Source: Acidimicrobiales bacterium (GTDB taxonomy: Bacteria; Actinomycetota; Acidimicrobiia; Acidimicrobiales; WLNW01). From it: a DNA stretch of 64,000 bases. The stretch spans positions 6,697 through 70,696 of the forward strand of contig JBDTLT010000009.1 in the NCBI GenBank assembly GCA_039934635.1, written 5' to 3'. Positions within the stretch are counted from its first letter, which is position 1. Every line of letters starts with the position of its first letter. Below are positions 1 to 64,000 of the stretch, in pieces. Below the pieces are notes generated by a model, which worked only from the letters and a program-made list of their open reading frames with translations, was not told the DNA's origin and did not search any database. A program made the position numbers and the translations under genes.

Positions 1-353
1 GCTACCCCACTGTCATCATCGACATGGCGCTCAACTTGCTGATCGCCCTCGTGGTCGTGGCGGCCGTCCGCGCGGTGGGCACCGCGCTGGTCGTCGCACT
101 GCTGACGACTCCCGCTGCGACGGCGCGCATCGTGTCCTCGCGCATCACGACGATGATGGTGCTGTCGTGTGCAATCGGCGCCATCGGGGGCTGGCTCGGC
201 CTGGTCATCAGCTACGACGCATCGATCCATTACGACGTGCGGCTGGCCGCCGGCGCCACCACGGTCGTTGTGCTCACGGTCGCGTTCGCGGCAGTTGCCG
301 TGGCGTTCGCGCTTGCGCGCCGGCGCCACGCCCGCCAGGCGGTCGTGTCATGA
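1..353 (+). CDS. Metal (Mn/Zn/Fe-type) ABC transporter permease, ABC-3 family; 3' part only, the 5' end is off-window
   Basis: The frame is open from position 3 (YPTVIIDMALNLLIALVVV...). The product is very hydrophobic, with the TTPAATARIV motif typical of ABC-3 permeases. Its stop TGA (351-353) overlaps the next ATG (ATGA). Confidence 0.8.
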   Translation, partial: YPTVIIDMALNLLIALVVVAAVRAVGTALVVALLTTPAATARIVSSRITTMMVLSCAIGAIGGWLGLVISYDASIHYDVRLAAGATTVVVLTVAFAAVAVAFALARRRHARQAVVS

Positions 354-1225
354 ACCATCTCCTCGATCTCTACGACTCGACGATCATGCAGCGAGCGCTC
401 ATCGAAGCCGCACTCGTCGGCGCGTTGTGCGGTGCAGTGGGTATCCACGTGTTGCTGCGCCGGCTGCCGTTCTTCACGATCACCGTGGCGCACGCGACCT
501 TCCCCGGGGTCGTCCTCGCGGTCATCCTCGGGGCCAGCGTGCTCACCGGCGCGGTGGTGTTCGCGTTGTTACTGGTGTTGGGCATCTGGCTGACCGGTGT
601 CGAAGAACGACTGGCGACATCGACTGTCGTCGGGGTCGCACTCGCCGGTTCGTTCGGCGTCGGCGCCATGTTGCAATCGACGCAGAACGGCTTCACCAAG
701 GACCTCGCGTCCATCTTGGTCGGGCAGATCATCGCCGTGCAGCGCGGCGATCTGATCGCCACCGCCATCATCGGCGGGCTCGTACTCGCGACTATGGTCT
801 CGACGCACAAAGAGCTCGTCCTGTCGGCGTTCGACCGCACCGAGGCGCAAGCGCAGGGTCATTCCCGCACGGTCGACCTGCTCGCGCTGTTGATCGTCGC
901 GGCCGCGGTCGTGACGACGGTGCCCGCGGTGGGCACGATCTTGTCGGTGGCCTTGCTGACGATCCCCGCGATGACGGCTCGGCTCGTGACGCGGCGCGTC
1001 GAGACCGCGATGGTCACGTCGGCCGCGATCGGCGCGCTCGCCGGGGTAGTCGGGCTCACGATCTCGGCTCAATGGCGGGTCGCGGCCGGTGCCGCGATCA
1101 CTCTCACCGCAGCGGGGTTGTTCTTGCTCGTGCTCCTGTTCACGACGGTGACCCGCCGTGCGACGTCAACCGAGAAGGCCGTTGTGTTCCCCGATGCGGG
1201 GCGCACGCCGGAGCTGGCTCGCTGA
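350..1225 (+). CDS. Metal ABC transporter permease, ABC-3 family (second permease of the pair)
   Basis: I trimmed ORF 167..1225 to the ATG at 350 (MNHLLDLYDSTIMQRALIEA...). The product is multi-TM and has the LLTIPAMTARLV motif, paralogous to the preceding gene. The upstream 61 codons are Arg-rich junk overlapping the previous gene. Confidence 0.85.
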   Translation: MNHLLDLYDSTIMQRALIEAALVGALCGAVGIHVLLRRLPFFTITVAHATFPGVVLAVILGASVLTGAVVFALLLVLGIWLTGVEERLATSTVVGVALAGSFGVGAMLQSTQNGFTKDLASILVGQIIAVQRGDLIATAIIGGLVLATMVSTHKELVLSAFDRTEAQAQGHSRTVDLLALLIVAAAVVTTVPAVGTILSVALLTIPAMTARLVTRRVETAMVTSAAIGALAGVVGLTISAQWRVAAGAAITLTAAGLFLLVLLFTTVTRRATSTEKAVVFPDAGRTPELAR

Positions 1226-2401
1226 CCCGTTGCAGATGAACGGCAAGCCGAGATACGTATAGGACGCCCCGAGGTCCTCGTGCTCGACCTCGACCGGGAA
1301 CCCGCGAGCGACGAAGTGGGGATCGCTCAAGACCTCTTCGGGCGAGTACACCACCGTGGCCGCGATGCCGTGGTGCTGTGCCCCCATGAAGAACTCATAC
1401 GCAGTCGAGCGTTCGGCCATGAACCGAATCGCTTCGCGGCCGGCGTTGAAGATCGCCTGCGCTTCGGGATCGGTGGCGATCTCGTTGAGTTGCACGCCCC
1501 CGCGGGCCACACCCATCTCCAAGAAGAACGCTTCGCCATACTCTTCGCGGACACCTTCGTCGTCCAACCAATCGACGAGGCGCTGATACTCGGCCGCGCT
1601 GCGCGGTGGCACGCCGCTGTGCACGGTACGGCCGTCTGCCGCCTCCGCGAACGAGCTCGTCGTCATACGCACCGACGCGTGCCGCCCGGTCTGTCGTTGC
1701 ACCGTACGTTGCGCGACGAGGTAGTCGTAGGTCGCGGCTTCGGTGGTGACGTTGACCGCCGCGTGCAGGCTCACATCGATGAATTGCCCGATCCCGGTCG
1801 CGCCACGATGCAACACCGCGGTGAGCGCAGACATCGTCGCGAAGATCGAGCCGGTCTGATAGCCCTGGTTGCCGCCGCCGCGCACCGGGGGTATCGAATG
1901 GTCGTCGTAGCCACAGCTCCACACCGGCCCGCCGCCCGCCAGCACCGTGAGATCGGTCGAGAGCTCGGACGCCCGTGGACCAGACCGCCCGAACGGCGTG
2001 ACCGACACCCAGATCATCGCCGGGTTGAGCGAGCGCAGATCGGGATAGTCGAGCGCCTTGGCGGCCAGCACGCCCGGCATCTCGGATTCGACCACGATGT
2101 CGGCCGTCGCGATCAGCGACCGCAGCGCATCGGCCCCGGCGCGGTCGTCGAGATCGATCGTCACACCAAGCTTGTTGGTGTTGTAGTGCCACCACCACAA
2201 GCTGCGTTCGGGGTCTTCGACGTCGCCGGCGAAGGGCGCCCAATGGCGCGTCTCGTGACCGCCCGGTGGTTCGACGACGATCACTTCCGCGCCGTAGATC
2301 GCCAGCAGCTTGCCCGCGAAGCAGGCGCGTGACGAGGCCAACTCCACGACGCGCAACCCGGACAACGGCCCGCCTGGCCCGGCACTCTCGCTTCGCTCCA
2401 T
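1166..2401 (-). CDS. CoA-transferase family III (CaiB/BaiF-type)
   Basis: The N-terminus LSGLRVVELASSRACFAGKLLAIYGAEVIVVEPPGG is the family-III glycine-rich fold. Its ATG shares one nt with the TGA of the upstream paralog (TGATG at 2399-2403). Confidence 0.88.
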   Translation of the reverse strand: MERSESAGPGGPLSGLRVVELASSRACFAGKLLAIYGAEVIVVEPPGGHETRHWAPFAGDVEDPERSLWWWHYNTNKLGVTIDLDDRAGADALRSLIATADIVVESEMPGVLAAKALDYPDLRSLNPAMIWVSVTPFGRSGPRASELSTDLTVLAGGGPVWSCGYDDHSIPPVRGGGNQGYQTGSIFATMSALTAVLHRGATGIGQFIDVSLHAAVNVTTEAATYDYLVAQRTVQRQTGRHASVRMTTSSFAEAADGRTVHSGVPPRSAAEYQRLVDWLDDEGVREEYGEAFFLEMGVARGGVQLNEIATDPEAQAIFNAGREAIRFMAERSTAYEFFMGAQHHGIAATVVYSPEEVLSDPHFVARGFPVEVEHEDLGASYTYLGLPFICNGSASQLRRAPRIGEHNGLLG

Positions 2402-3657
2402 CAGATGATCCCGTCGGTGCGAAGGTCGTCGATCTGCGCGGTGGTCATCCCGAGCAGTTCGCCGAAGACCTGTTCGTTGTGCTCACCGAGGCAGGGCGCG
2501 CCGCGTGCGATCACCCAATCGGTTTCGCTGAAATGCGCCGGCTCGCCGTCGACGCGCACCTCGCCCATCTCGCGGTGCTCCACGGTCGGCCAGAGCCCCC
2601 ACGCGGACGTGTTCGTGTCCGCGTCGATGCGCTCCGCCGGCTTTTGCACCGCCGAGGCCGGCACACCGACGGCTTGCAGCCGCGCCGCGAGATCGAACTT
2701 GTTCCACGAACGAGTCGCGGCGTCGATGGCGAGGTCGAGTTCGTCTTCGTGGGCGAGCCGGCCCGCGAGCGTGGCGTAGCGCGCATCGCCGCACCACGGT
2801 TGGGCCATCACTTCGGCGAAGCGCACCCAGTCGTGGTCGTCGCGACAGGACACTGCGACCCAATCGTCGTCGCCGGTGCACGCGTAGATGCCGTGGGGCG
2901 CCATCGGTGGGAACTGGCTGCGGTTCGAATTCGGCATGCCGGTGCGGCGCAGCGGGCGGCCGTTGACCGTGTAGTCGAGCACGACCGGGCCGAGCAACGC
3001 TGCCCCCGCTTCGGTGCACGACATGTCGACCCACTGCCCCTCGCCCGTGCGTTGGTGGTGCACCAGTGCGCAGAGGATCGCGATCGCCATGATGTTGCCG
3101 CCGTGGTGGTCCATGTAGCTGTAGCCCCACCCCGCAGGCGGCAGACCGGGCAATCCCGACGAGAACGTGAGCCCGCAGGCCGCTTGCACGATCGGGCCCC
3201 ACGTGCGAAAGCTGCGATACGGCCCCGTGTGACCGAACCCGCAATTCGACACGTAGATGATGTCGTCCTTGATCGCGCGCAATGCGGGGTAGTCGAAGCC
3301 CCACCGCTCGAGGACCCCCGCGGCAAAGTTCTCGCTGACGACATCGCTGATCTCGACGAGTTGGCGCAGCAACTCTTTGCCCCGATCGGTGCGCAGGTTC
3401 AGTGTGATGCCGAGCTTTTCGACGTTGTGGTTCTGGAACCCGCCGCCGAGCTCGATGCCGCGACGATCGTCCTGGAACGGCTCGTTGCCCCGCAAGATGT
3501 CCCACTTGCCTTGCCGCACCGGGTCCTCGATGCGAATCACTTGCGCGCCGAGCGCCGCGAGCCACCGCGTTGCGCCCGCACCCGCGAGTTGGCCGGTGAA
3601 GTCGCAGATGCGGATGTGCGAAAGCGCGGCCGATTTCGCGGGGGTAACCGTCGTCAT
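2401..3657 (-). CDS. CoA-transferase family III (CaiB/BaiF-type), first of a translationally coupled pair
   Basis: IRICDFTGQLAGAGATRWLAALGAQVIRIEDP and ...ENFAAGVLERWGFDYPALRAIKDDIIYVSNCGFG are typical family-III signatures. Confidence 0.88.
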   Translation of the reverse strand: MTTVTPAKSAALSHIRICDFTGQLAGAGATRWLAALGAQVIRIEDPVRQGKWDILRGNEPFQDDRRGIELGGGFQNHNVEKLGITLNLRTDRGKELLRQLVEISDVVSENFAAGVLERWGFDYPALRAIKDDIIYVSNCGFGHTGPYRSFRTWGPIVQAACGLTFSSGLPGLPPAGWGYSYMDHHGGNIMAIAILCALVHHQRTGEGQWVDMSCTEAGAALLGPVVLDYTVNGRPLRRTGMPNSNRSQFPPMAPHGIYACTGDDDWVAVSCRDDHDWVRFAEVMAQPWCGDARYATLAGRLAHEDELDLAIDAATRSWNKFDLAARLQAVGVPASAVQKPAERIDADTNTSAWGLWPTVEHREMGEVRVDGEPAHFSETDWVIARGAPCLGEHNEQVFGELLGMTTAQIDDLRTDGII

Positions 3658-3692
3658 GGGACGAACCTATTCGAAATGAGTACCGTGGTTCC

Positions 3693-4691
3693 ATGACACT
3701 CGCCGCAGAACGCCATCAGTACGACGACTACGACTCCCTGCTCGAGGACTATTTCGAAAAGGGTTGGACCGATGGGTTACCGGTCGTGCCGCCGACGCCC
3801 GAAAAAGTCGAGCACTTCCTGCGCGTCGCCGGTCTCGAACCCGACACCGAGCTGGGTGCAGTACCGACGCGCGAAGTGGTGGTGACCGCCGAGCAGGCCG
3901 CCATCAACGCAGTGATGGCCGGATGCAAGCCCGAATACTTCCCCGCGGTCGTTGCGGCAGTGCGCGCGCATCTCGATCCGATGGGCAATTGCCACTCGAC
4001 CACCGGCACGCTCTCGGGCGCGGCGCATGCGGTCATCATCAATGGACCCATCCGCAACGAGATCGGCGTGGCCAGTTACTCCGGTTGCTTCGGGCCGGGT
4101 TTCCGCGCCAACGCCACCATCGGCCGCGCGTTACGGCTCGTGATCCGCAATGTCTGTCGGGCGATTCCCGGCTTTCTCGACCGCGCATCGTTCTCGTGGC
4201 CGCTGCGTTACTCGTTCTGCTTTGGCGAGAACGAAGAAGCCAGCAACTGGACACCGATGCACGTGCAACGCGGATTCCGGCCCGACCAGAGCACCGCCAC
4301 CGTCATGTCGATCATGAAGTTCGCACCGGCGAGCGATCTCACGAGCCGTACCGCCGAGGGCATCTTGGATTCGATCGTGAAGAACGCGCGCTGGTCCGGT
4401 GTGGGCGGCGACCACTGGCTCGGTGATGACCACAACGTCATGTTCGTGTTCGGCACCGAGCATCACCGCTTCTTCATCGAAGAGGACTATTCGAAAGAGC
4501 GCATGCAGGAGTACCTGTGGCCCAAGCTCTACGCGGAGACGAGTGGTCCCAACGACCGCCGGGTGAACGTGGCCAAGCCCGAGGGCATCTTGTTGGTCGC
4601 TGCCGGCGGGCCGGGTATGGGTGAGACGTGGATGCTGATGCCGCATCTCGCCCACGCGATCATCCGCGAAATCGAACCGGCCCGGGCCTGA
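3693..4691 (+). CDS. Conserved protein of unknown function, 332 aa, several conserved-looking Cys; first gene of the selenoprotein operon
   Basis: This is a clean ATG ORF with good codon bias. Motifs are GWTDGLPVVPPT, MAGCKPEY, GNCHSTTGT and YSGCFGPGFRAN. I recognise no family. Confidence 0.8.
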   Translation: MTLAAERHQYDDYDSLLEDYFEKGWTDGLPVVPPTPEKVEHFLRVAGLEPDTELGAVPTREVVVTAEQAAINAVMAGCKPEYFPAVVAAVRAHLDPMGNCHSTTGTLSGAAHAVIINGPIRNEIGVASYSGCFGPGFRANATIGRALRLVIRNVCRAIPGFLDRASFSWPLRYSFCFGENEEASNWTPMHVQRGFRPDQSTATVMSIMKFAPASDLTSRTAEGILDSIVKNARWSGVGGDHWLGDDHNVMFVFGTEHHRFFIEEDYSKERMQEYLWPKLYAETSGPNDRRVNVAKPEGILLVAAGGPGMGETWMLMPHLAHAIIREIEPARA

Positions 4692-4769
4692 GGCACGCGG
4701 CCCGTGCGGCAAGGGAGCCTGAACGGGGAACCCTGGTAACATCAACGGACCGGCGATGGAGGTAGCACC

Positions 4770-5309
4770 ATGGCATTGATCGGACTCGATCCGACGAGTG
4801 GTCCCATCGGGGGCGACAGCGGCAAACGCCTCGCTCCCCGTCCGGTTTCGCTGGCGGGACAAGTGGTCGGGCTCGTCGCCAACGGTCTCGGCCAAGGCGA
4901 GGCGTTCCTCGACGCCCTCTACGAAGAGCTCAACAAGATCGACGATCTCCAGGGCAAGGTCAAGGTCATCAAGGGGTCGGTGTCGATCGCGCCGTATCCC
5001 GACGATTGGAAGCGCTTGACCGAAGGAGCCACCGTCGCCATCACCGGCTTCGGTGGTTGAGGCAGCTGTAGCGCCCGCAGTTTGCGGGACGCCGTCGAAC
5101 TCGAGTGGGCCGGCATTCCGTCGGTGGCCATCATTCACTACGAGATGACCGGGTCGGCCAAGGCGATCGCCCGCATCAGCGGACACGAAGACTACGACTT
5201 TGTCACGGTCGGCTATCCGCACATCCCGACCGCGGTGTGGACTGCCGACGAGGCCAAAGAGATCGCGTCGGATGTTGCGCCGCTCGTGCGCAAGCTCTTG
5301 ACTTCGTAG
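4770..5309 (+). CDS. Putative selenoprotein with a U-G-S-C redox motif (179 aa, Sec at codon 97, TGA 5058-5060); the ORF caller splits it into 4770..5060 and 5082..5309
   Basis: Both called ORFs are in the same frame. Only TGA plus 7 sense codons (GSCSARS) separate them. GGAGG lies 9-13 nt before the ATG at 4770, and the second half has no RBS or ATG. The context is ITGFGG-U-GSCS, with a hairpin 10 nt after the TGA. It resembles what I recall RefSeq naming 'UGSC family (seleno)protein'; I could not verify this. Confidence 0.72.
5071..5092 (+). promoter_or_regulatory. SECIS-like stem-loop downstream of the TGA at 5058
   Basis: The sequence gcgcccgc-AGUUU-gcggg(a)cgc gives an 8-bp stem with one bulged A and a 5-nt apical loop containing G and U. 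It starts 10 nt after the UGA, which is the spacing expected for bacterial SECIS elements. Confidence 0.6.
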
Positions 5310-5311
5310 AC

Positions 5312-5806
5312 ATGAGTGGTGACAACCTCCAACGCGAGGTGCGGTTGCTTGCCGCGCATCGTGCCATCGAGCAACAGATCTACCGCATGGGCTACGCGCT
5401 CGAGGATGGCGACTTCGAGGTCGTAGGCGAGCTGTTGCAACACGCGACATTCGGCGCCGACATGATCGGGCGCCGCGTCTTCACCGGACGTGACGAGATC
5501 CGTGGCCAGTACGAGCGCACCAACATTGTCTATCCGGGCAAAGGCCGAGCGACCCGTGAGATGTACACCAACGTCGTCATCGACATCGATCTCGATGCAT
5601 CGACGGCCCGATCAACCACGATGTACACGGTGGCACAGCAGATCCCCGACAGCGGAGCGCCGTTCGCGATGTTGGTGGCGGGGCGTTACGAAGACGAATG
5701 GGCCGTCATAGACGACGACTGGCACTGGACAGACCGCTTCATCGTCGTGCAATTCAAGAACGACCTCGACCGGCACATGCACACCGGTTCGCAGCCCTAC
5801 AACTGA
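5312..5806 (+). CDS. SnoaL-like / NTF2-fold protein
   Basis: I trimmed ORF 5105..5806 to the ATG at 5312, 2 nt after the selenoprotein stop. The product (MSGDNLQREVRLLAAHRAIEQQIYRMGYALEDGDFE...WHWTDRFIVV) matches the SnoaL_4/NTF2-like pattern. Confidence 0.7.
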   Translation: MSGDNLQREVRLLAAHRAIEQQIYRMGYALEDGDFEVVGELLQHATFGADMIGRRVFTGRDEIRGQYERTNIVYPGKGRATREMYTNVVIDIDLDASTARSTTMYTVAQQIPDSGAPFAMLVAGRYEDEWAVIDDDWHWTDRFIVVQFKNDLDRHMHTGSQPYN

Positions 5807-5807
5807 C

Positions 5808-5824
5808 CGGCAAACCGTTTGCCG
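5808..5824. terminator. Near-perfect palindrome between convergent genes; possible bidirectional terminator hairpin
   Basis: cggcaaac-c-gtttgccg has 8-bp arms. It sits in the 18-bp gap between the stops at 5806 (+) and 5825 (-). There is no clear U-tract. Confidence 0.35.
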
Positions 5825-6700
5825 TCAGACGACGTCGAGCAGTGAACCGGGTTGCAGCCCGGCGGCGCGGATCTCTTTGATGATCTGCACGAGGGCGTTG
5901 CCGTCCTGCGACTGCTCGCCGACGTGGAACAACAAGATGCCGCCCGGGACGAACGCCTTGCGGCAGATCTCGACGATCTGCGGCGCGGTCTTGCCCATCC
6001 ACCCGAGCGAGTCGACGGTCCAGAGCGCGTCGTACTTGTAGCCGAGCTGGCCGAGCAGCTTGTCGGTCTCGTTGTCGACGTCGCCGAACGGCGGCCGGAA
6101 CCACGGCTTGGACGTGACGTTTGCGCCGGCAAGGTTCTTGAACACCTGCTCGGCCTTGTCCAGCTCGGCGGTGCGAGCTTCACGATTCAGCAGCGCCGTC
6201 GACGACGAGAAGCCGGTCCACGACTTGTGGCTGTATGTGTGATTGACGAGGTGATGACCTTCGGCGACGATGCGCCGGAACATGTCGGGGTTCTGTTCGG
6301 CCCACTTGCCCGTCATGCCGAAGCTGACCTTGATCTGCTCGGCTTTGAGAGTGTCGAGAATCTGGCCCGTGAACCCGACGTCGGAACCCGCGTCGAAGGT
6401 GAGGGCGACGACCTTGCGCCCGTTGGTTCCCTTGCGCATCTGCAGCGCGGGCGCGCCGGCCGGTGGCGCAGTCGTCGTCGACGCACCGGCGACGGTGCCG
6501 ATCGGTGCGGTAGTGGCGGATGCCGCGCGCGTCGTGGCGGGCGCGGCGGTACTCGCCGTCGCTTCGACTTGACCAGAGGCCGTCGATGTCACTCCGGGCT
6601 CGTCGTCGGGCGCCGCCTGTGGGGCGCCGCCGCACGCCGTGAACACGAGTGCACACGCGACCGAGAGCGCGACGCGAGAAAGAATGCGGGGAGACGGCAC
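5825..6700 (-). CDS. Polysaccharide deacetylase (NodB/CE4 family) lipoprotein with an Ala/Thr-rich linker
   Basis: CE4 motifs are present: LTFDAGSD, HLVNHTYSH, RPPFG. The signal and lipobox read RILSRVALSVACALVFTAC. The start is set at the GTG at 6700. The called 464-aa ORF extends antisense across the SDR gene and I rejected that extension. Confidence 0.8.
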   Translation of the reverse strand: MPSPRILSRVALSVACALVFTACGGAPQAAPDDEPGVTSTASGQVEATASTAAPATTRAASATTAPIGTVAGASTTTAPPAGAPALQMRKGTNGRKVVALTFDAGSDVGFTGQILDTLKAEQIKVSFGMTGKWAEQNPDMFRRIVAEGHHLVNHTYSHKSWTGFSSSTALLNREARTAELDKAEQVFKNLAGANVTSKPWFRPPFGDVDNETDKLLGQLGYKYDALWTVDSLGWMGKTAPQIVEICRKAFVPGGILLFHVGEQSQDGNALVQIIKEIRAAGLQPGSLLDVV

Positions 6701-6782
6701 CGCGCAACAGTACCGAGACGGCCCGATAGGTGCAGAACGGGCGGCGTGACAGAATGGCCATCCATCTTCCAGGGGGCTTTCC

Positions 6783-7586
6783 ATGACCGATCCGTTCGCC
6801 GCGTACGACATGACCGGAAAGGTGGCAGTCCTCACCGGAGGGGCCAGCGGCATCGGCGAGGCGTCAGCCGAGCTCATCGCCGGCGCCGGCGGCGCGGTCG
6901 TGTTGGGCGATATCGACGAAGGTGGAGCCGAAAAGGTCGCGCAGCGCATCCGTGATGCCGGCGGTCGCGCCGTCGCCCAGCGGTGCAACGTCGCGCAAAA
7001 AGCCGACGTCGACGCGCTCATCGATCGAGGCGTGGCGGAATTCGGCAGGGTTGACGCGATGGGCAACATCGCGGGCGTGATGAACGCCGATCTCGTCATC
7101 AACATCACCGAGGCCGAGTTCGACCGCATCATCGCCATCAACATGAAGGGCGTGCTGTGGGGTTGCCAGGCTGCGCTGCGGGTGATGATGCCGCAGGGTT
7201 CGGGCAGCATCATCAACATCTCGTCCGCCGCGATCGACTATCCCAACAGCAACGTGTCGCTCTACGCCATGACCAAAGCGGCCGTGGCCATGTTGACGAT
7301 GGAACTCGCCATCGAGGCCGGCCCGCACGGCGTGAGGGTCAACTGCCTCGCACCCGGTCAGACGGCCACCAACTTCGGCCGCTATCTCCGTGAAGACGAC
7401 AAGGGTGAGATCGACCCCGACAAGTACGCCGGGTACGTGAGCCGCGGCACCAGCCTCTCGCCGATCGGCCGTCTCGGCGAAGCCATCGACCAGGCACACC
7501 TCGTGCACTATTTGGCCAGCGATGCGTCTCGCTTCGCGACCGGCGCCATCTTCCGTGTGAATGGTGGTGTGGGGATCGTCTGGTGA
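6783..7586 (+). CDS. SDR-family oxidoreductase
   Basis: The Rossmann motif is TGGASGIGEA and the YxxxK is YAMTKAAV. The stop overlaps the next start (GTGA at 7583-7586). Confidence 0.9.
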   Translation: MTDPFAAYDMTGKVAVLTGGASGIGEASAELIAGAGGAVVLGDIDEGGAEKVAQRIRDAGGRAVAQRCNVAQKADVDALIDRGVAEFGRVDAMGNIAGVMNADLVINITEAEFDRIIAINMKGVLWGCQAALRVMMPQGSGSIINISSAAIDYPNSNVSLYAMTKAAVAMLTMELAIEAGPHGVRVNCLAPGQTATNFGRYLREDDKGEIDPDKYAGYVSRGTSLSPIGRLGEAIDQAHLVHYLASDASRFATGAIFRVNGGVGIVW

Positions 7587-8794
7587 CGTCCGATCCCTAC
7601 TTCGATCCGCGCGATCCGAACCACGTTCGCAATCCCTACGCGACCTACGCCCGGCTGCGCGCCGAAGCGCCGGTGCATCACAGCCCGCTCGGGTTTTGGA
7701 TCATCTCTCGCTACGACGACGTGATGGAGATGCTGCGCGACCCGCGCGGCAGTCGCGAGATGCACCAGTGGTCCGAGGCCTACGAGCAGAGCCATTCCGC
7801 GGCCGGGCCCGCCTGGGAACAGTTCGTGACGGATCAGGTTCAGTTCATGGATCCGCCGAACCACACACGCCAACGCAAGCTGGTCGCGAAGGCGTTCACG
7901 CCCATGGCGATCGACGCGAACCGTCCACGGGTCGAACAGATCGTGCGCGAGCTCATCGATGCCGGTGAAGGTCGGCTCGACGTCGTAGAGGAGCTGGCCC
8001 GGCCCCTTCCCTACCGCATCATCTCCGAGATGCTCGGCGTGCCGTGGGACGACCCGCGTCTCCAACCCGAATGGATCACCATGATCGTGCGCGGCTTGTC
8101 GACGCTCGTCACCGACGACGACATGCGCAATGCCCGCGACGCGCTCGTCGGTATCACCGACCTCTTCCACGAGGCAATCGAGGACCACCGCCGGCGCCCG
8201 CGCAATGACCTCATGTCGGCGTTGATCGCGGCCGAGGAAGAGGGCGACCGCCTGAGCACGAACGAACTGTTCGCGCTGTCGATCAACCTGCTCGTGGGTG
8301 GGTCGGAGACGACGATGAACCTCATCGCCAGCGCGCTCTATTCGCTGACACGATTTCCCGACCAACTCCAGCGCCTGAGGCGCCACCCAGGACTCATGCG
8401 CAACGCCGTCGAGGAGTTTCTGCGCTTCGAGTCGCCCGCGCAATTCCAGTCGCGCACGGCGACGCAGCCCATCGTCGTGGGCGGTGTCGAGATTCCGCCC
8501 CGTCAGACCATCTACCTCTGCCTCGGGTCGGCCAATCACGACGACGATCGCTGGGATAGACCCGACGAGCTCGACATCGAGCGCGGCGAGCTGCAGCACA
8601 TGGCCTTTGGCTACGGCATCCACCACTGCCTCGGAGCGTCGCTCGCTCGGCTCGAGACCGCGGTCGCCGTGCAGGCGCTCGTGGAGCTGCCCGATCTCGG
8701 GCTTGTCGGGCCCGAACCCGAATGGGGCGGCGCCGCCGCGCTGTCGCAACGAGGCTTGAAGCACCTCGACATCCGCTGGCAATACCGCCAATAG
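7583..8794 (+). CDS. Cytochrome P450
   Basis: The heme-thiolate loop is FGYGIHHCLGASLA, the EXXR is EEFLRFESP, and the I-helix reads LLVGGSETT. Confidence 0.92.
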   Translation: MTSDPYFDPRDPNHVRNPYATYARLRAEAPVHHSPLGFWIISRYDDVMEMLRDPRGSREMHQWSEAYEQSHSAAGPAWEQFVTDQVQFMDPPNHTRQRKLVAKAFTPMAIDANRPRVEQIVRELIDAGEGRLDVVEELARPLPYRIISEMLGVPWDDPRLQPEWITMIVRGLSTLVTDDDMRNARDALVGITDLFHEAIEDHRRRPRNDLMSALIAAEEEGDRLSTNELFALSINLLVGGSETTMNLIASALYSLTRFPDQLQRLRRHPGLMRNAVEEFLRFESPAQFQSRTATQPIVVGGVEIPPRQTIYLCLGSANHDDDRWDRPDELDIERGELQHMAFGYGIHHCLGASLARLETAVAVQALVELPDLGLVGPEPEWGGAAALSQRGLKHLDIRWQYRQ

Positions 8795-8821
8795 GTCGCG
8801 TCGCCAATAACATGGGGCGCC

Positions 8822-10768
8822 GTGCGCGGTCGGCTGGCAGTCCTACGGGTGCGACAGCCGATCACGATCGTGATCGCGCTGGCGATCGTGTCATTCGTGC
8901 TCGCGCTCGTCGTGGCCGATCGACTCTTCCCCCTGTTGTCCGCCAACAACGACGAAGCGGTCTATCTCTTCCAGGCCCGCATCTTCCGGTCGGGCCATCT
9001 CACATTGCCCGCCGACGGTTACCGAGACTTCTTCCGTCCGTGGATGTCGTCCGAACACGACCAACAGTTGGTTCTGGTGTTCCAGCCCGTGTTCCCGGCG
9101 CTGCTGGCGCTGTCTGATCTCGTCTTCGGGTCGATGCGGGTCGCTCTCGGCATCATCGCGGGAGCCAGCGTGCTGCTCGTCTACGCACTGTGTGGCGAAC
9201 TCGGTCTCTCCCCGCGGGCGCGCGTCATCGCGGCTGCGATCTTTGCGCTGTCGCCGTTCGCGGTCATTCAGAGCGCGCTGTATCTCGAATATCTGTTTGC
9301 CGTCGCCCTCGAGATGGCGGTGCTCACATTGCTACTCGCGGGCCTGCGATCGACGAGGGGACGGCGGGCCCGCCGGTTGGCCGCCGCCGGGCTCGTGTTC
9401 GGGTTGCTCGTCTTCACCCGCCCGCTCGAGGGGCTGATGCTCGGGGTCGCGATGGGTCTGTTCCTCATCGTCCGCGAACGCAACTTCGCACGGGCGTTGC
9501 GCCAATTGCTCTGGCCGGCGCTCGGCGCGCTGCCCATCGTCGCGTTGATGCTCGTGTACAACGCGCAACTCACCGGCAAACCGTTGCGATTCCCGCTGTG
9601 GGCGATCGGCGGCAACAACTCCTTCGGCTTCGGCAGGCGCAACGTGGTCGCCGGATCACCATTGATCGACGCCACGTTCCTCAACGGCCTCAAGGCGCTG
9701 CACCAGAACATGCGGGCATTGCCGCACTGGGTGTTCGGCTCCATCATCGTCGTTCCGCTCGCCCTCCACGGTCTGTGGCAGCGCCGGCGCGAGACGACGA
9801 CGGTGTTGCTGGTCGCCATCGGCGTGCTTTTCCCCCTCGCCTATCTCTTCTATTGGGGCAACCTGTTGATCGTCAACGGACGCAAGCTCATCGGTCCGCA
9901 CTACTACATGGCGCTGTTGATACCGACGGTCGTGTTCGCGGCGGTCGCGCTCGACCGACTCGCAGTACGGCGCAAGTCCTTGGCGACATTGGTGTTCGTA
10001 TCGATGATCGCGGCGACCTTGATCGAGTTGCCGGACAAGATCGACCGCAACGATCATTTCACCGACGTCTACCGCGCCGAGCAAGCCGCGATCGACTCGG
10101 TCGTCGACGACAATGCCGTCGTCATTCTGCCGATCACACCCGACGGGTCGTACTTGCTGCATCCGCGTAGTTGGCTGACCAACGACTTCGACCTTCGCGA
10201 TCCGATCCTGTACGCCGCGGATCGAGGCCCGGAGAACATCGAACTCTCCCGCCGCTACTCCGACCGGCGCTTGTACCGCCTGCAAGCCGTCGAAGCGACC
10301 CGTGTCCCACTCACCTTCCGCCCCTCGGTCCGCGAAGTGGTGGCGGTGAAGTCCGCCGAATTGCGCCGAGCCCTGAGCGCCCCGGTACCGGCCGAGGTCA
10401 CGCGGGTCAACGCGTACGTGCAGACCGACGGCACCAATCGACAGACGTGCGCGGTCACGCCGGCCGCATCGACAGTGCGCGTCGCGGTAGACATGCGCCG
10501 GGGCAATGTTTTCCTCAACGGCTGTGATGGCGGCGGCCTGCTCTCGCTGGCGTTTGTCAACGCGCCCGCGACGTTGGTCGTCGGCTTCGAATTGTTCACC
10601 GACACGCTCGGGCAGTCGGAATCACGCGAACTCCGCGTGTGGACCGCGCCGGAGGGATCCGACATCGTCAGCCTCAACGAAGAGACGTGGCGCATCGTCC
10701 CCCACGACAAGACATCGACCCGCGTGATCGAAGCCAGCCCCGACCTCACCGTCGCCGCGCGCCCCTGA
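8822..10768 (+). CDS. GT-C fold membrane glycosyltransferase (GT39/PMT_2/ArnT-like), 648 aa
   Basis: The N-terminal half has about 10 TM segments. A DE motif follows TM1 directly (SANNDEAVYLFQARIF), as in ArnT/PMT-type GT-C enzymes. The C-terminal domain is soluble. The start is GTG. Confidence 0.65.
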   Translation: MRGRLAVLRVRQPITIVIALAIVSFVLALVVADRLFPLLSANNDEAVYLFQARIFRSGHLTLPADGYRDFFRPWMSSEHDQQLVLVFQPVFPALLALSDLVFGSMRVALGIIAGASVLLVYALCGELGLSPRARVIAAAIFALSPFAVIQSALYLEYLFAVALEMAVLTLLLAGLRSTRGRRARRLAAAGLVFGLLVFTRPLEGLMLGVAMGLFLIVRERNFARALRQLLWPALGALPIVALMLVYNAQLTGKPLRFPLWAIGGNNSFGFGRRNVVAGSPLIDATFLNGLKALHQNMRALPHWVFGSIIVVPLALHGLWQRRRETTTVLLVAIGVLFPLAYLFYWGNLLIVNGRKLIGPHYYMALLIPTVVFAAVALDRLAVRRKSLATLVFVSMIAATLIELPDKIDRNDHFTDVYRAEQAAIDSVVDDNAVVILPITPDGSYLLHPRSWLTNDFDLRDPILYAADRGPENIELSRRYSDRRLYRLQAVEATRVPLTFRPSVREVVAVKSAELRRALSAPVPAEVTRVNAYVQTDGTNRQTCAVTPAASTVRVAVDMRRGNVFLNGCDGGGLLSLAFVNAPATLVVGFELFTDTLGQSESRELRVWTAPEGSDIVSLNEETWRIVPHDKTSTRVIEASPDLTVAARP

Positions 10769-10784
10769 CCCCAGACCCGTTCTT

Positions 10785-10822
10785 GTGGTGTTCGATAGGT
10801 GTATATACGTATCGAACACCAC
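10785..10822. terminator. Perfect 12-bp inverted repeat with an AT-rich 14-nt spacer between convergent genes; bidirectional terminator or protein-binding palindrome
   Basis: gtggtgttcgat-aggtgtatatacgt-atcgaacaccac is the lowest-GC spot of the local region. It lies between the stops at 10768 (+) and 10836 (-). Confidence 0.45.
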
Positions 10823-10835
10823 CAGAATGCGGTGT

Positions 10836-11939
10836 TTAGAGGTTGTATTGCGGGAGGGATCCGTTGGCGATAAGGGTGAGGCTGCCGGTGCCCGCACCGG
10901 TAGTGCCGGCGACGGTCACCGGTTGGATGCGATGCACCGGCCGGTCGACGGTACCGTCCTCATGCACGACGTCGACGGGATGGCGCACCTCCCACATATC
11001 GATCTCGTCGCATTGGTCGCCGCGCCACGCACCGAGTGCGCGACCGTCGTTCCAGCCGCCGCTGTAACCAAGGCCCGGCATGGCGATCGACGAACCCAGC
11101 GCGCTCGTCACGAACGTCGCCGATCGCCCGTCGTCGCACGTCACCGCGAAATCGGCTTGCTCGATGCGCCGTGTCCCCTCGAAGAAACGCAACGCCATCT
11201 CTGCCGTGGTGACATGGAGGTCGAGACGATCGGGCGCGTTGCGTTCGCGTAGCAAGCCGGTCATGTACACGCGTTCCCGGCCCCGTTCCATGATCTGCAC
11301 GTGGCCCGCGTAGTCGTCGGTCGAGAAGAACAAGAACGCGAACAAGGTGCCCACCTCTGACACCGGCGGCGTCGCCCCCGTGATGGGATCCCAGCCACCG
11401 ACACCCGGACGCACGCCCCACGAGTGATCGCGACAGGCCCACCACTGCTGCACCGGCCAGCGTTCACCGCGCACGACGAGCTCACCGTCGACCACGCCGA
11501 CCTGGTCGAGCCGTTGGTAATCCTCGTTGAGGCGGCCTCGAATGCGGGCCACGTGGGGCTTCTCCAACTCGGGCGGCAGCACTGCTCGCCAATGCAGTTC
11601 ACCGTGCACGTGATGCTCTCCCGGCTCGACGATGAGTCGGATGTGCTCGAAGGGCTCGACGACATCGATGCGCATGGCGCCCACCGCCGGCTCGAAGCGG
11701 GGCCGAAGCGAGCGAGAGGTGCGTAGGTTGTACTGCGTCGTGTCCCGGATGACCACGAATCCGCCGTCGATGACGTTCATGTTGTTGTACACGCCGATGG
11801 TGAACTGCAAGGCGCCCGAACCGGCAGGGTCGTAGACCGCGAACCACATGCGGTCGAAAAACCGGTGGTCGCTGGTCCCGACATTTTCGAACGGGCTCGC
11901 GATCTGATGCCACAGCGAATCGTCGAGCGGTGTGAGCAT
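10836..11939 (-). CDS. Conserved hypothetical protein, 367 aa
   Basis: This is an ATG ORF with good codon bias. Motifs are DSLWHQ, DRMWFAVYDP and CRDHSWGVRPGVGGW. It is possibly an AttH/CrtC-like beta-barrel, but I cannot confirm the family. Confidence 0.7.
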   Translation of the reverse strand: MLTPLDDSLWHQIASPFENVGTSDHRFFDRMWFAVYDPAGSGALQFTIGVYNNMNVIDGGFVVIRDTTQYNLRTSRSLRPRFEPAVGAMRIDVVEPFEHIRLIVEPGEHHVHGELHWRAVLPPELEKPHVARIRGRLNEDYQRLDQVGVVDGELVVRGERWPVQQWWACRDHSWGVRPGVGGWDPITGATPPVSEVGTLFAFLFFSTDDYAGHVQIMERGRERVYMTGLLRERNAPDRLDLHVTTAEMALRFFEGTRRIEQADFAVTCDDGRSATFVTSALGSSIAMPGLGYSGGWNDGRALGAWRGDQCDEIDMWEVRHPVDVVHEDGTVDRPVHRIQPVTVAGTTGAGTGSLTLIANGSLPQYNL

Positions 11940-12003
11940 CAGTTTCTCCTTGGAAGGCGACCTTCGTGATGGTGCCGGATGTGCCGTTCGCTAACTTTGC
12001 CCG

Positions 12004-13239
12004 ATGTTCCGCATCCGTGTCGGTTTGCTCTCCGTGTCACTCCTCGTGGCGGCCGGATGCTCGTCGTCGCCCGACGCCGCGCCCGGCACATCCACCTCGG
12101 TGTCGACGACCGCCGCCACGTCGTCGACCACGACGACAACCATGGCGACCACGACGACATCGACCACCACCACCTCGACGACGACAACCACGATCGGATC
12201 GCCGACCGGCCGTCCTCTGCTGGCCGGCATGCCGCAGTTGACCGACGCCAAGAACGTCTACGCCGAGACCGGCACCGACAAGATGGCCGCGAGCAACGTC
12301 GGCATCAAGCCGCTCGTGTATGTGCCCAGCAACAACAGCAACGACGTCACCGTCATCGACCCCGCGACCTTCCAGGTGATCGACCGCTACTCGACCGGCG
12401 CCGTACCGCAACACGTCGTGCCGTCATGGGACATGACGACGCTCTACGTCAACAACAACTCCGGTAACTCACTCACACCCATCGACCCCAAGACCGGCAA
12501 GCCTGGCCCGAACATCGCCGTCGACGACCCGTACAACCTCTACTTCACGCCCGACGGCAAGTACGCGCTCGTGATGGAAGAGCGCAACAACACCATCGCC
12601 GTGCGCGACGCCAAGACATTCGCCGAAGTCAAGAAAGTGAAGACACCGTGCCGAGGCGTGAACCACGCGGACTACTCGATCGATGGCTCGTATCTCATCG
12701 CCAGCTGTGAGTTCTCGAGCCAGCTGATCAAGTTCGACGTCACCACACTCGAGGTGGTCGCCGAGCGCACCATCCCCGGTTCGGTGCCCCAGGACGTGCG
12801 GGTGATGAGCGACGGCCTCACCTACCTCGTGGCCGACAATGCCAAGGCCGGTGTGCACGTCGTCGACGGCGAACGATTCGAGGTGATCGGCTTCATCCCG
12901 ACCGGCGCGGGCGCGCACGGCATCTACCCGAGCCGCAACGCCAAGGCGATGTACGTCTCGAATCGCCTCGCGGGTTCGGTGAGCGTCATCGACCAAGCGA
13001 CGCGCCAAGTCACCTTCACGTACTTCATACCGGGCGGCGGGTCGCCCGACATGGGCAGCGTTTCGGCGGACGGCCTCGTGTTGTGGCTGTCGGGTCGCTA
13101 CCACAACGTCGTCTACGCCATCGACGTGCTCGAATGGAAGCTGTTGGCCCGCATCCCCGTGGGATCCGCGCCGCACGGCCTCACGTACTTCCCCCAACCG
13201 GGGCGCTACTCACTCGGCCACACCGGCAACTACCGCTGA
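12004..13239 (+). CDS. Lipoprotein with a poly-Thr/Ser linker and a YVTN/YncE-like beta-propeller domain
   Basis: The lipobox is LLVAAGC. The linker reads STSVSTTAATSSTTTTTMATTTTSTTTTSTTTTT. Repeated blades end in ...VYV(P/S)N...V(T/S)VID.... Confidence 0.8.
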   Translation: MFRIRVGLLSVSLLVAAGCSSSPDAAPGTSTSVSTTAATSSTTTTTMATTTTSTTTTSTTTTTIGSPTGRPLLAGMPQLTDAKNVYAETGTDKMAASNVGIKPLVYVPSNNSNDVTVIDPATFQVIDRYSTGAVPQHVVPSWDMTTLYVNNNSGNSLTPIDPKTGKPGPNIAVDDPYNLYFTPDGKYALVMEERNNTIAVRDAKTFAEVKKVKTPCRGVNHADYSIDGSYLIASCEFSSQLIKFDVTTLEVVAERTIPGSVPQDVRVMSDGLTYLVADNAKAGVHVVDGERFEVIGFIPTGAGAHGIYPSRNAKAMYVSNRLAGSVSVIDQATRQVTFTYFIPGGGSPDMGSVSADGLVLWLSGRYHNVVYAIDVLEWKLLARIPVGSAPHGLTYFPQPGRYSLGHTGNYR

Positions 13240-13258
13240 CGCGGAAGCTGAAACTGGT

Positions 13259-14395
13259 CTACGCGAACGAGTTGGCGGCGAGGAAATCCCACACGACTTT
13301 GGTGGTGTCGAATCCCTGAATGCGGAACCATTCGTGGACGCCGCCATTGACCCGATAGTGCACGACCGGGCTGCCGGGGGTGCAGGCCTGCGCCTCGACC
13401 ATCGTGACCGCCAGCGCGGCCTTGATAGGCGTCTCGCGAGTGCCCGTACAGTGACACGTGCCGGACCAGAACGATACGAAGTCGGCCACCGACAGCACGC
13501 TGCCGCGCTTGCGGCCTTGATTGTCGGCCACCTTGCCGCCTGTGTAGGGGACGACCGGATCGCTGGTGCCGTGCACTTCGACGATCGGTATCGACCGGCT
13601 GGGCAGACAGACCTGCGAATTGTTCTGGCCCGCAGTACCGCCGACCAACGCGACGCCGCGGACGCGATCGGGCATGTCGCACGCGACCCGACTCGCCATC
13701 AGCGCGCCGTTGGAAAAGCCCGCAACCGCGACGCGCGTTGCATCGACATTGGCGCGGTTGACCATCTCGTCGATCAGCGCTCGCAAGAAAGCGACGTCGT
13801 CGGTGATCATGCCGGCTTGCAGCGGCTCCATGCCGGCGCGCCCGTCGTTCCAGCTACCCCCGACGGCGTCGGGATAGACGACCACCGTGCCGTTGGCGGC
13901 GGCGCTCGGCTCGAATCCCATCGAGCGCATGTTGGCGCCGCGCCCGTTGACGCCGTGCAACACGATCAGCAGTGAGTGAGGCTTGGCCGTCGGCGGAGGA
14001 ACGACCGCGAGGTAGTTGCGGCTGAAACCGCCGACCGGCATCTGCTGCTCGTTAACGCCGACCGCCAGCGGGTTGGGGAGGGGCCACGCGAGGATGTCGT
14101 CGGCCGGCGAAAGGTGCGGGGCAGGCGCCGTCGTCGGGGCCGCCGTTGTCGTCGAGGCCGGGCCGGTCGAAGTCGGCGGCGCCGTCGTCGGGGCCGAGAC
14201 CGCCGACGTATCCGGTGCTTCGACCGCCGTGTCGGCGCTGGCGTTGGTAGTCGTCGTGCTCGCGTTTTCGGACGTGCCGAGAACGTTGGTCTGCGCCCCG
14301 GATTCAGTAGCCCCCGGCACCACCGCCATTGCGATGGCCGAGGCAACCGCAAAAGGGAGTAGTGCGCGCGCTCCCTTCAGAATCCAATCAGGCAC
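13259..14395 (-). CDS. Secreted esterase of the PHB-depolymerase/LpqC (CE1-like) family with a Thr/Pro/Ala-rich linker
   Basis: The signal peptide is MPDWILKGARALLPFAVASAIAMA. The nucleophile elbow is GFSNG. HGVNGRG and HGTSDPVVPY are also present. Confidence 0.78.
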   Translation of the reverse strand: MPDWILKGARALLPFAVASAIAMAVVPGATESGAQTNVLGTSENASTTTTNASADTAVEAPDTSAVSAPTTAPPTSTGPASTTTAAPTTAPAPHLSPADDILAWPLPNPLAVGVNEQQMPVGGFSRNYLAVVPPPTAKPHSLLIVLHGVNGRGANMRSMGFEPSAAANGTVVVYPDAVGGSWNDGRAGMEPLQAGMITDDVAFLRALIDEMVNRANVDATRVAVAGFSNGALMASRVACDMPDRVRGVALVGGTAGQNNSQVCLPSRSIPIVEVHGTSDPVVPYTGGKVADNQGRKRGSVLSVADFVSFWSGTCHCTGTRETPIKAALAVTMVEAQACTPGSPVVHYRVNGGVHEWFRIQGFDTTKVVWDFLAANSFA

Positions 14396-14497
14396 ATATC
14401 AAGAAGAGCACAAGTGACACTCGACATACAAGGTCAGAACGGTCCATCTTGAGAAAACGGCCTCACGACAGCGGCATTTCTGGCCGACATATCGACT

Positions 14498-16930
14498 GTG
14501 GGTCGCTCGAGTGGGGCATCGAAGGATCGAGAACGCGCACTCGACGCCCTGCGCGCCATCGCGCTCGTCCGGGTCGTTCTGTGGCACACCTACGGCAACG
14601 CCGCCATCACCTATGTGATCGCCGCGGTGCCGACGATGTTCTTCGTAACGGGCAGCCTCTTCGCGAAGTCGGCCCAACGCCGACCGGTGGCCGAGGTCGT
14701 GCGCAACCGCGTGCGGCGGATCTTCGTGCCCCTCTGGGCGTTCAGCGCGGTATGTCTCCTCGCGATGAGCATCGCCCACCGCGTCGACGGCACCGGCGCC
14801 ACCAAGGTGCCGTGGCGCGGCATGTGGCTCTGGTTCATCCCACTGGCCGATCCCAACGGTTCGCCGTGGGAGGGCGGGCACCTGAGCGCGCCGTTGTGGT
14901 TCGTCCGGGCGATGCTGTGGGTGCTGCTCGCGGCACCGCTGTTGCTGACCGCGGCACGCCGGCGGCCCGCGCTGCTGCTCGCCGGCTGCGTCACGGCGAT
15001 TCTCGCGCTCGACCTCGTCGGCCGTCATCCTTCGTGGAACATCGCCGCCCTTCCCGACCTCGTCTGGCAATCAGGCGACGTCGCGCTCTACGCAATGTTC
15101 TTCACGCTCGGCGTATTGCATCGATGGGGCACCTTCCGGCACTTGCGATCGCCGCACCTCGGGGGCATCGCTCTCGCGAGCGCAGTCCTCGCCGCGGCGT
15201 GGATCACCACACAGCCCGTGCCCAAGCACGTCGTGAACAACTCGCACCCTGCGCACCTCTTCGTCGGGCTGGCGTGGTTGGCCGTCGCACTCGCCGCGCT
15301 GCCGTCGCTCGAACGCGCCGCCGCCATGCGGCCATTCGAAGGCGCCATCTCATTGCTGTCGCAACGAAGCTTCACGATCTACCTCTGGCATCCTGTCGGC
15401 ATCGTCATCTCTTTCGTGGCGATCGGTCGGGTGGGCCGCCTGCCCTTGGGCTACTGGAGCACGGCGCTGTTGCTCGGCACCGTGGCGGTGACGTCGCTGC
15501 TCGTGATCATCTTCGGATCGATCGAGGACGTCGCGAGCCGCAAAACCATTCGCTGGTGGCCGGCACCGCTGCACACCCGTCGATACGGATGGGTGCCCGC
15601 GCTCGCGGGGCTGGCGTTGATGGTCGTGTCGCTCACCTCGATCTCGGTCAAACGCGACACGGCGGGAGAGATCTTCGCGGCGCGCCAACTCACGGTTCCG
15701 TCACAGGCGCCGCCGAAACCGAAGTTCGATGCGCCCGTTGTTCGGGTCGAGGGTGCCGTCTCGCCAGTCCAGCGAACCGACCTCGCTCCGGCGCGTATCC
15801 CGGTCACCAACGCGGCACTCGCGCCCGCGGCGTCGGCTTCGATGAGCACGCAACTCAGTGAAATGTATGACGCGTGGATCGAGCACTGGGGCATCACAGG
15901 TGCCGAGGTGGGTGTGACGCGTCCGAACCAGTTCCTCTGGCAGCGGGCCAGCGGTGTCGACGGCGCCGGTGTGTCCGCGACGCTCGACACGACGTTCGAC
16001 ATCGGCTCGATCACGAAGACATTCACCGCTGCACTTCTCATGCAACTGGTGCAAGAGGGCGTCATCAGTCTCGACGAACCGTTGCCCGTGCTGCGCGACG
16101 TGCCGTCGTTCCCCTACGCGGGCAAGATGACGGTGCGCGATCTGCTCTATCACCGCAGTGGGCTCGTCAACTATCGCGATACCGCGGAGTTCGCGCGCGA
16201 TCCGTTCGCAGTCAAGACACCGGCGCAGGCGGTGATGGCCTCGGCGCGCGAACCGCTGAAGTTCGCGCCGGGCACCGACGTCGCCTACACGTCGACCAAC
16301 TTTTTGTTGCTCGGCATGTTGATCGAGCAGCGCACCGGTCGATCCTTCGACGACAACCTCCGCCAGCGCCTGTTGGCCCCGCTGGGTCTCGAAGAGTTGG
16401 TGCACTTGCCTTCATCGCCGGGCGCGCCGAATCAAGCCACTGCCGGCATCCTCACCAGCACGGAGGATCTGTTGCGCTGGGGTGCGGCGCTGTACCGCGA
16501 CGGCCGCGTCGTCGACGCGCAGTCACTGAAGACGATGACGACGATCGATCCGGTGACAGGACTCGGTGGCGGCACATTCGGCTACTGCCCGTGCACGATG
16601 ACGCCCGACGGACAGCCGGTGTTCACCTATGTCGGCCACTCCGGCGGCACGACGATCCTGCGGTATGCGGCAATCGAAGATCTCGTCATCACCGTCAATC
16701 TCTCTGGCAGCGTCTGGACGCCCGAGATGGTGCAGGCAACCGCCGACTTCTTCGAGATGGTGCGGGCGATCGTCCGTAGCCACGACGCCGCCGCGCTACC
16801 GGCACCGACCGAGCCCGTTACCACCGAGCCATCGGGGCCATCGGAACCCGAGGATCCCGAGAACGCAGCACCCGCCGAGCCCGACACCGCGGCGGTACCC
16901 GCAGAAGGCCAACCGAGCGACGACCTGTAG
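14498..16930 (+). CDS. Fusion protein: N-terminal acyltransferase-3 (10-TM O-acyltransferase) plus C-terminal beta-lactamase/DD-peptidase-fold serine hydrolase
   Basis: The N-terminus reads [19 protein letters not shown] and is followed by about 10 TMs. The C-terminus has the SxxK motif (GSITKTF), YHRSGL and a YTSTNF (YxN) motif, and HSGG. The tail is acidic and Pro-rich. The start is GTG. Confidence 0.8.
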
Positions 16931-16937
16931 CGGTCGG

Positions 16938-19256
16938 TCAGCGGCGCCACACGCGCAGGCGACCGTCGTCGCCCTCGCCGTTGATGGCGCGCCACACCTT
17001 TTCGGCGGTGCAGGGCATGTCGATGTGGCGCACCCCGAGGTGCGCGACTGCGTCGAGTACGGCGTTGTGCACCGCGGCGGTCGAACCGATCGTCCCTGAT
17101 TCGCCGATGCCCTTTGCGCCGAGCGGGTTGATGTGCGTCGGCGTGACCGTGTGATCGAGGGTGAACGACGGCAATTCGGCCGCGCTCACAAACGCGTAGT
17201 CGGCGAGGTTGCTCGTCAGCAGGTTGCCGAACTCGTCGTAGACGACTTCTTCGAGCAATGCCTGTGCCGCGCCCTGTGCGATGCCACCGTGCACCTGACC
17301 GTCGGCGAGCAACGGATTGATGATGGTGCCGCAATCATCGACGGCCGTGTGATCGATGAGCGTCACCTGACCGGTGTCGCGGTCGATGTCGACCACGGCG
17401 ACGTGCGCGCCGAACGGGAACGTCGAGTCGGGTCGCTCCCAGTCGATTTCGACGAACAGGCCGGTGCGCAAACCGTCGTCTTGTGGCGAAGCCGCAGCGT
17501 GCGCCTGCGCCTGCGCGTGTGAGGCGGCCTGCGCCCACGTGACGCGCTGTGAAGGCACGCCGGCCACGGCAAAACCACTGGCGTCGTGCACGATGTCGAC
17601 CGCGGCGGCCTCGAGTATGTCCGCCGCGAGCAGCTTGGCCTTTTCGACGACCTGCCCGCAGGCCACGTGGATGGCGGTTCCGCCCACTTGCACCGAACGC
17701 GACGAGTAGGTGCCGACGCCGCGAGCGACCTTGTCGGTGTCGCCGTCGATGATGGTGATGTCGGCGAAGGGAATGCCCAACGCGTCCGCTGCGATCTGGC
17801 TGTAGGTCGTCTTGTGACCCTGACCGTGCGAAAACGTTCCGACTTTGATGGTGGCCTTGCCGTCGGCATCGATCTCGACGTCGGCGAACTCGGTCGGTCC
17901 CGCGCCGGCAGTGACCTCGACGTAGACCGCCACGCCGACGCCAAGGAGGTGGCGGTCGTCGCGGGCGCGTCGCTCGGCTTGCTCACGTCGGCGCTCGGCA
18001 TAACCCGAGAGCGTGAGCACACGATCGAGCGCCGCGTGATAGTCGCCGGTGTCGTACACCGCGCCGGTCGGTGTTGTGTAAGGGAACCGGTCTTTGGCGA
18101 TGAAGTTGCGCCGACGGATCTCGATCGGATCAAGTTCGAGCTCGCCGGCGAGCACGTCGAGGGCCCGTTCCACGAGACACGCGGCTTCGGGGCGACCGGC
18201 ACCACGATACGCAGTCGGCGGCGCGGTGTTCGTGGCGACTGCGATCGCCGACGATGTCGCGCGCGGCACGGCGTAGACACCCGCGAGCATGCGTCCGGTC
18301 AACGTCACCAGGTACGCATTGACCGCGGGGTAGGCACCACCATCGCCGAGCAGATCGGCGTGGATCGCGGTCAAGATGCCGTCGCGCGTTGCCGCCATGC
18401 GTACGCGTTGTCGTTGGCCGCGGCCATGGACCGCCAACATGTTCTCGGTTCGCGTCTGACGCCACCGCACGGGGCGTTGCAGTTGGCGGGCCAACGAGCA
18501 CGCGATGACGTACTCGGCTTCGGGGACCGACTTCGCGCCGAACCCGCCACCGACCGCGGGTGCGATCACGTGCACCTTGTCCTTCGCCAGCCCGAGCAAC
18601 GACGCGAGACCGTCGCGTACCGCGTGCGGTGACTGCGTCGACACGTAGACGGTGAGTTGGTCGCCGTCGGGGATCGCGAGGATGTTGTTCGATTCGAGGG
18701 GCGCCACCGCGACCCGCTGGTTGTCGAACCACACGTCGACGACGATGTCGGCGCCCTCAGTGAGATCGGCGGGCTCGAACTCGCCCAACCGCAAAACCTC
18801 ATTGGAGGCGAGGTCGGCGAAGAGCCTCGGCGCGTCGCTTTCGATCGCCCGCTCGACATCGACCACGGCGTCGAGTGGCTCGTAGTCGACGACTACGGCT
18901 TCGACCGCGTCGACCGCCAACGTTTGCGACTCGGCCGCCACGACCGCGATGGGTTCACCGATGAAACGGGTGAATCCATTGGCGAGCGGCGGACGAAGCG
19001 CCGCCGCGGGTACCGGCACCGGAGAAAATCCGGGGATGAACGACACGTCGTCGTAGAGGAGCACTGCGTGCACACCGGCCATCTCGCGGGCGGCGTCGAC
19101 ATCGACGGACACGAGGCGGGCGTGCGCCACGTTGGAACGTACGAACGCCAACTCGAGGGCGGGGGTCTCGGTGACGATGTCGCCGACATAGCGCGCTGCA
19201 CCGCGCACGAGTTGAGGATCTTCGATACGACGGATGCGTTGTCCGATGAGCGCCAT
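16938..19256 (-). CDS. Molybdopterin-dependent oxidoreductase, xanthine dehydrogenase/CoxL-like large subunit (form-II type loop AYRGAGR)
   Basis: [26 protein letters not shown] is followed by ...[14 protein letters not shown]...[13 protein letters not shown]. The start is placed at the ATG at 19256; a GTG at 19277 is an alternative. Confidence 0.88.
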
Positions 19257-19306
19257 GAACCCATGGTCGCACACCACCCACGCGTGGTGGGTACTGGCCT
19301 TCTGCG

Positions 19307-20077
19307 TCAGTCGAGCAAGCGCGGATCGTCTCGCAGTTCTTGGCGAACCATCGCTTCCCAGAACCCGATGAAGTTATCGCCTTGTGACGCAGCCATACGC
19401 TCGACGTAGGACGGCGGCAGCGCCGGGACCAGCGGATTTCCGGCGGCACGAATATGCCATCCGTGCTTGCACCGTTGTTCGAGCGCAACCGCCCGTTGAT
19501 GCACGGCCCGCGCACTGTTGCCGAGCACGAACACACCATGGCCGGCGAGTAGCGCGATCTCCGCGGACCCCATCTTTTCGACGGCCTTGCGCGCCGAGCT
19601 CGCGTCGTTGACCGCGCCGTCGTATTCGTCGACCAACACGAGCTGGCCGCCACCCAGTGACGAACTCTGATCCATCGCCGGCGGGACCTCGCCCATGTCG
19701 GCCCATACCGTGCCGAAGACGGGATGGTTGTGCATCGCCCAATGGACGCCGGGCCGCAGCTTGTGCAATTGCAGGTGCAACGGGATACCGGGCGGCACCG
19801 GCCAATCGCCTTCGATGACATTGCCTTCGAGATCTATGCGAATCACGTCGTGCGCACGGAACTCGTTCCACAACAGGTGCCACGGATTGCACAACAGAGT
19901 GCCGTCACCGAGGTTGAAGGTGATGTGCCCGGCAAGGTGATCGTTGTAGCCCTCGCGCCAGAGGGTGCGGGCCAACAACACGATCTCTTCGCGTGGCGAG
20001 AGATCGGGCATCAGCTTCTCGGAGGTGGGCTGGAACGACATCATGTCCCCCATCGTTCGGAATCCTTCATCATACAA
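19307..20077 (-). CDS. Class II aldolase/adducin-domain protein
   Basis: LARTLWREGYNDHLAGHITF, WAMHNHP and LLAGHGVFVLG are present. The exact start is uncertain; internal ATGs at 20053 and 20044 are possible. Confidence 0.8.
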   Translation of the reverse strand: MYDEGFRTMGDMMSFQPTSEKLMPDLSPREEIVLLARTLWREGYNDHLAGHITFNLGDGTLLCNPWHLLWNEFRAHDVIRIDLEGNVIEGDWPVPPGIPLHLQLHKLRPGVHWAMHNHPVFGTVWADMGEVPPAMDQSSSLGGGQLVLVDEYDGAVNDASSARKAVEKMGSAEIALLAGHGVFVLGNSARAVHQRAVALEQRCKHGWHIRAAGNPLVPALPPSYVERMAASQGDNFIGFWEAMVRQELRDDPRLLD

Positions 20078-20097
20078 TTTTCGCTTACTCTGGCCGT

Positions 20098-20925
20098 ATG
20101 CCGAATGCCGTACTCACTGTTCGTCCTGCTGCAGGCGCCCTCGGTGCCGTTGTGGAAGGAGCCGATCTGAGCCGACCCCTCGGCCCCGACGGGGTCGACC
20201 AACTGCACCAGTTGCTGCTCGAGCACCTCGTCTTGTTCTTCCCCGGCCAAGACCTCGACGACGACCAACACCTGCAGTTCTCGCTCCAATTCGGCGACTA
20301 CTACACCCATCCCATCGCGCGGGCCGCGAACCTCGGCGCCCGGGTCGGTCACATCGTCGACGACGTCGACCACCCGCCGTTTCAGGACGAGTACCACACC
20401 GACGTCAGCTGGGACTCGGTGCCGCCGACCTTCGGGGTCCTGCGCATGATCGACCGCCCGGCGCGTGGCGGCGACACGATATTCGCCAACATGTACACCG
20501 CCTACGACCGGCTTTCCGACACGATGAAGGGATGCGTCGACGGTCTGACGGCCTGGCACGACATGGGCGAGGGCAAAGCCTTTCGTAGCAAGTCGGGCAA
20601 CTCTGCCACCGACATGGCGGCCGAGCTACAACCCGGTGCCGAGCATCCGGTTGTCGGCGTGCATCCGGTGACCGGCCGGCGCTATCTCTACGTCAACCGC
20701 GGGTTCACCCGGCGCATCTGCGGTATGCACAAGAACGAAAGCGATGCGCTCGTGCGCTGCCTCGCCGACCACGCCATCAACCCCAACTTTCAGGTGCGCT
20801 GGAATTGGACGGTCGGCGACGTGGTCTTGTGGGACGAACGTTGCACCCAACACTTCGCGGTGGCCGATCACTACCCGCAGCGGCGAGAGACCGCTCGCGT
20901 CAACGTCACGTCGCCGACGCTCTGA
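20098..20925 (+). CDS. TauD/TfdA-family Fe(II)/2-oxoglutarate dioxygenase
   Basis: I trimmed ORF 19993..20925 to the ATG at 20098. The facial-triad HxD is in YHTDVSW, followed by GGDTIFANM and a distal His region (QHFAVADH). Confidence 0.85.
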   Translation: MPNAVLTVRPAAGALGAVVEGADLSRPLGPDGVDQLHQLLLEHLVLFFPGQDLDDDQHLQFSLQFGDYYTHPIARAANLGARVGHIVDDVDHPPFQDEYHTDVSWDSVPPTFGVLRMIDRPARGGDTIFANMYTAYDRLSDTMKGCVDGLTAWHDMGEGKAFRSKSGNSATDMAAELQPGAEHPVVGVHPVTGRRYLYVNRGFTRRICGMHKNESDALVRCLADHAINPNFQVRWNWTVGDVVLWDERCTQHFAVADHYPQRRETARVNVTSPTL

Positions 20926-20928
20926 GTC

Positions 20929-22128
20929 TCAGGGACTCGGTACACCGAGCAACAGAACCCGCGACGATCCGTTCGCCCACAACCCATCGGCCGATGGCCC
21001 GGTTGCGTCGCGGTTCGTACCGGTCAGATCGAACGCCGTCGTAACCGTTCCTCGCGTCACGTCGACCAGCGCCAGGCCGTCCGCGCTGATCGCCTTCGCC
21101 GACGACGCGACATAACGCAGGTAGACGAGATTGTTCACCGCGCCGGCGACAGAGGCGGATGCGAAGTCGGCCGGCAGCATCGTCTTCGCGCCGGTTGTGC
21201 CCACGAGCGCGAGCGGCTTCGCGGCTTCGACCTTGAAGCCGTCGACCGTCGTGGGGGCCGGCGCCTCCTTCATCGTCAATTGCAGCGTCGGATCGGTTGC
21301 GCCCGCCTCGAGTCGCACGAACACACCGGTCCGCTCGCTCTTCGGACGTTGGAGATCGACCAGGTATCCGTCGTCGAGCGCCGATGCATTGACCATGCGG
21401 TTGGTCGCACCGATGTCGATGGCCTCGTCCACGAACCGGAACGTCGTCAGGTCGACCGTGCGCCGGACGATGTACGGGATGCGGTCACCGTCCACCGCGC
21501 CGTCGGCGAACAAGAAGCTGAAGCGATGATCGTCCACGACCTGAAGGCTGTTGGTGAAGAGCGAATGCGACGAATCGATCGCGCTGGTCGTGTAGTAGTT
21601 CTTGCCCTTCGTGTCGTAGCTCTCGATCAGCACATCGGTGCCGACACCCTCTCGCGCGTCGTCGCCGACGTCGGCCGTCGACGCGCGCAAGGCAACGACC
21701 CAACCTGACCCGACGGCGACATGCGGCACGCCGGCGGTCGCGATCGGTCTCCACGAGGGGTCGCGGCCGACTTCCTCGACCGTCCACCCCTTGTTGACGC
21801 GCAGGTACTTCGCCGCGTCGTCTTCCATCGCGACGACGAACGGACCGCTGGTGCCATTCGTGATCGCGAGCAACACGCCGTTTTGGTTCGTGGCGGTTAC
21901 CGAACCGGCTTTGAGCGCTTCGAAGCTGCTCGACGATTTCAGCGGGACGTAGTGGCCCTTGTCGTCCCCGTCGAGGATCGGCGAGCCCAGTTCACCGCCG
22001 GGCGCCGCCGTCTCGATCGAAGGCCCCAACGATGTGTGCGCCGGATCGCCCGAGGACTCGGCCTTCTTGCCCGAACAGGCGCCGACCACGAAAACCAGTG
22101 CCATCACTGCGGCCAGTGCCCGTTTCAT
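20929..22128 (-). CDS. Lipoprotein of unknown function, 399 aa
   Basis: The signal and lipobox are MKRALAAVMALVFVVGAC. The composition looks beta-rich. It is the last gene of the minus-strand cluster 25444->20929. Confidence 0.75.
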   Translation of the reverse strand: MKRALAAVMALVFVVGACSGKKAESSGDPAHTSLGPSIETAAPGGELGSPILDGDDKGHYVPLKSSSSFEALKAGSVTATNQNGVLLAITNGTSGPFVVAMEDDAAKYLRVNKGWTVEEVGRDPSWRPIATAGVPHVAVGSGWVVALRASTADVGDDAREGVGTDVLIESYDTKGKNYYTTSAIDSSHSLFTNSLQVVDDHRFSFLFADGAVDGDRIPYIVRRTVDLTTFRFVDEAIDIGATNRMVNASALDDGYLVDLQRPKSERTGVFVRLEAGATDPTLQLTMKEAPAPTTVDGFKVEAAKPLALVGTTGAKTMLPADFASASVAGAVNNLVYLRYVASSAKAISADGLALVDVTRGTVTTAFDLTGTNRDATGPSADGLWANGSSRVLLLGVPSP

Positions 22129-22167
22129 CCCCCTCGTATCGGCGCGCGGATGGGTTTGTTTGAGGGA

Positions 22168-23058
22168 TTAGCCGGCGCAGCGGAAGCTCAGGTTGCCCGT
22201 CGTGCTGTCCGGGCTGTTCGAACTGCGGGCGGGCACCCGAAATCGGAAGCAATACGACTCGTGGCACAAGAACGACCCACCCCGCATCACGCGTTGGGTG
22301 CCGTGGGGCGGTCCGGTCGGGTTGCGTCGGGGCCCGTCACGGTGGAATTCGGCGTCGAACCAGTCGTGGCACCACTCCCAGGCGTTGCCCACGACGTTGT
22401 ACAGGCCGTAGCCATTGGGGGCGAAGGTGTCGACCGGCGCCGTGCCGTAATAGCCGTCCTCGACGGTGTTGACGTTCGGGAACGTGCCCTGCCACACGTT
22501 GCACTGATGGCGTCCGTCGACCAACACCTCGTCACCCCACGGGTAGCGCTTGCCCTCGAGGCCGCCGCGCGCGGCGAACTCCCACTCGGCTTCGGTCGGC
22601 AGCCGCAGGCCGACCCACGCGCAATACGCCTGCGCGTCATCCCACGAGACATGCAACACCGGATGATCGAGGCGGTCCGCGAGATCGGACTGCGGGCCTT
22701 CGGGATGGCGCCACTGCGCACCGAAGACCTGACGCCACCATTCGGCCCCCACCACCCCCCGAGTCTCGACGAAGTCGTCGGGCAACAGACCGGCGAACAC
22801 GAACGACCAACCAAACCGCTCGGCGTCGGTGACGTGTCCCGTGGCGTCGACGAACGTCGCGAATTGCCCATTCGTCACCGCGTATCGATCGATGGAGAAC
22901 GCGTCGACCGTCACCCGCCGCGCCGGGCCCTCGCCATCACCCGGATAGTCAGGGCCGCCATCGTTTCCCATGGTGAATTCGCCACCATCGAGGCGCACGA
23001 GTGAGTGGGCGTTGCGGTTGTCGGGCACCGCTCCAGCACAGCCCAGCCGCCACGGCAT
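22168..23058 (-). CDS. Formylglycine-generating enzyme (FGE/SUMF1 family) with the catalytic Cys pair
   Basis: RGGSFLCHESYCFRFRVPARSSNSPDSTTGNLSFRCA is a near-verbatim match to the aerobic FGE active-site segment. AWEWCHDW is also present. The ATG lies 6 nt after the upstream stop. Confidence 0.88.
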   Translation of the reverse strand: MPWRLGCAGAVPDNRNAHSLVRLDGGEFTMGNDGGPDYPGDGEGPARRVTVDAFSIDRYAVTNGQFATFVDATGHVTDAERFGWSFVFAGLLPDDFVETRGVVGAEWWRQVFGAQWRHPEGPQSDLADRLDHPVLHVSWDDAQAYCAWVGLRLPTEAEWEFAARGGLEGKRYPWGDEVLVDGRHQCNVWQGTFPNVNTVEDGYYGTAPVDTFAPNGYGLYNVVGNAWEWCHDWFDAEFHRDGPRRNPTGPPHGTQRVMRGGSFLCHESYCFRFRVPARSSNSPDSTTGNLSFRCAG

Positions 23059-23064
23059 GGCAAC

Positions 23065-24489
23065 TCAGCGAACGTCGAGCGTCTCGACCGTGAACTTGGC
23101 GCCGTTGCCCATCCACTCCATTCCGTACGTGCTCTTGTCCATTCGCCGCAGTGTGGCTTGCTCGATCGTCACCCGGTGGCCCAATAGTTTCTCGAGTGCA
23201 TCGAGCGAGTCGGGCAACTGCAACGGGTTCGTGAGTCCGTCGACGAGTTGCTGCGCCGCGGGATGGGTCTCCGGGTCGCGGAGATCGATGACCGCAGTGT
23301 GGCGTTCGATGTTCTTACCGATCTCGGCGACGATCGTCAGTTCGATGCGCGAGAAGTCGCCGGTGGCGGTATCGCGAACCAGGCCGACCTTCAGCTCGGC
23401 TCCGGCGAGCTTGGAGAGATCGAGCCCGAACAAGCGGTACGTGATCGGCGTCGCGACCTCGCCCCTGACGTCCATGTAGTAGGTCTTTTGATCCGGGCGT
23501 TGTTCGACGCCCACAACCGCGCGCCCGTTGAGCGAGACGCCCACTTTGCCCTTGACGGGGATCTTCTTCACCAACGACGCCAACGGTCCCAACGGACCGA
23601 GCGGGTTCAACCCCGCGCCCGCGCTGACGCCCGCGGTGACGCCGCCTTCGGTGAACTGGCTCAAGGGTTGCGGCCTCGTCCAGTTGAGCCGCTTGCGCAG
23701 CGCCGTGATGGCGTCATGCGCTTTCCACAGCGGCAGGTGGTCGACGACGCCGACCACTTTCTTGGTGATGCCCGTGACCGCACCCGGCTGGCCGAGAACA
23801 CCCGGCAATGTGAAGCGACGCGCCGCGAAGTCGAGCAGATCGCTGGCCATGAACTCGTCGAGCTCGTCGGCACCGATCTCGTAGGTCGTGCCGTGGGCCA
23901 AGAGCACCTCGATCCACGCCTTTGCCGAGGCTCCCGTTGTCGTCGTCGACTTGCCGGTGTGGAATTCGCTGTCCATGCCGCCGCTCGACGCGAGGCCGAA
24001 AGCTCCCTCCTCGATGCGCGTCACGCGTAGCCGGCCGCTGTGCAGGTGTTCGACCCGCACCATGTAGGACGCGTCGAGCTTGAGACCGGTAACCGCCAAG
24101 AGCGGGATGTACACGCCCGCGGCCACGGTGTACAGCTTGATCGACTCTACGGGATCACACGGCGAGTCGAAGCCCAACGCAGTCGAGGCACCCAACCGAC
24201 ACGCCGCGGCATCGATGGTCACGGAACGCGCCACGCTCAGCAATGACGTCTGCAGCGCGAGGTCGAGAACCAGCCCTTGTGCCGTGTCGGCGCGGCCGCG
24301 CAAGACCGCTCCGGTTTGCACGAGTTCGCCGGCAAGGCCCCGCATGATCTCGGGCATCGATGACGCGAGTTCACTGTCGAAGACCGCCCGGCCGATGTCG
24401 AGTGCGAGAACATCCGCAAGGTCGGCCGTAGCGACCAATCGATCGGCGAGAAGGCGCACGCCTTCGGGTTGCATGCCGGTGAAGGCCAC
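23065..24489 (-). CDS. Hypothetical 474-aa protein; helical N-terminal ~100 aa and a beta-rich C-terminal region; candidate secreted effector
   Basis: The N-terminus MAFTGMQPEGVRLLADRLVATADL matches the N-terminal motif of the WXG-like protein two genes upstream. I recognise no catalytic motif, TM segment or signal peptide. Confidence 0.75.
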   Translation of the reverse strand: MAFTGMQPEGVRLLADRLVATADLADVLALDIGRAVFDSELASSMPEIMRGLAGELVQTGAVLRGRADTAQGLVLDLALQTSLLSVARSVTIDAAACRLGASTALGFDSPCDPVESIKLYTVAAGVYIPLLAVTGLKLDASYMVRVEHLHSGRLRVTRIEEGAFGLASSGGMDSEFHTGKSTTTTGASAKAWIEVLLAHGTTYEIGADELDEFMASDLLDFAARRFTLPGVLGQPGAVTGITKKVVGVVDHLPLWKAHDAITALRKRLNWTRPQPLSQFTEGGVTAGVSAGAGLNPLGPLGPLASLVKKIPVKGKVGVSLNGRAVVGVEQRPDQKTYYMDVRGEVATPITYRLFGLDLSKLAGAELKVGLVRDTATGDFSRIELTIVAEIGKNIERHTAVIDLRDPETHPAAQQLVDGLTNPLQLPDSLDALEKLLGHRVTIEQATLRRMDKSTYGMEWMGNGAKFTVETLDVR

Positions 24490-24522
24490 GGTTGTCCAGT
24501 CTCATGATCATCGAATCGGTCA

Positions 24523-24948
24523 TCAGTGCGAATTCGCAGACACCCAGTCGGGCGGAGTCGGCGGGGCCTCAGGTCGTCGCGGGGCCGGCCCGGGTGCCGC
24601 GACGAGATCGGGCATGAGGGCGTGTGCGTCTGCTTGCACCGCCCATCGTCGCCGCTCGCCTTCATACACATCGTTGGCGCTGTCGAATTCGCCCAGCGCC
24701 GCCTGATATGCCGCACACGTCTCGGCACGGCGGCGACACGTCGCCGCGAGATCGCGCAGATCGTCGGCCCGATTGCGCAGCGTGCCCCGCAAGTGGTCGA
24801 ACCACAGGCTCAATTCGATCGTGAGCAGTCCACCTACGAGCACACCTTCGTGGAGTAGATCGTGGGGGCCGAGGAACATCTCGTCGACGAGTACCGCCGA
24901 CCGATCGAACTCGCCGGCCGCGCGTTCGAAGTCACCTTGCGTGGGCAT
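24523..24948 (-). CDS. Hypothetical 141-aa predicted helical protein with a Pro-rich tail
   Basis: The ATG lies 7 nt after the WXG-like gene stop. Codon bias is consistent with its neighbours. I recognise no family. Confidence 0.65.
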   Translation of the reverse strand: MPTQGDFERAAGEFDRSAVLVDEMFLGPHDLLHEGVLVGGLLTIELSLWFDHLRGTLRNRADDLRDLAATCRRRAETCAAYQAALGEFDSANDVYEGERRRWAVQADAHALMPDLVAAPGPAPRRPEAPPTPPDWVSANSH

Positions 24949-24955
24949 CGCGTGA

Positions 24956-25444
24956 TCAGGCGACCGAGAGACCGGTGTTCATCACCATGTCGAGGTTCGC
25001 TCGTTGTCCTTGGACGGCGCTGCTCATGGTCTGCGTCGAACTCTGCGCGTTCACGAGCGAGCTCGCCAACTGCTGTGCGTAGTCCGTCAAGGATGCCGCC
25101 ATCTGATCGATCGCCCGGTGGAAGTCGGCAAACGTTTCTTTCGTCGTCGTCTCGGCCTGTTGCATCGAGGCGTCGAACTGCTGGTAGGCACCACGAAAAC
25201 GCTCGGCATTGGCGCCGGTCCATTGGGCCGACGTCGACGAGGTGCTCGCGGCCCGTACCGACTCGCGCAAGGTGTCCATCTGCGTGGTGATGCGCTGCAG
25301 GGCGGTGGTGGCCGCCGTGCGGACCGACTCGACGACCTGATTGGTGTCGGCGGTCGAGCGGGATTGGCAATCCGCGATGGCGCCCCCGGTGCGGTCGAGT
25401 TGACCGGCGAGCGCGCTGAGATCGTCGAGTTGTGCACCGAGCAT
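24956..25444 (-). CDS. WXG100-like (ESAT-6-like) helical-hairpin protein, enlarged to 162 aa
   Basis: A central SAQ-W-T-G-ANAERFRGAYQQF segment is flanked by long, Q/A/T-rich, helix-prone stretches. An AGAGGA-like SD lies upstream of the ATG. Confidence 0.7.
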   Translation of the reverse strand: MLGAQLDDLSALAGQLDRTGGAIADCQSRSTADTNQVVESVRTAATTALQRITTQMDTLRESVRAASTSSTSAQWTGANAERFRGAYQQFDASMQQAETTTKETFADFHRAIDQMAASLTDYAQQLASSLVNAQSSTQTMSSAVQGQRANLDMVMNTGLSVA

Positions 25445-25536
25445 GAAAGGTCCTCTTTGGTTCGTGGGTCGAAGGATCGCAGTATTGAAGATACTGAAAT
25501 AGATTGAAATGACATGAAGATTCTCGCCGAGAGTGG

Positions 25537-27174
25537 GTGCACTGTCAAGGCGTTCATCGGAAGAACCGGGGAGTCGACTTCAATGGCCCCGTGGTTCCGT
25601 TCGATCGCCGGCAGTCGCTGCGGCGCCTGGCCGACGAGTCCTTCGACGTCCTCGTCGTCGGCGGTGGGATCACCGGTGCCGGCTGTGCACTCGACGCCGC
25701 AACGCGGGGGCTGCGGGTGGCACTCGTCGAGGCCAACGACTTCGCATCCGGCACGTCGTCGAAGTCGTCCAAGCTCGTGCACGGTGGGTTGCGGTACCTG
25801 CAGAACGGCGAGCTGCGTCTCGTCTACGAGGCGTTGGCCGAACGGCAGATCCTGGCGGAGAACGCACCGCACCTCGTGCAGATGCTGCCGTTCCTCTTGC
25901 CGATCTTCCACGATGGCGGCTTCATCGATCGGCGCCTTGCCCGCGGCCTCGGTCTGGCGATGTGGGGCTACGACCTCACCGGCGGACTTCGCTACGGCAA
26001 GTTGCACGACCGGCTGTCGCAGTCAGAGGCGCTGACTCGCTTTCCCACACTCGATGCAACGCGACTGGCCTACGCGTACGTGTACTACGACGCGACGGCC
26101 GACGATGCCCGGCTCACCCTGACGATTGCGCGCACCGCGTCGTACTACGGCGCCGCTGTCGCGAACTACTCGCCCGTGCAGTCACTCATGCACGATCGCG
26201 ATGGACGCGTCGTGGGTGCAACCGTCGAGGCCGACGGCGCCGAAATCGCAATTCGTGCGCGCGTGGTGATCAACGCCTGTGGGGTCTGGAGCGACCGCAT
26301 TCGGGCAATGGATCCGGGTGCGACTGCGCCGATGATCCGTCCGGCCAAGGGCGTGCACATCACCGTGCCGCGATCGCTGATCCGCAACGAGATCGCGGCA
26401 GTGCTGCCGGTGCCCGGCGACAAGCGCACCGTGTTCGTAGTGCCGTGGGGCGACTTCACCTACGTCGGGACGACCGACACCGACTATGACGGCACCATCG
26501 ACGACCCTCGCTGCACCGACGACGACATTGCGTACTTGTTGCGCACGATCAACGCGGCGCTCAAACCGCCGATCTCGCGCGACGACATCGTCGGCGCCTG
26601 GGCGGGGCTGCGACCCCTGGTCGCTCTGTCAGGGGCGCGCGGCCGCCGCGCCCGCGATCTCTCTCGGCGTCATCTCGTGCACTCCGCGGCCAGCGGCCTG
26701 ATCACGGTGACCGGCGGCAAGCTGACCACGTACCGGCGCATGTCCGAGCAGACCATCGATAGGGCGATTCGAGCACTCGGCCGGCACGGTCATCGCTGCC
26801 TCACCGCACGAGTCCCGCTCGTCGGCGCCGAGCGCTTCGAGCCCGGTACGGCGGACTCTCATCTCGCGGCGCGTTTCGGCACCGAGGCCGGCGCGGTACG
26901 CGCGCTCACTCGCCAAGCCGGTCTCGAACGGCCACTGATCCCGGGGCTCCCCTACTTGCGTGCGGAGGTCGTCTTCGCGGCGCGCCACGAGATGGCCCGA
27001 ACGGTCGACGATGTGTTGAGCCGGCGCACGCGGGCGCGCATCCTGGCGCGCCGGGCAAGCGTCGCTGCTGCGGCCGACGTCGCGATGCTGCTCGGTGCCG
27101 AGCTCGGGCTCTCGCCCGAAGTGCAGCGCGCGCAGGTCACCACCTATCGCACGCGCGTCGATGACGCTGAGTAG
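25537..27174 (+). CDS. glpD: FAD-dependent glycerol-3-phosphate dehydrogenase
   Basis: FDVLVVGGGITGAGCALDAATRGLRVALVEANDFASGTSSKSSKLVHGGLRYL is the GlpD N-terminal signature. The start is GTG and may be a few codons downstream. Confidence 0.88.
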   Translation: MHCQGVHRKNRGVDFNGPVVPFDRRQSLRRLADESFDVLVVGGGITGAGCALDAATRGLRVALVEANDFASGTSSKSSKLVHGGLRYLQNGELRLVYEALAERQILAENAPHLVQMLPFLLPIFHDGGFIDRRLARGLGLAMWGYDLTGGLRYGKLHDRLSQSEALTRFPTLDATRLAYAYVYYDATADDARLTLTIARTASYYGAAVANYSPVQSLMHDRDGRVVGATVEADGAEIAIRARVVINACGVWSDRIRAMDPGATAPMIRPAKGVHITVPRSLIRNEIAAVLPVPGDKRTVFVVPWGDFTYVGTTDTDYDGTIDDPRCTDDDIAYLLRTINAALKPPISRDDIVGAWAGLRPLVALSGARGRRARDLSRRHLVHSAASGLITVTGGKLTTYRRMSEQTIDRAIRALGRHGHRCLTARVPLVGAERFEPGTADSHLAARFGTEAGAVRALTRQAGLERPLIPGLPYLRAEVVFAARHEMARTVDDVLSRRTRARILARRASVAAAADVAMLLGAELGLSPEVQRAQVTTYRTRVDDAE

Positions 27175-27206
27175 CGTGCCCGCTCGGACGACGCAGGGGG
27201 ACACCA

Positions 27207-28013
27207 ATGGCTGATGACGTGATCCTGATCGAGGACCGCGAACGGGTGCGCTATCTCACCATCAACCGACCCGAGAAGCGCAACGCGATCACTGTCGATC
27301 AACTCGGTCAGCTCATCGACGCGGCGCTCGCGGCGAACGGAGATCCGTCGATCGGCGCGGTCGTGATCCGGGGTGAGGGCAAAGCATTTTGTGCCGGCAT
27401 CGACATCGATCCCTCGCAGATGGACATGCAATACGACACTCGCACGTTGCAACAAGAGCTGCGATTGCTCGAACCGTTTCGCCGTCTCGACGACCTCTGG
27501 CGCTCACCGACGCCGGTGATCGCCAGTGTGCACGGCTATTGCCTCGGCGTTGGCACTGATGTCGCGTTCCACAGCGACATCGTCGTGTGTGCCGAGGACG
27601 CGAAGTTCGGCTATCCCATCGTGCGTTCGATGGGATCGCCCCCGACGCATATGTGGACGTATCTCGCCGGTCCACAGTGGGCCAAGCGCATGCTGCTCAC
27701 CGGCGACATGATCGACGGACGCACCGCCGAGCGGGCGGGCTTCGTCATGCAGGCGGTGCCGACGGAGGATCTCGCCACTGTGACCCACGAGTTGGCGCGC
27801 AAGATCGCCACCGTGCCCCCCGACCTTCTCGCGCACAACAAATCGATCTGCAACAAGGTCATCGAAGCCATGGGTCGGGCGCTCGTGCAGGAGCTGGCCC
27901 GCGAGCAAAATGCGATGGGTCATCACTCGCCTGACGCGCAAGAGTTCGGCCGCATCGCCAACGATCAAGGGCTGAAGGCCGCGCTCGCCTGGCAGAACGA
28001 CAAGTTCGGCTGA
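27207..28013 (+). CDS. Enoyl-CoA hydratase/isomerase (crotonase) family protein
   Basis: The segment LTINRPEKRNAI...GEGKAFCAGIDI forms the oxyanion-hole region. Confidence 0.88.
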   Translation: MADDVILIEDRERVRYLTINRPEKRNAITVDQLGQLIDAALAANGDPSIGAVVIRGEGKAFCAGIDIDPSQMDMQYDTRTLQQELRLLEPFRRLDDLWRSPTPVIASVHGYCLGVGTDVAFHSDIVVCAEDAKFGYPIVRSMGSPPTHMWTYLAGPQWAKRMLLTGDMIDGRTAERAGFVMQAVPTEDLATVTHELARKIATVPPDLLAHNKSICNKVIEAMGRALVQELAREQNAMGHHSPDAQEFGRIANDQGLKAALAWQNDKFG

Positions 28014-28022
28014 CGCCAGCCG

Positions 28023-29162
28023 CTAGCGCAACAACTCGCGCATCGTGTTGTGGAAGTGGATCGCGGCGGGCTCGTTGCGGCCGAAGATGGTCTCTTTGAC
28101 GAGACCCGACGCGAGCGATCGCTGGATGGCTTCCTGCTGGATGAAGTCCTCGCCGCCGCTGACCTTCTGATGCAGCTCGAGCGTGCGCCGGTAGTGCTCG
28201 TGGTCGGCGTCGCTCTCGACCGGCTTCGGCGTGTAGATAGTCAACTCGGCAACCGTCTCGTCGACCGCACGCGGCAGGAATCGGTAGACGGCCATGTGGT
28301 CGACGCTGTGTGACAAAATAGTGTTCGGCGCGATGAAATACTCGATGGTGCCGCGCGATTCGAGATCCCACTGGTCTTCGGGCAGATCCTTCAGCTCGGG
28401 GAAGTTCTTCTGCAACGAGTGGTAGCGCAGATTCGGCCCGAACGGATCCCACGTCGACGGCGCGACGAGGTAATAGCGCGCCACTGATCGGCGATGCAGC
28501 GCGAACACGTGATACGCCTCGAGAAACGTGTCGAGGATGAGCTTGTAGTTGCACTTCCACGACGACACCCAGCTGTCGTAGCGAAAGAACGACGCCAGCT
28601 CGAAGTCGACGAGTTCTTCGTCGACGCCGCACAGCAGTGCATCGAGGTCGATCGGCTCGTCGCTGGCGGCGCGTACGAACACCAAGCCCGCGCGCTCGGC
28701 CACCGCGGCGGGTCGCAACGAGAGCTCGTCGGTGTCGATCGAAACGAAACCGTCGCACGAGAACGGTTGCGCTACCAGCCGGCCATCGAGACCGTAGGTC
28801 CATCCGTGGAAACCGCAGACGATGCTGCGGTTCAACGTGCCACTGCCGTCGAGCAGGATCGACGCACGATGGCGGCAGATGTTGACGAAGCCGCGCAGCT
28901 GGCCGTCGTCACCTCGAACCACCGCAATCGGTATCCCACCACAGTCGGTCGTCACGAACGCACCGGGCTCGGCGACATCGACCGAAAGACACGCGACGAC
29001 CGGCCGCTCGCGGAAGAGCCGCTGCTGTTCGAGCGCGAACTGCTCGGGGCTCGTGTAGTCCTCGGCCGGGTTGCGCAACGGCTCGGGCGCGAGTTCGGTC
29101 GACTTCTCTTCGTGCAGCGCCAGCAGCCGGCGCACGATCTCTCGTTGTCGTTCCGGCTTCAT
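28023..29162 (-). CDS. Rieske [2Fe-2S] non-heme iron oxygenase, alpha subunit
   Basis: The Rieske motif is CRHRASILLDG...CGFHGWTY and the mononuclear iron motif is EAYHVFALH. I trimmed the ORF to the ATG at 29162, which overlaps the MFS stop (ATGA). Confidence 0.88.
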   Translation of the reverse strand: MKPERQREIVRRLLALHEEKSTELAPEPLRNPAEDYTSPEQFALEQQRLFRERPVVACLSVDVAEPGAFVTTDCGGIPIAVVRGDDGQLRGFVNICRHRASILLDGSGTLNRSIVCGFHGWTYGLDGRLVAQPFSCDGFVSIDTDELSLRPAAVAERAGLVFVRAASDEPIDLDALLCGVDEELVDFELASFFRYDSWVSSWKCNYKLILDTFLEAYHVFALHRRSVARYYLVAPSTWDPFGPNLRYHSLQKNFPELKDLPEDQWDLESRGTIEYFIAPNTILSHSVDHMAVYRFLPRAVDETVAELTIYTPKPVESDADHEHYRRTLELHQKVSGGEDFIQQEAIQRSLASGLVKETIFGRNEPAAIHFHNTMRELLR

Positions 29163-30607
29163 GCGCGCTCCGATCGCGGCCCCATTGTGGCTGCTGCATC
29201 GGCGTCGCGCACGAAGAGCGCCGCGACCGCACCCACGGCGTAGAAGATGACGACCCACAGAAACGAGCGGTGATACGCGTCGAGCTGTGCCTTCTTGAGA
29301 CCTTCACCCGTCGCGCCGGCGGCCGCCGCAGCCGCCGTCTTCGTGCGGATGCCCGTGAAGAGGATTGCTCCGAGGATGGCCACGCCTACCGCGGACGCCA
29401 CCTGTCGCTGGGTACTGAACAGCGAGGACGCGCGACCGGTGTCGGCCATCGTGATGCTGGCGAACGCGCTCGCTTGCAAGGGGATGAACAACAGCGGCAG
29501 GCACAACCCGCGTCCGAACATGATGAGCCGGATCCACCAGAGGTTGGTGTGCTCGTCGACCCACAAGAAGTTGAGATTGATCAGCGCCGAGAAAAGCAGG
29601 CCGGCAACCATGAGACGACGCGGGCCGAGGCGCATGTACGCGATGCCCACGTAGCGGGCAATCGCGATGAAGCCCAATGCCTGCGTGAAGGTGGTCAAAC
29701 CAGACTCTTGTGGCGACAGGCCGCGGTAGAGCTGCAGGAACAGCGGGAGCACGAAGACACTGCCGATGAATGCGCCCATGCCGATGAATCCGACGATGTT
29801 CGCGGAGCGGAACGCGCGGTTGGCGTAGAGGCGAAACGCCAACATCGGCGAGCTCTGGCGCAACTCGTAGAGGATCAGGATCGCGACGACAACCAGGCCT
29901 GCCGCAGTCGGCACGATCGAGAGTGCCGCCGTCCACCCGCGGCGCGGGACCTCGGACAGCCCGAAGATGACGAGACCGAAACCGGTTGCCGAAAGCGCGA
30001 AGCCGGGGACGTCGAACTTGCCCGCGGTCGGTTCTTTGCCTTCTTGCAGATAGAGCACCCCGAACACGAAGGCGGCGATGCCGATCGGCACGTTGATGAG
30101 GAAGATGAATCGCCACGACGTGTGCGTGGTGATGACGCCGCCCAGCACCGGCCCGAGCGCGGGGCCGAGCACGCTCGGGATCGTGAGCACCGACGACGCC
30201 CGCGCCCGCTCGCTCGGAGGGTACGCGCGGTACAGCATCGCCGTGCCGACCGGTACGAGCATGCCGCCACCGATGCCCTGCACGACGCGAAAGGCGATCA
30301 GCGCCTCGATGCTCCACGAGAGACCGCAGAGCGCCGACCCGAGGGTGAACATGCCCAACGCGAACAGGAACACGCGCTTTGTGCCGACGCGATCACCCAG
30401 CCAACCGGAGGCGGGGATCCAGACCGCGAGGCTGAGGAGATAGCCGGTGACCACCCATTCGAGACCGGTGGCGCTGGCGCCGAACTTGTCGCCGATCGTC
30501 GGCAACGCGACGTTGACGATGGTGACGTCGAGGACATCCATGAACACACCGACGACGAACGCGACGGCGACAATTCGCTTGTACGGCCACGACGTGAGGG
30601 TGGGCAT
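29159..30607 (-). CDS. MFS transporter, DHA2 (EmrB/QacA, 14-TMS) family
   Basis: I trimmed the ORF to the ATG at 30607 (MPTLTSWPYKRIVAV...). LDVTIVNVALPTI, WLGDRVGTKRVF and FRVVQGIGGG are present. Confidence 0.88.
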   Translation of the reverse strand: MPTLTSWPYKRIVAVAFVVGVFMDVLDVTIVNVALPTIGDKFGASATGLEWVVTGYLLSLAVWIPASGWLGDRVGTKRVFLFALGMFTLGSALCGLSWSIEALIAFRVVQGIGGGMLVPVGTAMLYRAYPPSERARASSVLTIPSVLGPALGPVLGGVITTHTSWRFIFLINVPIGIAAFVFGVLYLQEGKEPTAGKFDVPGFALSATGFGLVIFGLSEVPRRGWTAALSIVPTAAGLVVVAILILYELRQSSPMLAFRLYANRAFRSANIVGFIGMGAFIGSVFVLPLFLQLYRGLSPQESGLTTFTQALGFIAIARYVGIAYMRLGPRRLMVAGLLFSALINLNFLWVDEHTNLWWIRLIMFGRGLCLPLLFIPLQASAFASITMADTGRASSLFSTQRQVASAVGVAILGAILFTGIRTKTAAAAAAGATGEGLKKAQLDAYHRSFLWVVIFYAVGAVAALFVRDADAAATMGPRSERA

Positions 30608-30641
30608 GCGGGCGGACCCTACAGCGTGACAGGCTGCGCAT

Positions 30642-31850
30642 ATGAATGCGACACGCAACTCAGCAGACGGACCACTCCGCGGTGTTCGCATTGTCGATTT
30701 GTCGACCGTGCTGTCCGGCCCCATGGCGACCACACTCCTCGCCGATCAGGGCGCGACCGTGATCAAGGTCGAAGCACCCGGCGCCGGCGACCTGACGCGA
30801 CAGATCTCGACGCGCAGCAACGGCGTGACGGCCATGTTCCAGGTCGCCAACCGCGGGAAACGCGCGATCACCATCGATCTGCGTCGTGAACACGGCCTGG
30901 CGGTGCTGCACAAGCTGGCCGCCGGCGCCGATGTGTTCGTGCAGAATTTCCGGCCCGGCGTCGTCGACCGCATCGGCATCGGCTACGACGCGCTGCGCGC
31001 ATTGAACCCCGAGTTGATCTATCTGTCGATCAGCGGTTTCGGATCGGTCGGCCCTCTCGCCCAGACGAAGGTGTACGACAACTTGATCCAAGCCGCGTCG
31101 GGCTTCGCGCACGGCCAAGCGGGCGCCGACGGCGCCCCCACGTTCATCAAGAACCTTGCCTGCGACAAGATCACTGCACTCACCGCCGCACAGGCGATCA
31201 GCGCGGCGCTCTACGCACGAGCAATGGGTCGCGGAGGCCAGCACATCGAGCTCGCCATGCTCGATGCGGCGGTGTGGTTCCTGTGGACCGACCGGGCAAC
31301 CGAATTCACCTGGACCGGCGAGGATGTCAAGGTGTTGCCGTCGTTGTCGCAGTACGACGTCACGCGATTCAAAGATGGATGGGGCACGATCGCCGCGGTG
31401 ACCGACGAAGAGTTCGCCGGGCTCTGTCGCGCCCTCGATGTCGCGCACATCGCCGAGGACCCTCGATTCACCACGATGACCAAGCGTCTCTCGGATCCCG
31501 ACTATCCCCGCGTCTACCGCGAGATCGTGCAAGGGGCCGCCGGCAAATTCACGATCGGCGAAGCGCTGCGCCGCCTGAGCGAAGCCAAGGTGCCCGCCGT
31601 CGCGGCCGTGGCGCTGTCGGAGATTCCGGACCATCCTCAGATCATCGCCAACGAGCTCATCGTCGCGGACGAGCATCCGCTCGCCGGTCCGCTGCAGCAA
31701 CCGCGGCCCGCGGCGCGGTTCTCCGAGACGCCGGCGGCACCCGCGGGGCCGGCCCCGGTCCCCGGACAGCACACCGACGCCATCCTCGCCGAGCTCGGCT
31801 ACAGCGCGACCGAGTGCGCCGCGTTGCGATCCGATGGCGCCGTCGCCTAA
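30642..31850 (+). CDS. CoA-transferase family III (CaiB/BaiF-type)
   Basis: LRGVRIVDLSTVLSGPMATTLLADQGATVIKVE and ...VFVQNFRPGVVDRIGIGYDAL are family-III signatures. Confidence 0.9.
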   Translation: MNATRNSADGPLRGVRIVDLSTVLSGPMATTLLADQGATVIKVEAPGAGDLTRQISTRSNGVTAMFQVANRGKRAITIDLRREHGLAVLHKLAAGADVFVQNFRPGVVDRIGIGYDALRALNPELIYLSISGFGSVGPLAQTKVYDNLIQAASGFAHGQAGADGAPTFIKNLACDKITALTAAQAISAALYARAMGRGGQHIELAMLDAAVWFLWTDRATEFTWTGEDVKVLPSLSQYDVTRFKDGWGTIAAVTDEEFAGLCRALDVAHIAEDPRFTTMTKRLSDPDYPRVYREIVQGAAGKFTIGEALRRLSEAKVPAVAAVALSEIPDHPQIIANELIVADEHPLAGPLQQPRPAARFSETPAAPAGPAPVPGQHTDAILAELGYSATECAALRSDGAVA

Positions 31851-31893
31851 CCGACCGTCTCCCCAAAAACCCCCGAGCGGGTAGGGTGCGGCG

Positions 31894-32280
31894 GTGGCCG
31901 ATGTACAGCGAATCTCTTCAGGGAGCCCGTTCGAACCGGTGATGGGCTATTGCCGCGCCGTGCGCGTCGATGACCGCATCTTCGTGGCGGGCACCGCACC
32001 GAGTTGGCCCGACGGTCACGTCGATCCCGATGCCGAAACGCAAGCCCGACGGTGCTTCGAGATCATCGGGCGGGCGCTCGAAGAGGCCGGTGCATCGTTC
32101 GGCGATGTCGTGCGTACGCGCATCTACCTCGTCGACGCAACCGACTTCGACGCCGTCGCCCGCGCCCACGGCGAGATATTCGCCGACATCCGGCCGGCCA
32201 ACACGACGCTCGTCGTGGCCGCGTTGCTCAACGCGGCGTGGAAGATGGAGATCGAAGTCGACGCGGTCATCTCGTCGTAG
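31894..32280 (+). CDS. RidA/YjgF-family protein
   Basis: The product is 128 aa with ...RIFVAGT...VRTRIYL...EIEVDAV, the typical RidA pattern. The start is GTG. Confidence 0.8.
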   Translation: MADVQRISSGSPFEPVMGYCRAVRVDDRIFVAGTAPSWPDGHVDPDAETQARRCFEIIGRALEEAGASFGDVVRTRIYLVDATDFDAVARAHGEIFADIRPANTTLVVAALLNAAWKMEIEVDAVISS

Positions 32281-32291
32281 CCGACCGTGAG

Positions 32292-34376
32292 CTAGTGATA
32301 GCTCACCAACGTGGCAGCCGCGGCAGCAATGTCTTCTGACTGCGGCAACACTGCGCGTTCGAGCAGCGGCTCGTAGGGAACGTGCGTGTCGAGGGCACCA
32401 ACTCGGCGCACCGGTGCGTCGAGCGACGCGAAGAGCACGTCGCCCGCCCATGCGGCGATCTCGGCGCCGAAGCCACCGGTCACGATGTCTTCGTGCACGA
32501 CGAGCAGTCGGTGTGTCTTGCGCACCGAACTTTCGATGGCGTCGCGGTCATAGGGAATGATCGTGCGCAAGTCGAGGACTTCGACATCGATCTCGGCCTC
32601 GGCCCGCAACCGCTCGGCGGCCTCGAGCGACTTCTGCACGGTCGCGCCCCACGTGACGATCGTGAGATCACGTCCCTCGCGACGGCGTGCCGCCCGCCCG
32701 AACGGCACGATGTGGTTGGCGCCGGGATACGGATCACGCGCGTACGGTTGGCGCAGCAGGTGCTTGTGCTCCAGGAACAACACCGGGTCTTCACACTCGA
32801 ACGCGTAGCGCAACAAGCCCGCCGCGTCGGCCGCGCGCGAAGGGAACGCGATCAACAGGCCCGGTATGTGCGCAAAGATCGATTCGCCGCTTTGACTGTG
32901 CCAGATCGCGCCGCCGGTCAAGTAACCACCGATCGCGACCCGGATGACGGTGGGTACGTGAAACGCCCCATTGGAGCGCCACCGGATCGTCGCCGCTTCG
33001 CTCTTGATCTGCTGCATGGCGGGCCAGATGTAGTCGAAGAACTGGATCTCGGGACACGGGCGCAAACCGCGCAGGGCCTGCCCAACCGCACGACCGATGA
33101 TGTTCGCTTCGGCGAGCGGCGTGTTGTAGCAGCGGTCGCTGCCGAACTTGCGCTGCAGCCCACGGGTCGTGCCGAACACGCCACCTTTGCCTTCGACCAT
33201 GTCGAGCAACTCGGGCGGTGCGTCGGCCACGTCTTCGCCGAAAACCCGAACGCGCTCGTCGACCGCCATGATGTCGTGCAGGGTGCGGTTGATGGTGTCG
33301 CCGAAGCCGGCGGGGTCGCCTTCGTTGGCGGGTGTCGTCTCGGTACGCGCCGGCAACATGTAGACGTGGTCGCCGACGGTGAGCGGATCGGGGCGCCGCG
33401 CCTCGATGGCGCGCCGCGCGATGTCGGCGACCGCCTCACGTGCGTCGGCTCGGATGCGCTCGACTTCGTCGTCGCTCAGCACCCCGGCATCGACGAGCGT
33501 GCGGCCCATGAGCACCAGCGGATCGCGACGCGCTTCGTCGGCGAGCTCGTCGGCCGGCCGGTACTTCGACTGCGCGTCGGCCGACGAGTGCGAATACGGC
33601 CGTGTGACCTTGGCGTGCAACAGCGCGGGCCCGCGACCCGAGCGCACCCAATCGATGGCCTGCGCGCCCACCCTGCGCACCGCGAAGTAGTCGCCGCCAT
33701 CGACGTGGAAGATGTTGAGGCCACGGAACCCGATGACCATCTGATCGATCGGCGCCGGCGCCTGATCACGAGCAGGGACCGATATCGCCCATCCGTTGTC
33801 GGCGACGACGATCAGCAACGGCAACTTGAGCGTGCATGCCGTGTTGAGGCCTTCCCACACTTCACCTTCGGAGCACGCGCCTTCTCCGAGCGACACGTAG
33901 GTCAGCTCGTCAGTGTGCGCGACACAGCCGGGCATGCCCGGATGGTTCACGATGTAACGCGACGCTTCGGCACAACCGACTGCGCCGAGCATCTGGCTGC
34001 CGGTGGGGCTCGACTGCGTGACGATGTTCAACTTTGCGTCGCCCCAATGCGCCGGCATCATGCGACCGCCGGACGCGGGATCGTCGGCTGCGCCGACGGC
34101 TTGGAGCAGCGTGTCGTACGGCGAGACACCAAGACCCAACACGAGCGAGAGATCACGGTAGTAGGGGAAGAACCAGTCGTGGGCGGGACGAAGATGGCGC
34201 GCCAACCCGACACCCAATGCCTCATGGCCGGCGCCCGAGATCTCGAAGAAGACCTTCGACTGTTTTTGCAGGCTGATCTCGCGGTCATCGATCGCACGCG
34301 ATGTTGCTGCCAGCCGGAAATCGGCAACGGCCTCGTCGGCGGCGACGCCGTGCGGCAATTCTCGAGGCGAGCCCAT
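32292..34376 (-). CDS. 2-oxoacid dehydrogenase E1 component, fused alpha/beta subunits (ThDP-dependent)
   Basis: The alpha part reads ISGAGHEALGV...YYRDL...PTGSQMLGAVG...GEGACSEGEVWE. The beta part reads ...YNTPLAEANIIGRAVG.... The start is set at the ATG at 34376, which shares one nt with the E2 stop (TGATG). Confidence 0.88.
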   Translation of the reverse strand: MGSPRELPHGVAADEAVADFRLAATSRAIDDREISLQKQSKVFFEISGAGHEALGVGLARHLRPAHDWFFPYYRDLSLVLGLGVSPYDTLLQAVGAADDPASGGRMMPAHWGDAKLNIVTQSSPTGSQMLGAVGCAEASRYIVNHPGMPGCVAHTDELTYVSLGEGACSEGEVWEGLNTACTLKLPLLIVVADNGWAISVPARDQAPAPIDQMVIGFRGLNIFHVDGGDYFAVRRVGAQAIDWVRSGRGPALLHAKVTRPYSHSSADAQSKYRPADELADEARRDPLVLMGRTLVDAGVLSDDEVERIRADAREAVADIARRAIEARRPDPLTVGDHVYMLPARTETTPANEGDPAGFGDTINRTLHDIMAVDERVRVFGEDVADAPPELLDMVEGKGGVFGTTRGLQRKFGSDRCYNTPLAEANIIGRAVGQALRGLRPCPEIQFFDYIWPAMQQIKSEAATIRWRSNGAFHVPTVIRVAIGGYLTGGAIWHSQSGESIFAHIPGLLIAFPSRAADAAGLLRYAFECEDPVLFLEHKHLLRQPYARDPYPGANHIVPFGRAARRREGRDLTIVTWGATVQKSLEAAERLRAEAEIDVEVLDLRTIIPYDRDAIESSVRKTHRLLVVHEDIVTGGFGAEIAAWAGDVLFASLDAPVRRVGALDTHVPYEPLLERAVLPQSEDIAAAAATLVSYH

Positions 34377-35314
34377 CAGATCTCGTCTTCCCAATCACGC
34401 TGCACGAGGATGTCACGCACAAGCGCGAGGAATGCCGTCGCGTAGGCGCCGTCGAACGCACGGTGGTCGAAAGACAACGAGAGGTTGCCGATCGGTCGGA
34501 TGCCCACCGACCAACCGCCGGCGCCGTCGGCCACTGCGCAGGGCCGCATGTGCACACCGTCGGTCGAGAGGATCGCGACCTGTGGAGGGTTGATGATCGG
34601 CCCGGTGACGACGGTGCCATAGCTGCCGGCGTTGGTGATCGTGAATGTGCCACCGCGGAGATCATCAGCACTCAACTGTCGGGCGCGTGCGCTCGCGGCC
34701 ATGGAACGGAATCGGTCGGCCATCGCCAAGAGGCGCAGCCCGCCGGCATTGCGCAACACCGGCACGACGAGGCCTTGAAAGTCGAGATCGACCGAGATGC
34801 CGAGGTTGATCTCGCGATGGACGATCAACACGTCGTCACCGAGTGAGGCATTCACATGGGGAAACTGGCGCAAGGCATCGACCACCGCGCGACCGACGAA
34901 CGGTAGGTAGGACACTTTGTTGGCCGTACGCACCGACTCGACGGCGGAGTAGTCGACCTCGACGACGACGAGGGTGTGGGCTGCGGTCGACAGCGAATGC
35001 GTCAGGTTCGCCGCGATGCGCTTGCGGATCGGCGTCAGCGCCACCACCGTGTCGCCGTCACCGGCAGCAAGACCGGCGAGGGGCGCCGGTGCAACAGATG
35101 CGGTCGGTGCACTCGCCCGACCGTTGGTCGGGGGACGCCGGACGAGCGGTTCACTGCGCGCCGCGAGGCGTGCCGCAACGAGGTCACGCGTCGTGAGCCC
35201 GCCGAGCGCGGCCCCCGCGGGGACCGCGTCGGAAGGTGCGAGACCGCCCGAATTTTCAGGCACCGGCAAACCCCCGATCGGCAGTACTGAACACGAGTCT
35301 AACGGGCGGGTCAC
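34376..35314 (-). CDS. 2-oxoacid dehydrogenase E2 acyltransferase catalytic domain only (no lipoyl domain)
   Basis: The catalytic core reads PIRKRIAANL...TITNAGSYG...LSLSFDHRAFDGA. The N-terminal ~95 aa is a Pro/Ala-rich linker-like sequence. The start is GTG. Only 77 bp separate it from the divergent gene. Confidence 0.8.
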   Translation of the reverse strand: MTRPLDSCSVLPIGGLPVPENSGGLAPSDAVPAGAALGGLTTRDLVAARLAARSEPLVRRPPTNGRASAPTASVAPAPLAGLAAGDGDTVVALTPIRKRIAANLTHSLSTAAHTLVVVEVDYSAVESVRTANKVSYLPFVGRAVVDALRQFPHVNASLGDDVLIVHREINLGISVDLDFQGLVVPVLRNAGGLRLLAMADRFRSMAASARARQLSADDLRGGTFTITNAGSYGTVVTGPIINPPQVAILSTDGVHMRPCAVADGAGGWSVGIRPIGNLSLSFDHRAFDGAYATAFLALVRDILVQRDWEDEI

Positions 35315-35391
35315 GGCCCACCGACATACCGCACGAGTCGAGACGCCCTCACGACAACGTCACCCCTACGACGCGGGTACGGTGCGCACCC

Positions 35392-36132
35392 ATGGATCTT
35401 GCTCGTTTGGGATTTGCCGACGACGCGGTCGTGATCACCGGCGCCGGCAGTGGCATCGGACGGGCGACCGCGCTTGCCTGCGCCGCGCTGGGGTTGCGGG
35501 TCGCGGTGTGGGACATCGTCGCCGACAACGCGCGCGCGACGGTCGACGCCCTGGGTGTCGCCGATACGCGTGCGCATTTCGTCGTCGCAGACGTGAGCGA
35601 CCCGGCCGCCGTCGAGTCGGCGTTCGCCGAGACGATCGCGCACATCGGACCGGTGCGGTACCTCGTCAACAATGCCGGCCCGCGTGCGGCGGACCCTTAC
35701 ACGTTCGACGAGGGAATGCGCCTCGGTGCCGGCAGTGTCGAGCTCGTCACGCGTTCGTTCATGGCCACGTCGCCACCCCGCGATGCCGGCATCGTCAACG
35801 TCGCCTCGGTGGCGGGCAACCTCGCCGGCACCGATCCGGCGTGGTACGCGGCGAACAAAGCAGCCATCGCCGGATACACCCGCGCGATGGCGACCGCGTT
35901 GGCGCCGCACGTCCGCGTCAATGCAGTCGCACCATCACTGGTCAACACCCCGCGCACGTCCAATTGGACCGACTCCGATCTCGGTCGCCATTGGGCCGAG
36001 ATCAATCCCCTGCAACGGTGGGCGGTCGCCGACGACATCGCGCATCCCATCGTGTACCTGCTCTCGCCGATGGCCTCCTACGTCAACGGGGTGTTGTTGC
36101 CCGTCGACGGTGGTCAGACGTTGGTGTTGTGA
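35392..36132 (+). CDS. SDR-family oxidoreductase
   Basis: I trimmed the ORF to the ATG at 35392. ITGAGSGIGRA, NNAG and YAANKAA (YxxxK) are present. Confidence 0.88.
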   Translation: MDLARLGFADDAVVITGAGSGIGRATALACAALGLRVAVWDIVADNARATVDALGVADTRAHFVVADVSDPAAVESAFAETIAHIGPVRYLVNNAGPRAADPYTFDEGMRLGAGSVELVTRSFMATSPPRDAGIVNVASVAGNLAGTDPAWYAANKAAIAGYTRAMATALAPHVRVNAVAPSLVNTPRTSNWTDSDLGRHWAEINPLQRWAVADDIAHPIVYLLSPMASYVNGVLLPVDGGQTLVL

Positions 36133-36839
36133 AGTAGCAATGCCAACTCTGCCGGGCGCGACAGAAACGGCGAGTGACTGCCGTCCATCAGAAGCGGCTC
36201 GCCACCGTCGAGTATCAAGCGTCCCGCTTGTTGTGCCGCGTCGATCGACACTGCACCGTCGTCGCGTGTGAGGATCACCGACCGAGCGGCATCGGGCCAC
36301 GACGTGATCGGCCACGGGTCGAGCATCGGACGCGCGCCCTGTGGCCGCAAGCGAGCGATCGCCCACGCAGCCGTGGCGTCGTCGCAGTCGCCATAGAAGC
36401 CCTCCCACGCGTCGGCGGCGCTCATGACCGCGCGCCCGTGCTCGTCGCGAAATCGCGCCATCGCGCCGAAGCGCGGGGTCACCATGCGCGCCCGCAACTC
36501 GTCGGCGCGCGGGCCACCGACTACCGGCGCGGTGCAGAGGAAGACCAGCCGCCGTACCGGTCGCCGCTGCGCCACGAGCGGGATGGTGAAGCCACCCAGC
36601 GAGTGCCCCACGACCACGACGTCGCCACCCGCGCCCGCGGTACCCGCTCGGCTGGCGGCGTCCGCGGTGTCCATGGCGGCGAGCACGGCCGCCACGTACT
36701 CGTCATAGCCCGCGCCGGGGTCGTCGCAGGGCAGGTCAGGCGCAATCGCGCCATGCCCGAAGCGTTCGAGCTCGGGGACGAGGCGGCTCCAGCACCACCC
36801 ACCGTGATAGGCGCCGTGGACGAGAACGAACAGTGACAT
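36114..36839 (-). CDS. Alpha/beta-hydrolase (esterase)
   Basis: MSLFVLVHGAYHGGWCW and the nucleophile elbow GHSLGG are present. Its 3' end converges with and overlaps the SDR gene by 19 bp. Confidence 0.8.
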   Translation of the reverse strand: MSLFVLVHGAYHGGWCWSRLVPELERFGHGAIAPDLPCDDPGAGYDEYVAAVLAAMDTADAASRAGTAGAGGDVVVVGHSLGGFTIPLVAQRRPVRRLVFLCTAPVVGGPRADELRARMVTPRFGAMARFRDEHGRAVMSAADAWEGFYGDCDDATAAWAIARLRPQGARPMLDPWPITSWPDAARSVILTRDDGAVSIDAAQQAGRLILDGGEPLLMDGSHSPFLSRPAELALLLHNTNV

Positions 36840-36962
36840 AGTGACCTCCGACCCTAGTCACGGTCACCCGGGGCTTTGACGATTGGGCCCATCATCACGA
36901 GCCCGTCGATCGCGCCAGTAGCTGTACGATCGACGGTGCCCGCCAGCCGACGAGGGGACCCA

Positions 36963-38186
36963 ATGGCCTCATTCCCTGAAGTACCCAAGATCATTTCGGT
37001 CGACGATCACGTCGTCGAGCCGCCCGATCTGTGGACCAACCGCCTCCCGGCGAAGTACCAGGACCGCGCCCCTCGCATCGTGCGCGAAAAGTGCACGATG
37101 AAGATGGTCGGCGGCGTGTTCACGTTCGAGCGCAACGTGCCCGACGGTGATTGGTGCGATGTGTGGCTCTACGACGATCTCGTCTACCCGTTCCCCAAGC
37201 TGTCTGCGGCGAGTGGTTTCGCCAATCTCGACAACGAACCGGTCACGTTCGACCAGATCCGGCCGGGCGGTTGGAAGCAGAAGGAACGACTCGAAGACAT
37301 GGACGCCAATCACGTCCAAGCGTCGATCAACTTCCCCAACGTATTGCCACGCTTTTGCGGGCAAGCGTTCCTCGAGCGCCAAGACAAAGAGCTGGCGCTC
37401 TTGTGCGTCCAGGCGTACAACGACTGGACGATCGACGAGTGGTGCGCGGGCGCGGGTCACGGTCGTTTGATCCCGCTGACGATCATTCCCTTGTGGGATC
37501 CGCATTTGGCCGCCAAAGAGATTCACCGCTGCGCCGACAAAGGCAGCCATGCGATCACGTTCTCCGAAAATCCGTACCACCTCGGGCTGCCGTCGGTGCA
37601 CGACAAAGATCGTTTCTGGGACCCGATGTTCCAGGCGTGTGTCGAAACCGACACGGTCGTCAACATGCACATCGGTTCGTCGTCCAAGATGCCGTCGACG
37701 TCACCTGACTCTCCGTTCATCGTGAGCTCGATCCTCACGTTCCAAAACGCCATGGGATCGATGATCGACTACCTCATGTCCGGGGTGTTCCAGCGCTTCC
37801 CCGAGCTGCGCATTGCGTACAGCGAGGGCCAGGTCGGCTGGGTGCCTTACGTGCTCGAGCGGGCCGACAAGTTGTGGCACGAGCGCGGCGACACGAGCTT
37901 CGGCAGCGACCTACCCGCACCGCCGTCGACGTACGTCAAGGACCACATCTGGTTCTGCATCTTCGACGACGACACCGGCTTGCGTAACCGCAACCAGATC
38001 GGCATGGACCAGATCACGTTCGAAGTCGACTTCCCGCACGCCGATTCGACGTTCCCGCACACCTTGAAGGTGGCCGAGGACATCGTGGCCCGGGCCAAGC
38101 TCAACAAGACCGAGACGCAAAAGCTGTTCCGCGGCAACGCCATCAAGCTCTACCACCTCGACAAGTACTACGGCATCAAGAAGTAG
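36963..38186 (+). CDS. Amidohydrolase-2 (ACMSD-like metal-dependent hydrolase/decarboxylase) family protein, paralog 1
   Basis: I trimmed the ORF to the ATG at 36963. IISVDDHVVEPPDLWTNRLPAKY and ...FEVDFPHADSTFP are present. It is closely similar to 43516..44712. Confidence 0.85.
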   Translation: MASFPEVPKIISVDDHVVEPPDLWTNRLPAKYQDRAPRIVREKCTMKMVGGVFTFERNVPDGDWCDVWLYDDLVYPFPKLSAASGFANLDNEPVTFDQIRPGGWKQKERLEDMDANHVQASINFPNVLPRFCGQAFLERQDKELALLCVQAYNDWTIDEWCAGAGHGRLIPLTIIPLWDPHLAAKEIHRCADKGSHAITFSENPYHLGLPSVHDKDRFWDPMFQACVETDTVVNMHIGSSSKMPSTSPDSPFIVSSILTFQNAMGSMIDYLMSGVFQRFPELRIAYSEGQVGWVPYVLERADKLWHERGDTSFGSDLPAPPSTYVKDHIWFCIFDDDTGLRNRNQIGMDQITFEVDFPHADSTFPHTLKVAEDIVARAKLNKTETQKLFRGNAIKLYHLDKYYGIKK

Positions 38187-38194
38187 CCCCGCCG

Positions 38195-38232
38195 ACTTCT
38201 TCCGGTGCTGCTGCTACGGCGCCGGAAGAAGT
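38195..38232. terminator. Long hairpin between convergent genes (bidirectional terminator candidate)
   Basis: acttcttccggtgc-(10 nt)-gcgccggaagaagt gives 14 bp including one G.U pair. It starts 9 nt after the amidohydrolase stop, and its right arm lies in the last codons of the GNAT gene. Confidence 0.5.
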
Positions 38233-38741
38233 ACGGACGGGTCTTTCCACGCGTACAGAAAGCCGACGACGCTGCCTCCCCCGGGGGCCTCGGAGATCTC
38301 TTGGCCGACGCGCTCACCGCCACGCGCCTCGTAGAAGGCCTGTGCCGGCGCGTTTGCTTCGAGGACTGCGAGGTACAAGCGCTTGTTCGTCGCCCGCGCC
38401 ATCACTGCAGACGCGGATTGCGCCATCAGTTGCGTGCCGATCCCGGTGCGCTTGACATCGTGGGCCACATGGAGATTGTCGAGTAGGGCGCCCAGCAGAG
38501 GGTCGTGATCGAGGATCGTGTGGACGAACCCGATGATCGAGCCGCGCCATTCGGCAACAACTGTTTCATCGCGGGCACTCGGACGGGCCAAGCGCTCGGA
38601 CCAGACAGCTCGCCGGTCGTCGAAGACATCTCCGTCGAGGAACGCGTCCGAGTACGCACCGCGGTAACTGTTCCGCCAACTCTCGGCATGCAGCAGCGCG
38701 ATCGCATCGATGTCTTGCGCGTTGGCTCGCCGGAACTGCAC
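38214..38741 (-). CDS. GNAT-family N-acetyltransferase
   Basis: The product is 175 aa. HVAHDVKRTGIGTQLM matches the R/Q-x-x-G-x-G/A acetyl-CoA motif. Confidence 0.85.
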   Translation of the reverse strand: MQFRRANAQDIDAIALLHAESWRNSYRGAYSDAFLDGDVFDDRRAVWSERLARPSARDETVVAEWRGSIIGFVHTILDHDPLLGALLDNLHVAHDVKRTGIGTQLMAQSASAVMARATNKRLYLAVLEANAPAQAFYEARGGERVGQEISEAPGGGSVVGFLYAWKDPSVLLPAP

Positions 38742-38799
38742 CAGAGCACCCTATGCCCCGACCGCCGAACGGGCCGAGAGTTTTCTCCGGACCTCGCGG

Positions 38800-39651
38800 T
38801 CAGGTCTGCACGTGCTCGAAGCCGAATCGGCCTTTGATACACAGGTTTCCGTGCGTGATGTCGTGATCGTGCGGTGACGTCACCTTCACGATGCGGTTGT
38901 CCTGCACGTGCAGCGTCAGCGTGCAACCAACACCGCAATACGGGCAGATGGTGTCGGTGCTGGTTTGGCGCGCCTCGTCCCACGTGCCCGCGGCGCGCAT
39001 CTCGAATTCGGAGGTCGGCATCAGCGCGCCCGTAGGGCACACCGCGATGCAGTTACCGCAATAGACACAGGCCGAGTCGGTCAGCGCGACGTCCCACTCG
39101 GTCGAAATACGCGCATCGAAGCCGCGCCCGGCGACGCCGATCGCGAACGTGTTCTGCCATTGCTCGCCGCACGCGTCGACGCACTGGTAACACAAGATGC
39201 ACTTTGCGTAGTCACGAACGTACAGCGCGTTGTCGATCTTGACCGGCTGCTCGACGGTGGCCCGCTCGCCAAAGCGTTCGGGCTGCGCGCCGTATTCGGT
39301 CATCCAGCGATCGATGTTGGGCGCGATCGACAGGTCAGTCGCGCTCGCCAGGAACTCGAGGACCATGCGCCGGGAATGGCGCGTGCGCTCGGTGGCGGTC
39401 TGCACGACCATGCCGGCCTCCACGGGTCGCGAACACGAGGGCACCAGCGCGCGCGACCCCTCGACCTCGACCACGCACACGCGGCAGGCATTCTTCGGTG
39501 TCAGCGTGTCGCCATAACACAGCGTCGGGATGTCGCGCCCGGCCGATCGGCACGCGTCGAGCACGGTCGAGCCATCGGGGACGCGCTGGGTTTCGCCGTC
39601 GACGGTGATCTCGATCAACCGGCGCGGCGCGGCGACCGGTTGCTCGGTCAT
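38800..39651 (-). CDS. Formate dehydrogenase Fe-S module: NuoG-like N-terminal [2Fe-2S] plus 2x[4Fe-4S] plus the Molybdop_Fe4S4 domain, encoded as a separate polypeptide
   Basis: The 2Fe-2S motif is TLCYG...NACRVCVVEV. The ferredoxin motifs are CILCYQCVDAC and CVYCGNCIAVCP. The product ends just after the MopB Fe4S4 motif (CPYCGVGC...CIKGRFGFEHVQT*). Its ATG overlaps the NuoEF stop (ATGA). Confidence 0.85.
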   Translation of the reverse strand: MTEQPVAAPRRLIEITVDGETQRVPDGSTVLDACRSAGRDIPTLCYGDTLTPKNACRVCVVEVEGSRALVPSCSRPVEAGMVVQTATERTRHSRRMVLEFLASATDLSIAPNIDRWMTEYGAQPERFGERATVEQPVKIDNALYVRDYAKCILCYQCVDACGEQWQNTFAIGVAGRGFDARISTEWDVALTDSACVYCGNCIAVCPTGALMPTSEFEMRAAGTWDEARQTSTDTICPYCGVGCTLTLHVQDNRIVKVTSPHDHDITHGNLCIKGRFGFEHVQT

Positions 39652-41492
39652 TGCCGCCGCCGGAACGGCTCGAACTTCACCATCGCGGACTCGATCGCAC
39701 TGCTGGCAGTCTGGCCGAGACCACAGATGGATGCGTCGCGCATGGCCTGCCCGATGTCGGCGAGCAGGGCCAACTCGGTGTCGACCGAGCCGCGGGGCTG
39801 ACCGGCCGCGAGCCGGGCGAGCAATTCATCCTGGCGCACTGCGCCGACGCGGCACGGCACGCATTGCCCGCACGATTCGTCGCGGAAGAACTCGGCGATG
39901 CGCCGCAGAAATGCCACCAGATCGACGGTGTCGTCGAGCACGAGTACGACACCCGAACCGAGCGCGGCGGACGCCGCACGCGTGCCTTCGAATGTGAGCG
40001 CGACATCGATCTCGTCGGCCCGCACGAACGTGCCGGCCGCGCCGCCGAGCAACACGCATTGCAGCGCCCGACCGCTGCGTACCCCGCCCGCCATCTCGAG
40101 TAGTTCGCGCAGCGACACACCGAATTCGACCTCGTACACGCCCGGCAGGGCCACGCAACCCGATACGCAGAACAGCTTGGTTCCGTTCGAGCCATCGGTA
40201 CCAGTGGCGGCGAAGGCAGAGGCGCCGCGCTCGAGTATGGGCAACACGTTGACGAGCGTCTCGACATTGTTGACCACGGTCGGTACGCCGAAGAGGCCGG
40301 CATCGGTCGGGTACGGAGGCTTGTTGCGGGGTTCACCGCGATAGCCCTCGATCGAGTTGAAGATCGCCGTCTCCTCGCCGCAGATGTAGGCGCCCGCCCC
40401 GCGCCGGATCTCGATATCGAACGAGAACCCGTGCCCGTCGACGTCGTCACCCAACCATCCGGCGGCGCGGGCGGTGGCGATGGCGTGGTCGAGCCGTTCC
40501 CACGCGAGCGGGTATTCGCCCCGCAGGTAGATGTAACCCCGAGCGCTGCCCGTGGCGTAGCCGGCGATCGTGAGCGCGTCGATCACGGCGAAGGGATCGC
40601 CCTCCATGAGCACGCGATCTTTGAACGTTCCCGGCTCGCTTTCGTCGGCGTTGCACACGACGAAGTGCGGTTGGCGTTCGTGCTCGCGAACGGCCTGCCA
40701 CTTGCGGCCGGTGGGAAACGCCGCCCCGCCGCGCCCGACGAGCCCACTGTCGAGCACCTCGCGCACGACGCCCTCCGCGCCGAGCTCGAAGGCTCGTTGC
40801 ACCGCGCGCCGGCCGCCGTTGGCCGTGTACTCGTCGATGCTGGCGGGATCGACGACGCCGATCCTGCGTAACAACACCAGGCCCTCGGTATCGCGTTGGG
40901 GCACGCTCGCCGCGTGCGCCCACTGAGGCGCGACCGCGCCGTTCATCGAGACACGGATCGCGTCGGCGTCGACGAACGGCAGCGGCGCTTCGTACGGCGG
41001 GTCACCGGCGTGGATCACCAGTGCCGCGGGTGCCCGCTCGCACAACCCGAGGCAAGGGCTCGGGTGCCAACTGCTCATCGTGCGCGCCCCGGCGGGCGGT
41101 TCGCCCGCACGGAGCTGATCGACGATGGTGTCGGCGCCACTCAGTTTGCAGGCGAGATCGGTGCAAAGGTGCACGACGCGCGCGGGGCTCGGTTCGAGCG
41201 AGAACAATCCGTAGAACGACGCGACGCCGTACGCATCGGCCGGCGCGATCGAAAGGCGCCGGCACACGTAGCCGATGCCTCCTTGGCTGATCCAGCCGAC
41301 ACGCGATTGCAGCGCGTGCAACGCAGGCAACAAGAGGTCACGACCGTGGATGCGGTCATCCCGCGAGAACGACGCCCGCAGGTCACGCTCACTGCGCACG
41401 CCTCCCTCCCACGACGACGCCGACCGACCCAGCACCGCGTCGACCGCCGCTCGCTCGGCGTCGGTCGCTTCGGCCTCGAGGACGTGCTCCAT
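39648..41492 (-). CDS. NuoE-like [2Fe-2S] / NuoF-like (FMN, NADH, [4Fe-4S]) fusion; diaphorase module of an NAD-linked formate dehydrogenase
   Basis: The NuoE-like part reads LLPALHALQSRVGWIS...VHLCTDLAC. The NuoF part reads GLVGRGGAAFPTGRKW...ESCGQCVPCRVG. Its ATG directly follows the TAG of the upstream gene. Confidence 0.88.
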   Translation of the reverse strand: MEHVLEAEATDAERAAVDAVLGRSASSWEGGVRSERDLRASFSRDDRIHGRDLLLPALHALQSRVGWISQGGIGYVCRRLSIAPADAYGVASFYGLFSLEPSPARVVHLCTDLACKLSGADTIVDQLRAGEPPAGARTMSSWHPSPCLGLCERAPAALVIHAGDPPYEAPLPFVDADAIRVSMNGAVAPQWAHAASVPQRDTEGLVLLRRIGVVDPASIDEYTANGGRRAVQRAFELGAEGVVREVLDSGLVGRGGAAFPTGRKWQAVREHERQPHFVVCNADESEPGTFKDRVLMEGDPFAVIDALTIAGYATGSARGYIYLRGEYPLAWERLDHAIATARAAGWLGDDVDGHGFSFDIEIRRGAGAYICGEETAIFNSIEGYRGEPRNKPPYPTDAGLFGVPTVVNNVETLVNVLPILERGASAFAATGTDGSNGTKLFCVSGCVALPGVYEVEFGVSLRELLEMAGGVRSGRALQCVLLGGAAGTFVRADEIDVALTFEGTRAASAALGSGVVLVLDDTVDLVAFLRRIAEFFRDESCGQCVPCRVGAVRQDELLARLAAGQPRGSVDTELALLADIGQAMRDASICGLGQTASSAIESAMVKFEPFRRRQ

Positions 41493-43415
41493 CTACAACC
41501 TCTCCAACCGCACGGCGGTCGCCTTGAACTCGGCAGTACCGGAACGCGGATCCACAGCATCGATCGTGAGCACATTGGTGTCCACATCGTCCGAGAAGTG
41601 AAACGTCATGAAGGCGAGCCCGGCGCGCAACGCGTGGTCGACACGCGCCGGCGCCACCACTGCACCTCTACGCGAGACGACCCTTACGGATTGGCCATCG
41701 GCGATGTCGAGGCGACGCGCGTCCTCAGGCGAAAGGTCGAGGGTTTCGCCGAGCCGTAACGGCGACGCGTAGCTGCCCGACTGCACGCCGGTGTTGTAGC
41801 TGTCGAGGCGGCGACCGGTGGTCAGCCGCAGCGGGAAGTCTTCGGTGAGCTCGTCGACGGGAAGGTCGTGGGTCACCACATTGAACGGAGCGGGCCGGCC
41901 TCTACGCGTGGGATCGTCATCCCACAGCCGCCCGTGCAGGAACGACGGCTCGATTGTGTCGTCGTCGTAACACGGCCACTGAATGCCGTCCAACGCCTCG
42001 ATGCGCGCGTACGACATGCCCGCGTGAATCGGCGACAACGAGCGCACCTCGTTCCAGATGGCTTCGGCGCGCTGGCGGGGCTCGTCACCGTAACGCCAGT
42101 CGCGGCCCATTCGCGACGCGAGTTGCAACAGGACTTCGATGTCGTCGCGTGCGTTACCGGGTGGGTCGAGCGCCTTGCGCACGCGCTGTACGCGTCGCTC
42201 GCTGTTCGTCACCGTGCCTTCGCTCTCGCACCATGCTGCGGCCGCAGGAAAGACGACATCGGCCATCTCCGCGGTCTTGGTCAAGAAGATGTCCTGCACC
42301 ACCAGAGTGTCGAGGCCTTCGAGTAAGTGTCGCGCGTGGGTCACGTCGGCTTCGCTCTGCGCCGGATTCTCGCCGATGACGTACAGCGCGGTGAGGTCGC
42401 CCCGACCCATTGCCTCGAACATCTGCGTCAACGTCCAACCTGGTTTCGGCGGCACGGTGCACTCCCAGGCCTGGTCGAACTGGCCACGCAGATCCGCGTC
42501 GGTGATGTCTTGAAAGCCGGGCAGCCGCGGGGGGATGGCGCCCATGTCGCCGCCGCCCTGCACGTTGTTCTGACCGCGTAGCGGGTTGAGGCCCGAGCCG
42601 TAGCGACCGACATGGCCGCAGAGCAGCGCCAGGTTGATGAGCGCCAACACGTTCTCGACCGCGTTGTGGTGTTCGGTGATGCCGAGCGTCCAGCACAGTT
42701 GCGCGCGTGGCGCGCGGGCGTACGCGTGCGCAACCTGGCGAATCACTTCGGCGGGCACGCCGGTCTCCATCTCGCCCCGCTCGAGCGTCCACGACTCGAC
42801 CGAGCGCGCGTACGCATCGAAGTCGACGGTGGCTCGCTCGATGAAGTCACGGTGCGCAAGGCCTTGGTGGATGATCTCGCGCGCCATCGTGTTGGCCAGT
42901 GCAATGTCGGTCCCGACGTCGAGCCCGACCCAGATGTCGGCGAACTGCGCGGTCGCGGTACGCCGCGGGTCGACGACGAACAGCTGCGCGCCGTTGCGCA
43001 CCCCCGCCAGCACGTGATGGAAGAAGATCGGATGCGCCTCGCGCGCGTTGGATCCCCACAACACGATCACGTCGGTCGCTTCGATCTCTTTGTAGGACGA
43101 CGTTCCGCCACCCACTCCGAACACTGCCGCCAGACCGACGACGCTGGGAGCGTGTCAAGTTCGATTGCACGAATCGATGTTGTTCGTCCCCATCACCGCC
43201 CGGGCGAACTTCTGCGCGAGAAAGTTCATCTCGTTGGTGGCCTTCGAACAGCTGAACATGCCGAAGGCCTGCGGGCCTTTGGTGTCGAGCGCTCGGCGAA
43301 ACCCGGCAGCGGCGCGGTCGAGTGCCTCATCCCAGGTTGCCGGGCGCAGCGCGCCGTTGTCGCGCACCAGCGGCTCGGTCAGCCGTGAGTAGACCCGTGC
43401 CGGCCGTCGCGCCAT
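41493..43415 (-). CDS. Formate dehydrogenase catalytic (MopB, bis-MGD) subunit with selenocysteine at TGA 43155-43157; lacks its own N-terminal Fe-S domains; split by the ORF caller
   Basis: ORFs 43155..43604 and 41493..43124 are in the same frame. The joined sequence reads ...MGTNNIDSCNRT-U-HAPSVVGLAAVFGVGGGTSSY..., matching the FdhF-type C.R.UH.PSV active site. The C-terminus has a molybdopterin dinucleotide-binding domain. The start at the ATG at 43415 is approximate. Confidence 0.82.
43126..43142 (-). promoter_or_regulatory. SECIS-like apical stem-loop for the FDH UGA
   Basis: The mRNA reads GUCGUC-GGUCU-GGCGGC: a 6-bp stem with 2 G.U pairs and a GGUCU loop. It begins 12 nt after the UGA. 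As I recall it, the loop sequence GGUCU is the same as in the E. coli fdhF SECIS. Confidence 0.6.
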
Positions 43416-43515
43416 GGGTCCATCGTAAACCCCCGGTGGGTGCCCCAAGGCATAAGGGCCCCGTTCGACACAGTCGCTGCCGCAGAGGGCAAACTGGTGG
43501 CGACTAGGGGGAACC

Positions 43516-44712
43516 ATGGCCGACATCGAGATCCCACCGATCATCAGCGTGGACGACCACGTCGTCGAACCCCCCGACCTCTGGACGAGCCGGCTGCCCG
43601 CCAAGTACAGAGATGTCGGCCCCCACGTGGTCTACAAACCGACCGGCAAACCGATCCTCGTCGGTGGCGGCTATATCGAAGAGCCGGGTACCGAAGGCGA
43701 CCCGATCGCCTGGTGGTTCTTCGAGGACCACAAGTATTCGGTCAAGCGGCTCATCGCTGCGGCGGGGTATTCGCCCGACGAGATCGGCCTCGAGGGCGTG
43801 ACGTTCGAGGACATGCGCCCCGGCTGTTGGCAGCCAAAGGCGCGACTGGCCGACATGGACGTCAACAATGTCGAAGCGTCGCTGTGCTTTCCCAACTACC
43901 CCCGCTTCTGCGGACAGCTCTTCAAGAACGCCAAGGACAAAGACCTCGCGCTGCTGTGCGTACAGGCCTACAACGACTGGATGGTCGACGAATGGTGCGG
44001 CGACTCCAACGGTCGCCTCATCCCACTGTGCCTGATCCCGTTGTGGGATGTCGACCTCGCCGTCACGGAGATCTACCGCAATGCGGCGCGCGGCGTCCGT
44101 GCGGTGGCCTTCAGCGAATGCCCGGCCTGGATCGACCTGCCGTCGATCCACTCGGGCTACTGGGAGCCGTTCTGGGCCGCGTGCGCCGACACCGGCACCG
44201 TGCTGTGCATGCACATCGGCTCCGGCACCAAGACGATGACCACCAGTTCGGATGCACCCGAGGGCGTGACGGCTACCGGCATCTTCACCAACAGCGCGAT
44301 GTCGATGATCGACTTCTTGTTCTCGGGTGTATTGGTGCGCCATCCCGATCTCAAGCTGTTGTACGCCGAAGCGCAGATCGGTTGGATCCCCTACGTCGTC
44401 GAACGCATCGACGACATCTGGAACACCCATCGTGGATGGGCCCACGTGCGGGACAACACTCCCGAGCCACCCTCGACCTACTACTACCGGCAGATGCACA
44501 GCTGCTTCTTCAAGGACTCCGTCGGGCTCGAGCTGCTCGATCGAGTCGGTGTCGACAACATCATGTTCGAGACCGACTACCCGCACCAGGACGGCACATG
44601 GCCCAACTCCAAAGAAGTCGCGCAAAAGCTCTTCGGCCATCTCGACGCCGCCACCACACGCAAGATCGTCCGGGGTAACGCGGTGCGATTGTTCGGTCTC
44701 GACGCGAAATAA
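43516..44712 (+). CDS. Amidohydrolase-2 family protein, paralog 2
   Basis: IISVDDHVVEPPDLWTSRLPAKYRD and ...FETDYPHQDGTWP are present. It is collinear with 36963..38186. Confidence 0.87.
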   Translation: MADIEIPPIISVDDHVVEPPDLWTSRLPAKYRDVGPHVVYKPTGKPILVGGGYIEEPGTEGDPIAWWFFEDHKYSVKRLIAAAGYSPDEIGLEGVTFEDMRPGCWQPKARLADMDVNNVEASLCFPNYPRFCGQLFKNAKDKDLALLCVQAYNDWMVDEWCGDSNGRLIPLCLIPLWDVDLAVTEIYRNAARGVRAVAFSECPAWIDLPSIHSGYWEPFWAACADTGTVLCMHIGSGTKTMTTSSDAPEGVTATGIFTNSAMSMIDFLFSGVLVRHPDLKLLYAEAQIGWIPYVVERIDDIWNTHRGWAHVRDNTPEPPSTYYYRQMHSCFFKDSVGLELLDRVGVDNIMFETDYPHQDGTWPNSKEVAQKLFGHLDAATTRKIVRGNAVRLFGLDAK

Positions 44713-44718
44713 CGCTTC

Positions 44719-46263
44719 GTGCAGATAGAGCAGGCGCCGACGGGAAGCGGTCTCGCGCCCAAACAGATCCACATCTTGATGATCGCGGTCATGACCGGGA
44801 TGTTCCTCTCCGCGCTCGACGCGACGATCGTGCAGACCGCCATCCCCACGATCGTGGGCGATCTCGGCAACTTGTCGCAGGCACCATGGATCGCAGTGTC
44901 GTATCTGCTGACGCAGACGATCTCGACACCGATCATCGGCAAGCTGTCCGACATCTACGGTCGCAAGCGCGTCTTCCAGATCAACATCGCCTTGTTCATC
45001 GCGTCATCCGTGCTCGCCGCCCTGTCGCAGAACATGTGGCAACTCGTGCTCTTCCGGGCGATACAGGGTCTCGGCGCGGGCGGGCTCAACACGCTGCCGA
45101 TGGCGATCGTCGGTGACGTGCTCCCACCGGCCGAGCGGGCCAAGTACCAGGGCTACATATCCGGCACTTTCATGCTCGCGGCCCTCATGGGCCCACTGGC
45201 GGGCGGCTTCTTCGTCGATCATCTCAATTGGCGGTGGGTGTTCCTCGTCAATCTCCCGATCGGCGCCGCGTCGATGACAGCAGTGCAGCGCTATCTGCAT
45301 GTCGAGCGGGTGGCGACACGCCGAGCCATCGACTATTTCGGTGCCACCGCACTGGTCATCGCCACGACTCCGCTCGCCTTCTCGCTGCTGTGGGCGGGCG
45401 AGAAATACGGTTGGGGCAGCGCCGTGACGCTTGCGTTGTTCGCCATTTCTGCCATAGGCACCCTGCTGTTCGTGCTCATCGAGTTGCAAGCCGAAGAGCC
45501 CATCCTGCCGATGACATTGTTCAGCAACCAGATCGTGCGGACCACGATGGTCGGCGGTTTCATCATCGGCGTCGCCATGTATTCGATGAACAGTTACACG
45601 GGCGTGTTCCTGCAAGTCGTCGACGGCGTGAGCGCCACGAAGTCGGGTTTGTTCATGCTGCCGATGATGATCGCGGTGACCACCGCGTCGATCACGTCAG
45701 GCCGGCTCATCGCCCGCACCGGCAACTACAAGCCGTATCCGATCTGCGGGGTCGCGATCATGTTGGTCGCCGCGGTCTTGTTGAGCACCATGGACGTTCA
45801 CACCACTCGCTGGGGAGTCGCGGTGCGGGTAATGATCGCCGGTCTCGGCATGGGACAGATCGGCCCGTCGCTCACGATCATCGTGCAGAACGCGGTCGAC
45901 TACCGAGACCTTGGTGTCGCGACCGCCGGATTCGCCTTCGTTCGCTCACTGGGTGGTTCGGTCGGCTCGGCCGTGATCGGCGCGGTGTACTCGCACCGAG
46001 TTGATCGACTGATTCCCAAGTACGTCGGACAAGAGAACATCGATCGACTACCCGACACCGCGGCACTGCGCGGACGGCCGTCGACGATCCGCGGCTTGCC
46101 GGAACCAGTGCGTACCGGCGTACGCCGCGCGTTCGCTGACGCGGTGACCGGATCGACGCGCGTGGTGATCCCCGTTTTGGTCGTGACGCTGGTCGTGTTC
46201 TCGATGATCCCGAAGGTGCCGCTCAAGCGCAGCTTCGACAAACAACCCGTCGCCGTCGAATAA
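44719..46263 (+). CDS. MFS transporter, DHA2 (EmrB/QacA) family
   Basis: LDATIVQTAIPTI, GKLSDIYGRKRVF and FRAIQGLGAGG are present, with about 14 TMs. The GTG start lies 7 nt after the previous stop. Confidence 0.87.
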   Translation: MQIEQAPTGSGLAPKQIHILMIAVMTGMFLSALDATIVQTAIPTIVGDLGNLSQAPWIAVSYLLTQTISTPIIGKLSDIYGRKRVFQINIALFIASSVLAALSQNMWQLVLFRAIQGLGAGGLNTLPMAIVGDVLPPAERAKYQGYISGTFMLAALMGPLAGGFFVDHLNWRWVFLVNLPIGAASMTAVQRYLHVERVATRRAIDYFGATALVIATTPLAFSLLWAGEKYGWGSAVTLALFAISAIGTLLFVLIELQAEEPILPMTLFSNQIVRTTMVGGFIIGVAMYSMNSYTGVFLQVVDGVSATKSGLFMLPMMIAVTTASITSGRLIARTGNYKPYPICGVAIMLVAAVLLSTMDVHTTRWGVAVRVMIAGLGMGQIGPSLTIIVQNAVDYRDLGVATAGFAFVRSLGGSVGSAVIGAVYSHRVDRLIPKYVGQENIDRLPDTAALRGRPSTIRGLPEPVRTGVRRAFADAVTGSTRVVIPVLVVTLVVFSMIPKVPLKRSFDKQPVAVE

Positions 46264-46348
46264 CGCCTTCTTGTGCGGCTCCGCCGCAACGGACTGGCGG
46301 CTTCGCCGCGGAACTGACGATGCCGTCAACTGAGTTGCAGGGGAAGTC

Positions 46349-47116
46349 TCAGCCCGTCATCAATCTTGAAAAGGCGGCGCGTTGCGCGGCGATGCGGGTC
46401 GGGTCGGCTGGCACCGCGCTGCTTCGTTCGAGCACCACGCGGGCGATCTTGCCGCCCCCCACGGTGAATGCCTCGCCGGTGATCGCACACTGCTCGTGGC
46501 ACAGCCACGCCACTGCTGCCGCCGCCTCACCTGCCGGGGGCGCGGTGCTGCCCTCGCGCGCCAGGCGCGTCGAACCCCACGGCAACACGCAATTGAGGTG
46601 GATGCCGTGCGGCTCGCCTTCGATCGCGAGCGTCTTGGTCATCGCGAACACCGCGCCCTTGGCCGCGACATAGTGTGCGCGCCCGGCGATGCCGAAGATG
46701 CCGCCCGACGCCGTCGTCACGATGCGGCCGTAGTGGGCCGCCGTCATGAGAGACCACGCGGCCCGCACGACATGAAACGTGCTCGTGAGGTTGTGGCGCA
46801 ACGCGTCATCGAATTCAGATGTGGTCATCTCGGCGAAGTCGCGGTGCCACGAGACGCCGGCATTCGCAACGAGGACATCGATCGGGCCGGCTTGCTCGAT
46901 GACCGATCGAGCGCCGGCCTCGCTCGATATGTCCGCCGCGATGGCCATCACGCCGAGCTCCACCGCAGTTGCGTGGACCGCATCGTGATCGATGTCGTTG
47001 AGAATCACACGGGCACCGCGTGCGGCCAGTAGTTCGGCATAGGCGCGCCCGAGACCGCGCGCCGCGCCGGTGACGAGCGCGGCGCGGCCGTCGAAGCGCG
47101 GCTCGTCTTCGGTCAT
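46349..47116 (-). CDS. SDR-family oxidoreductase
   Basis: I trimmed the ORF to the ATG at 47116 (ATGA overlap with the upstream stop). VTGAARGLGRA, NAG and YVAAKGA (YxxxK) are present. Confidence 0.87.
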   Translation of the reverse strand: MTEDEPRFDGRAALVTGAARGLGRAYAELLAARGARVILNDIDHDAVHATAVELGVMAIAADISSEAGARSVIEQAGPIDVLVANAGVSWHRDFAEMTTSEFDDALRHNLTSTFHVVRAAWSLMTAAHYGRIVTTASGGIFGIAGRAHYVAAKGAVFAMTKTLAIEGEPHGIHLNCVLPWGSTRLAREGSTAPPAGEAAAAVAWLCHEQCAITGEAFTVGGGKIARVVLERSSAVPADPTRIAAQRAAFSRLMTG

Positions 47117-48246
47117 CGAGGATCGATCTGGTAGAGCAGCGCGGCGTTGTCGGTCGCGATGCGTTGCCGCGCCGTAGCATCGAGCAAGGCAGTGCGATCG
47201 GCGAACACTTCGCGTGAACGCGGGAACAGGCCTTCGCTGTGCGGATAGTCGGAGCCCCACAGGATGCGATCGCTGCCGACTGCCTGCGCGACCGCCGCGG
47301 CCGACGGATCTTCGCAGAACTGCGCCCAAACGTTGTTACGCACGAAGTCGCTCGGCAACGTGCCCGCCGCGAAACGGTGACCCTTGGTGGCCCGCTGCGT
47401 GTACGTGTAGTCCATGCGTTCGACGAAGAACGGCAGCCAACCCACTTCGTGTTCGGCGGAGACGATGCGCAGGCCGGGAAACCGCTCGAACACACCCGAG
47501 AAGATGATGTCGCCGAGTGCCTGGCGCACCCAATGGTCGGCGGTCGCGAAGGCGGTCTGCGCCGGCTTGGCCGATGCAGACTGCGCGCCCGGGATCACCG
47601 GCGCAGCTTGACGGTCGGGATTCGCCCGATAGGTGCCGATGTGCAACGACAACGGCACATCGAGCGCGGCCGCCACCGCCCACAGTCGATCGAACGACGG
47701 ATCCGCGTACGTGCGGCCCCCCGGGAGCCCGACAGGGATAAGCCCGGCCGCCAACCCGCGGAGCACCGCGCGCTCGAGCTCGGCTGCCGCGGTCTCGATG
47801 TCGTCGACGTTGAGCGCGGCCACGCCTCGCAGCCGTTGTGGCTGCGCGGCCGTGAACTCGGCCAACCAGTCGTTGTACGCCCGGCAGGTGGCGTCGACGA
47901 GCACGGTGTTGCGCACGGCGTAGTGCTGCATCTGCTGCGTGGGATAAAGGACCGATGCGGTCACGCCGTCGGTGAGGTTCTCGTCGACGTAAAGATCGGG
48001 GTCGTAGGCGCCGGCACGCACGTTCTCGAAGCGATCCGCCAGCACGAGGGCGTCGGGATCAGCGAAGCGAACGCCCGCCTGCGTGCCACCGGCGAACGAG
48101 TTCGTGCGATGGCCGTCCACATACCACCAGTCGTTGCCGTCGTCGTCGCGACGTACCTGTGGAGCACGCTCGCCCCACTCGTTCTGCAGCCGCTGGGTCC
48201 AGACATCGGGCGGCTCGATGACGTGCGAGTCAGCCGAGATCATCAC
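47113..48246 (-). CDS. Amidohydrolase-2 family protein, paralog 3 (more divergent)
   Basis: MMISADSHVIEPPDVWTQRL and ...WGSDYPHSEG are present. Confidence 0.85.
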   Translation of the reverse strand: MMISADSHVIEPPDVWTQRLQNEWGERAPQVRRDDDGNDWWYVDGHRTNSFAGGTQAGVRFADPDALVLADRFENVRAGAYDPDLYVDENLTDGVTASVLYPTQQMQHYAVRNTVLVDATCRAYNDWLAEFTAAQPQRLRGVAALNVDDIETAAAELERAVLRGLAAGLIPVGLPGGRTYADPSFDRLWAVAAALDVPLSLHIGTYRANPDRQAAPVIPGAQSASAKPAQTAFATADHWVRQALGDIIFSGVFERFPGLRIVSAEHEVGWLPFFVERMDYTYTQRATKGHRFAAGTLPSDFVRNNVWAQFCEDPSAAAVAQAVGSDRILWGSDYPHSEGLFPRSREVFADRTALLDATARQRIATDNAALLYQIDPR

Positions 48247-49444
48247 GAGGCCGAGCCACGAAACGCACCCGCAGTTCTTCGAACTTCTCGGCCGGTCCGA
48301 ACGGTTCGCGACGGATCGGATCGGTTGTCACTTCGAGATCGCCGCACCGGCGCACCATGATCGGGATCGCCTCGGTGAGGTTCGCCCGCGCCAGCGCCTG
48401 GCCGAGACAGAAGTGGGGACCGTGGCCGAACGCGGCGTGACGATGATCGCCACGGCGAACGTCGAAGCGATGCGGATCGGCAAAGCGGGCCGGGTCGCGA
48501 TTGGCCGCCTGTCGCGACACCAAGATCGTGTCGTCGACATCGAGATGTAGGCCGATGACATCGACCGGTGCGAGTGCCTTGCGCCGCGTGGAACGAAACG
48601 GCGGCGCGTAACGCAGGCACTCTTCGACGGCGTCGCGGTCGATCGACGGGTCGTCGTGCACGATCTGCGCTTGGTCGGGATGAGCAGAGAACAAGTAGGC
48701 GGCGTTGGAGATCGCGGCTTCGCTCGAGCCGACGGCGCCACCGATGATGTTGACCACCATCGCCAGCAGTTCATCGGGGGTCAGGCGGTCGCCTGCTTCT
48801 TCGACGTGCACGAGTGCCGACACGAGGTCGTCGCCCGGGTCGCGGCGTCGGCGCTGTACGAGCCGATCGACGTATCCGTACAGCGCGACGATGCCATCAT
48901 TGGCGCGCTGTTTGCGCTCGTCGGTCATCGGCCAGGCGAAGCCCTCGTCGGTGCCGACCATGAACGCCTGTATCTCGTCGCGATCGTGCTCGTCGATCCC
49001 GAGGAAGACGCAAATGCCATAGAGCGGAATGTCGTGGGCGTAATCGGCTATGACGTCCATCTCGCCCGCGCCGGCCACCGCATCGAGCAGCCGGTGCGCG
49101 TGCTCGCGCACGAGCGGCCGCACCCGCTGAACCTGCCGGGGCGTGAACGCCCGACCGACGAGCGCGCGTAGGCGCGTGTGATCGTCGCCCGGTTGCGCGT
49201 TGAGCGACAGACGCCGCCACTCACGGAACGGGCCCTCGGTGATACCGAGCCGATCGAGTGCATCGAGCCCGAGCGGTGCCATCGCGGGATGGCCCGACAC
49301 GGTCTCGAGATCGTCGATCGACAACGTGACGGGCTCACCGGATTCGCTGACCGCGGTGCGTCCGCGCGCGCGTGCTTCGTCGAGCACCGGATACGGGTCT
49401 TGCCAGAACGCCGCACTGCGCAACGGCAAGGTCATCCGTGCCAT
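48230..49444 (-). CDS. Cytochrome P450
   Basis: I trimmed the 631-aa ORF to the ATG at 49444, 2 nt after the crotonase stop. The heme loop is FGHGPHFCLGQALA and the EXXR is EECLRYAPP. Confidence 0.9.
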   Translation of the reverse strand: MARMTLPLRSAAFWQDPYPVLDEARARGRTAVSESGEPVTLSIDDLETVSGHPAMAPLGLDALDRLGITEGPFREWRRLSLNAQPGDDHTRLRALVGRAFTPRQVQRVRPLVREHAHRLLDAVAGAGEMDVIADYAHDIPLYGICVFLGIDEHDRDEIQAFMVGTDEGFAWPMTDERKQRANDGIVALYGYVDRLVQRRRRDPGDDLVSALVHVEEAGDRLTPDELLAMVVNIIGGAVGSSEAAISNAAYLFSAHPDQAQIVHDDPSIDRDAVEECLRYAPPFRSTRRKALAPVDVIGLHLDVDDTILVSRQAANRDPARFADPHRFDVRRGDHRHAAFGHGPHFCLGQALARANLTEAIPIMVRRCGDLEVTTDPIRREPFGPAEKFEELRVRFVARPRDDLG

Positions 49445-49446
49445 GG

Positions 49447-50259
49447 TCACCGATTGTGATACGAGGGATCGCGTCCCTCGGCCTTGGCCGCCTTGAACTC
49501 GCGGTAGTCGTCGGAGTGGTAGATCTGCGCTTCGAGGAGTGCCTCTTCTTCGATTGACTGCTGCACGAGGTGCGTAGCGATACGGCTCAGGTCGCGGCGG
49601 AACAGTTTGACGCTGAATGCCGGCAACTTGGCGATCTTGTGGGCCATCTCGAGCGCGGTGGCGTCGAGCTCGTCGTCGGTGACGACCCTCGACACGATGC
49701 CGTGCGCGAGTGCCTCGTGGGCCTCCATCACGCGGCCGGTGAGGGCCATGTCCGCGGCCAGCCCGTGGCCGGCAATCTGGAACAGGCGTGCGACGCCACC
49801 GGAGTCGGGGACCACACCGTGCATCAACTCGGGCAACCACAGCTTGGCCGTCTCGCCGGCGATGCGAAGGTCGCACAAGAGCGCCCGCTCGAACATGCCA
49901 CCGATGACCCAGCCTTTGAGCGACACGATGATCGGTGCCGGGCAACTGAACAGCATTTGCGTCCACCCATGACCGCGCTCGATGTGCTGCAGATGGCTCA
50001 TGCCGCCGTCGCGGGCACCGCCGAGCTCGCGCAGATCGCGCCCCGAGGAGAACGATTTGCCATTGCCGCGCCAGATCACACAACGGATGTCGTCGCGCAG
50101 GTGAAGCTCGTAGAAAACCTCCCACAGCCGTCGATTGAAGGCGTCGGAGGCGGCGTTGTGGACCTCGGGTCGATTGTTACTGATGATCGCTACCGGCCCG
50201 TCGAAATCGAGGAGCACGGGCGGTGGCGGCAATTCGTCTTGCTTCGTTGGCGGCATCAT
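49447..50259 (-). CDS. Enoyl-CoA hydratase/isomerase (crotonase) family protein
   Basis: ISNNRPEVHNA...GNGKSFSSGRDL is present. It is the first gene of the operon 50259->46349. Confidence 0.87.
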   Translation of the reverse strand: MMPPTKQDELPPPPVLLDFDGPVAIISNNRPEVHNAASDAFNRRLWEVFYELHLRDDIRCVIWRGNGKSFSSGRDLRELGGARDGGMSHLQHIERGHGWTQMLFSCPAPIIVSLKGWVIGGMFERALLCDLRIAGETAKLWLPELMHGVVPDSGGVARLFQIAGHGLAADMALTGRVMEAHEALAHGIVSRVVTDDELDATALEMAHKIAKLPAFSVKLFRRDLSRIATHLVQQSIEEEALLEAQIYHSDDYREFKAAKAEGRDPSYHNR

Positions 50260-50355
50260 TCCTCCGAACCCCGATCGACGTTACCGGAATCGCATTACAC
50301 GAACGAGCCGTCGACGACTCCTGCCTGATTGCCGCCACGCGCTAGAAACACCCGG

Positions 50356-52689
50356 ATGCGCAATCGGCTGGCGGTGGTACTGGGGCCGATCTTCGCGCTC
50401 ACCGGGTTCTCTGCGCTCACGTTGCAGGTCGTGTGGCAGCGAGTCATCTCCCTGCATTCGGGCGTCGATCTGGCCTCGACCACGACGGTGGTCGCCGCAT
50501 TCCTGGCCGGGTTGGGCTTCGGCAGCTTGTTGGGCGGATGGCTGGCCGACCGGCTCGGCCCCCGCCGTTCACTGATCGGCTTTGCGCTCGCCAACGTCGG
50601 CATCGGTGTCTTCGCGTGGATCAGCCTGTTGCTCTTCTACGACCTCTACCGCGAACTCGTGCCGCACCTCTCGAGCACCTTCGCGTCGTTCTGTTTCAAC
50701 ACCGCGATCCTTCTGGTGCCGACGACGTTGATGGGTCTGTCACTGCCACTCGTGGCGCGGGCGGTCACATCGACCGTCACCGACGCCGGCCCGTTGATCG
50801 GACGCATGTACGGCGTCAACACCATCGGTGCGGGTGCCGGCGCGGCCGTGGCCGGTTGGTACCTGCTCGGCACCTACGGCTTCGAGAACACCACGCGCAT
50901 CGCGGGCACACTCAACGTGATCGCCGCGTTGTTGATCTACCTCGTGTATCGAGCCGCGGCGACAACATCGGCCGCAAGCGCGGGCGAACCTGTCGCCGCC
51001 GCAGTGATGACCGCGGCGCCCGCCGGCGGCAAGCGCGTCAGTGGAGGCGCGGGGCGCGAGCGCGTCTGGCCGTGGTTCGCCATCTACGGTCTCACCGGCG
51101 CCGTTGCGCTCGGGTTCGAGCAGTTGTTCTTCCGTGTCATCGACGCCGAGATGCGCTCCAACTCCTACAGCTTCGCCCACGTGCTCATGCTGTACCTCTT
51201 GCTCTTCGGCGTCGGCGCCGCGGTCGGGTCACGCCTGTTGCGACGCGGTGGCGATCCTCGCCGGTGGTTTCTCTGGATGCAGTTCGCGGTCGGCATCACC
51301 GCGCTTCTCGCGATTGTCATCCTCGTGCGGGTCCTCCCCCTGTCGGGGTATCTCGACGAGCAGCTGCGCAACTACTTCGCCGGCGAGGGCTACAACAGCG
51401 GCTTCGGCACCATCGACACCGTCAAAGACTGGGCAACGGTGGTCGGCGTCTACGGCGCGATCCCACTCGGGCTGATGGGTGCGCCGGTCTTGCTGATGGG
51501 CATGTCGTTCCCGTTCGTGCAAGCGATGGTCTCCGATCACGTCGATTCGCTCGGGCGCCGTACCGGCACGCTCATGTTCGCCAACATCGTGGGCAACGTC
51601 GTCGGCACGCTGCTCACCGGCTTCGTCCTCATCGACGTTTTCGGCACGGCGGGCACGTATCGCTTGTTGACGCTCGCGCTCGGCGTCGCCGGCGTCGCTG
51701 CCGCGTTGCTGACCGCACGACCCCGACGCGTCGCCGCAATGGCGTTGGTCGTCGTGTTGCTCGCCAGTGTCGTCGGGCTCTCTCCGTCGAATCATCGCCT
51801 CTGGGCCTTCATGCAGGGGGCCGACAACGACGAGGTGTTGATCGCCGAAGACCACGCGTGCGCCGCCACGGTCAAGTTCGAGGGCGAAAGGGCGCTGCTC
51901 TACATCAACGCGTCGATCCAGAACGCGCATCCCTTCGACGACTTCCACGTGTTGATAGGGCTCGTGCCCGCATTGGCGCACCCGGATCCCGAGAGGGCGC
52001 TCGCGATCGGCCTCGGTATCGGATCGACCACCTACGGCATGTTGCGAGACCCACGCCTCGACGAGGTCGAAACGGTCGAGTTGTGCGGCGGTGAGTACGA
52101 CCTCATCCATCAACTCGCCGCGCGGGGCCGCACCGAGTTCTCCCTCATGCTCGACGATCCTCGCTACATCCAGGGCGTCGGTGACGGCCGCAAGTTCCTC
52201 CTCGAGCGCGACGATCGCTACGACATCATCACCGTCGACACGCTGCGCCCCACCTCGGCTTTCAGCGGCAGCCTGTATTCACGCGAGTTCTACGAATTGA
52301 TCAACACGCACCTCAACGACGACGGCATCGTTGCGCAGTGGGTCCCCACGCCGCGCGTCGCGAACACCGCGTCGCAGGTCTTCCCGTACGTCATCGCGTT
52401 CCGCGTCGACGACTACGACGAAGGATCCGTGTTCTTCGTCGGTAGCCGCTCGCCCATCGTGCTCGACCGATCGGCGATGATCAGTCGACTCGCGGCCGCG
52501 GCCCCCGGTTCGTTCACCGACGAGCAGCGGGGACGCCTCGAGCAGTTCATCGCCGCTGCGCCCACCTTCTGCTACACGAACGGCGCCGTCCTGACCGGCG
52601 TGGCGAGCGATCAAGAGAATCTCGACCTGCGTCCTCGCGACGAGTACTTCATCAACAACGACGCGGCAACCACTCTGCCCAAGTGCTGA
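50356..52689 (+). CDS. Fused polytopic membrane (MFS-like) / spermidine synthase-like methyltransferase-fold protein
   Basis: About 12 TMs are followed by a C-terminal domain reading ALAIGLGIGST...VELCGGE...DIITVD. The start is placed at the ATG at 50356; a TTG at 50329 is an alternative. Confidence 0.78.
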   Translation: MRNRLAVVLGPIFALTGFSALTLQVVWQRVISLHSGVDLASTTTVVAAFLAGLGFGSLLGGWLADRLGPRRSLIGFALANVGIGVFAWISLLLFYDLYRELVPHLSSTFASFCFNTAILLVPTTLMGLSLPLVARAVTSTVTDAGPLIGRMYGVNTIGAGAGAAVAGWYLLGTYGFENTTRIAGTLNVIAALLIYLVYRAAATTSAASAGEPVAAAVMTAAPAGGKRVSGGAGRERVWPWFAIYGLTGAVALGFEQLFFRVIDAEMRSNSYSFAHVLMLYLLLFGVGAAVGSRLLRRGGDPRRWFLWMQFAVGITALLAIVILVRVLPLSGYLDEQLRNYFAGEGYNSGFGTIDTVKDWATVVGVYGAIPLGLMGAPVLLMGMSFPFVQAMVSDHVDSLGRRTGTLMFANIVGNVVGTLLTGFVLIDVFGTAGTYRLLTLALGVAGVAAALLTARPRRVAAMALVVVLLASVVGLSPSNHRLWAFMQGADNDEVLIAEDHACAATVKFEGERALLYINASIQNAHPFDDFHVLIGLVPALAHPDPERALAIGLGIGSTTYGMLRDPRLDEVETVELCGGEYDLIHQLAARGRTEFSLMLDDPRYIQGVGDGRKFLLERDDRYDIITVDTLRPTSAFSGSLYSREFYELINTHLNDDGIVAQWVPTPRVANTASQVFPYVIAFRVDDYDEGSVFFVGSRSPIVLDRSAMISRLAAAAPGSFTDEQRGRLEQFIAAAPTFCYTNGAVLTGVASDQENLDLRPRDEYFINNDAATTLPKC

Positions 52690-52716
52690 AGGCTGCTACG
52701 TTCTCTTGATAATTCG

Positions 52717-53451
52717 GTGACCTTCGGAGGGGCTGTGGGACGCACGACAGGCCTACTCATCTCGTATGTGAAGTGCAATGTGCCCGCGGCCGAAGCCGAG
52801 TGGGCCGCGTGGTACGACGACACCCACCTACCCGATCTGCTGCGCGGTGACGACGCGCCCTGGGTGGTCACCCGCTGGGAGCTCACGCAAAAGCCGCAGC
52901 CCGGCATGCCTGGCATCGGCTTCAGCTATGTGACGATCTACGAGTTCGATCAGCCCGATGTGCTCGCGCAGGTCGAGCGACTGGTGGCCCGTGATCTGCG
53001 GTTGCGCAAGGACGGGCGCGTCCATCCCAACCACTCGGTGATCGACGCCCACGTCTTCACGGCCCACGGTGCCCACCGCGACAAGACCGAGCCGGGCCCC
53101 AACCTCAAGGGCCACATCCTGACCTACGTGCTGTGCAACGACCCCGAGGTCGAGCCCGAGTGGGACGAGTGGTACGACCGCGAGCACGTGCCCGACATGC
53201 TCGAATCCGGTGCGTTCTCGGCCATGACGCGATGGGAGCGGGTGCCGCGCAATACCTATGGTGCACACCACATCACGCTCTACGACACGCATCTCGATTC
53301 GATTCAAGAAGCCGTCGACAAGTCAGCCGTGTCGCTGGCAAAGCTGACCGCGGCGGGTCGCAAGCACCGTTGCCACACGGGTGCCATGACGGTGATGTTG
53401 ACCGGATCCGGTCGCTACGGAGGTAACGGACTCCACAAGAGCGATCTATGA
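52717..53451 (+). CDS. Hypothetical protein made of two tandem homologous ~110-aa domains (ferredoxin-like/DUF4286-like guess)
   Basis: The internal repeat aligns LLISYVKCNVPAAEAEWAAWYDDTHLPDLL...TRWE with HILTYVLCNDPEVEPEWDEWYDREHVPDML...TRWE. The start is GTG. The stop overlaps the next ATG (ATGA). Confidence 0.7.
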   Translation: MTFGGAVGRTTGLLISYVKCNVPAAEAEWAAWYDDTHLPDLLRGDDAPWVVTRWELTQKPQPGMPGIGFSYVTIYEFDQPDVLAQVERLVARDLRLRKDGRVHPNHSVIDAHVFTAHGAHRDKTEPGPNLKGHILTYVLCNDPEVEPEWDEWYDREHVPDMLESGAFSAMTRWERVPRNTYGAHHITLYDTHLDSIQEAVDKSAVSLAKLTAAGRKHRCHTGAMTVMLTGSGRYGGNGLHKSDL

Positions 53452-54593
53452 GCGTGCGGCCATTTCGTATCGAGGTCCCGCAAGAGGTCCTCGACGATCT
53501 GCATCGCCGCCTCGACGCCACCATCTGGCCGCAGACGATTCCCGGCGCCGGATGGGACTACGGCACCGACATCGACGAATTGCGCGCGCTCGCCGACCAT
53601 TGGCGCCATGACTACGACTGGCGGCGCGTCGAAGCCGAGCTCAACCAGCTGCCGCAGTTCATCGTCACCGTCGACGGCATGGACGTCCATTGCATCCATG
53701 CAAAGGGCAAAGGCAGTAACGGCCGCGCCCTGGTGCTCACACACGGCTGGCCGAGCACCTTCTACGAACTGCACCGCCTGGTCGGGCCGTTGACCGACCC
53801 CGCTGCGCACGGCGCCGACGCCACTGCCGCGTTCGACGTCGTGATGCCCTCGCTGCCCGGCTACGGATGGTCGAGCGCGCCGACCACGCGCGGCTTCGGC
53901 GCCAATCAGGTCGCCGATCTCTGGGTAAAGGTGATGGCCGAGTTGGGCTACGAACGATTCGGCTCGCACGGGGGCGACTGGGGTTCCGCGGTCACGACCG
54001 CACTCGGCGCGCGCCATCCCGATCGGCTGACGGGCATTCACGTCAACATGCTGGCGCCGCCGGTGGACGTGGCGTCGCTGACGCCCGAGCAGCGCGAGTG
54101 GTGGGACCGCGTGCTCGCCTATCGAGACCGCGAGTGGGGCTACGTCCATCTCCAACGCACCAAGCCGCAAACCGCGTCGTTCGCGCTGACCGATTCACCC
54201 GTCGGACTCGCCGCGTGGATCCTCGAGAAGTGGTGGCGCTGGAGCGACATCGACGACGAGCACGGCCGCCGGGTGCTCTCGCGCCGCTACACGCTGGACG
54301 AGTTGATCACCACGATCATGATCTATTGGGTCACGCGCACGATCGGCCCGTCACTGCGCATGTACTACGAGACCTTCTCCGCGATGAACCTCATCGCGCA
54401 GCCGGGCCGCATCGAGGTGCCCTTCGGTATGGCCGCGTTCAAGGAGATGAATCGTGCGCCACGGGAACTGGCCGAAGCGCACTACGACATCCGCCGCTGG
54501 ACGGTGATCGACGACGGCGGGCATTTCCCCGGTCTCGAAAATCCGGTGGCGCTGGCGCACGAGATTCGCGAGTTCTTCCGCGAATTGAGCTGA
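53448..54593 (+). CDS. Epoxide hydrolase (microsomal EH-like, N-terminal EHN domain plus alpha/beta-hydrolase fold)
   Basis: FRIEVPQEVLDDLHRRL, HGWPSTFYE and the nucleophile segment HGGDWGS are present. Confidence 0.88.
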   Translation: MSVRPFRIEVPQEVLDDLHRRLDATIWPQTIPGAGWDYGTDIDELRALADHWRHDYDWRRVEAELNQLPQFIVTVDGMDVHCIHAKGKGSNGRALVLTHGWPSTFYELHRLVGPLTDPAAHGADATAAFDVVMPSLPGYGWSSAPTTRGFGANQVADLWVKVMAELGYERFGSHGGDWGSAVTTALGARHPDRLTGIHVNMLAPPVDVASLTPEQREWWDRVLAYRDREWGYVHLQRTKPQTASFALTDSPVGLAAWILEKWWRWSDIDDEHGRRVLSRRYTLDELITTIMIYWVTRTIGPSLRMYYETFSAMNLIAQPGRIEVPFGMAAFKEMNRAPRELAEAHYDIRRWTVIDDGGHFPGLENPVALAHEIREFFRELS

Positions 54594-54624
54594 TCGGCCC
54601 CTCAAACCCTCCACCCAAGCGCCG

Positions 54625-55599
54625 ATGGCTACCCACTTCTGGCGCGCACCCGGCCAGGGCGCCGAGCAGACGGTGGAGAGGCACATGCGACGGTCGAAGC
54701 GACTCGCGACGCAGACGGGCCGATTCGGGCCCGTGCCCCTGTCGTTTCGATTCTTCGACCAGGGCGAATGGGACACCTTCAACGATCTCGTCCGGCGCGA
54801 GCTCGCTGTCCAGGGCTACACCGCCGAGTTCGCGGCGCCTGGTGAAGTGACGCTGCCCGAGATGCAGATCACCCTCGGACTCGTCAACCTCGCGCAGCAA
54901 TGCCGACAGGCCGATGACGTCGAGTGGGCGCCCATCGTGGCTCATCACATCACGCGCATCCCCCGCATCGACGAGATGCCGACCGACAAGAGCAAGGTGC
55001 TCCCGGCACTGCGCGTGCTGCTCGTACCGGACGACTACCTGCCCACCGACATCGCCACGCTGCAGATGCCTTACGCCGAGAGCGTGATCGCGACGGTAGT
55101 CGCCGACCTGCCGGCGTCGGTCCGGTCACTCGCACCGACCGATCTCGTCGACTGGGACATGAGCGAGCAGGAGATCTGGGAACGAGCGTGGGCGAACACG
55201 CGCCGCCATCCCGAGCCGATCGATGTCGCGACCATCGAGATCGCCGGCGGACCGATGACGGTCGTGCACGGAGAACACTTCTACACCGCCAGCCGCGTGC
55301 GCTGGCTCGAAGACCTCGTCGGGCCGGTCGGTCCGTTCGGTGCGCTGGTCGCCCTGCCTCGGCGCAGCACGCTGCTCGTGCACGTCATACGCGATGCCGA
55401 CGTCATGAACGCCGTCGAGCCACTGGTCCTCAACGCGCGGCTCTTGCACCTCGAAGGTCCGCGCTCGGTGAGTGCGCACGTGTACTGGTGGCGTGACGGC
55501 CAGTTGCGCTGGGTGCCGACGATCTTCGACGAGGACGACGACAGCGTCGAGTTCCATCCCCCACCCGATCTCGCCCAGGTGCTCGCCTTCGTCGCCTAA
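54625..55599 (+). CDS. Hypothetical protein (about 300-324 aa)
   Basis: The ORF has good codon bias inside a co-directional operon. I recognise no motif. The start is uncertain (ATG at 54625 or 54685). Confidence 0.6.
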   Translation: MATHFWRAPGQGAEQTVERHMRRSKRLATQTGRFGPVPLSFRFFDQGEWDTFNDLVRRELAVQGYTAEFAAPGEVTLPEMQITLGLVNLAQQCRQADDVEWAPIVAHHITRIPRIDEMPTDKSKVLPALRVLLVPDDYLPTDIATLQMPYAESVIATVVADLPASVRSLAPTDLVDWDMSEQEIWERAWANTRRHPEPIDVATIEIAGGPMTVVHGEHFYTASRVRWLEDLVGPVGPFGALVALPRRSTLLVHVIRDADVMNAVEPLVLNARLLHLEGPRSVSAHVYWWRDGQLRWVPTIFDEDDDSVEFHPPPDLAQVLAFVA

Positions 55600-55608
55600 C
55601 TTGGTGGC

Positions 55609-56805
55609 ATGATCGTCGTCGACACCACGGATCTCGCGTTCTCGCGTGATCCGCACGAGATCTTGCGCCAGGCGCGGGTCCGCAGCCCGATTGCTTTCGA
55701 TGCGTTCGGCACGCCGATGCTCTTGCGCTATGCCGACGTCGATGCGGCGCTCAAAGATCCGCGCTTCGTGAACGACTACGACGTGCTCATCACGCGGCAC
55801 GGCATCACGAGCGGGCCGTTGTACGACTGGTGGAAGCTGGCGATGCTCAACACCAATCCGCCGGTGCACACACGGTTGCGCAGCCTTGCGAGCCGGGCGT
55901 TCACCCCACGCGCCGCGAACGGCACGCGTGCCCGCATGCGGGCACTGACCGTCGAGCGCCTGCAGGTCTACGACGGCCGCGATTCGATCGATCTGATCGA
56001 CGACATCACCGAATCACTGCCGCTCACCATCGTCTGCGACATGATCGGCGTGCCTCGCGACGATCACGGGGCATTCCACCAATGGGTGGCCGACATCGGG
56101 CTGATGTTCTCCGACTCGATCCCCGACGAGAATCGCGTTCGCGCCGAACACGCGATGTTCGCGTTAGGCGACTACGTCGTGGCGATGATCGAGCACAGGC
56201 GGCGCGCCCCCGACGAGTCACTGATGAGCATGCTCATCGCCGCCGAAGAAGGGGGCGATCGACTGAGCTATGACGAACTGGTCGCACTCGTGGTCAACCT
56301 GATGCTCGGCGCACTCGACACTTCGCGCAGCGCACTGTCGATCGGGCTGTGGCTGCTGTGGACGCACGGGTTGCGCACTGTCACACCCGCGTTGATCGAA
56401 GAGATCCTGCGCTACGAGCCGCCGTCGGGTGAATTACGGCGCACGGCCGGCGAAGATTTCGAGCTGTGCGGCGTACCCGTCAAAGCCGGCACGAGCGTGG
56501 CGTTGTCGGTGATGGCGGCCAACCGCGATGCATCCGCCTACGACGATGCCGACGACTTCGTCGCCGATCGCTACGAAGCCGGCCCGAGCGCGAAGGCCAC
56601 AACCAAGCCACACCTCACGTTCGGCAGAGGATCGCACTTCTGCCTCGGCCAAGCGATCGCGCGCGTCGAGATGCACGAAGTGCTCGACGTCATCCTCACT
56701 CGCTATCCCGATCTCGAGGTGCTGACCGACTCGCCACAGTGGGTACCATTCCTGCGGGTGCGCCGGTTCGAGCAGTTGCCGGTTCGGTTGGGTGATCCGT
56801 CGTGA
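55609..56805 (+). CDS. Cytochrome P450
   Basis: The heme loop is FGRGSHFCLGQAIA and the EXXR is EEILRYEPP. The stop overlaps the amidase start (GTGA). Confidence 0.9.
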   Translation: MIVVDTTDLAFSRDPHEILRQARVRSPIAFDAFGTPMLLRYADVDAALKDPRFVNDYDVLITRHGITSGPLYDWWKLAMLNTNPPVHTRLRSLASRAFTPRAANGTRARMRALTVERLQVYDGRDSIDLIDDITESLPLTIVCDMIGVPRDDHGAFHQWVADIGLMFSDSIPDENRVRAEHAMFALGDYVVAMIEHRRRAPDESLMSMLIAAEEGGDRLSYDELVALVVNLMLGALDTSRSALSIGLWLLWTHGLRTVTPALIEEILRYEPPSGELRRTAGEDFELCGVPVKAGTSVALSVMAANRDASAYDDADDFVADRYEAGPSAKATTKPHLTFGRGSHFCLGQAIARVEMHEVLDVILTRYPDLEVLTDSPQWVPFLRVRRFEQLPVRLGDPS

Positions 56806-58256
56806 ACGATGCAATGACTCAGGCCGCGATGGTGCGGCGCGGTGAGTGCTCTCCCCTCGAATTGGTCGACGAAGCCATCGCGCGAATCGAGGCAGTCAAC
56901 CCGGCGATCAACGCGGTCATCCATACGCGCTTCGCGCAGGCACGCGAAGAAGCGCGCCGTCTCCAATCGAGCCGTGTCGAAGCCAGCACCGCCGGCCCAT
57001 TCCGCGGCGTGCCGATCGTCGTGAAGGATTCGACCTGCCCGATCGCGGGCGAACCGCTGCACGAAGGTCTGCAGGCCGCCAAAGATGCCGACTACCGCGC
57101 GCCCGCGAACAGCTGGCTGACCGACCGTCTCATCAGCGCCGGTTTCGTGATCGTCGGGCGCACCAACGTGCCCGAGTTGTGCACCCACGCGACCACTGAG
57201 CCCGTGGCGTACGGGCCGACGCGCAACCCATGGGCAACCGATCACAGTGCGGGCGGGTCGAGCGGTGGCTCGGGAGCCGCAGTCGCGGCCGGTATGGTCG
57301 CGATCGGCCACGGCACCGACGGCGGTGGTTCGGTGCGCACGCCGGCGGCGTTCTGCGGGCTAGTCGGGCTCAAACCGACGCGAGGCCGCATCTCCAACGC
57401 ACCCGACAGCGCGGAGCATTGGGCGGGCCTTTCGACCGACGGCTTCGTGACGCGGACAGTGCGTGACAGCGCCGCGGTGCTCGACGCGGTGTGCGGCAGT
57501 TCTCCCGGCGATCCCTACACGACACCGCTCACTGCCTCGCTCTCGGCAGCGCTCGACGGCGCGCCGCTCGAGCGGCCTTCTGAGCGGGAAGCGCGGCCGC
57601 GCCTGCGCGTCGGCGTACGGCTGCGCGGCGCCAACGAGGGCATCGACGCGCATCCCGAGGTGGCGCGTTCCATTCGCCAGATCGCCGATCTGCTCGCCGC
57701 ACACGGTCACGACGTCGTCGAGGCCGCGCCGGTCGCGCTCGACGAGGTCGAGGCGGTCGCACAACAAGGCGTCGTGGTCGCCGCCTGCATCGCCGCCGAG
57801 CTCGACGCATGGTCGGCCCGACTTGGCCGAGAGATCACACTCGACGAGATCGAGCCCCGCAATCGCATGAGCGTGAACAACGGGCGATTGGTCACCGGCG
57901 CGCAATATGTCGCCGCCCGCGAGTGGCTCCACGGTTGGGGACGACGCTTGCATGCGTGGTGGGACGACTTCGATCTGCTGCTCACCCCCACCGTGACCCA
58001 ACCACCGGTCAAGATCGGCGCATTGCCGTTCGATCCGAGTGCCCAGGACATGGCCAACATGCGCCGCGAGCTCGGTTGGCTCATGGGTATGTGGAACGTG
58101 TCGGGGCAACCAGCGATCAGCGTCCCTGCCGCGCAAACCAGCGACGGCCTGCCCATCGGCGCGCAGTTGGTCGCGGCGTGGGCTCGCGAGGATCTGTTGT
58201 TGCAGACGGCGGCCCTCATCGAGCGGGCACAGCCGTGGCCCCTCGTCGCCCCATAG
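56802..58256 (+). CDS. Amidase (amidase-signature family)
   Basis: The AS signature is GGSSGGSGAAVAAGMVAIGHGTDGGGSVRTPAAFCGLVGLKPTRGRIS. The catalytic Lys context is VVKDS. Confidence 0.9.
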   Translation: MNDAMTQAAMVRRGECSPLELVDEAIARIEAVNPAINAVIHTRFAQAREEARRLQSSRVEASTAGPFRGVPIVVKDSTCPIAGEPLHEGLQAAKDADYRAPANSWLTDRLISAGFVIVGRTNVPELCTHATTEPVAYGPTRNPWATDHSAGGSSGGSGAAVAAGMVAIGHGTDGGGSVRTPAAFCGLVGLKPTRGRISNAPDSAEHWAGLSTDGFVTRTVRDSAAVLDAVCGSSPGDPYTTPLTASLSAALDGAPLERPSEREARPRLRVGVRLRGANEGIDAHPEVARSIRQIADLLAAHGHDVVEAAPVALDEVEAVAQQGVVVAACIAAELDAWSARLGREITLDEIEPRNRMSVNNGRLVTGAQYVAAREWLHGWGRRLHAWWDDFDLLLTPTVTQPPVKIGALPFDPSAQDMANMRRELGWLMGMWNVSGQPAISVPAAQTSDGLPIGAQLVAAWAREDLLLQTAALIERAQPWPLVAP

Positions 58257-58332
58257 CTCTGCGCTCGCAGGTGCATTTGGCAGGGCCACGCGGCCCGCAT
58301 GAAGATGGCAGTGGGCCAGCGAAGGGGACACG

Positions 58333-60588
58333 ATGAGCGGAAGCATTCTCGGTACGCGGGTCAAGCGGATCGAAGACCCGAAGATGCTCACGGCGGGCGG
58401 CAGCTACATCAACGATCTCCGCCTCGATCATGCGCTGTTCGTGACGTATGTGCGCTCGACGATGGCGCACGCGCGGCTGCGCTCGATCGATGTCGAAAAC
58501 GCCCGATCGGCCGATGGTGTCGTCGCCGTGTACACGTTCCCCGATCTCGCAATGCCGCCGTCGCCACCGATGATGCCGTTCATGAACCAGGCGATGCTGC
58601 GTCCGATGCTGGCGCACGAAACGGTGCGCTTCGTCGGCGAACCGATCGTGGCCATCCTGGCCGAGACCCGTCAGGCCGGTGTCGACGCGGCAGAGTTGGT
58701 GATGATCGACTACGACCCATTGCCGGTCGTCGTCGATCCTGAGGTTGCGTGCGCCGACGAGATGCTGCTCTTCCCCGAAGTCGGCACCAACATCGTGTGC
58801 GAGATCCCACTGGCAGGCCCCGATGACCTGTTCGCCGACTGCGAAGTGATCGTCGAAGCACGGATCATCAGCAACCGGTTGGCGCCGGCTCCGATGGAAC
58901 CACGCGTCGCGGCCGCGGACTGGGACGGCACGCGCCTCACGCAATGGGCGGCGGGTCAAGGCGTGTTCGGCGCGCAAGGCGGCATCGCCCGTCTCAATGG
59001 GCTCGACATCTCGCAGGTGCGCATCATCACGCCCGACGTCGGCGGATCCTTCGGCGCCAAAGGCGGCACGTCGCCCGAAGAACTGCTCGTTGGTTGGTTG
59101 TCGTGCAAACACAACCGGCCGGTGCGCTGGTTCGAGACCCGCACCGAGAACATGACCGCCATGGCGCACGGCCGGGCGCAGGTCCAATACGCAAAGCTCG
59201 GTGGCACTCGCGATGGTCGTTTCCTTGCGTACTCCCTCAAGGTGATTCAGGAAAGCGGCGGCTACCCGTCGCTCGGTGCGTTGCTCCCCAACTTCACGAA
59301 GTTGATGGCGTCGGGTACGTACGCAATCGAAAAGGTCGCAACCGAAGCGGTCACCGTGCTCACCAACACCACACCGGTCGGCGCTTACCGCGGGGCAGGC
59401 CGTCCCGAGGCAACCGCCGCGCTCGAGCGCGTCGTCGACATGTACGCCGTCGAGATCGGCATGGACCCGGGCGACTTGCGCCGGCGCAACGTGATCAATC
59501 CGGCGGCGTTCCCGTACACCACGCCCACCGGCGCGGCCTACGACAGCGGCGAGTATGCCGCGGCGATCGACCGCGTACTCGACGCGGCCGGCTATGCCGA
59601 CCTCCGCGCCGAACAACTCGCGCGCCGTCGCGCCGGTGATACCAAGATGCTCGGCATCGGTTTGGCGTCCTACGTCGAGGTCACCAACCCAATGGGCAGC
59701 GGCGAATGGGCGAGTTTCGAGGTGAAGAACGACGGCGGTGCGATCGTGCGCTCAGGGGTCTCGTCGCACGGCCAAGGGCTCGGCACCGCATTCGTGATGC
59801 TCGCGAGTGAGCGCACGGGCATTCCGATCGAGCGCATGGAATACCACCAGAGCGACACCGACGAGATCCCGCGCGGTGGCGGCACCGGTGGATCGCGTTC
59901 ACTGCAGGTCGGTGGCTCGGCAGTCGCGGGCGCGACCGATCTGGTCGTCGAGACCGCACGCAAGCTGGCGGCGGATCAACTCGAAGCCAACGTCGACGAT
60001 GTGGTACTCGATATCGACAACGGCAACTTCCATGTGGTCGGCACACCGGCGAAATCTGTCGGATGGGCCGAGATCGCGAGCGCACAGGACGCTCCCTTGG
60101 TCGAAGAGTTCGATTTCAAGCCAGGCGGTGCGACCTTCCCCTTCGGGGCGCACGTCGCCGTCGTCGAAGTCGACCGCGACACCGGCAATGTCACCGTGCA
60201 ACGACTGGTCGCGGTCGACGACTGCGGCGTCATCGTCAATCCGTTGCTCGCCGACGGTCAGGTGCACGGGGGTCTCGCGCAGGGCATCGCGCAAGCGCTC
60301 ATCGAAGAGGTGCGCTACGACGAGCTCGGCAATCCGCTCACCGCCAACTTCGCGGACTACGGCATCATCTCTGCGGCGGAACTGCCCTCGTTCGAACGGC
60401 ACCCGATGGAGACGCCGACACCGCGCAATCCGCTGGGGGCCAAGGGCATCGGCGAGTCGGGCACCATCGGCTCCACTCCTGCGGTGCAAAACGCGGTGAT
60501 CGACGCGCTGTCGCACCTGGGTGTCCGCCACCTCGACATGCCCTTCACCGCCGAGCGCGTGTGGCGCGCGATCAACTCGAACCCCTGA
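58333..60588 (+). CDS. Molybdopterin-dependent oxidoreductase, xanthine dehydrogenase/CoxL-like large subunit (form-II loop AYRGAGR)
   Basis: ILGTRVKRIEDPKMLTAGGSYIND, ...[14 protein letters not shown] and ...[13 protein letters not shown] are present. A GAAGGGGA SD precedes the ATG. Confidence 0.9.
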   Translation: MSGSILGTRVKRIEDPKMLTAGGSYINDLRLDHALFVTYVRSTMAHARLRSIDVENARSADGVVAVYTFPDLAMPPSPPMMPFMNQAMLRPMLAHETVRFVGEPIVAILAETRQAGVDAAELVMIDYDPLPVVVDPEVACADEMLLFPEVGTNIVCEIPLAGPDDLFADCEVIVEARIISNRLAPAPMEPRVAAADWDGTRLTQWAAGQGVFGAQGGIARLNGLDISQVRIITPDVGGSFGAKGGTSPEELLVGWLSCKHNRPVRWFETRTENMTAMAHGRAQVQYAKLGGTRDGRFLAYSLKVIQESGGYPSLGALLPNFTKLMASGTYAIEKVATEAVTVLTNTTPVGAYRGAGRPEATAALERVVDMYAVEIGMDPGDLRRRNVINPAAFPYTTPTGAAYDSGEYAAAIDRVLDAAGYADLRAEQLARRRAGDTKMLGIGLASYVEVTNPMGSGEWASFEVKNDGGAIVRSGVSSHGQGLGTAFVMLASERTGIPIERMEYHQSDTDEIPRGGGTGGSRSLQVGGSAVAGATDLVVETARKLAADQLEANVDDVVLDIDNGNFHVVGTPAKSVGWAEIASAQDAPLVEEFDFKPGGATFPFGAHVAVVEVDRDTGNVTVQRLVAVDDCGVIVNPLLADGQVHGGLAQGIAQALIEEVRYDELGNPLTANFADYGIISAAELPSFERHPMETPTPRNPLGAKGIGESGTIGSTPAVQNAVIDALSHLGVRHLDMPFTAERVWRAINSNP

Positions 60589-61577
60589 TGCGCATCCTCG
60601 TCAGCGAAGCCATCTTCCGCGACTACGGCGACGAGCTACTCGCCGCGGCGCCCGACGCCACCTTCGTGCGGCTGCTGCCCGACGGCACGGTCACCGACGA
60701 CGGGCCGGTCGACATCGTGTTCATCTCGAACGACATCTTCTATGGCCCGGTCAAGGCGTGTATGCAGATCGTGGTCGACACACCGCAACTCGCATGGCTG
60801 CAATCGGCGGCCGCGGGCGTCGAGGCCCCGGCCTTCCGGACGCAGCTCGAGCGGGGCGGCCGTCTCACGCGAGCTCACGTGACGGCCGTGCCGATCTCCG
60901 AGTACGTGATGCAGGCAGTGCTCGCCTCGTTCCAACAACCGCAGCGTCTCGCCGAACAGCGCGCCGCGCGTGTGTGGCAACACGTGCCGTTCCGCGAGGT
61001 GTGGCGCACGACGTGGCTCATCGTTGGCCTCGGCTCGATCGGGCGCGAGGTGGCGCAACGGGCCCGCGCGTTCGATGCGCACGTCATCGGAGTGCGCCGC
61101 ACACCCGATGGCACCGAACCAGTCGACGAGATCCTGGCGTCGGATCGCATGCTCGACGCGGTGGCCCGCGCCGACGTCGTCGTCATCGCGGCAGAGCTCA
61201 ACGACGGCAACCGTCATCTCGTCGATGCGACGTTCCTCGCCGCGATGCGGCCCGGCTCGTGTTTCGTCAACGTCGCGCGCGGGGGGTTGGTCGACGAAGC
61301 TGCGCTGCTCGAGGCGCTCGCACGCGATGCGCCGGCGAGCGCGGTGCTCGACGTGTTCGAAACCGAACCCTTGCCGCGCGACAGCGTGTGGTGGACGCAT
61401 CCCAAGGTGATCATGTCGCCGCACTCGTCGGGCGGTGGCAACGGCCGGCTCGTGCGCGCCACCGAGGTGTTCCTCGAAAACCTACGGCGCTATCGCGACG
61501 GGCGCGAGTTGCTGTACGAAGTGCGCCTGACCGATCTACCCGCCCAACCGACCGTCTGGCACGTCGAAAAACGGTAG
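60588..61577 (+). CDS. D-isomer-specific 2-hydroxyacid dehydrogenase family, NAD-binding protein
   Basis: I trimmed ORF 60063..61577 to the ATG at 60588 (TGATG overlap with the CoxL-like stop). GLGSIGREVA, NVARGGLVDE and SPHSSG are present. Confidence 0.85.
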   Translation: MRILVSEAIFRDYGDELLAAAPDATFVRLLPDGTVTDDGPVDIVFISNDIFYGPVKACMQIVVDTPQLAWLQSAAAGVEAPAFRTQLERGGRLTRAHVTAVPISEYVMQAVLASFQQPQRLAEQRAARVWQHVPFREVWRTTWLIVGLGSIGREVAQRARAFDAHVIGVRRTPDGTEPVDEILASDRMLDAVARADVVVIAAELNDGNRHLVDATFLAAMRPGSCFVNVARGGLVDEAALLEALARDAPASAVLDVFETEPLPRDSVWWTHPKVIMSPHSSGGGNGRLVRATEVFLENLRRYRDGRELLYEVRLTDLPAQPTVWHVEKR

Positions 61578-61597
61578 CGGGACCGCGCGATCGGCTA

Positions 61598-62380
61598 CTA
61601 ACGCAGGTCCATCACCTTGTCGAAGTCGTGGAGTGCGCCGCCCTCGAGGAACGGCGGCTTGTCCTTTTCGATCGACATGTACGACGCGTCGCGGCGGTAG
61701 TTGAGGAAGCCGAAGCCGTGCTCGCCGCCCTTGAAGCGATAGCGCCGGTCACCGGCAATGCCGATCGCGTCGCCGGCCTCGAGGATGGTCTGACCCACCT
61801 GGATCGCGCCCGACAACAAGTAGATGATTTCGTCTTCGGAGTGGCTGTGCGGTGACGACAGGTACGCGTCTTCGCGCGATGTGTACAGCAGTGTGATGCG
61901 CGACGTCGGGAACGTGGAGTCGGCGTAGAACTTGGATGCTCGTCCCGGCTGAATCAACGCGTAGGTGCCACCGGGGCCAACGACGTGCACGGTGCGACCT
62001 TCTTCGGCGGGGGGACCGTACGCCCCGGTCGTCGGCGGGTTCGGGTCCCACGGACCGAAGTGCACAACGGTCGTCGGCTCGTCGGCGCGCACGAGCGCGG
62101 GCACACCGGCCTCGAGAATGAGCGTGCCGTCGACGGGACAAACACGACCGTCGATCGACAACGACCCTTTCTTGACGTAGACGGCTTCGTCACCGTGCGT
62201 CGCGTTCCACTCGAGCTCGACGCCGGCATCGAGCTCGGCCGTGAGCGACCACAACGGAAACTCGCGCGGCGACATCATGCGGCTAGTGCAGTTGCCCCGA
62301 GCGACGACCGTCGGCGCGGCATACCCCGCGCGATAGTCGACGTCTCCTTGGGCGGTGATCCACAGATCGAGTGTTTCCAT
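61598..62380 (-). CDS. Bicupin-like protein of unknown function
   Basis: There appear to be two cupin-like halves (...HGDEAVYVKKGSL... and ...PHSHSEDEIIYLLSGAI...). The family assignment is tentative. Confidence 0.65.
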   Translation of the reverse strand: METLDLWITAQGDVDYRAGYAAPTVVARGNCTSRMMSPREFPLWSLTAELDAGVELEWNATHGDEAVYVKKGSLSIDGRVCPVDGTLILEAGVPALVRADEPTTVVHFGPWDPNPPTTGAYGPPAEEGRTVHVVGPGGTYALIQPGRASKFYADSTFPTSRITLLYTSREDAYLSSPHSHSEDEIIYLLSGAIQVGQTILEAGDAIGIAGDRRYRFKGGEHGFGFLNYRRDASYMSIEKDKPPFLEGGALHDFDKVMDLR

Positions 62381-62398
62381 GCGTTGAGTGTGCCCGAT

Positions 62399-63175
62399 TC
62401 AGCCCGGTCTTGTCGACCGTGACCGGGTCGCCGCGAGGCGCTCGCGCCGCAGCTCTTCGGTCGCGGCAACGACCTCGTGTTCGAGGGGATCGAGCGGACC
62501 GACGATCATCGCCAGCAGCCAATCGGCCAGGGCCGGGTTGCGGGCCAGTACGGGGCCGTGCGCGTAGGTCGCGACGACGCGCTCGGCCACCGCGCCTTCA
62601 GTCGGTGCTCCGGGGTCGGTTTTGCGCTCCGCAGGGCGCTCGGGCCGGCCGTTGCCCACCCCTTCGAGCACCCGGCCGAGCACACGGGCATCGCGGCCGA
62701 CCGCGGTCACTCCCTGATGGTTCTCGAAGCCGGAGATGAGCGGCAGACCGAGGGACGCGTCGGGCTCGATCAACAGCTCACCGACCGCGCGAGGCCCGGC
62801 ACCGACGGTCGTCGTGACATCGAGCAGCCCGAGCCCCGCCTCGTCGCCTTCGGCGCCCGGAAACGACTGGCCCACGATCTGATAGCCGGCACACACCGCG
62901 AAGATCACCGCGCCGCGCGAGTGCGCGCGGTTGATCGCGCCGCTGGCGCGCAGCTCGCGGGCGGCAAGTGTCTGGGGACGATCTTCGCCCCCACCGAGCA
63001 GGTAGAGGTCAGCCGTCTCAGGAAGCGCGGCGGCGTCGCCACACTCGATGCGCTCGACCGCGATGCCGCGCCAGCGCAACCGGTGTTCGAGCACGATGCC
63101 GTTGCCCCCGTCGCCATAGGTGCCGAGAAGCTCGGGCAACACGACGGCGATGCGTACCGCTGACACACGCGTCAT
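62399..63175 (-). CDS. gatD: Lipid II isoglutaminyl synthase, glutaminase subunit (CobB/CobQ-like GATase)
   Basis: IAVVLPELLGTYGDGGN, the nucleophile segment AVCAGYQ and a His in TYAHGPVL are present. Its start overlaps the MurT stop. Confidence 0.85.
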   Translation of the reverse strand: MTRVSAVRIAVVLPELLGTYGDGGNGIVLEHRLRWRGIAVERIECGDAAALPETADLYLLGGGEDRPQTLAARELRASGAINRAHSRGAVIFAVCAGYQIVGQSFPGAEGDEAGLGLLDVTTTVGAGPRAVGELLIEPDASLGLPLISGFENHQGVTAVGRDARVLGRVLEGVGNGRPERPAERKTDPGAPTEGAVAERVVATYAHGPVLARNPALADWLLAMIVGPLDPLEHEVVAATEELRRERLAATRSRSTRPG

Positions 63176-64000
63176 CGTGCGACTCCCAACGCGCGGCGAA
63201 CCTCACGAAATGCCGTGTAGTTCGCAACGACATCACGGTCGTCGGCGCGGGCGAGGTCCAGCGCACGAGCGAGGTCGGGCTCGGTCACGACGTCGACGTC
63301 CGCGTAGAGCAGGCGCACTGCGAGATCGTGACACCGCCGTCCGGAGGCAATCGCCTGCCTACCCCGCAATCGCTCGAACGGCACGTCCCACAGCCACGAC
63401 GTGTCCTTGCCGTCGGCGATCTCGGCATTGATGACGATCAACACCCGCCGCGTCGACTGCATCAACAACTCGATGATCTCGATCCACCCGGCGGGATTCT
63501 TCGAAAGGTAGAGCCGGGCAGTGCTGCTGTCGCCCCACACGTAGTCGTAGCGTCCCTCGATGGCGCGGATCGATGTCATTGCGTCGAGCGCGGTGCGGAT
63601 GGAAATGCCGATCGCGTCGGCCGCCGCCAACGCCATCACCGCGTTGGTCTGGTTGTGACGGCCGGGTACTCCGAGTACGACGGGCAAATCACCCACGTCT
63701 CTGCCCTCGACGACGAGGCCACCGTCGGCGGTGATCGACCACTGCGCGTCGGGGCGAGCAAGATCGCACTGCGTACATTTCCAGTCGGCGCCGTCGAAAT
63801 GGATGCGCGCTCCGCAGTTCGGACAACTGGTCGCGTCGACTTTCCAGTTACTACCCGCGGCCACCCACACGACGTGCGGCGACGATCGTGCCGCGAACAC
63901 CACTGCGGGGTCGTCGGCGTTGGCGACGACCGTCGTGGCGGGCGATGCGGCGATCCCCTGCCGCCACCGTTCGGCGGTCTTGCGGACTTCGGCGACCCGA
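63172..64000 (-). CDS. murT: Lipid II isoglutaminyl synthase, Mur-ligase-like subunit MurT; 3' part only, the 5' end is off-window
   Basis: The Zn-ribbon is CPNCGARIHFDGADWKCTQC. The DUF1727 segment is NAEIADGKDTSWLWDVPFE. The frame stays open to the window edge. Confidence 0.85.
   Translation of the reverse strand, partial: RVAEVRKTAERWRQGIAASPATTVVANADDPAVVFAARSSPHVVWVAAGSNWKVDATSCPNCGARIHFDGADWKCTQCDLARPDAQWSITADGGLVVEGRDVGDLPVVLGVPGRHNQTNAVMALAAADAIGISIRTALDAMTSIRAIEGRYDYVWGDSSTARLYLSKNPAGWIEIIELLMQSTRRVLIVINAEIADGKDTSWLWDVPFERLRGRQAIASGRRCHDLAVRLLYADVDVVTEPDLARALDLARADDRDVVANYTAFREVRRALGVAR

Follow-up and report, generated by a model that had tools for sequence, protein, structure and literature searches.

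A conserved two-gene unit pairs the UGSC selenoprotein with a 332-residue partner and may encode a thioredoxin-recycled reductase

The UGSC-family selenoprotein gene of an Acidimicrobiales bacterium is part of a conserved unit of two genes rather than three, the second gene encoding a 332-aa partner protein of an unnamed family, hereafter P332. With moderate confidence, and judging from gene context, we propose that the two proteins make up a thioredoxin-recycled Sec/Cys reductase, in which P332 would be the substrate subunit with a near-invariant Cys78. In the window, meaning the whole 64-kb stretch of DNA analyzed, P332 is encoded by an open reading frame at 3693–4691 on the forward strand. 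It is followed on the same strand by the UGSC gene (4770–5309), preceded by GGAGG 9 nt 5' of its ATG, and by a SnoaL_4/NTF2-like gene (5312–5806), whose ATG at 5312 lies 2 nt past the UGSC stop codon TAG (5307–5309). Two family III CoA-transferase genes on the reverse strand code for a B-type subunit of 418 aa (2401–3657) and an A-type subunit of 411 aa (1166–2401), the stop codon of one and the start codon of the other sharing TGATG at 2401. The open reading frame map leaves a divergent intergenic region of 35 nt (3658–3692) between this pair and P332, and no sigma-70-like consensus was found within it. Every sequence feature listed in the initial annotation was recovered at its position, including the 35-bp spacing, the TGATG coupling, the SnoaL start 2 nt after the selenoprotein stop, and, in the translation of P332, the four motifs GWTDGLPVVPPT, MAGCKPEY, GNCHSTTGT, and YSGCFGPG.

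Read-through translation of the UGSC gene passes a single TGA (5058–5060, forward strand) and yields a 179-aa protein containing GFGG-U-GSC, i.e., the U-G-S-C redox motif. With U replaced by C, the product matches the Pfam family UGSC, PF24696, at an E-value of 3.9e-37 (128.5 bits vs. a cutoff of 25). The window gene shares with the UGSC family this match, the motif, the TGA-encoded Sec, and a SECIS hairpin, but stays under the 125-bit cutoff of the NCBIfam equivalog NF041046 with 79.6 bits. The TGA aligns with the Cys codons of Cys-form homologs; among strict-motif matches across loci, TGA occupies this position in 42 cases vs. 8 with a Cys codon (TGC/TGT), and 69 of the 73 UGSC partner genes contain an in-frame TGA (one each). 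We conclude that the TGA truly encodes Sec, which is strongly preferred. A bacterial SECIS hairpin at 5071–5092 on the forward strand, located ~14 nt downstream of the TGA, shows 99% pairing over 17 diverse sequences and keeps its register across protein subfamilies. Its upper stem (5074–5079 pairing with 5083–5088) carries a GUU apical loop, and the lower stem an A bulge. Compensatory changes occur in four of the six pairs, resulting in a covariation score of 0.558 compared with a shuffled mean of 0.126, a score reached by none of 500 shuffles.

The fold of UGSC was modeled on a Cys homolog (P0121) that is 56% identical to the window protein. The AF2 model (pLDDT 92.7) displays five beta-alpha repeats with five parallel strands and places Sec/Cys97 between strand 3 and helix 3, and its best PDB fold matches are flavodoxin-like domains at a TM of ~0.5. 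UGSC hence models as a small flavodoxin-like domain with the Sec and Cys of U-G-S-C predicted at a helix start. In thioredoxin folds the beta-sheet is mixed and the redox motif follows strand 1. The parallel strands, the position of the motif after strand 3, and the flavodoxin-like PDB matches led us to reject a thioredoxin fold, which a 2008 GOS paper had guessed for UGSC (PMC2398784).

Hyphomonas neptunium and ocean metagenomes provided the first listed members of the UGSC family. The family has been described as a selenoprotein of unknown function (PMC1976440), grouped with selenoproteins of largely uncharacterized function (PMC13188914), and ranked among the most abundant selenoproteins of aerobic surface waters (PMC2398784). 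The 2008 GOS paper further mentions UGSC fused to a conserved domain “Unknown_1” (PMC2398784), which is probably the P332 family. The UGSC literature found assigns no function, partner, or electron donor.

Across genomes, 80 loci with a P332 homolog, drawn from many phyla, were compared, and 73 of them have a UGSC-like gene no more than 2.5 kb away from it. The two genes share a strand and lie ≤600 bp apart in 63 of these 73, with either gene coming first. Paired loci were identified in Dehalococcoidia, Acidimicrobiia, Rokubacteria/Methylomirabilota, Binatia, Poribacteria, and Proteobacteria, as well as in haloarchaea, Arthrobacter, Roseovarius, Variovorax, Vibrio, and Sporomusa; P332 lacks an adjacent UGSC gene in about 6–7 of the 80 loci. 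The pairs of Arthrobacter sp. ERGS1:01 and Roseovarius sp. THAF8 are of the Cys form. Moreover, UGSC and P332 are fused into one polypeptide in 28 of the best 150 family representatives, again in both orders, and in one P332 representative UGSC is replaced by a thioredoxin-fold domain of the AhpC/TSA type that carries a CPTS motif. Up to three P332-UGSC modules are found within 10 kb (L079), which suggests substrate diversification. The functional tie between selenoprotein and 332-aa protein expected from the initial annotation is borne out by this near-universal adjacency and by the natural fusions.

The third gene of the proposed operon behaves differently. Its product matches SnoaL_4 (PF13577; E = 7e-14, 52.3 bits vs. 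a cutoff of 24), and no SnoaL homolog was found in the 80 genome loci; a search of 96 other loci at E ≤ 1 likewise gave none. The data therefore do not support a conserved operon of three genes: SnoaL is a lineage-specific passenger, a local add-on outside the conserved module. In the window it is probably co-transcribed with P332 and UGSC, and no terminator-like site was found between the three genes. A hairpin spanning the SnoaL stop codon between convergent genes (5803–5828; −13.2 kcal/mol) is weak, with a z-score of only −0.85, and marks a possible transcript end. Of the neighborhood whose conservation the initial annotation had proposed to check, the P332-UGSC pair is thus conserved, SnoaL is not, and the CoA-transferases, considered below, are half so.

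P332 itself belongs to a large family, comprising at least 7979 homologous clusters at 90% identity and 5722 representatives at 50% identity. The earlier statement that it is not assignable to a family holds. P332 and its distant paralogs yielded no Pfam or NCBIfam family even at E ≤ 10, with no meaningful Pfam match at this threshold for P332 and four distant paralogs (one paralog has a sub-threshold DUF7740 match, E = 0.064, 13.9 bits vs. a cutoff of 28), and no PDB sequence matched P332 at E ≤ 10. Modeled alone, as the initial annotation had advised, P332 gives a confident AF2 structure (pLDDT 89.6, pTM 0.91) that resembles no PDB fold (best TM 0.26). Residues conserved throughout the superfamily, numbered as in the window protein, are D27, G28, P30, C78, N117-G-P119, R138, N140, R145, R148, C176, E179, E181, W186, H190, and H257. 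Among 133 representatives that are mutually <50% identical, R145 is conserved in 100%, E179 and N140 in 99%, D27 in 97%, C78 in 96%, and C176 in 90%. Some fusions have Val in place of Cys176, so that a fixed two-cysteine site in P332 is not universal. Judged from their conservation, the invariant residues (Arg, Asn, Glu, and Asp) would be able to accommodate a small anionic substrate.

C78, C176, H190, and H257 may alternatively be metal ligands. A Zn/Fe metalloprotein that binds metal through these residues, in a pair devoted to metal or selenium/sulfur handling, is nevertheless quite improbable. Each of the four is 82–96% conserved, and the genomic context contains hints of this kind: genes for a Znu-type ABC transporter immediately precede P332, in the same orientation, in a relative of 74% identity and flank the inserted transferase pair in the window, a zinc ABC-transporter binding protein adjoins the module on an Acidovorax plasmid, and DsrE, TusA, cysteine desulfurase, and selB are found near the module in Paracoccus ferrooxidans. 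The transporter link is, however, limited to one clade and one plasmid, with ABC-3 clustered in only six loci, and some members dispense with C176. Metal handling would also leave the strong Sec preference and the trxB linkage unexplained.

This linkage is seen in eight loci from six taxonomic classes, which harbor a TrxB-like gene within ~4 kb on the P332 strand, compared with an estimated chance expectation of roughly 0.3 for a gene present at 1–2 copies per genome. The gene order is trxB-trxA-P332-UGSC in Arthrobacter and P332-UGSC-trxB in Roseovarius; trxB lies two genes upstream of the pair in Variovorax, a TrxB-like gene of 303 aa directly downstream of it in Haloterrigena, and four further loci (L021, L093, L095, L066) likewise contain a TrxB-like gene near P332. 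Neither trxB nor trxA was found near the pair in most loci or anywhere in the 64-kb window, and a housekeeping trxB copy could serve the loci that have no neighboring one. The redox (Sec/Cys) enzyme system proposed in the initial annotation remains the preferred interpretation, given that TrxB or TrxA genes share operons with the pair in several lineages.

A comparable organization is known from the clostridial glycine/sarcosine/betaine and D-proline reductases, in which a UxxC selenoprotein is paired with a larger substrate-specific protein. The operons of GrdB/GrdE and PrdB/PrdA also encode the thioredoxin and thioredoxin reductase that supply these enzymes with electrons, and the chemistry proceeds via a selenoether and then a selenenyl-sulfide. 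The P332-UGSC loci of Arthrobacter, Roseovarius, and Variovorax follow a like operon logic. By analogy, P332 would bind and activate the substrate, the UGSC selenolate would attack the P332-bound substrate, and a cysteine would resolve the selenium-substrate adduct to form a selenenyl-sulfide, to be reduced by thioredoxin and NADPH-thioredoxin reductase. We infer that the reaction logic may be that of the clostridial enzymes, without homology to them, and that the substrate probably differs between the many paralogous P332 subfamilies. Homology of UGSC to GrdB/PrdB was rejected, as none of 50 UGSC members matched GRDB (PF07355) or the Gly_reductase Pfam family at E ≤ 10; P332 matched neither. 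Likewise rejected was a GrdE/PrdA-type proprotein identity of P332, for which no homology was found: GrdE and PrdA contain a conserved Cys at which self-cleavage yields a pyruvoyl group, whereas the only candidate in P332, Cys100 of GNCHSTTGT, is mostly Leu across the family (83 of the 133 representatives). Furthermore, the clostridial enzymes occur in Stickland fermenters, whereas P332-UGSC hosts are mostly aerobic heterotrophs.

Several of these observations could also be accommodated by a general antioxidant or thiol-disulfide system, either a peroxidase or a reductase of protein or low-molecular-weight disulfides. The UxxC motif, the thioredoxin reductase linkage, the AhpC/TSA domain in place of UGSC in one fusion, and the abundance of UGSC in aerobic surface waters (PMC2398784) are all in line with such a role. 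Genes around the pair are heterogeneous and name no single pathway, and the fact that no single catabolic pathway recurs there points the same way. We consider this role unlikely, as the invariant Arg, Asn, and Glu of the ~330-aa partner point to a small-molecule pocket, and as the UGSC model has neither a thioredoxin nor a peroxiredoxin fold. In cultured organisms the genes around the pair encode catabolic enzymes, transporters for organic acids (TRAP, TTT, MFS, ABC), and regulators of the LysR type, and the flanking regulators and transporters point to a substrate-specific metabolic reductase rather than a protective function. Arrays of two or three modules (L079, L034, L013) would moreover be unusual for housekeeping antioxidant enzymes.

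The initial annotation had further read the divergent CoA-transferases as a heteromer and as a sign of CoA-thioester chemistry. Both proteins cover positions 1–366 of the 366-position PF02515 profile (E = 1.6e-63 for the 411-aa and 3.2e-89 for the 418-aa protein) and are 28% identical to each other. The best PDB match of the 411-aa protein is 9fn0_A (3e-44 vs. 1e-14 for 9fn0_B), and that of the 418-aa protein is 9fn0_B (2e-57 vs. 6e-27 for 9fn0_A). As each subunit is closest to a different chain of the heteromer 9fn0, the two plausibly form a heteromer, and this part of the annotation appears sound. The match extends to the organization of BbsEF (9fn0, succinyl-CoA:(R)-benzylsuccinate CoA-transferase), which is likewise encoded by two adjacent paralogous genes. 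As in BbsEF, the Asp of the aligned active-site position is retained in the B-type subunit alone (Asp183 in YMDHH), the 411-aa subunit having Tyr181 there. Unlike BbsEF, the window pair has no bbs or benzylsuccinate synthase genes nearby, and neither protein reaches an NCBIfam equivalog cutoff.

It is conceivable, but doubtful, that P332, UGSC, and SnoaL form a three-gene unit that acts together with the heteromeric transferase on a CoA thioester, for instance an acyl-CoA from which a substituent would be removed reductively. The tight gene spacing and the 35-nt divergent gap agree with this, as does the recurrence of the divergent pair directly beside P332 in three (86%, 79%, and 75% identity) of the five close relatives that were inspected, with gaps of 33 nt (L097) and 160 nt (P0006 contig) and with start codons abutting or overlapping in L098. 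In the remaining two the arrangement is broken. At 78% identity the pair is displaced and faces an SDR-SnoaL-glyoxalase operon, MscL lying between it and P332, and at 74% identity no pair adjoins P332, which is abutted by the Znu-type transporter and has a CoA-transferase gene ~6 kb upstream. Among genome-contig loci, a CoA-transferase lies immediately beside the module only in L018 (50% identity), L020, and L034, in each case as a tandem pair, which in L034 sits between two modules. It is nearby but not immediate in L077, Roseovarius, and Natrinema, as a single gene in the latter two, and 12 loci have an enoyl-CoA hydratase cluster within 5 kb. Against a shared CoA-thioester function stand the absence of SnoaL from all 96 other loci, the absence of a CoA-transferase within 10 kb in ~90% of genome loci, and its absence within ~7 kb in the closest genome-contig loci (L001–L017, 55–71% identity). 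Family III transferases are also dense in these genomes: the window contains a third copy (30642–31850), i.e., three per 64 kb, and the three loci with a copy within 1 kb compare with ~0.9 expected from a rough count in far flanks. The link to CoA chemistry is therefore weak, as the pair is kept in three of five close relatives and sporadic in distant genomes. For the Acidimicrobiia lineage, the BbsEF-like pair faintly suggests as substrate an organic acid that may also be handled as a CoA thioester.

Collectively, these results favor a P332-UGSC module acting as a thioredoxin-recycled reductase, and the abundant selenoprotein UGSC thereby gains its first testable role, that of a thioredoxin-driven reductase.

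P332, a 332-aa protein (window 3693-4691, +), and the selenoprotein UGSC (4770-5309, +) are encoded between two family III CoA-transferase genes and a SnoaL_4 gene. The CoA-transferase genes lie on the minus strand, encode proteins of 411 aa (1166-2401; PF02515, E 1.6e-63) and 418 aa (2401-3657; PF02515, E 3.2e-89) and overlap by a TGATG sequence. The P332 reading frame harbors all four motifs quoted in the initial annotation. The only interruption of the 179 codons of UGSC is a TGA codon (5058-5060), flanked as GFGG-U-GSC. The SnoaL_4 gene (5312-5806, +) begins with an ATG 2 nt past the UGSC TAG, and the content of the region is exactly as initially described. Start codons of the divergent CoA-transferase and P332 genes are spaced by 35 nt (3658-3692), compared with 33 nt and approximately 0 nt in two of the compared genome loci carrying P332 homologs (L097 2794-2828 and L098 5001-5002); at such proximity, promoters must lie within the neighboring coding regions or the mRNAs must be leaderless. 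ABC-3 (Znu/Mn-type) permease genes are located upstream (1-1225, +). Comparison with L081 (2553-5982) and the contig of the homolog P0011 showed that in a 74% identical relative the entire ZnuA-ATPase-permease-permease set leads into P332 with a gap of 19 nt, and in the window the CoA-transferase pair is placed between permease genes and P332 as if inserted. Downstream, a polysaccharide-deacetylase-like 464-aa ORF with an NHTYSHKSW motif (5825-7219, -) overlaps a 267-aa SDR gene (6783-7586, +) by >400 nt, and its true start probably lies well past the earliest available start codon. The SDR gene is followed by a P450 gene (7583-8794) with the heme motif FGYGIHHCLG.

Comparative evidence identifies the TGA at 5058-5060 as a selenocysteine codon (Sec97). 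With U replaced by C, the protein matches the Pfam family UGSC (E 3.9e-37), and full-length Cys-form homologs align G-G-C-G-S-C to the G-G-U-G-S-C of the window. Matches to the strict motif in the fetched loci have TGA at this codon in 42 cases and TGC or TGT in eight, a strong preference for Sec over Cys. A hairpin whose apex reads A-G-U-N-U follows the UGA at a distance of about 14 nt and keeps its register even between subfamilies that differ in the amino acids encoded there. The six pairs of its upper stem are 99% paired across 17 diverse sequences, with compensatory changes in four of the six. The covariation score of 0.558 compares with 0.126 in shuffles, was attained in none of 500, and collapses in every slid register of the alignment. 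Minimum free energy folding of the region by itself was uninformative (z -0.32), the comparative analysis being decisive. tRNA and Rfam scans of the window yielded no match, neither a tRNA-Sec nor a curated SECIS model. Between UGSC subfamilies (L037, L048, L066, L078 and others), residues ahead of Sec vary (GG-U, GD-U, AD-U, GS-U, GY-U), and a few members read U-G-G-C.

The window gene belongs to a catalogued family (PMC1976440, PMC2398784, PMC9312934, PMC13188914). UGSC was described in 2007 as a selenoprotein of unknown function (PMC1976440), and in a 2026 review it is still placed among selenoproteins of largely uncharacterised function (PMC13188914). Our literature searches found no partner, electron donor or function for it. 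P332 in turn has no Pfam or NCBIfam match, and a profile of 50 homologs matched no PDB sequence at E<=10. The family is nevertheless large: a word-indexed search returned at least 7979 clusters at 90% identity, whose named members are all "hypothetical" and none of which carries a Pfam domain, and an exhaustive profile search found 5722 representatives at 50% identity (E<=0.001).

Pairing of P332 and UGSC was assessed in 80 genome loci with a P332 homolog (36-71% identity), spanning Dehalococcoidia/SAR202, Acidimicrobiia, other Actinomycetota, Rokubacteria/Methylomirabilota, Binatia, Poribacteria and Delta-, Gamma-, Alpha- and Betaproteobacteria. A first tblastn pass placed UGSC beside P332 in most of them, CoA-transferases in seven and SnoaL in none; more divergent UGSC subfamilies escaped this plain search. 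With a more sensitive UGSC profile and TGA read through, a UGSC-like gene was located within 2.5 kb of P332 in 73 of the 80 loci, one of the seven others being a 2-kb contig. In 63 of these 73 loci both genes share a strand and lie within 600 bp of each other (40 in the order P332-UGSC, 23 in the reverse order), and in 69 of the 73 UGSC genes a single in-frame TGA is present, located in the U-G-S-C (or U-G-G-C) motif. The two-gene module is likewise found on replicons of cultured Natrinema, Haloterrigena, Halosolutus, Arthrobacter, Roseovarius, Variovorax and Paracoccus, and in fused form in Vibrio europaeus and Sporomusa termitida. Arthrobacter sp. ERGS1:01, Roseovarius sp. THAF8 and Variovorax sp. 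SRS16 harbor Cys forms and Paracoccus ferrooxidans a Sec form; a P332 homolog is also present in P. versutus. On the P. ferrooxidans plasmid pFER4 (L087 6396-8053, 11368-13143), the Sec-form UGSC adjoining P332 is annotated as two small hypothetical proteins, with selB 3 kb downstream of the module and genes for DsrE, TusA and a cysteine desulfurase upstream.

Both parts are combined in one polypeptide in 28 of the best 150 P332 representatives at 50% identity. Eight of these fusions are full-length Cys-form UGSC-P332 proteins, two are P332-UGSC proteins stopping at the Sec codon, and the remaining 18 start with the UGSC part after the Sec codon, being Sec-containing proteins whose gene call begins past the TGA. 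The 2008 GOS paper mentions UGSC fused to a conserved "Unknown_1" domain (PMC2398784), which is probably the P332 family. Seven more representatives are tandem P332-P332 proteins of ~710 aa (P0248, P0253, P0258, P0260, P0270, P0272, P0278), and P332-UGSC-P332 gene trios are found in an Acidimicrobiaceae locus (L021 8352-10942) and in Halosolutus (L093 4242-7086), hinting at a heteromeric or pseudo-dimeric P332 core. In the 499-aa cluster representative P0343, an AhpC/TSA thioredoxin-fold domain with a CPTS motif takes the place of UGSC, and the redox partner of P332 hence appears exchangeable. The fusion genes of Vibrio europaeus plasmid pVEu (L085 5076-10363) and Sporomusa termitida plasmid pSPTER (L088 2878-9477) adjoin aconitase X and DUF126 genes, followed by an enolase-family gene in Vibrio and a 475-aa FAD-dependent oxidoreductase in Sporomusa. 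Collectively, P332 and UGSC are co-inherited and often fused; P332 (~330 aa) is the obligate partner of an orphan selenoprotein.

The initial annotation had placed UGSC, P332 and SnoaL in a three-gene operon and linked this to the CoA-transferase pair. This interpretation is supported in part: a Sec/Cys redox system is the best reading, but a conserved three-gene unit is not supported. None of 96 further loci yielded a SnoaL homolog at a threshold as permissive as E<=1, and SnoaL is a passenger outside the two-gene module. It is probably co-transcribed with UGSC in the window, because the gap is 2 nt without a terminator-like site and a weak hairpin is located at the SnoaL stop codon. With respect to the CoA-transferases, the 411-aa protein best matches chain A (3e-44) and the 418-aa protein chain B (2e-57) of the heteromeric benzylsuccinate CoA-transferase 9fn0, cross matches being much weaker. 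An Asp occupies the aligned active-site position only in the 418-aa protein (D183, YMDHH), and the 411-aa protein has Tyr181, as does chain A; HMMER alignments show the same Tyr/Asp difference between the 9fn0 chains. The pattern suggests that one subunit type is catalytic and the other non-catalytic, and the resemblance of each protein to a different chain makes the heteromeric transferase proposed at first reading plausible.

Relatives at 86%, 79% and 75% identity have the pair immediately beside P332 in divergent orientation. At 78% identity, a further relative has the pair facing an SDR-SnoaL_4-glyoxalase operon instead, and MscL separates it from P332. In the 74% relative, P332 is directly adjoined by genes of a Znu-type transporter, with a CoA-transferase 6 kb away. 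Adjacent CoA-transferases were absent from L001-L017, the closest relatives in genome_contigs (55-71% identity); tandem pairs are located next to the module in L018, L020 and L034, with single genes in its vicinity in L077, Roseovarius and Natrinema. Family III CoA-transferases are numerous in these genomes, and a third one in the window (402-aa ORF, 30642-31850, +) is 26-37% identical to the pair. The link to the module is lineage-specific and statistically weak.

Structure prediction of P332 from a 50-sequence alignment yielded a confident model (pLDDT 89.6, pTM 0.91), for which Foldseek found no convincing PDB neighbor (best TM <=0.26, rmsd >10 Å). Among 133 representatives <50% mutually identical, the most conserved positions are D27, G28, P30, C78 (96%), N117-G-P, R138, N140, R145 (100%), R148, C176 (90%), E179 (99%), E181, W186, H190 and H257. 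Cys176 is Val in at least one fusion, leaving Cys78 as the primary candidate catalytic thiol. Cys100 of the GNCHSTTGT motif is not conserved, being Leu in most members of the superfamily; on this ground, a pyruvoyl proenzyme self-cleaving at Asn-Cys100 in the manner of GrdE was rejected. UGSC, modeled via a 56%-identical Cys homolog (pLDDT 92.7), forms a five-stranded parallel alpha/beta, flavodoxin-like domain with Sec/Cys at the strand 3/helix 3 junction. Its PDB neighbors are generic flavodoxin-like domains (TM ~0.5), and the model rules out a thioredoxin fold.

Flanking genes were identified from plasmid annotations, from contigs labelled with Pfam domains and by targeted tblastn. In Arthrobacter sp. 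ERGS1:01, locus tags AL755_RS00575 to RS00560 are annotated in the order trxB, trxA, P332 homolog, UGSC, and Roseovarius sp. THAF8 has P332, UGSC, trxB; in Variovorax sp. SRS16, trxB lies two genes upstream in the same gene run. A 303-aa TrxB-like flavoprotein is encoded directly 3' of P332 in Haloterrigena turkmenica, and a TrxB-like gene immediately 5' of the module in L021. Further same-strand TrxB-like genes were found 2-4 kb off in Halosolutus (L093), a Streptosporangiaceae contig (L095) and a Dehalococcoidia locus (L066), giving eight of 97 loci, or eight of 51 clusters at 70% identity, compared with ~0.3 loci expected by chance in a rough estimate for a gene at 1-2 copies per genome. 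A thioredoxin system is co-encoded with the module in several lineages, and the unit is best read as a two-gene module tied to thioredoxin.

In cultured strains, the module is surrounded by LysR regulators, organic-acid transporters and assorted catabolic enzymes, including CoA-transferase, enoyl-CoA hydratase, HMG-CoA lyase, the isocitrate lyase/PEP mutase family, aconitase X with DUF126, enolase, the phosphosulfolactate synthase family, amidohydrolase and SDR. These surroundings point to small carboxylates rather than one single pathway. Phosphosulfolactate synthase (ComA) family genes lie near the module in Natrinema (L083 4889-5356), Arthrobacter (L084 5713-6501) and a betaproteobacterial MAG (L079 11104-11808). 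Many specificities are suggested by paralog arrays, L079 harboring three modules within 10 kb and L034 two.

We infer that the module is a thioredoxin-recycled reductase. P332 would hold a small anionic substrate via its Arg/Asn/Glu cluster, the UGSC selenolate would attack it, and the adduct would be resolved to a selenenyl-sulfide by a cysteine, either UGSC Cys100 or P332 Cys78; thioredoxin, thioredoxin reductase and NADPH would then restore the reduced state. Glycine and D-proline reductase follow the same logic but share no homology with the module: none of 50 UGSC members matches GRDB at E<=10, P332 and its paralogs lack a meaningful Pfam match, and the pyruvoyl-forming residue is not conserved. 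The idea of UGSC as a distant GrdB/PrdB was rejected, no Pfam signal being found at this threshold.

A defined partner without family or structure match, together with trxB/trxA operons, yields a concrete hypothesis for the orphan UGSC. We tentatively consider that P332 and UGSC may constitute an undescribed class of cofactor-independent, thioredoxin-driven selenoenzymes with a new-fold catalytic subunit and thousands of variants across haloarchaea and aerobic oligotrophs (SAR202/Dehalococcoidia, Acidimicrobiia, Rokubacteria, Binatia), catalyzing a reductive bond cleavage or C=C reduction on small organic acids that no currently known enzyme performs; this reading is possible, if not the probable one. 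If true, it would explain why, in metagenomes from oceans and freshwater, UGSC ranks with the most abundant selenoproteins. For one of the most abundant orphan selenoproteins, the analysis supplies a defined partner and a likely electron donor, together with cultivable organisms for testing the hypothesis. Should the chemistry be new, very abundant uncultured lineages would gain an additional enzyme class in their carbon metabolism.

What the first reader, a model, noticed from the sequence alone, without database searches (positions are those of the whole stretch)
4770..5309. In-frame TGA joins two called ORFs into one U-G-S-C selenoprotein, with a SECIS-like hairpin at the canonical spacing
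- ORFs 4770..5060 and 5082..5309 share a frame. Only TGA (5058-5060) plus seven sense codons separate them.
- The first half has a strong GGAGG RBS and an ATG. The second half has neither; its 'start' is an internal TTG.
- Read through, the junction is ITGFGG-U-GSC-SARS. This is a U-x-x-C motif, analogous to the CxxC of thiol-disulfide redox proteins.
- Ten nt after the UGA lies the hairpin gcgcccgc-AGUUU-gcggg(a)cgc (5071-5092).
- A second, independent TGA-Sec gene (the FDH at 43155) in the same window makes Sec decoding in this organism credible.
- I recall RefSeq using the label 'UGSC family (seleno)protein', so the family may be catalogued. To my knowledge its function is unknown, and standard gene callers would truncate or split it here.
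Basis: partly seen in the sequence, partly recalled or inferred. Interest (0 to 1): 0.75.

Follow-up and report, generated by a model that had tools for sequence, protein, structure and literature searches.

The report
Mis-split UGSC selenoprotein gene
The two short ORFs are one gene for a selenocysteine-containing protein of the already catalogued but functionally unknown "UGSC" family, which the public annotation cut in half at the UGA codon; it sits beside a conserved, unnamed partner gene.

Summary
ORFs 4770-5060 and 5082-5309 share a frame, and reading through TGA 5058-5060 gives a 179-aa protein. It matches Pfam PF24696 "UGSC family" end to end (128.5 bits, cutoff 25). Cys homologs carry CGSC at the same column and continue past it.

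About 47 distinct relatives from metagenomes keep the TGA and stay coding after it. They also keep the hairpin at 5071-5092, and one stem pair covaries at synonymous sites (G-C 31, C-G 13, A-U 3, no mismatch). In 41 Cys-form loci the same hairpin decays. The loop G and U sit at nt 23-24 after the UGA, as in E. coli fdhF and in the window's own Sec-type formate dehydrogenase.

The family has been known since 2007-2008 and its function is still unknown, so this is a new, mis-annotated member of a known kind. GenBank calls the N-terminal half "hypothetical protein" MEO8692644.1, in an Acidimicrobiales MAG.

Added here: a 332-aa neighbour with no Pfam family is almost always adjacent or fused to UGSC. 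Other relatives fuse UGSC to a thioredoxin-reductase-like or a NifU-like domain. The predicted fold is flavodoxin-like, not thioredoxin-like. Sec-insertion genes could not be checked, because none lie in the window.

The parts
4770..5309 (+). Complete UGSC-family selenoprotein CDS (179 aa, Sec at residue 97, stop TAG 5307-5309)
   Evidence: Translation. PF24696 at 128.5 bits covers residues 7-178. Homologs run full length.
4758..4762 (+). GGAGG ribosome-binding site, 7 nt before the ATG at 4770
   Evidence: Read directly from the sequence.
5058..5060 (+). In-frame UGA read as selenocysteine (U97); aligned column is invariant Cys in Cys-type homologs
   Evidence: TGA is conserved in 47 unique relatives.
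5067..5069 (+). TGT codon for Cys100, the C of the U-G-S-C motif (invariant in the family)
   Evidence: Invariant column C100 in alignments A1 and A2.
5071..5092 (+). SECIS hairpin: 5' arm 5071-5078, loop AGUUU 5079-5083 (G23 = 5080, U24 = 5081), 3' arm 5084-5088, bulged A 5089, 5090-5092
   Evidence: Fold. 95.6% of cells pair, against 11-66% for slid controls. Pair 18/30 shows GC/CG/AU covariation with no mismatch. The hairpin is lost in Cys forms. Its register matches E. coli fdhF.
5082..5309 (+). Spurious 'second ORF': its TTG 'start' is the Leu105 codon inside the SECIS loop
   Evidence: Relatives are split the same way into pieces of 97-111 aa and 62-83 aa, both hitting PF24696.
3693..4691 (+). 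Conserved 332-aa partner gene (no Pfam, NCBIfam or PDB relative), same strand, 78 nt upstream; ends in TGA used as a stop
   Evidence: It is adjacent to UGSC in nearly all related loci and fused to UGSC in P0082, P0291, P0302, P0384 and P0400.
5312..5806 (+). SnoaL-like gene starting 2 nt after the UGSC stop; probably co-transcribed (context only)
   Evidence: PF13577. The same neighbour occurs in L046. No terminator-like site lies on the + strand across 3400-6000.
41493..43604 (-). Second Sec-type gene in the window: formate dehydrogenase alpha, UGA at 43157-43155 (SCNRT-U-HAPSV), hairpin 43152-43113 with loop GGUCU at 43136-43132

Best explanation
One gene (4770-5309) encodes a 179-aa selenoprotein of the UGSC family. 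During translation, the UGA at 5058-5060 is recoded to selenocysteine. The mRNA hairpin at 5071-5092 presents G23/U24 in its apical loop, in the same register as the E. coli fdhF SECIS. It is inferred to recruit SelB carrying Sec-tRNA(Sec) to the ribosome. The product is a compact alpha/beta domain predicted as five beta-alpha units. Sec97 and Cys100 (U-G-S-C) sit at the end of strand 3 and the start of helix 3, where they can cycle between a selenol/thiol and a selenenylsulfide. It most likely works as the redox-active subunit of a two-gene module with the 332-aa protein encoded just upstream. It would either pass reducing equivalents to that partner or act as the nucleophile on a substrate the partner binds. 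Shown here: family membership, conservation of the UGA, the coding signal after it, hairpin covariation, and partner adjacency and fusions. Inferred: actual Sec insertion in this organism, the redox chemistry, and the physical complex with the partner.
For: Family: PF24696 at 128.5 bits against a cutoff of 25. U97 aligns with an invariant Cys in CGSC.

Readthrough: 47 unique relatives keep TGA followed by GSCSARS[LM]RDA. Substitutions downstream of the TGA are biased to codon position 3 (930/702/1588), as they are upstream (879/640/1190).

SECIS: the six core stem pairs pair in 47/47 Sec forms. Pair 18/30, at the synonymous third positions of an Ala and an Arg codon, is GC 31, CG 13, AU 3. In 41 Cys-form loci three core pairs hold in only 14-20 of 41, and mean hairpin stability falls from -12.0 to -6.3 kcal/mol. 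In the formal count 95.6% of cells pair, and 0 of 500 shuffles reach the observed covariation score.

Register: GU lies at nt 23-24 in E. coli fdhF, in the window's FDH and in UGSC. A second Sec-type gene, the FDH, has its UGA at the canonical active-site position. TGA is otherwise the commonest stop in the window, and it ends the partner gene.

Redox module: the partner is present beside UGSC in 42 of 45 Cys-form loci (the other three end at a contig edge) and in nearly all Sec-form loci. Three reverse look-ups starting from partner homologs each found a split UGSC gene next door. UGSC-partner fusions exist. There is also a UGSC fusion to a thioredoxin-reductase-like flavoprotein and fusions or adjacency to a NifU-like CxxC domain. 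The model has pLDDT 93 with U/C97 at the strand-to-helix junction.
Against: No selA, selB, selD or tRNA-Sec lies in the 64-kb window, so the Sec machinery of this MAG is unverified. No Rfam family matches the hairpin. The hairpin alone is not statistically unusual in this GC-rich sequence. The protein scores below the NCBIfam NF041046 equivalog cutoff. Covariation rests on a single variable pair, because the other stem positions are invariant and could be held by the protein sequence. The structure was predicted for a 56%-identical Cys homolog, not for the window protein. No biochemical data exist for any family member. The partner's fold matches nothing solved, so the chemistry is open.
Confidence: 0.88

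Rival explanations
1. The TGA is a genuine stop. The locus is a pseudogene, a nonsense mutation or an assembly error, or it holds two independent small genes with re-initiation at TTG 5082.
For: The public annotation calls only the 96-aa N-terminal ORF. TGA is the commonest stop codon in the window. No Sec machinery is seen in the window.
Against: The same TGA recurs in 47 unique sequences from many independent metagenomes. The region after it evolves as coding sequence in the same frame. Both halves hit one Pfam domain, and full-length Cys homologs exist. TTG 5082 has no RBS and lies inside the conserved hairpin loop.
Confidence: 0.03
2. The UGA is read through, but not as selenocysteine. For example, Cys could be inserted via SelB/tRNA(Sec) mischarging, or Trp/Cys by near-cognate suppression, if this organism has lost selenium utilisation.
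For: The Sec machinery is unverified for this MAG. Cys works at this position in many homologs.
Against: A SelB-type hairpin with GU at nt 23-24 is maintained by compensatory changes only in the TGA-bearing forms. A second gene in the window, the FDH, uses UGA at the classic Sec site with an fdhF-like GGUCUG loop. Neither would be maintained without a working Sec system.
Confidence: 0.05
3. The active-site loop U-G-S-C-S-A-R-S is a C-X5-R-(S/T) oxyanion-binding P-loop, as in low-molecular-weight tyrosine phosphatases and ArsC arsenate reductases. The protein would then be a (seleno)cysteine phosphatase or oxyanion reductase, not a dithiol redox carrier.
For: R103 is invariant and lies exactly six residues after U/C97, between a strand and a helix. 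Two of 90 members give a faint Ssu72 hit at E = 0.25.
Against: hhalign of the family profile against E. coli Wzb gives 0.5% probability. No PTP or ArsC structure appears among the top 50 Foldseek matches. The fusion to a TrxR-like flavoprotein and the invariant second Cys at +3 fit dithiol/selenenylsulfide chemistry at least as well.
Confidence: 0.08

Closest known systems
UGSC-containing selenoprotein family (Pfam PF24696; NCBIfam NF041046; Zhang & Gladyshev, PMC1976440 and PMC2398784)
   Same: It shares the full-length domain match, the U-G-S-C motif at the same column, the existence of Cys (CGSC) homologs, a SECIS right after the UGA, and systematic mis-annotation. The reported fusion to an unnamed domain ('Unknown_1') probably corresponds to the partner found here.
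   Different: It scores below the NCBIfam equivalog cutoff (79.6 against 125 bits). It belongs to an Acidimicrobiales/Actinomycetota-centred Sec clade with the junction ITGFGG-U-GSCSARSLRDA. The published guess of a thioredoxin-like fold is not supported by the AlphaFold model.
E. coli fdhF-type bacterial SECIS (SelB-binding hairpin)
   Same: The hairpin lies immediately 3' of the UGA inside the coding sequence. GU sits at nt 23-24 of the apical loop, in an identical register. The core stem starts 10-12 nt after the UGA.
   Different: The loop is AGUUU, not GGUCU. The bulge is an A on the 3' arm (nt 32); my recollection, not tested here, is that fdhF has a bulged U on the 5' arm. No Rfam model matches.
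Thioredoxin-fold CxxC/UxxC thiol-disulfide oxidoreductases (Trx, Grx, DsbA, Prx-like selenoproteins)
   Same: The UxxC motif sits at the N-terminus of a helix. One family member is fused to a thioredoxin-reductase-like flavoprotein, as Trx domains are in some reductase fusions.
   Different: The predicted topology is five beta-alpha units. The best PDB matches are flavodoxin-like folds (TIR, azoreductase, lumazine synthase) at TM 0.4-0.5, with no Trx-fold protein in the top 50. hhalign against TrxA gives 0.6%.
Selenoprotein subunits of Stickland reductases (PrdB, GrdB, GrdA)
   Same: These are small Sec-containing subunits that act together with a separate catalytic or substrate-binding subunit encoded next door (my knowledge of those systems). 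PrdB is listed with a UxxC motif in PMC2398784 Table 2.
   Different: No sequence similarity was detected: no GRDB or other Stickland family appears among the Pfam hits of 90 members. The genomic context is aerobic-type catabolic genes (CoA-transferase, SDR, P450, luciferase-like), not Stickland operons.

Membership tests
UGSC family (Pfam PF24696) | Domain match above Pfam's gathering score over the whole domain | tested here: met
   128.5 bits against a cutoff of 25; residues 7-178 match profile positions 4-171 of 172.
UGSC family (NCBIfam NF041046, equivalog) | Score at or above the curated equivalog cutoff (125 bits) | tested here: not met
   79.6 bits, E = 2.3e-22, residues 30-178. It is related, but NCBI's pipeline would not name it from this model.
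UGSC family | U/C-G-S-C motif at the conserved column, with Cys-containing homologs that continue past it | tested here: met
   G95 G96 C97 G98 S99 C100 are invariant in 20 and in 90 homologs, and U97 aligns to C97.
Bacterial selenoprotein gene | In-frame UGA conserved across orthologs, with coding constraint continuing downstream | tested here: met
   47 unique TGA junctions. Third-position substitution bias holds after the TGA.
Bacterial selenoprotein gene | SECIS hairpin directly 3' of the UGA, supported by covariation and absent from Cys forms | tested here: met
   95.6% of cells pair. Pair 18/30 is GC/CG/AU with no mismatch. In Cys forms three core pairs hold in only 14-20 of 41.
Bacterial selenoprotein gene | Apical-loop G and U at nt 23-24 from the UGA, as in E. 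coli fdhF | tested here: met
   G23 and U24 are invariant in 47/47. The register is the same in E. coli fdhF and in the window's FDH.
Bacterial selenoprotein gene | Genome encodes SelA, SelB, SelD and tRNA-Sec | tested here: inconclusive
   None are in the 64-kb window (ARAGORN; tblastn with E. coli SelA/B/D). The Sec-type FDH in the window is indirect support.
Bacterial selenoprotein gene | Selenium actually incorporated into the protein | not testable with these tools
   This needs 75Se labelling or mass spectrometry.
Thioredoxin-fold oxidoreductases | Thioredoxin fold (mixed sheet, beta-alpha-beta-alpha-beta-beta-alpha) carrying the CxxC motif | tested here: not met
C-X5-R phosphatase / ArsC superfamily | Homology or fold match to LMW-PTP/ArsC beyond the short motif | tested here: not met
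   hhalign against E. coli Wzb gives 0.5%. No such structure is in the Foldseek top 50.

The most novel reading that the evidence does not exclude
UGSC is not a stand-alone redoxin. It would be the (seleno)cysteine subunit of a widespread, entirely uncharacterised multi-component enzyme. The catalytic subunit would be the roughly 330-aa partner family, which has at least 7,979 database clusters, no Pfam or NCBIfam model and no structural relative. The system would often include a NifU-like CxxC protein and be fed by a thioredoxin-reductase-like flavoprotein. That would make it a new selenoenzyme system, common in soil, freshwater and marine Actinomycetota.
Probability: 0.45. Interest if true: 0.6.

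Novelty: new member of a known kind. Interest (0 to 1): 0.33.

Why it matters
For annotation, this is a clean worked example of a selenoprotein gene that public pipelines split. The GenBank record has a 96-aa "hypothetical protein", and every Sec-form relative examined is cut the same way, which hides the family's true abundance.

[quoted passage not shown] Three findings turn "unknown redox protein" into a testable hypothesis about a two- or three-component enzyme:
- UGSC travels with, and is sometimes fused to, one specific unannotated 330-aa protein.
- It is sometimes fused to a thioredoxin-reductase-like or NifU-like domain.
- Its predicted fold is not thioredoxin-like.

The SECIS also visibly shapes the protein. 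Sec forms read S-A-R-S-L where Cys forms read S-T-R-S-M, because G16 must pair with C33.

Tried and rejected
- Rfam gathering-threshold scan of the whole window found no family, so there was no SECIS model hit.
- ARAGORN found no tRNA or tRNA-Sec in the window.
- tblastn with E. coli SelA, SelB and SelD against the window and all fetched loci found nothing below E = 0.3.
- Single-sequence folding z-scores were not significant for either the UGSC or the FDH hairpin.
- PDB sequence searches with the UGSC profile and with the partner found no hits.
- Foldseek of the partner model found nothing significant. The top hits were Toblerone-fold amidohydrolases and YjgF, with probability below 0.35 and TM about 0.2.
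- Weak-hit Pfam scans of 60 partner and 90 UGSC sequences gave no consistent second family.
- The C-X5-R phosphatase/ArsC idea and thioredoxin homology were tested by hhalign; both were null.
- The genome-contig scan chose a Cys-containing pattern, so it returned only Cys forms. Sec forms had to be recovered through truncated proteins and a DNA pattern.
- Figure S1 of PMC2398784 ('Unknown_1') is held only as an image, so its identity with the partner could not be confirmed.
- A third UGA-plus-hairpin site at 20931 (-) proved to be an ordinary stop codon.
- My first structure string for the pair count misplaced the bulge; it was corrected.
- P0353 (UGSC + TetR) looks like a read-through artefact and was ignored.

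Full report
**1. What is in the sequence**

- An ATG at 4770 is preceded by GGAGG at 4758-4762.
- The frame runs to TGA at 5058-5060.
- It continues through seven sense codons (G S C S A R S) to the TTG at 5082, which a mechanical ORF list treats as a start, and ends at TAG 5307-5309.
- Read through, the product is 179 aa with the junction ITGFGG-U-GSC-SARS.
- The hairpin GCGCCCGC-AGUUU-GCGGG(A)CGC occupies 5071-5092.
- On the minus strand, a formate dehydrogenase alpha subunit has TGA at 43157-43155 within SCNRT-U-HAPSV, the classic Sec/Cys active-site position. It carries the Molybdopterin and Molydop_binding domains.

**2. Family**

With C substituted for U, the joined protein matches Pfam PF24696 "UGSC family" over essentially its whole length (128.5 bits, cutoff 25). 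It also matches NCBIfam NF041046 "UGSC family (seleno)protein", but at 79.6 bits, below that equivalog's cutoff of 125.

The family was described by Zhang and Gladyshev. It is first mentioned in 2007 (PMC1976440). In 2008 it was reported as one of the most abundant selenoprotein families of the Global Ocean Sampling data, with 255 Sec forms against 21 Cys forms, "likely" a thioredoxin-like fold, and one fusion to an unnamed domain "Unknown_1" (PMC2398784). Reviews from 2022 and 2026 still list it as uncharacterised. So the family is known and its function is not.

**3. Is the UGA decoded?**

*Homologs.* A search of 5.8 billion proteins found many full-length homologs of about 179 aa carrying TGFGG-C-GSC-S(T/S)RS at the aligned position. 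It also found a set of hits of about 98-111 aa that all end exactly at ...ITGFGG. Fetching the DNA for five of those truncated proteins showed TGA in every case, followed in frame by GSCSARSLRDA... to a stop about 80 codons later. Gene callers had split each gene into two pieces, and both pieces hit PF24696.

*More Sec forms.* A metagenome scan used a pattern covering only F-G-G-TGA-G-S-C, so it did not presuppose the hairpin. It added about 45 more genuine members, giving 47 unique 60-nt junctions including the window.

*Coding signal.* Relative to the window, substitutions in the 78 codons after the TGA fall at codon positions 1/2/3 as 930/702/1588. For the 60 codons before it the counts are 879/640/1190. 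The second half therefore evolves as coding sequence in this frame.

*TGA as a stop.* TGA is otherwise the commonest stop in the window, and it terminates the partner gene itself. A reassigned genetic code is therefore not the explanation.

**4. The hairpin**

I number from the U of UGA as 1 (window 5058).
- The conserved core is G16-C33, a bulged A32, C17-G31, N18-N30, C19-G29, G20-C28 and C21-G27, with loop A22 G23 U24 N25 U26.
- In the 47 unique Sec forms, every core pair forms in 47/47.
- Pair 18/30 joins the synonymous third positions of an Ala (GCN) codon and an Arg (CGN) codon. It occurs as G-C (31), C-G (13) and A-U (3), with no mismatch.
- A formal count on 40 distinct rows gives 95.6% of cells paired, against 11-66% when the 3' arm is slid by 1-3 columns. 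No shuffle (0 of 500) reaches the observed covariation score.

The control is the 41 unique Cys-form loci from genomes. There, pairs 16/33, 18/30 and 21/27 hold in only 17, 20 and 14 of 41, and mean stability of nt 13-37 falls from -12.0 to -6.3 kcal/mol. The structure is therefore maintained specifically where there is a UGA.

It also shapes the protein. Sec forms read S-A-R-S-L where Cys forms read S-T-R-S-M, because G16 (the Ala codon) must pair with C33.

Direct comparison with E. coli fdhF, fetched here, shows GGUCUG at nt 22-27 in fdhF and in the window's FDH, and AGUUUG in UGSC. GU therefore sits at nt 23-24 in all three. From my own knowledge of the SelB-SECIS literature, G23 and U24 are the main SelB contacts.

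Honest caveats:
- Covariation rests on one variable pair.
- The hairpin alone is unremarkable in this GC-rich DNA (z = -0.5).
- A combined rule (open frame on both sides, GU at 23-24, stem of at least 5 bp) finds three sites in the window when 1.6 are expected by chance. These are the UGSC site, the FDH site, and an ordinary stop at 20931.

**5. What could not be shown**

The exact-sequence look-up identifies the source as an NCBI MAG, "Acidimicrobiales bacterium", on a 72-kb contig. There the N-terminal 96 aa is annotated as hypothetical protein MEO8692644.1 (ABI658_03955). This confirms that the annotation truncates the gene.

**6. The protein**

I therefore modelled the 56%-identical Cys homolog P0001 with a 90-sequence alignment. 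The result is confident: pLDDT 93.2 and pTM 0.87. It has five beta-alpha units, and residue 97 sits at the end of strand 3 and the start of helix 3.

Foldseek against the PDB returns only weak matches (TM 0.4-0.5). These are flavodoxin-like and related three-layer folds: TIR domains, azoreductase, lumazine synthase and small GTPases. No thioredoxin-fold protein is in the top 50. Profile comparisons with E. coli TrxA and with the LMW-PTP Wzb are null. I made the Wzb comparison because U-GSCSA-R-S also fits C-X5-R-S. The 2008 suggestion of a thioredoxin-like fold is thus not supported, although the UxxC motif at a helix N-terminus remains compatible with selenenylsulfide redox chemistry.

**7. 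Context: a conserved module**

*The partner.* The 332-aa gene at 3693-4691 lies on the same strand, 78 nt upstream. It has no Pfam, NCBIfam or PDB relative. Yet it belongs to a very large family: at least 7,979 clusters, all named "hypothetical".

*Adjacency.*
- tblastn finds the partner beside UGSC in 42 of 45 Cys-form loci. The other three end at a contig edge. In most of these loci it lies immediately downstream of UGSC.
- In nearly all Sec-form loci it lies immediately upstream.
- The apparent exception, L046, has the partner 1.8 kb away on the other strand.
- Only one short contig (L102) shows none.
- Starting instead from three partner homologs, each has a split UGSC gene next door, including one in a "Deltaproteobacteria" MAG.

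*Fusions.* A profile search of 1.84 billion representatives finds 1,475 family members. Among them are four UGSC-partner fusions of 549-630 aa, whose partner domain is 34-41% identical to the window's (E <= 1e-56). There is also a UGSC fusion to a pyridine-nucleotide-disulfide oxidoreductase with a CGTCDG motif, and fusions to a small CxxC domain. P0082 is a further fusion: it joins the partner's C-terminal region to UGSC.

*A third component.* That small domain corresponds to a NifU-like gene of about 80 aa (PF01106 above threshold in L048). It flanks the pair in 40 fetched loci, but it is absent from the window.

*Partner structure.* The partner model (pLDDT 83.5) matches nothing solved.

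*Wider neighbourhood.* Beyond the module, neighbouring genes vary but are dominated by catabolic enzymes: CoA-transferase III, SDR, P450, luciferase-like, enoyl-CoA hydratase and amidohydrolase.

**8. Interpretation**

The best-supported reading has two parts. First, SECIS-directed Sec insertion at 5058-5060 yields a 179-aa UGSC selenoprotein. Second, this protein acts as the redox-active (U97/C100) subunit of a module with the adjacent 332-aa protein, probably reduced through a thioredoxin-reductase-type system. The recoding part is well supported by comparative data. The protein chemistry and the complex are inferences from gene order, fusions and a predicted structure.

**9. Verdict**

But the family is already catalogued, so this is a new, mis-annotated member of a known kind, and I score it modestly. 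The residual interest lies in the unexplored partner family and in the module architecture.

Noticed in passing
window 3693-4691 (+): The 332-aa protein belongs to a very large family (at least 7,979 clusters at 90% identity). It has no Pfam or NCBIfam model, no PDB sequence relative and no significant Foldseek match. It has many invariant Cys, His and Arg residues (C155, C176, H101, R138, R145 and others). It is almost always next to, or fused with, UGSC.
   Followed up: partly
L048:8570-8812, L052:6565-6804 and about 38 other fetched loci; proteins P0291, P0292: A NifU-like CxxC protein of about 80 aa flanks the UGSC/partner pair in 40 fetched loci. It is fused to UGSC in P0292 and to UGSC plus partner in P0291. 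The window has no copy.
   Followed up: partly
protein P0381 (502 aa, from the representative search): A UGSC domain is fused to a thioredoxin-reductase-like flavoprotein (Pyr_redox_2, CGTCDG motif). This hints at how UGSC is reduced.
   Followed up: partly
window 41493-43604 (-): The Sec-type formate dehydrogenase alpha subunit (UGA 43157-43155, fdhF-like GGUCUG loop) appears to lack the N-terminal CxxCxxxC 4Fe-4S domain in every frame. Its 5' region overlaps the start of a divergent Amidohydro_2 ORF (43516-44712). A fused NuoE/NuoF-like gene (39648-41492) follows it.
   Followed up: partly
window 20887-20931 (-): The TGA at 20931-20929 is followed by a 9-bp stem with GU at nt 23-24 and 100 open codons. 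It is the ordinary stop of a 399-aa lipoprotein-like ORF (20929-22128). The open frame after it is antisense to a convergent TauD-like gene (19993-20925).
   Followed up: yes
L046:10386-11373 (-) relative to UGSC at L046:8046-8582 (+): In the closest relative of the window's UGSC (about 80% identity over the full length), the partner gene is not adjacent. It lies 1.8 kb downstream on the opposite strand, in frameshifted pieces, still paired with a CoA-transferase III gene as in the window. This looks like a local inversion. A polysaccharide deacetylase gene sits upstream of UGSC there; the window has a similar gene at 5825-7219 (-).
   Followed up: partly
L001-L045 versus L046-L175: Gene order correlates with the Sec/Cys state. 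Most Cys-form loci are UGSC then partner, while Sec-form loci are partner then UGSC. The few Cys forms with the partner upstream (L004, L009, L037, L039) have 'ELE'/'DLE' sequences closer to the Sec forms. The Sec forms fall in one clade of a quick NJ tree, but the sampling was pattern-biased.
   Followed up: partly
window 2401-3657 (-), 1181-2365 (-), 30675-31844 (+): There are three CoA-transferase family III paralogs in the window. One is divergently transcribed from the partner gene. A family III CoA-transferase lies within about 6 kb of UGSC in roughly 20 of the related loci, which may be more than background.
   Followed up: no

Follow-up and report, generated by a model that had tools for sequence, protein, structure and literature searches.

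A long WXG100-like protein, a small helical partner and a modular third protein: a probable type VII secretion substrate module in an Acidimicrobiales bacterium

Most work on type VII secretion has been done in mycobacteria and Bacillota; the deep-branching Acidimicrobiia, most of them uncultured, have received hardly any attention, and we found no account of the pathway in this class in the literature searched. The closest described systems are of three kinds. LXG toxins need two small helical Lap proteins encoded upstream, form an elongated helical bundle and carry an LXG domain described with nine helices (PMC10801868); in the T7SSb systems of Bacillota the helpers are Lap1 and Lap2 (DUF3130/DUF3958) or Lap3 and Lap4 (PMC10801868, PMC9600955). 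Among Actinomycetota, Schaalia odontolytica encodes Esx substrates outside the Esx gene cluster, each beside a gene for a WXG100-like hairpin, and these pairs have been read as effector plus targeting factor (PMC13622651). Finally, the subtypes T7SSc to T7SSj combine an EccC/EssC-type ATPase and a WXG100 protein with otherwise variable components, and their substrates are encoded next to extra WXG100-related genes; Acidimicrobiia have 0 occurrences in the survey that describes them (PMC11217815).

Here we describe three adjacent minus-strand ORFs, which we call A, B and C, from the genome of an uncultured Acidimicrobiales bacterium. They were found in a window of 64 kb, by which we mean the whole stretch of DNA analysed, numbered from its first letter. 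We read the trio as a type VII (T7SS/ESX-type) secretion substrate module and put the probability of this reading at roughly 65%. The features concerned are as follows.

24956..25444, minus strand: gene A (162 aa), an ORF for an elongated WXG100-like helical hairpin, modelled as helix 2-72, turn 73-77 and helix 78-161
25214..25222, minus strand: codons of W75-T76-G77, the WXG turn of A, invariant in 32 homologues and the sole non-helical stretch of the model
24523..24948, minus strand: gene B (141 aa), an ORF for a small helical partner
23065..24489, minus strand: gene C (474 aa), an ORF for a protein with a helical head and a beta-rich body
24205..24489, minus strand: N-terminal domain of C (residues 1 to ~95), a helical hairpin with helices 8-38 and 45-90 in the secondary structure of the model
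23065..24162, minus strand: C-terminal domain of C (residues ~110-474 and the stop codon), beta-rich
25520..25548, minus strand: promoter-like site (TTGACA, 17 nt, GAGAAT) ~75 nt upstream of A, a consensus match only

A, B and C are real genes, and all three are under purifying selection. Their dN/dS values are 0.04-0.21 for A, 0.28-0.39 for B and 0.19-0.44 for C (the last listed under the C-terminal domain), and all three are intact ORFs that have full-length homologues throughout a clade diverging to ~50% identity. The 7-nt and 33-nt gaps between the genes, given in the initial annotation, were confirmed at the coordinates above. The promoter-like site sits in the divergent intergenic region between A and glpD and is the sole sigma-70-like match in positions 20800-25700, against 0.3 expected by chance. 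On both sides the trio is flanked by metabolic genes, with no mobile-element genes among them. Sequence analysis and direct reading found no signal peptide or transmembrane segment in A, B or C, so that the three proteins would have no Sec route.

The WXG100/ESAT-6 hallmark that the initial annotation had seen in the 162-aa protein (...SAQ-W75-T76-G77-ANAERFRGAYQQFD...) proved to be more than a chance resemblance. In an alignment of 32 homologues, the most distant at 34% identity, W75, T76, G77, N79 and F83 never vary, and a C-terminal motif, QRANLDxVMNTGLS, is also conserved. As modelled with high confidence by AlphaFold (mean pLDDT 92.9), A is a helix-turn-helix hairpin with the W-x-G in its only turn. 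The family is 162-166 aa long throughout, and thus departs from the ~100 residues of WXG100 proteins; profile comparison with canonical-length WXG domains (hhalign, 94%, E 1.4e-7) places a ~33-residue insertion in helix 1 of A. WXG100 is the commonest Pfam match across the A family, in register and below threshold, with 18 of 32 members matching at E<=0.01 and a best family E of 5.1e-5. A itself reaches the threshold neither of Pfam WXG100 (PF06013; 21.5 bits vs a cut-off of 27.3, E 2.9e-4, in register) nor of TIGR03930 (18 bits vs 44.85).

Structure and sequence searches against the PDB were less specific. Foldseek with the model of A returned generic long helical hairpins only (best E 0.088), with chemoreceptor and other generic hairpins first, EsxB 29th and the TelA-LXG/Lap complex 39th; the search thus cannot tell WXG100 or Lap proteins apart from hairpins of the chemoreceptor type. 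The A profile gave spurious matches to coronavirus HR1 and coiled coils, and reached EsxB at E 0.6-1.2 only.

Two details noted earlier for A are present in the sequence but find no support in the family comparison. A YxxxD does occur (Y88-x-x-x-D92), but the family has Y or A at its first position and D, Q, N, H or R at its last, and the motif sits immediately behind the WXG turn rather than in a C-terminal tail; we reject it as an export signal because it is not conserved. Likewise, the pattern G-x-Q-x-(D/E)-x-(L/V)-x-x-L-A-x-x-L is literally present at the N-termini of both A and C, but homology of the two N-termini is unsupported: hhalign of the family profiles gives a probability of 0.85% and E 0.065, which is not more than chance, and the motif was rejected as a sign of common descent. 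Neither the A nor the B alignment conserves a canonical export motif of the YxxxD/E or FxxxD kind.

For B we propose a small hairpin of helices followed by a disordered, proline-rich tail. Its alignment shows MPTxxEFExAAxxF as a conserved N-terminus, a turn of the form h-x-G-G (residues 37-40) and a TCRxRAxxC motif, and the proline-rich tail ends in W-(V/I/M)-(S/E). The B family has weak matches only to WXG100_2 (4 of 10 members, best E 0.0086), and its profile retrieves designed coiled coils from the PDB sequences. B is related to the B protein of an EccC-linked locus at 31% identity (E 8e-7).

We found that the trio is conserved as a unit, as had been suggested. Across 35 loci representing species of Acidimicrobiia, B lies directly downstream of A in 33, and in 27 the third gene is matched by an HMM of the C head. 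Twenty-three of the 35 species loci have an EccC-like ORF no more than 10 kb from A, which is 23 of the 28 with enough flanking DNA. The placement of this ORF relative to the module is convergent, divergent or co-directional (A-B-EccC), linkage is also seen at L048, and the EccC-linked A-B(-C) sets belong to more distant Acidimicrobiia. The window itself contains no EccC-like ORF by phmmer or hmmsearch and no ORF longer than 810 aa, in agreement with the earlier statement that no EccC-type gene is present in the 64 kb; the two species loci nearest to it (L012, L013) lack one as well. Among the hits of a homologue search with the EccC of L020, none bears ABI658, the locus-tag prefix of the window's own assembly. 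Judged by its profile matches, the neighbouring ATPase of the related loci is EccC/EssC-like rather than FtsK or TraB: its best NCBIfam models are EssC TIGR03928 (E 5e-94) and EccCa TIGR03924 (E 1e-82), all below the equivalog cut-offs, against E 3e-21 for FtsK and E 1e-5 for TraB. It is 1128-1240 aa long, with one or two hydrophobic helices near the N-terminus, an FtsK_SpoIIIE domain, a second P-loop region near residue 1000 and a single canonical Walker A motif. Because relatives keep the trio close to an ATPase of the type VII kind, its most likely role is that of a secretion substrate module, and the families it is made of have no database model.

The N-terminal helical domain of C (~80-95 aa) is conserved across its family, and the C-terminal regions behind it fall into at least seven unrelated groups. 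The same head leads proteins of 690-1549 aa, among them two with a Pesticin/lysozyme toxin domain (E 1e-43), a known type that degrades peptidoglycan, and one with LysM. In sequence terms, a constant head on unrelated bodies is the pattern of exchangeable cargo; the Pesticin and LysM domains point to a putative extracytoplasmic destination, and the head is probably a targeting domain.

The initial annotation had proposed a WXG100-like, type VII-related module, laid out like LXG effectors with small helpers and orphaned in the window. That core reading holds, given the WXG hairpin, the conserved unit, the EccC in relatives and the variable cargo. A further pointer is the beta-rich domain of C, which in other proteins is fused directly to an A-like WXG domain, and, with LXG toxins and their Lap proteins as the analogy, the type VII reading is well supported. 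We suggest that A and B would bind the N-terminal helical hairpin of C to form an elongated helical bundle, which an EccC/EssC-type ATPase, presumably encoded elsewhere in the genome, would recognise; the beta-rich domain of C would then be the exported cargo and would most likely act on a membrane or the cell envelope.

The trio resembles the LXG systems in its order, with two genes for small helical hairpins immediately ahead of a larger one, in a larger protein with a conserved N-terminal helical domain and exchangeable C-terminal domains, in a known antibacterial toxin domain (Pesticin) on some members of the C-head family, and in its linkage to an EssC/EccC ATPase in relatives. The likeness is one of analogous working, not membership: the trio has no sequence match to the LXG, Lap, DUF3130/DUF3958 or T7SS_signal models. 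The head of C is a single hairpin of ~90 aa, whereas an LXG domain has ~200 aa; A, at 162 aa, is a hairpin that bears the WXG turn; neither A nor B has the conserved FxxxD of Lap1; the beta-rich type of C has no evident immunity gene; and the host phylum is Actinomycetota (class Acidimicrobiia). With the WXG100 proteins EsxA/EsxB (PF06013, TIGR03930) the trio shares a hairpin with a W-x-G turn, an adjacent A-B pair with EccC beside it in relatives, and the homology of A to canonical-length WXG domains by profile comparison. It differs from them in that A scores below the curated cut-offs and has helices of ~70 and 84 residues instead of ~40, the turn of B lacks the W, and there is no YxxxD/E tail, the W-(V/I/M)-(S/E) end of B standing in a proline-rich stretch. 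In mycobacteria, the tail of EsxB binds the C-terminal ATPase domain of EccC. In arrangement, the locus recalls Schaalia odontolytica, where candidate substrates also lie away from the eccC cluster and next to a small helical hairpin gene; that species belongs to another class of Actinomycetota, and the trio has two helper genes, one of them unusually long. The likeness to T7SSc-T7SSj is one of gene content, an EccC/EssC-type ATPase together with WXG100-related genes; as a difference, the precomputed annotations of the related loci list no EsaB/YukD-like, EccB/D/E or MycP gene.

The roles within the module could nevertheless be divided differently. A and B may be a core pair equivalent to EsxA/EsxB, needed by the machine generally and not as chaperones specific to C, and C may be no toxin-like effector but a conserved substrate with a housekeeping function, or an accessory protein with a structural or envelope role. 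Several observations are consistent with this: four loci (L042, L044-L046) have A-B-EccC operons and no C-head gene at all, the dN/dS of A marks very strong conservation, the genome scan found a single A locus in each genome of the window clade, throughout its clade the beta-rich C is conserved, in synteny and without an immunity gene, and the commonest type of C (~600-660 aa) is common to 14 loci. We nonetheless consider it rather unlikely, as the C head is found on at least seven unrelated bodies, a Pesticin toxin included, and at one locus (L020) C is present as a tandem pair of paralogues, with a small ORF behind each (176 and 148 aa). It also overlaps with the substrate-module reading, since the pathway is the same and only the roles of the proteins differ.

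That the trio has nothing to do with secretion seems to us highly improbable. Its members would then be cytoplasmic coiled-coil proteins, and the FtsK/SpoIIIE-family ATPase of the relatives would move DNA, in conjugation or segregation, and not proteins. The WXG100 match of A is indeed sub-threshold, and coiled-coil families (Apolipoprotein, DUF948, syntaxin-like) score about as well on A; chemoreceptor and generic hairpins do come first in the structure search; and around the EccC genes of L006, L009, L020 and L048 the annotation names no other membrane component known from type VII systems. However, the ATPase fits EssC/EccC far better than FtsK or TraB and has, at its length, further P-loop regions; the W-x-G is invariant exactly at the hairpin turn; C-head proteins carry cargo of extracellular type; and the flanks are metabolic rather than of mobile-element origin. 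Least probable of all is a stranded remnant whose lineage has lost EccC and whose genes are decaying or re-used, an idea suggested by the metabolic surroundings and by the lack of an EccC-like gene in the 64 kb and at L012 and L013, since the three ORFs are intact, have full-length homologues to ~50% identity and dN/dS well below 1, and EccC and trio occur on separate contigs of one metagenome in L047 and L035.

The body of C was examined separately, the initial annotation having recognised no motif in the C-terminal region of the 474-aa protein. This agrees with zero Pfam or NCBIfam matches for the protein: Pfam gave no family at E<=10, the N-terminal domain was not recognised as LXG (PF04740), and the C family profile retrieved nothing from the PDB sequences. 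The AlphaFold model, of moderate confidence (mean pLDDT 67), has 12 long amphipathic strands with helical inserts, preceded by a linker that carries invariant Cys97 and Cys111; no internal repeat was found in the domain. Hydrophobicity alternates in most of the strands, a pattern compatible with a barrel and not specific to one. Foldseek of the model against the PDB matched membrane beta-barrels only (best E 5.6e-5), at TM 0.10-0.29 and rmsd 18-25 A. The domain thus does not superpose globally on a known transmembrane beta-barrel of the FadL or autotransporter type; the outer-membrane barrels returned fit poorly, and no structural neighbour is convincing.

If the beta-rich cargo is membrane-active, it would be a new type of effector. 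We raise tentatively, as a possible and rather doubtful extension of the substrate-module reading, that Acidimicrobiia have a distinct minimal type VII lineage consisting of an EccC-like ATPase, A and B, the known components EccB/D/E/MycP and EssA/B/EsaA being absent from the neighbourhood; such a lineage would use a new targeting domain of ~90 aa, and the body of C would be a new cargo that inserts into membranes or forms pores and for which no immunity protein is needed. More generally, the module gives four protein families that Pfam and NCBIfam do not cover (the elongated WXG protein and its partner, the short targeting head and the beta-rich cargo) and a comparative-genomic rule for locating substrates in Acidimicrobiia, namely A-B next to EccC. 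It would also extend the LXG-type logic of two helpers plus a modular effector to Actinomycetota, from unrelated sequences. The practical impact is modest pending a cultivable host.

Two further observations concern the surroundings of the beta-rich domain. No immunity-like gene is evident after C, where the next gene encodes an FGE-sulfatase family enzyme, separated from C by 6 nt in the window and by 37-247 nt in relatives. FGE enzymes act on a CxPxR consensus; the invariant site of C reads C-D-P-V-(E/K/Q), and because of this difference we set aside the idea that the enzyme modifies C. Distant relatives of the beta-rich domain bear an N-terminal A-like WXG domain instead of the C head. The one usable metagenome locus of these WXG-beta fusions (L049) holds no type VII or immunity genes, and the fused relative P0113 has a convergent AMP-ligase (AMP-binding) gene downstream.

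The interpretation of three adjacent minus-strand genes (A, B and C, the trio) as part of type VII secretion is well supported by comparative genomics:

24956-25444, minus strand: A, open reading frame of 162 aa
24523-24948, minus strand: B, open reading frame of 141 aa
23065-24489, minus strand: C, open reading frame of 474 aa

The positions of these ORFs, and the intergenic gaps of 7 nt (A/B) and 33 nt (B/C), match the initial annotation exactly. Most of that description was confirmed, including the WXG turn of A, whereas two of its claims were not: a YxxxD in A (Y88-x-x-x-D92) is not conserved in the family alignment, and an N-terminal motif shared by A and C, although literally present, does not reflect supported homology (hhalign probability 0.85%, E 0.065). 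The window DNA is high in GC (about 65%), with no break in composition between the trio and its surroundings, and C is 100% identical to one NCBI protein entry, which places the window in the genome of an uncultured member of the Acidimicrobiales. Against four relatives, dN/dS is 0.04-0.21 for A, 0.28-0.39 for B and 0.19-0.44 for C; these sequence comparisons indicate that purifying selection acts on all three and that they are real coding genes. Within 20800-25700, a single sigma-70-like site was recognised by consensus match; it lies upstream of A, at a distance of about 75 nt.

In the close relatives of C, which form 27 exclusively metagenomic clusters at 50-84% identity, the trio is kept between glpD and an FGE-sulfatase gene; this conservation is weak evidence alone, because it is embedded in general synteny. 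The A family reaches beyond these relatives. When a single genome of each species was scanned, 35 loci were obtained, all from Acidimicrobiia-type MAGs, and we counted their features by HMM and phmmer searches. B lies directly downstream of A at 33 of the 35 loci, the third gene carries the helical N-terminal domain of C (the C head) at 27, and an EccC-like ORF, encoding an EccC/EssC-type ATPase, is found within 10 kb of A at 23. As seven of the 12 loci lacking EccC are on contigs that end about 2.5 kb or less from A, EccC is present at 23 of the 28 whose flanks are long enough. In the locus ATPase (1128-1240 aa), hydrophobic helices at the N-terminus are combined with an FtsK_SpoIIIE domain and another P-loop region; the protein matches EssC (TIGR03928, E 5e-94) and EccCa (TIGR03924, E 1e-82), and far more weakly FtsK (3e-21) or TraB. 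Three layouts were seen: A-B-C followed by a convergent EccC gene (e.g. L006, L009, L020, L048), a divergent EccC gene upstream (L014-L016, L037, L038, L043), and co-directional, abutting A-B-EccC (L042, L044-L046).

No EccC gene is present in the 64-kb window, nor near A in the two nearest species loci (L012, L013). Elsewhere, EccC and the trio are likely to be split between contigs: the trio of MAG SZUA-35 (L035) closes contig Ga0063293_10000505, and contig Ga0063293_10000375 of the same metagenome carries EccC without the trio (L047). In Schaalia, Esx substrates whose genes lie away from the Esx cluster, next to a WXG100-like gene in each case, have recently been described (PMC13622651).

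At four loci where an EccC-like gene stands together with A-B-C (L006 8001-15716, L009 3901-10284, L020 9995-18544 and L048 9124-16634), precomputed annotations within 8-10 kb include no EccB/EccD/EccE/MycP and no EssA/EssB/EsaA/EsaB-type gene; aminotransferase and MptA_B/GT2 glycosyltransferase genes are recurrent flanks. Such Acidimicrobiia loci may represent a further minimal type VII subtype. The survey defining T7SSc-j does not mention Acidimicrobiia (PMC11217815), and our literature search found no paper joining type VII secretion with this class. MAG CBESNA01 carries two A-B-C loci (L016, L022) with differing EccC subtypes, one ORF of 1450 aa being divergent and upstream and the other of 1201 aa convergent and downstream; thus, Acidimicrobiia are not limited to one system of this kind.

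Pfam and NCBIfam searches with A gave sub-threshold matches only (WXG100, E 2.9e-4, 21.5 bits, below the cut-off of 27.3; TIGR03930, E 0.0025), and apolipoprotein and similar coiled-coil families score about as well as WXG100. Among 32 A-family members, WXG100 is the commonest weak match (18 of 32, best E 5.1e-5) and none passes its cut-off. No variation is seen at W75, T76, G77, N79 or F83 in family members as distant as 34% identity, and the family has a conserved C-terminal motif, QRANLDxVMNTGLS. AlphaFold with the family alignment predicts two helices only (2-72 and 78-161; mean pLDDT 92.9), with WTG in the turn of the hairpin. Searched against PDB by Foldseek, this model retrieves generic long hairpins only (best E 0.088), EsxB ranking 29th and the TelA-LXG/LapA3/LapA4 complex 39th; the fold search is non-discriminating. 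Distant relatives of the beta-rich C-terminal body of C begin with about 90 residues of the pattern MRLGADxxxLdxLaxxL...W-x-G-P-D-A-x-R-F-R, which hhalign aligns with the A family (probability 94%, E 1.4e-7), helix 1 of A carrying an insertion of about 33 residues. This match, though indirect, is the best sequence evidence for A, and it makes A an elongated member of the WXG-hairpin superfamily; A falls outside WXG100 proper by both Pfam score and length.

B has no significant family match; WXG100_2 weakly matches four of 10 members (best E 0.0086). The B alignment shows a conserved N-terminal MPTxxEFExAAxxF, h-x-G-G at residues 37-40, where a hairpin turn is expected, and TCRxRAxxC at residues 71-78, with Cys78 invariant and Cys71 mostly conserved. 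In profile-profile comparisons, the similarity of B to the C head (E 7.5e-4, probability 25%) and to WXG N-terminal domains (E 4.5e-4, probability 33%) is no more than suggestive. The proline-rich tail (residues 120-141), ending in W-(V/I/M)-(S/E), matches no known export motif and could be a docking signal.

C has no sequence match in Pfam, NCBIfam or PDB, and none of A, B and C has a transmembrane helix or signal peptide. The AlphaFold model of C (mean pLDDT 67) begins with a helical hairpin (helices 8-38 and 45-90), continues through a low-confidence linker holding the invariant Cys97 and Cys111, and then forms a beta-rich region that has 12 long strands and helical inserts. In most of the strands, hydrophobic residues alternate with polar ones, which would fit a barrel as well as a sheet packed on one side. 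Foldseek retrieved outer-membrane barrels (FadL, AIDA-I), a fold that cannot be assigned to C at TM-scores of 0.10-0.29 and rmsd of 18-25 A.

The regions that follow the C head fall into at least seven unrelated groups, among them a helical type of about 600-850 aa (14 loci), the beta-rich type (six loci, all in the window clade), several types of 275-360 aa with glycine-rich hydrophobic stretches, and types with transmembrane segments. A profile search run exhaustively over 1.84 billion representative proteins returned only 46 matches, of two kinds. In the first, the C head (at positions 1 to about 80) leads proteins of 690-1549 aa; in the second, the beta-rich domain is part of 430-490-aa proteins whose N-terminus is an A-like WXG domain. 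There are therefore two independent ways in which the beta-rich domain is linked to N-terminal modules of type VII type. Of the C-head proteins of the first kind, two have a Pesticin-type lysozyme toxin domain at their end (PF16754, E 1e-43) and one carries LysM, which indicates that the C head bears cargo acting outside the cytoplasm.

At L020 10903-14099 (chromosome OZ245048.1), C is present as two tandem paralogues (328 and 352 aa) whose heads are nearly identical and whose bodies are unrelated; the glycine-rich hydrophobic stretch AGAGAAGAHAGCAVGTVVGGALAGPVGGGVGCFIVGAAGG closes the first. Behind both lies a small ORF (of 176 and 148 aa, respectively) without Pfam match, a toxin-immunity-like layout. 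One WXG-beta fusion, P0113 (L049 688-2058), is solitary, flanked by a gene for a PhoD phosphatase and by a convergent gene for an AMP-binding protein, with genes for enoyl-CoA hydratase (ECH) and UbiA after the latter; neither type VII nor immunity genes were found within 7 kb.

The WXG hairpin, co-occurrence of the genes, EccC adjacency in relatives, modular cargo and domain fusion are shown by the data. A complex of A, B and C, its export and the activity of its cargo are inferred, by analogy with LXG-Lap complexes (PMC10801868) and Esx pairs. In the most likely mechanism, A and B would bind the C head in an elongated helical bundle, which an EccC-type ATPase would recognise and export with the beta-rich domain as cargo. 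The trio would work like LXG toxins and their Lap helpers; it belongs to neither family. Alternatively, A-B may be the core EsxA/EsxB-like pair of the system and not C-specific helpers, as A-B-EccC operons without a C-head gene and the very strong conservation of A would suggest. A membrane- or envelope-directed activity of the beta-rich domain is favoured, with low confidence, because of its amphipathic strands, 3Di likeness to barrels and membrane-like sister cargo. A classical self-toxic antibacterial toxin is argued against, as no immunity gene for the beta-rich type is evident in genes adjoining C or P0113.

The genes flanking the trio are metabolic. An FGE-sulfatase family gene starts 6 nt downstream of C's stop codon, and beyond it are genes for a 399-aa putative lipoprotein, TauD, a molybdenum hydroxylase and a fusion of acyltransferase and beta-lactamase. 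The A side is flanked by genes for glycerol-3-phosphate dehydrogenase (divergent), enoyl-CoA hydratase and a Rieske oxygenase. The FGE-sulfatase gene follows C in all close relatives. The stretch 23058-24201 of the window spans C residues 97-113 and the start of this gene; within those residues, Cys111 lies in a near-invariant S-P-C-D-P. The target site of FGE is CxPxR; as the Cys111 site reads C-D-P-V-(E/K/Q), a functional link between this gene and C is doubtful. The 399-aa ORF (20929-22128, minus strand) begins like a lipoprotein, with MKRALAAVMALVFVVGACSGKK, and matches no Pfam family; a 397-aa gene holds the same position in L004, though not in L001 or L003.
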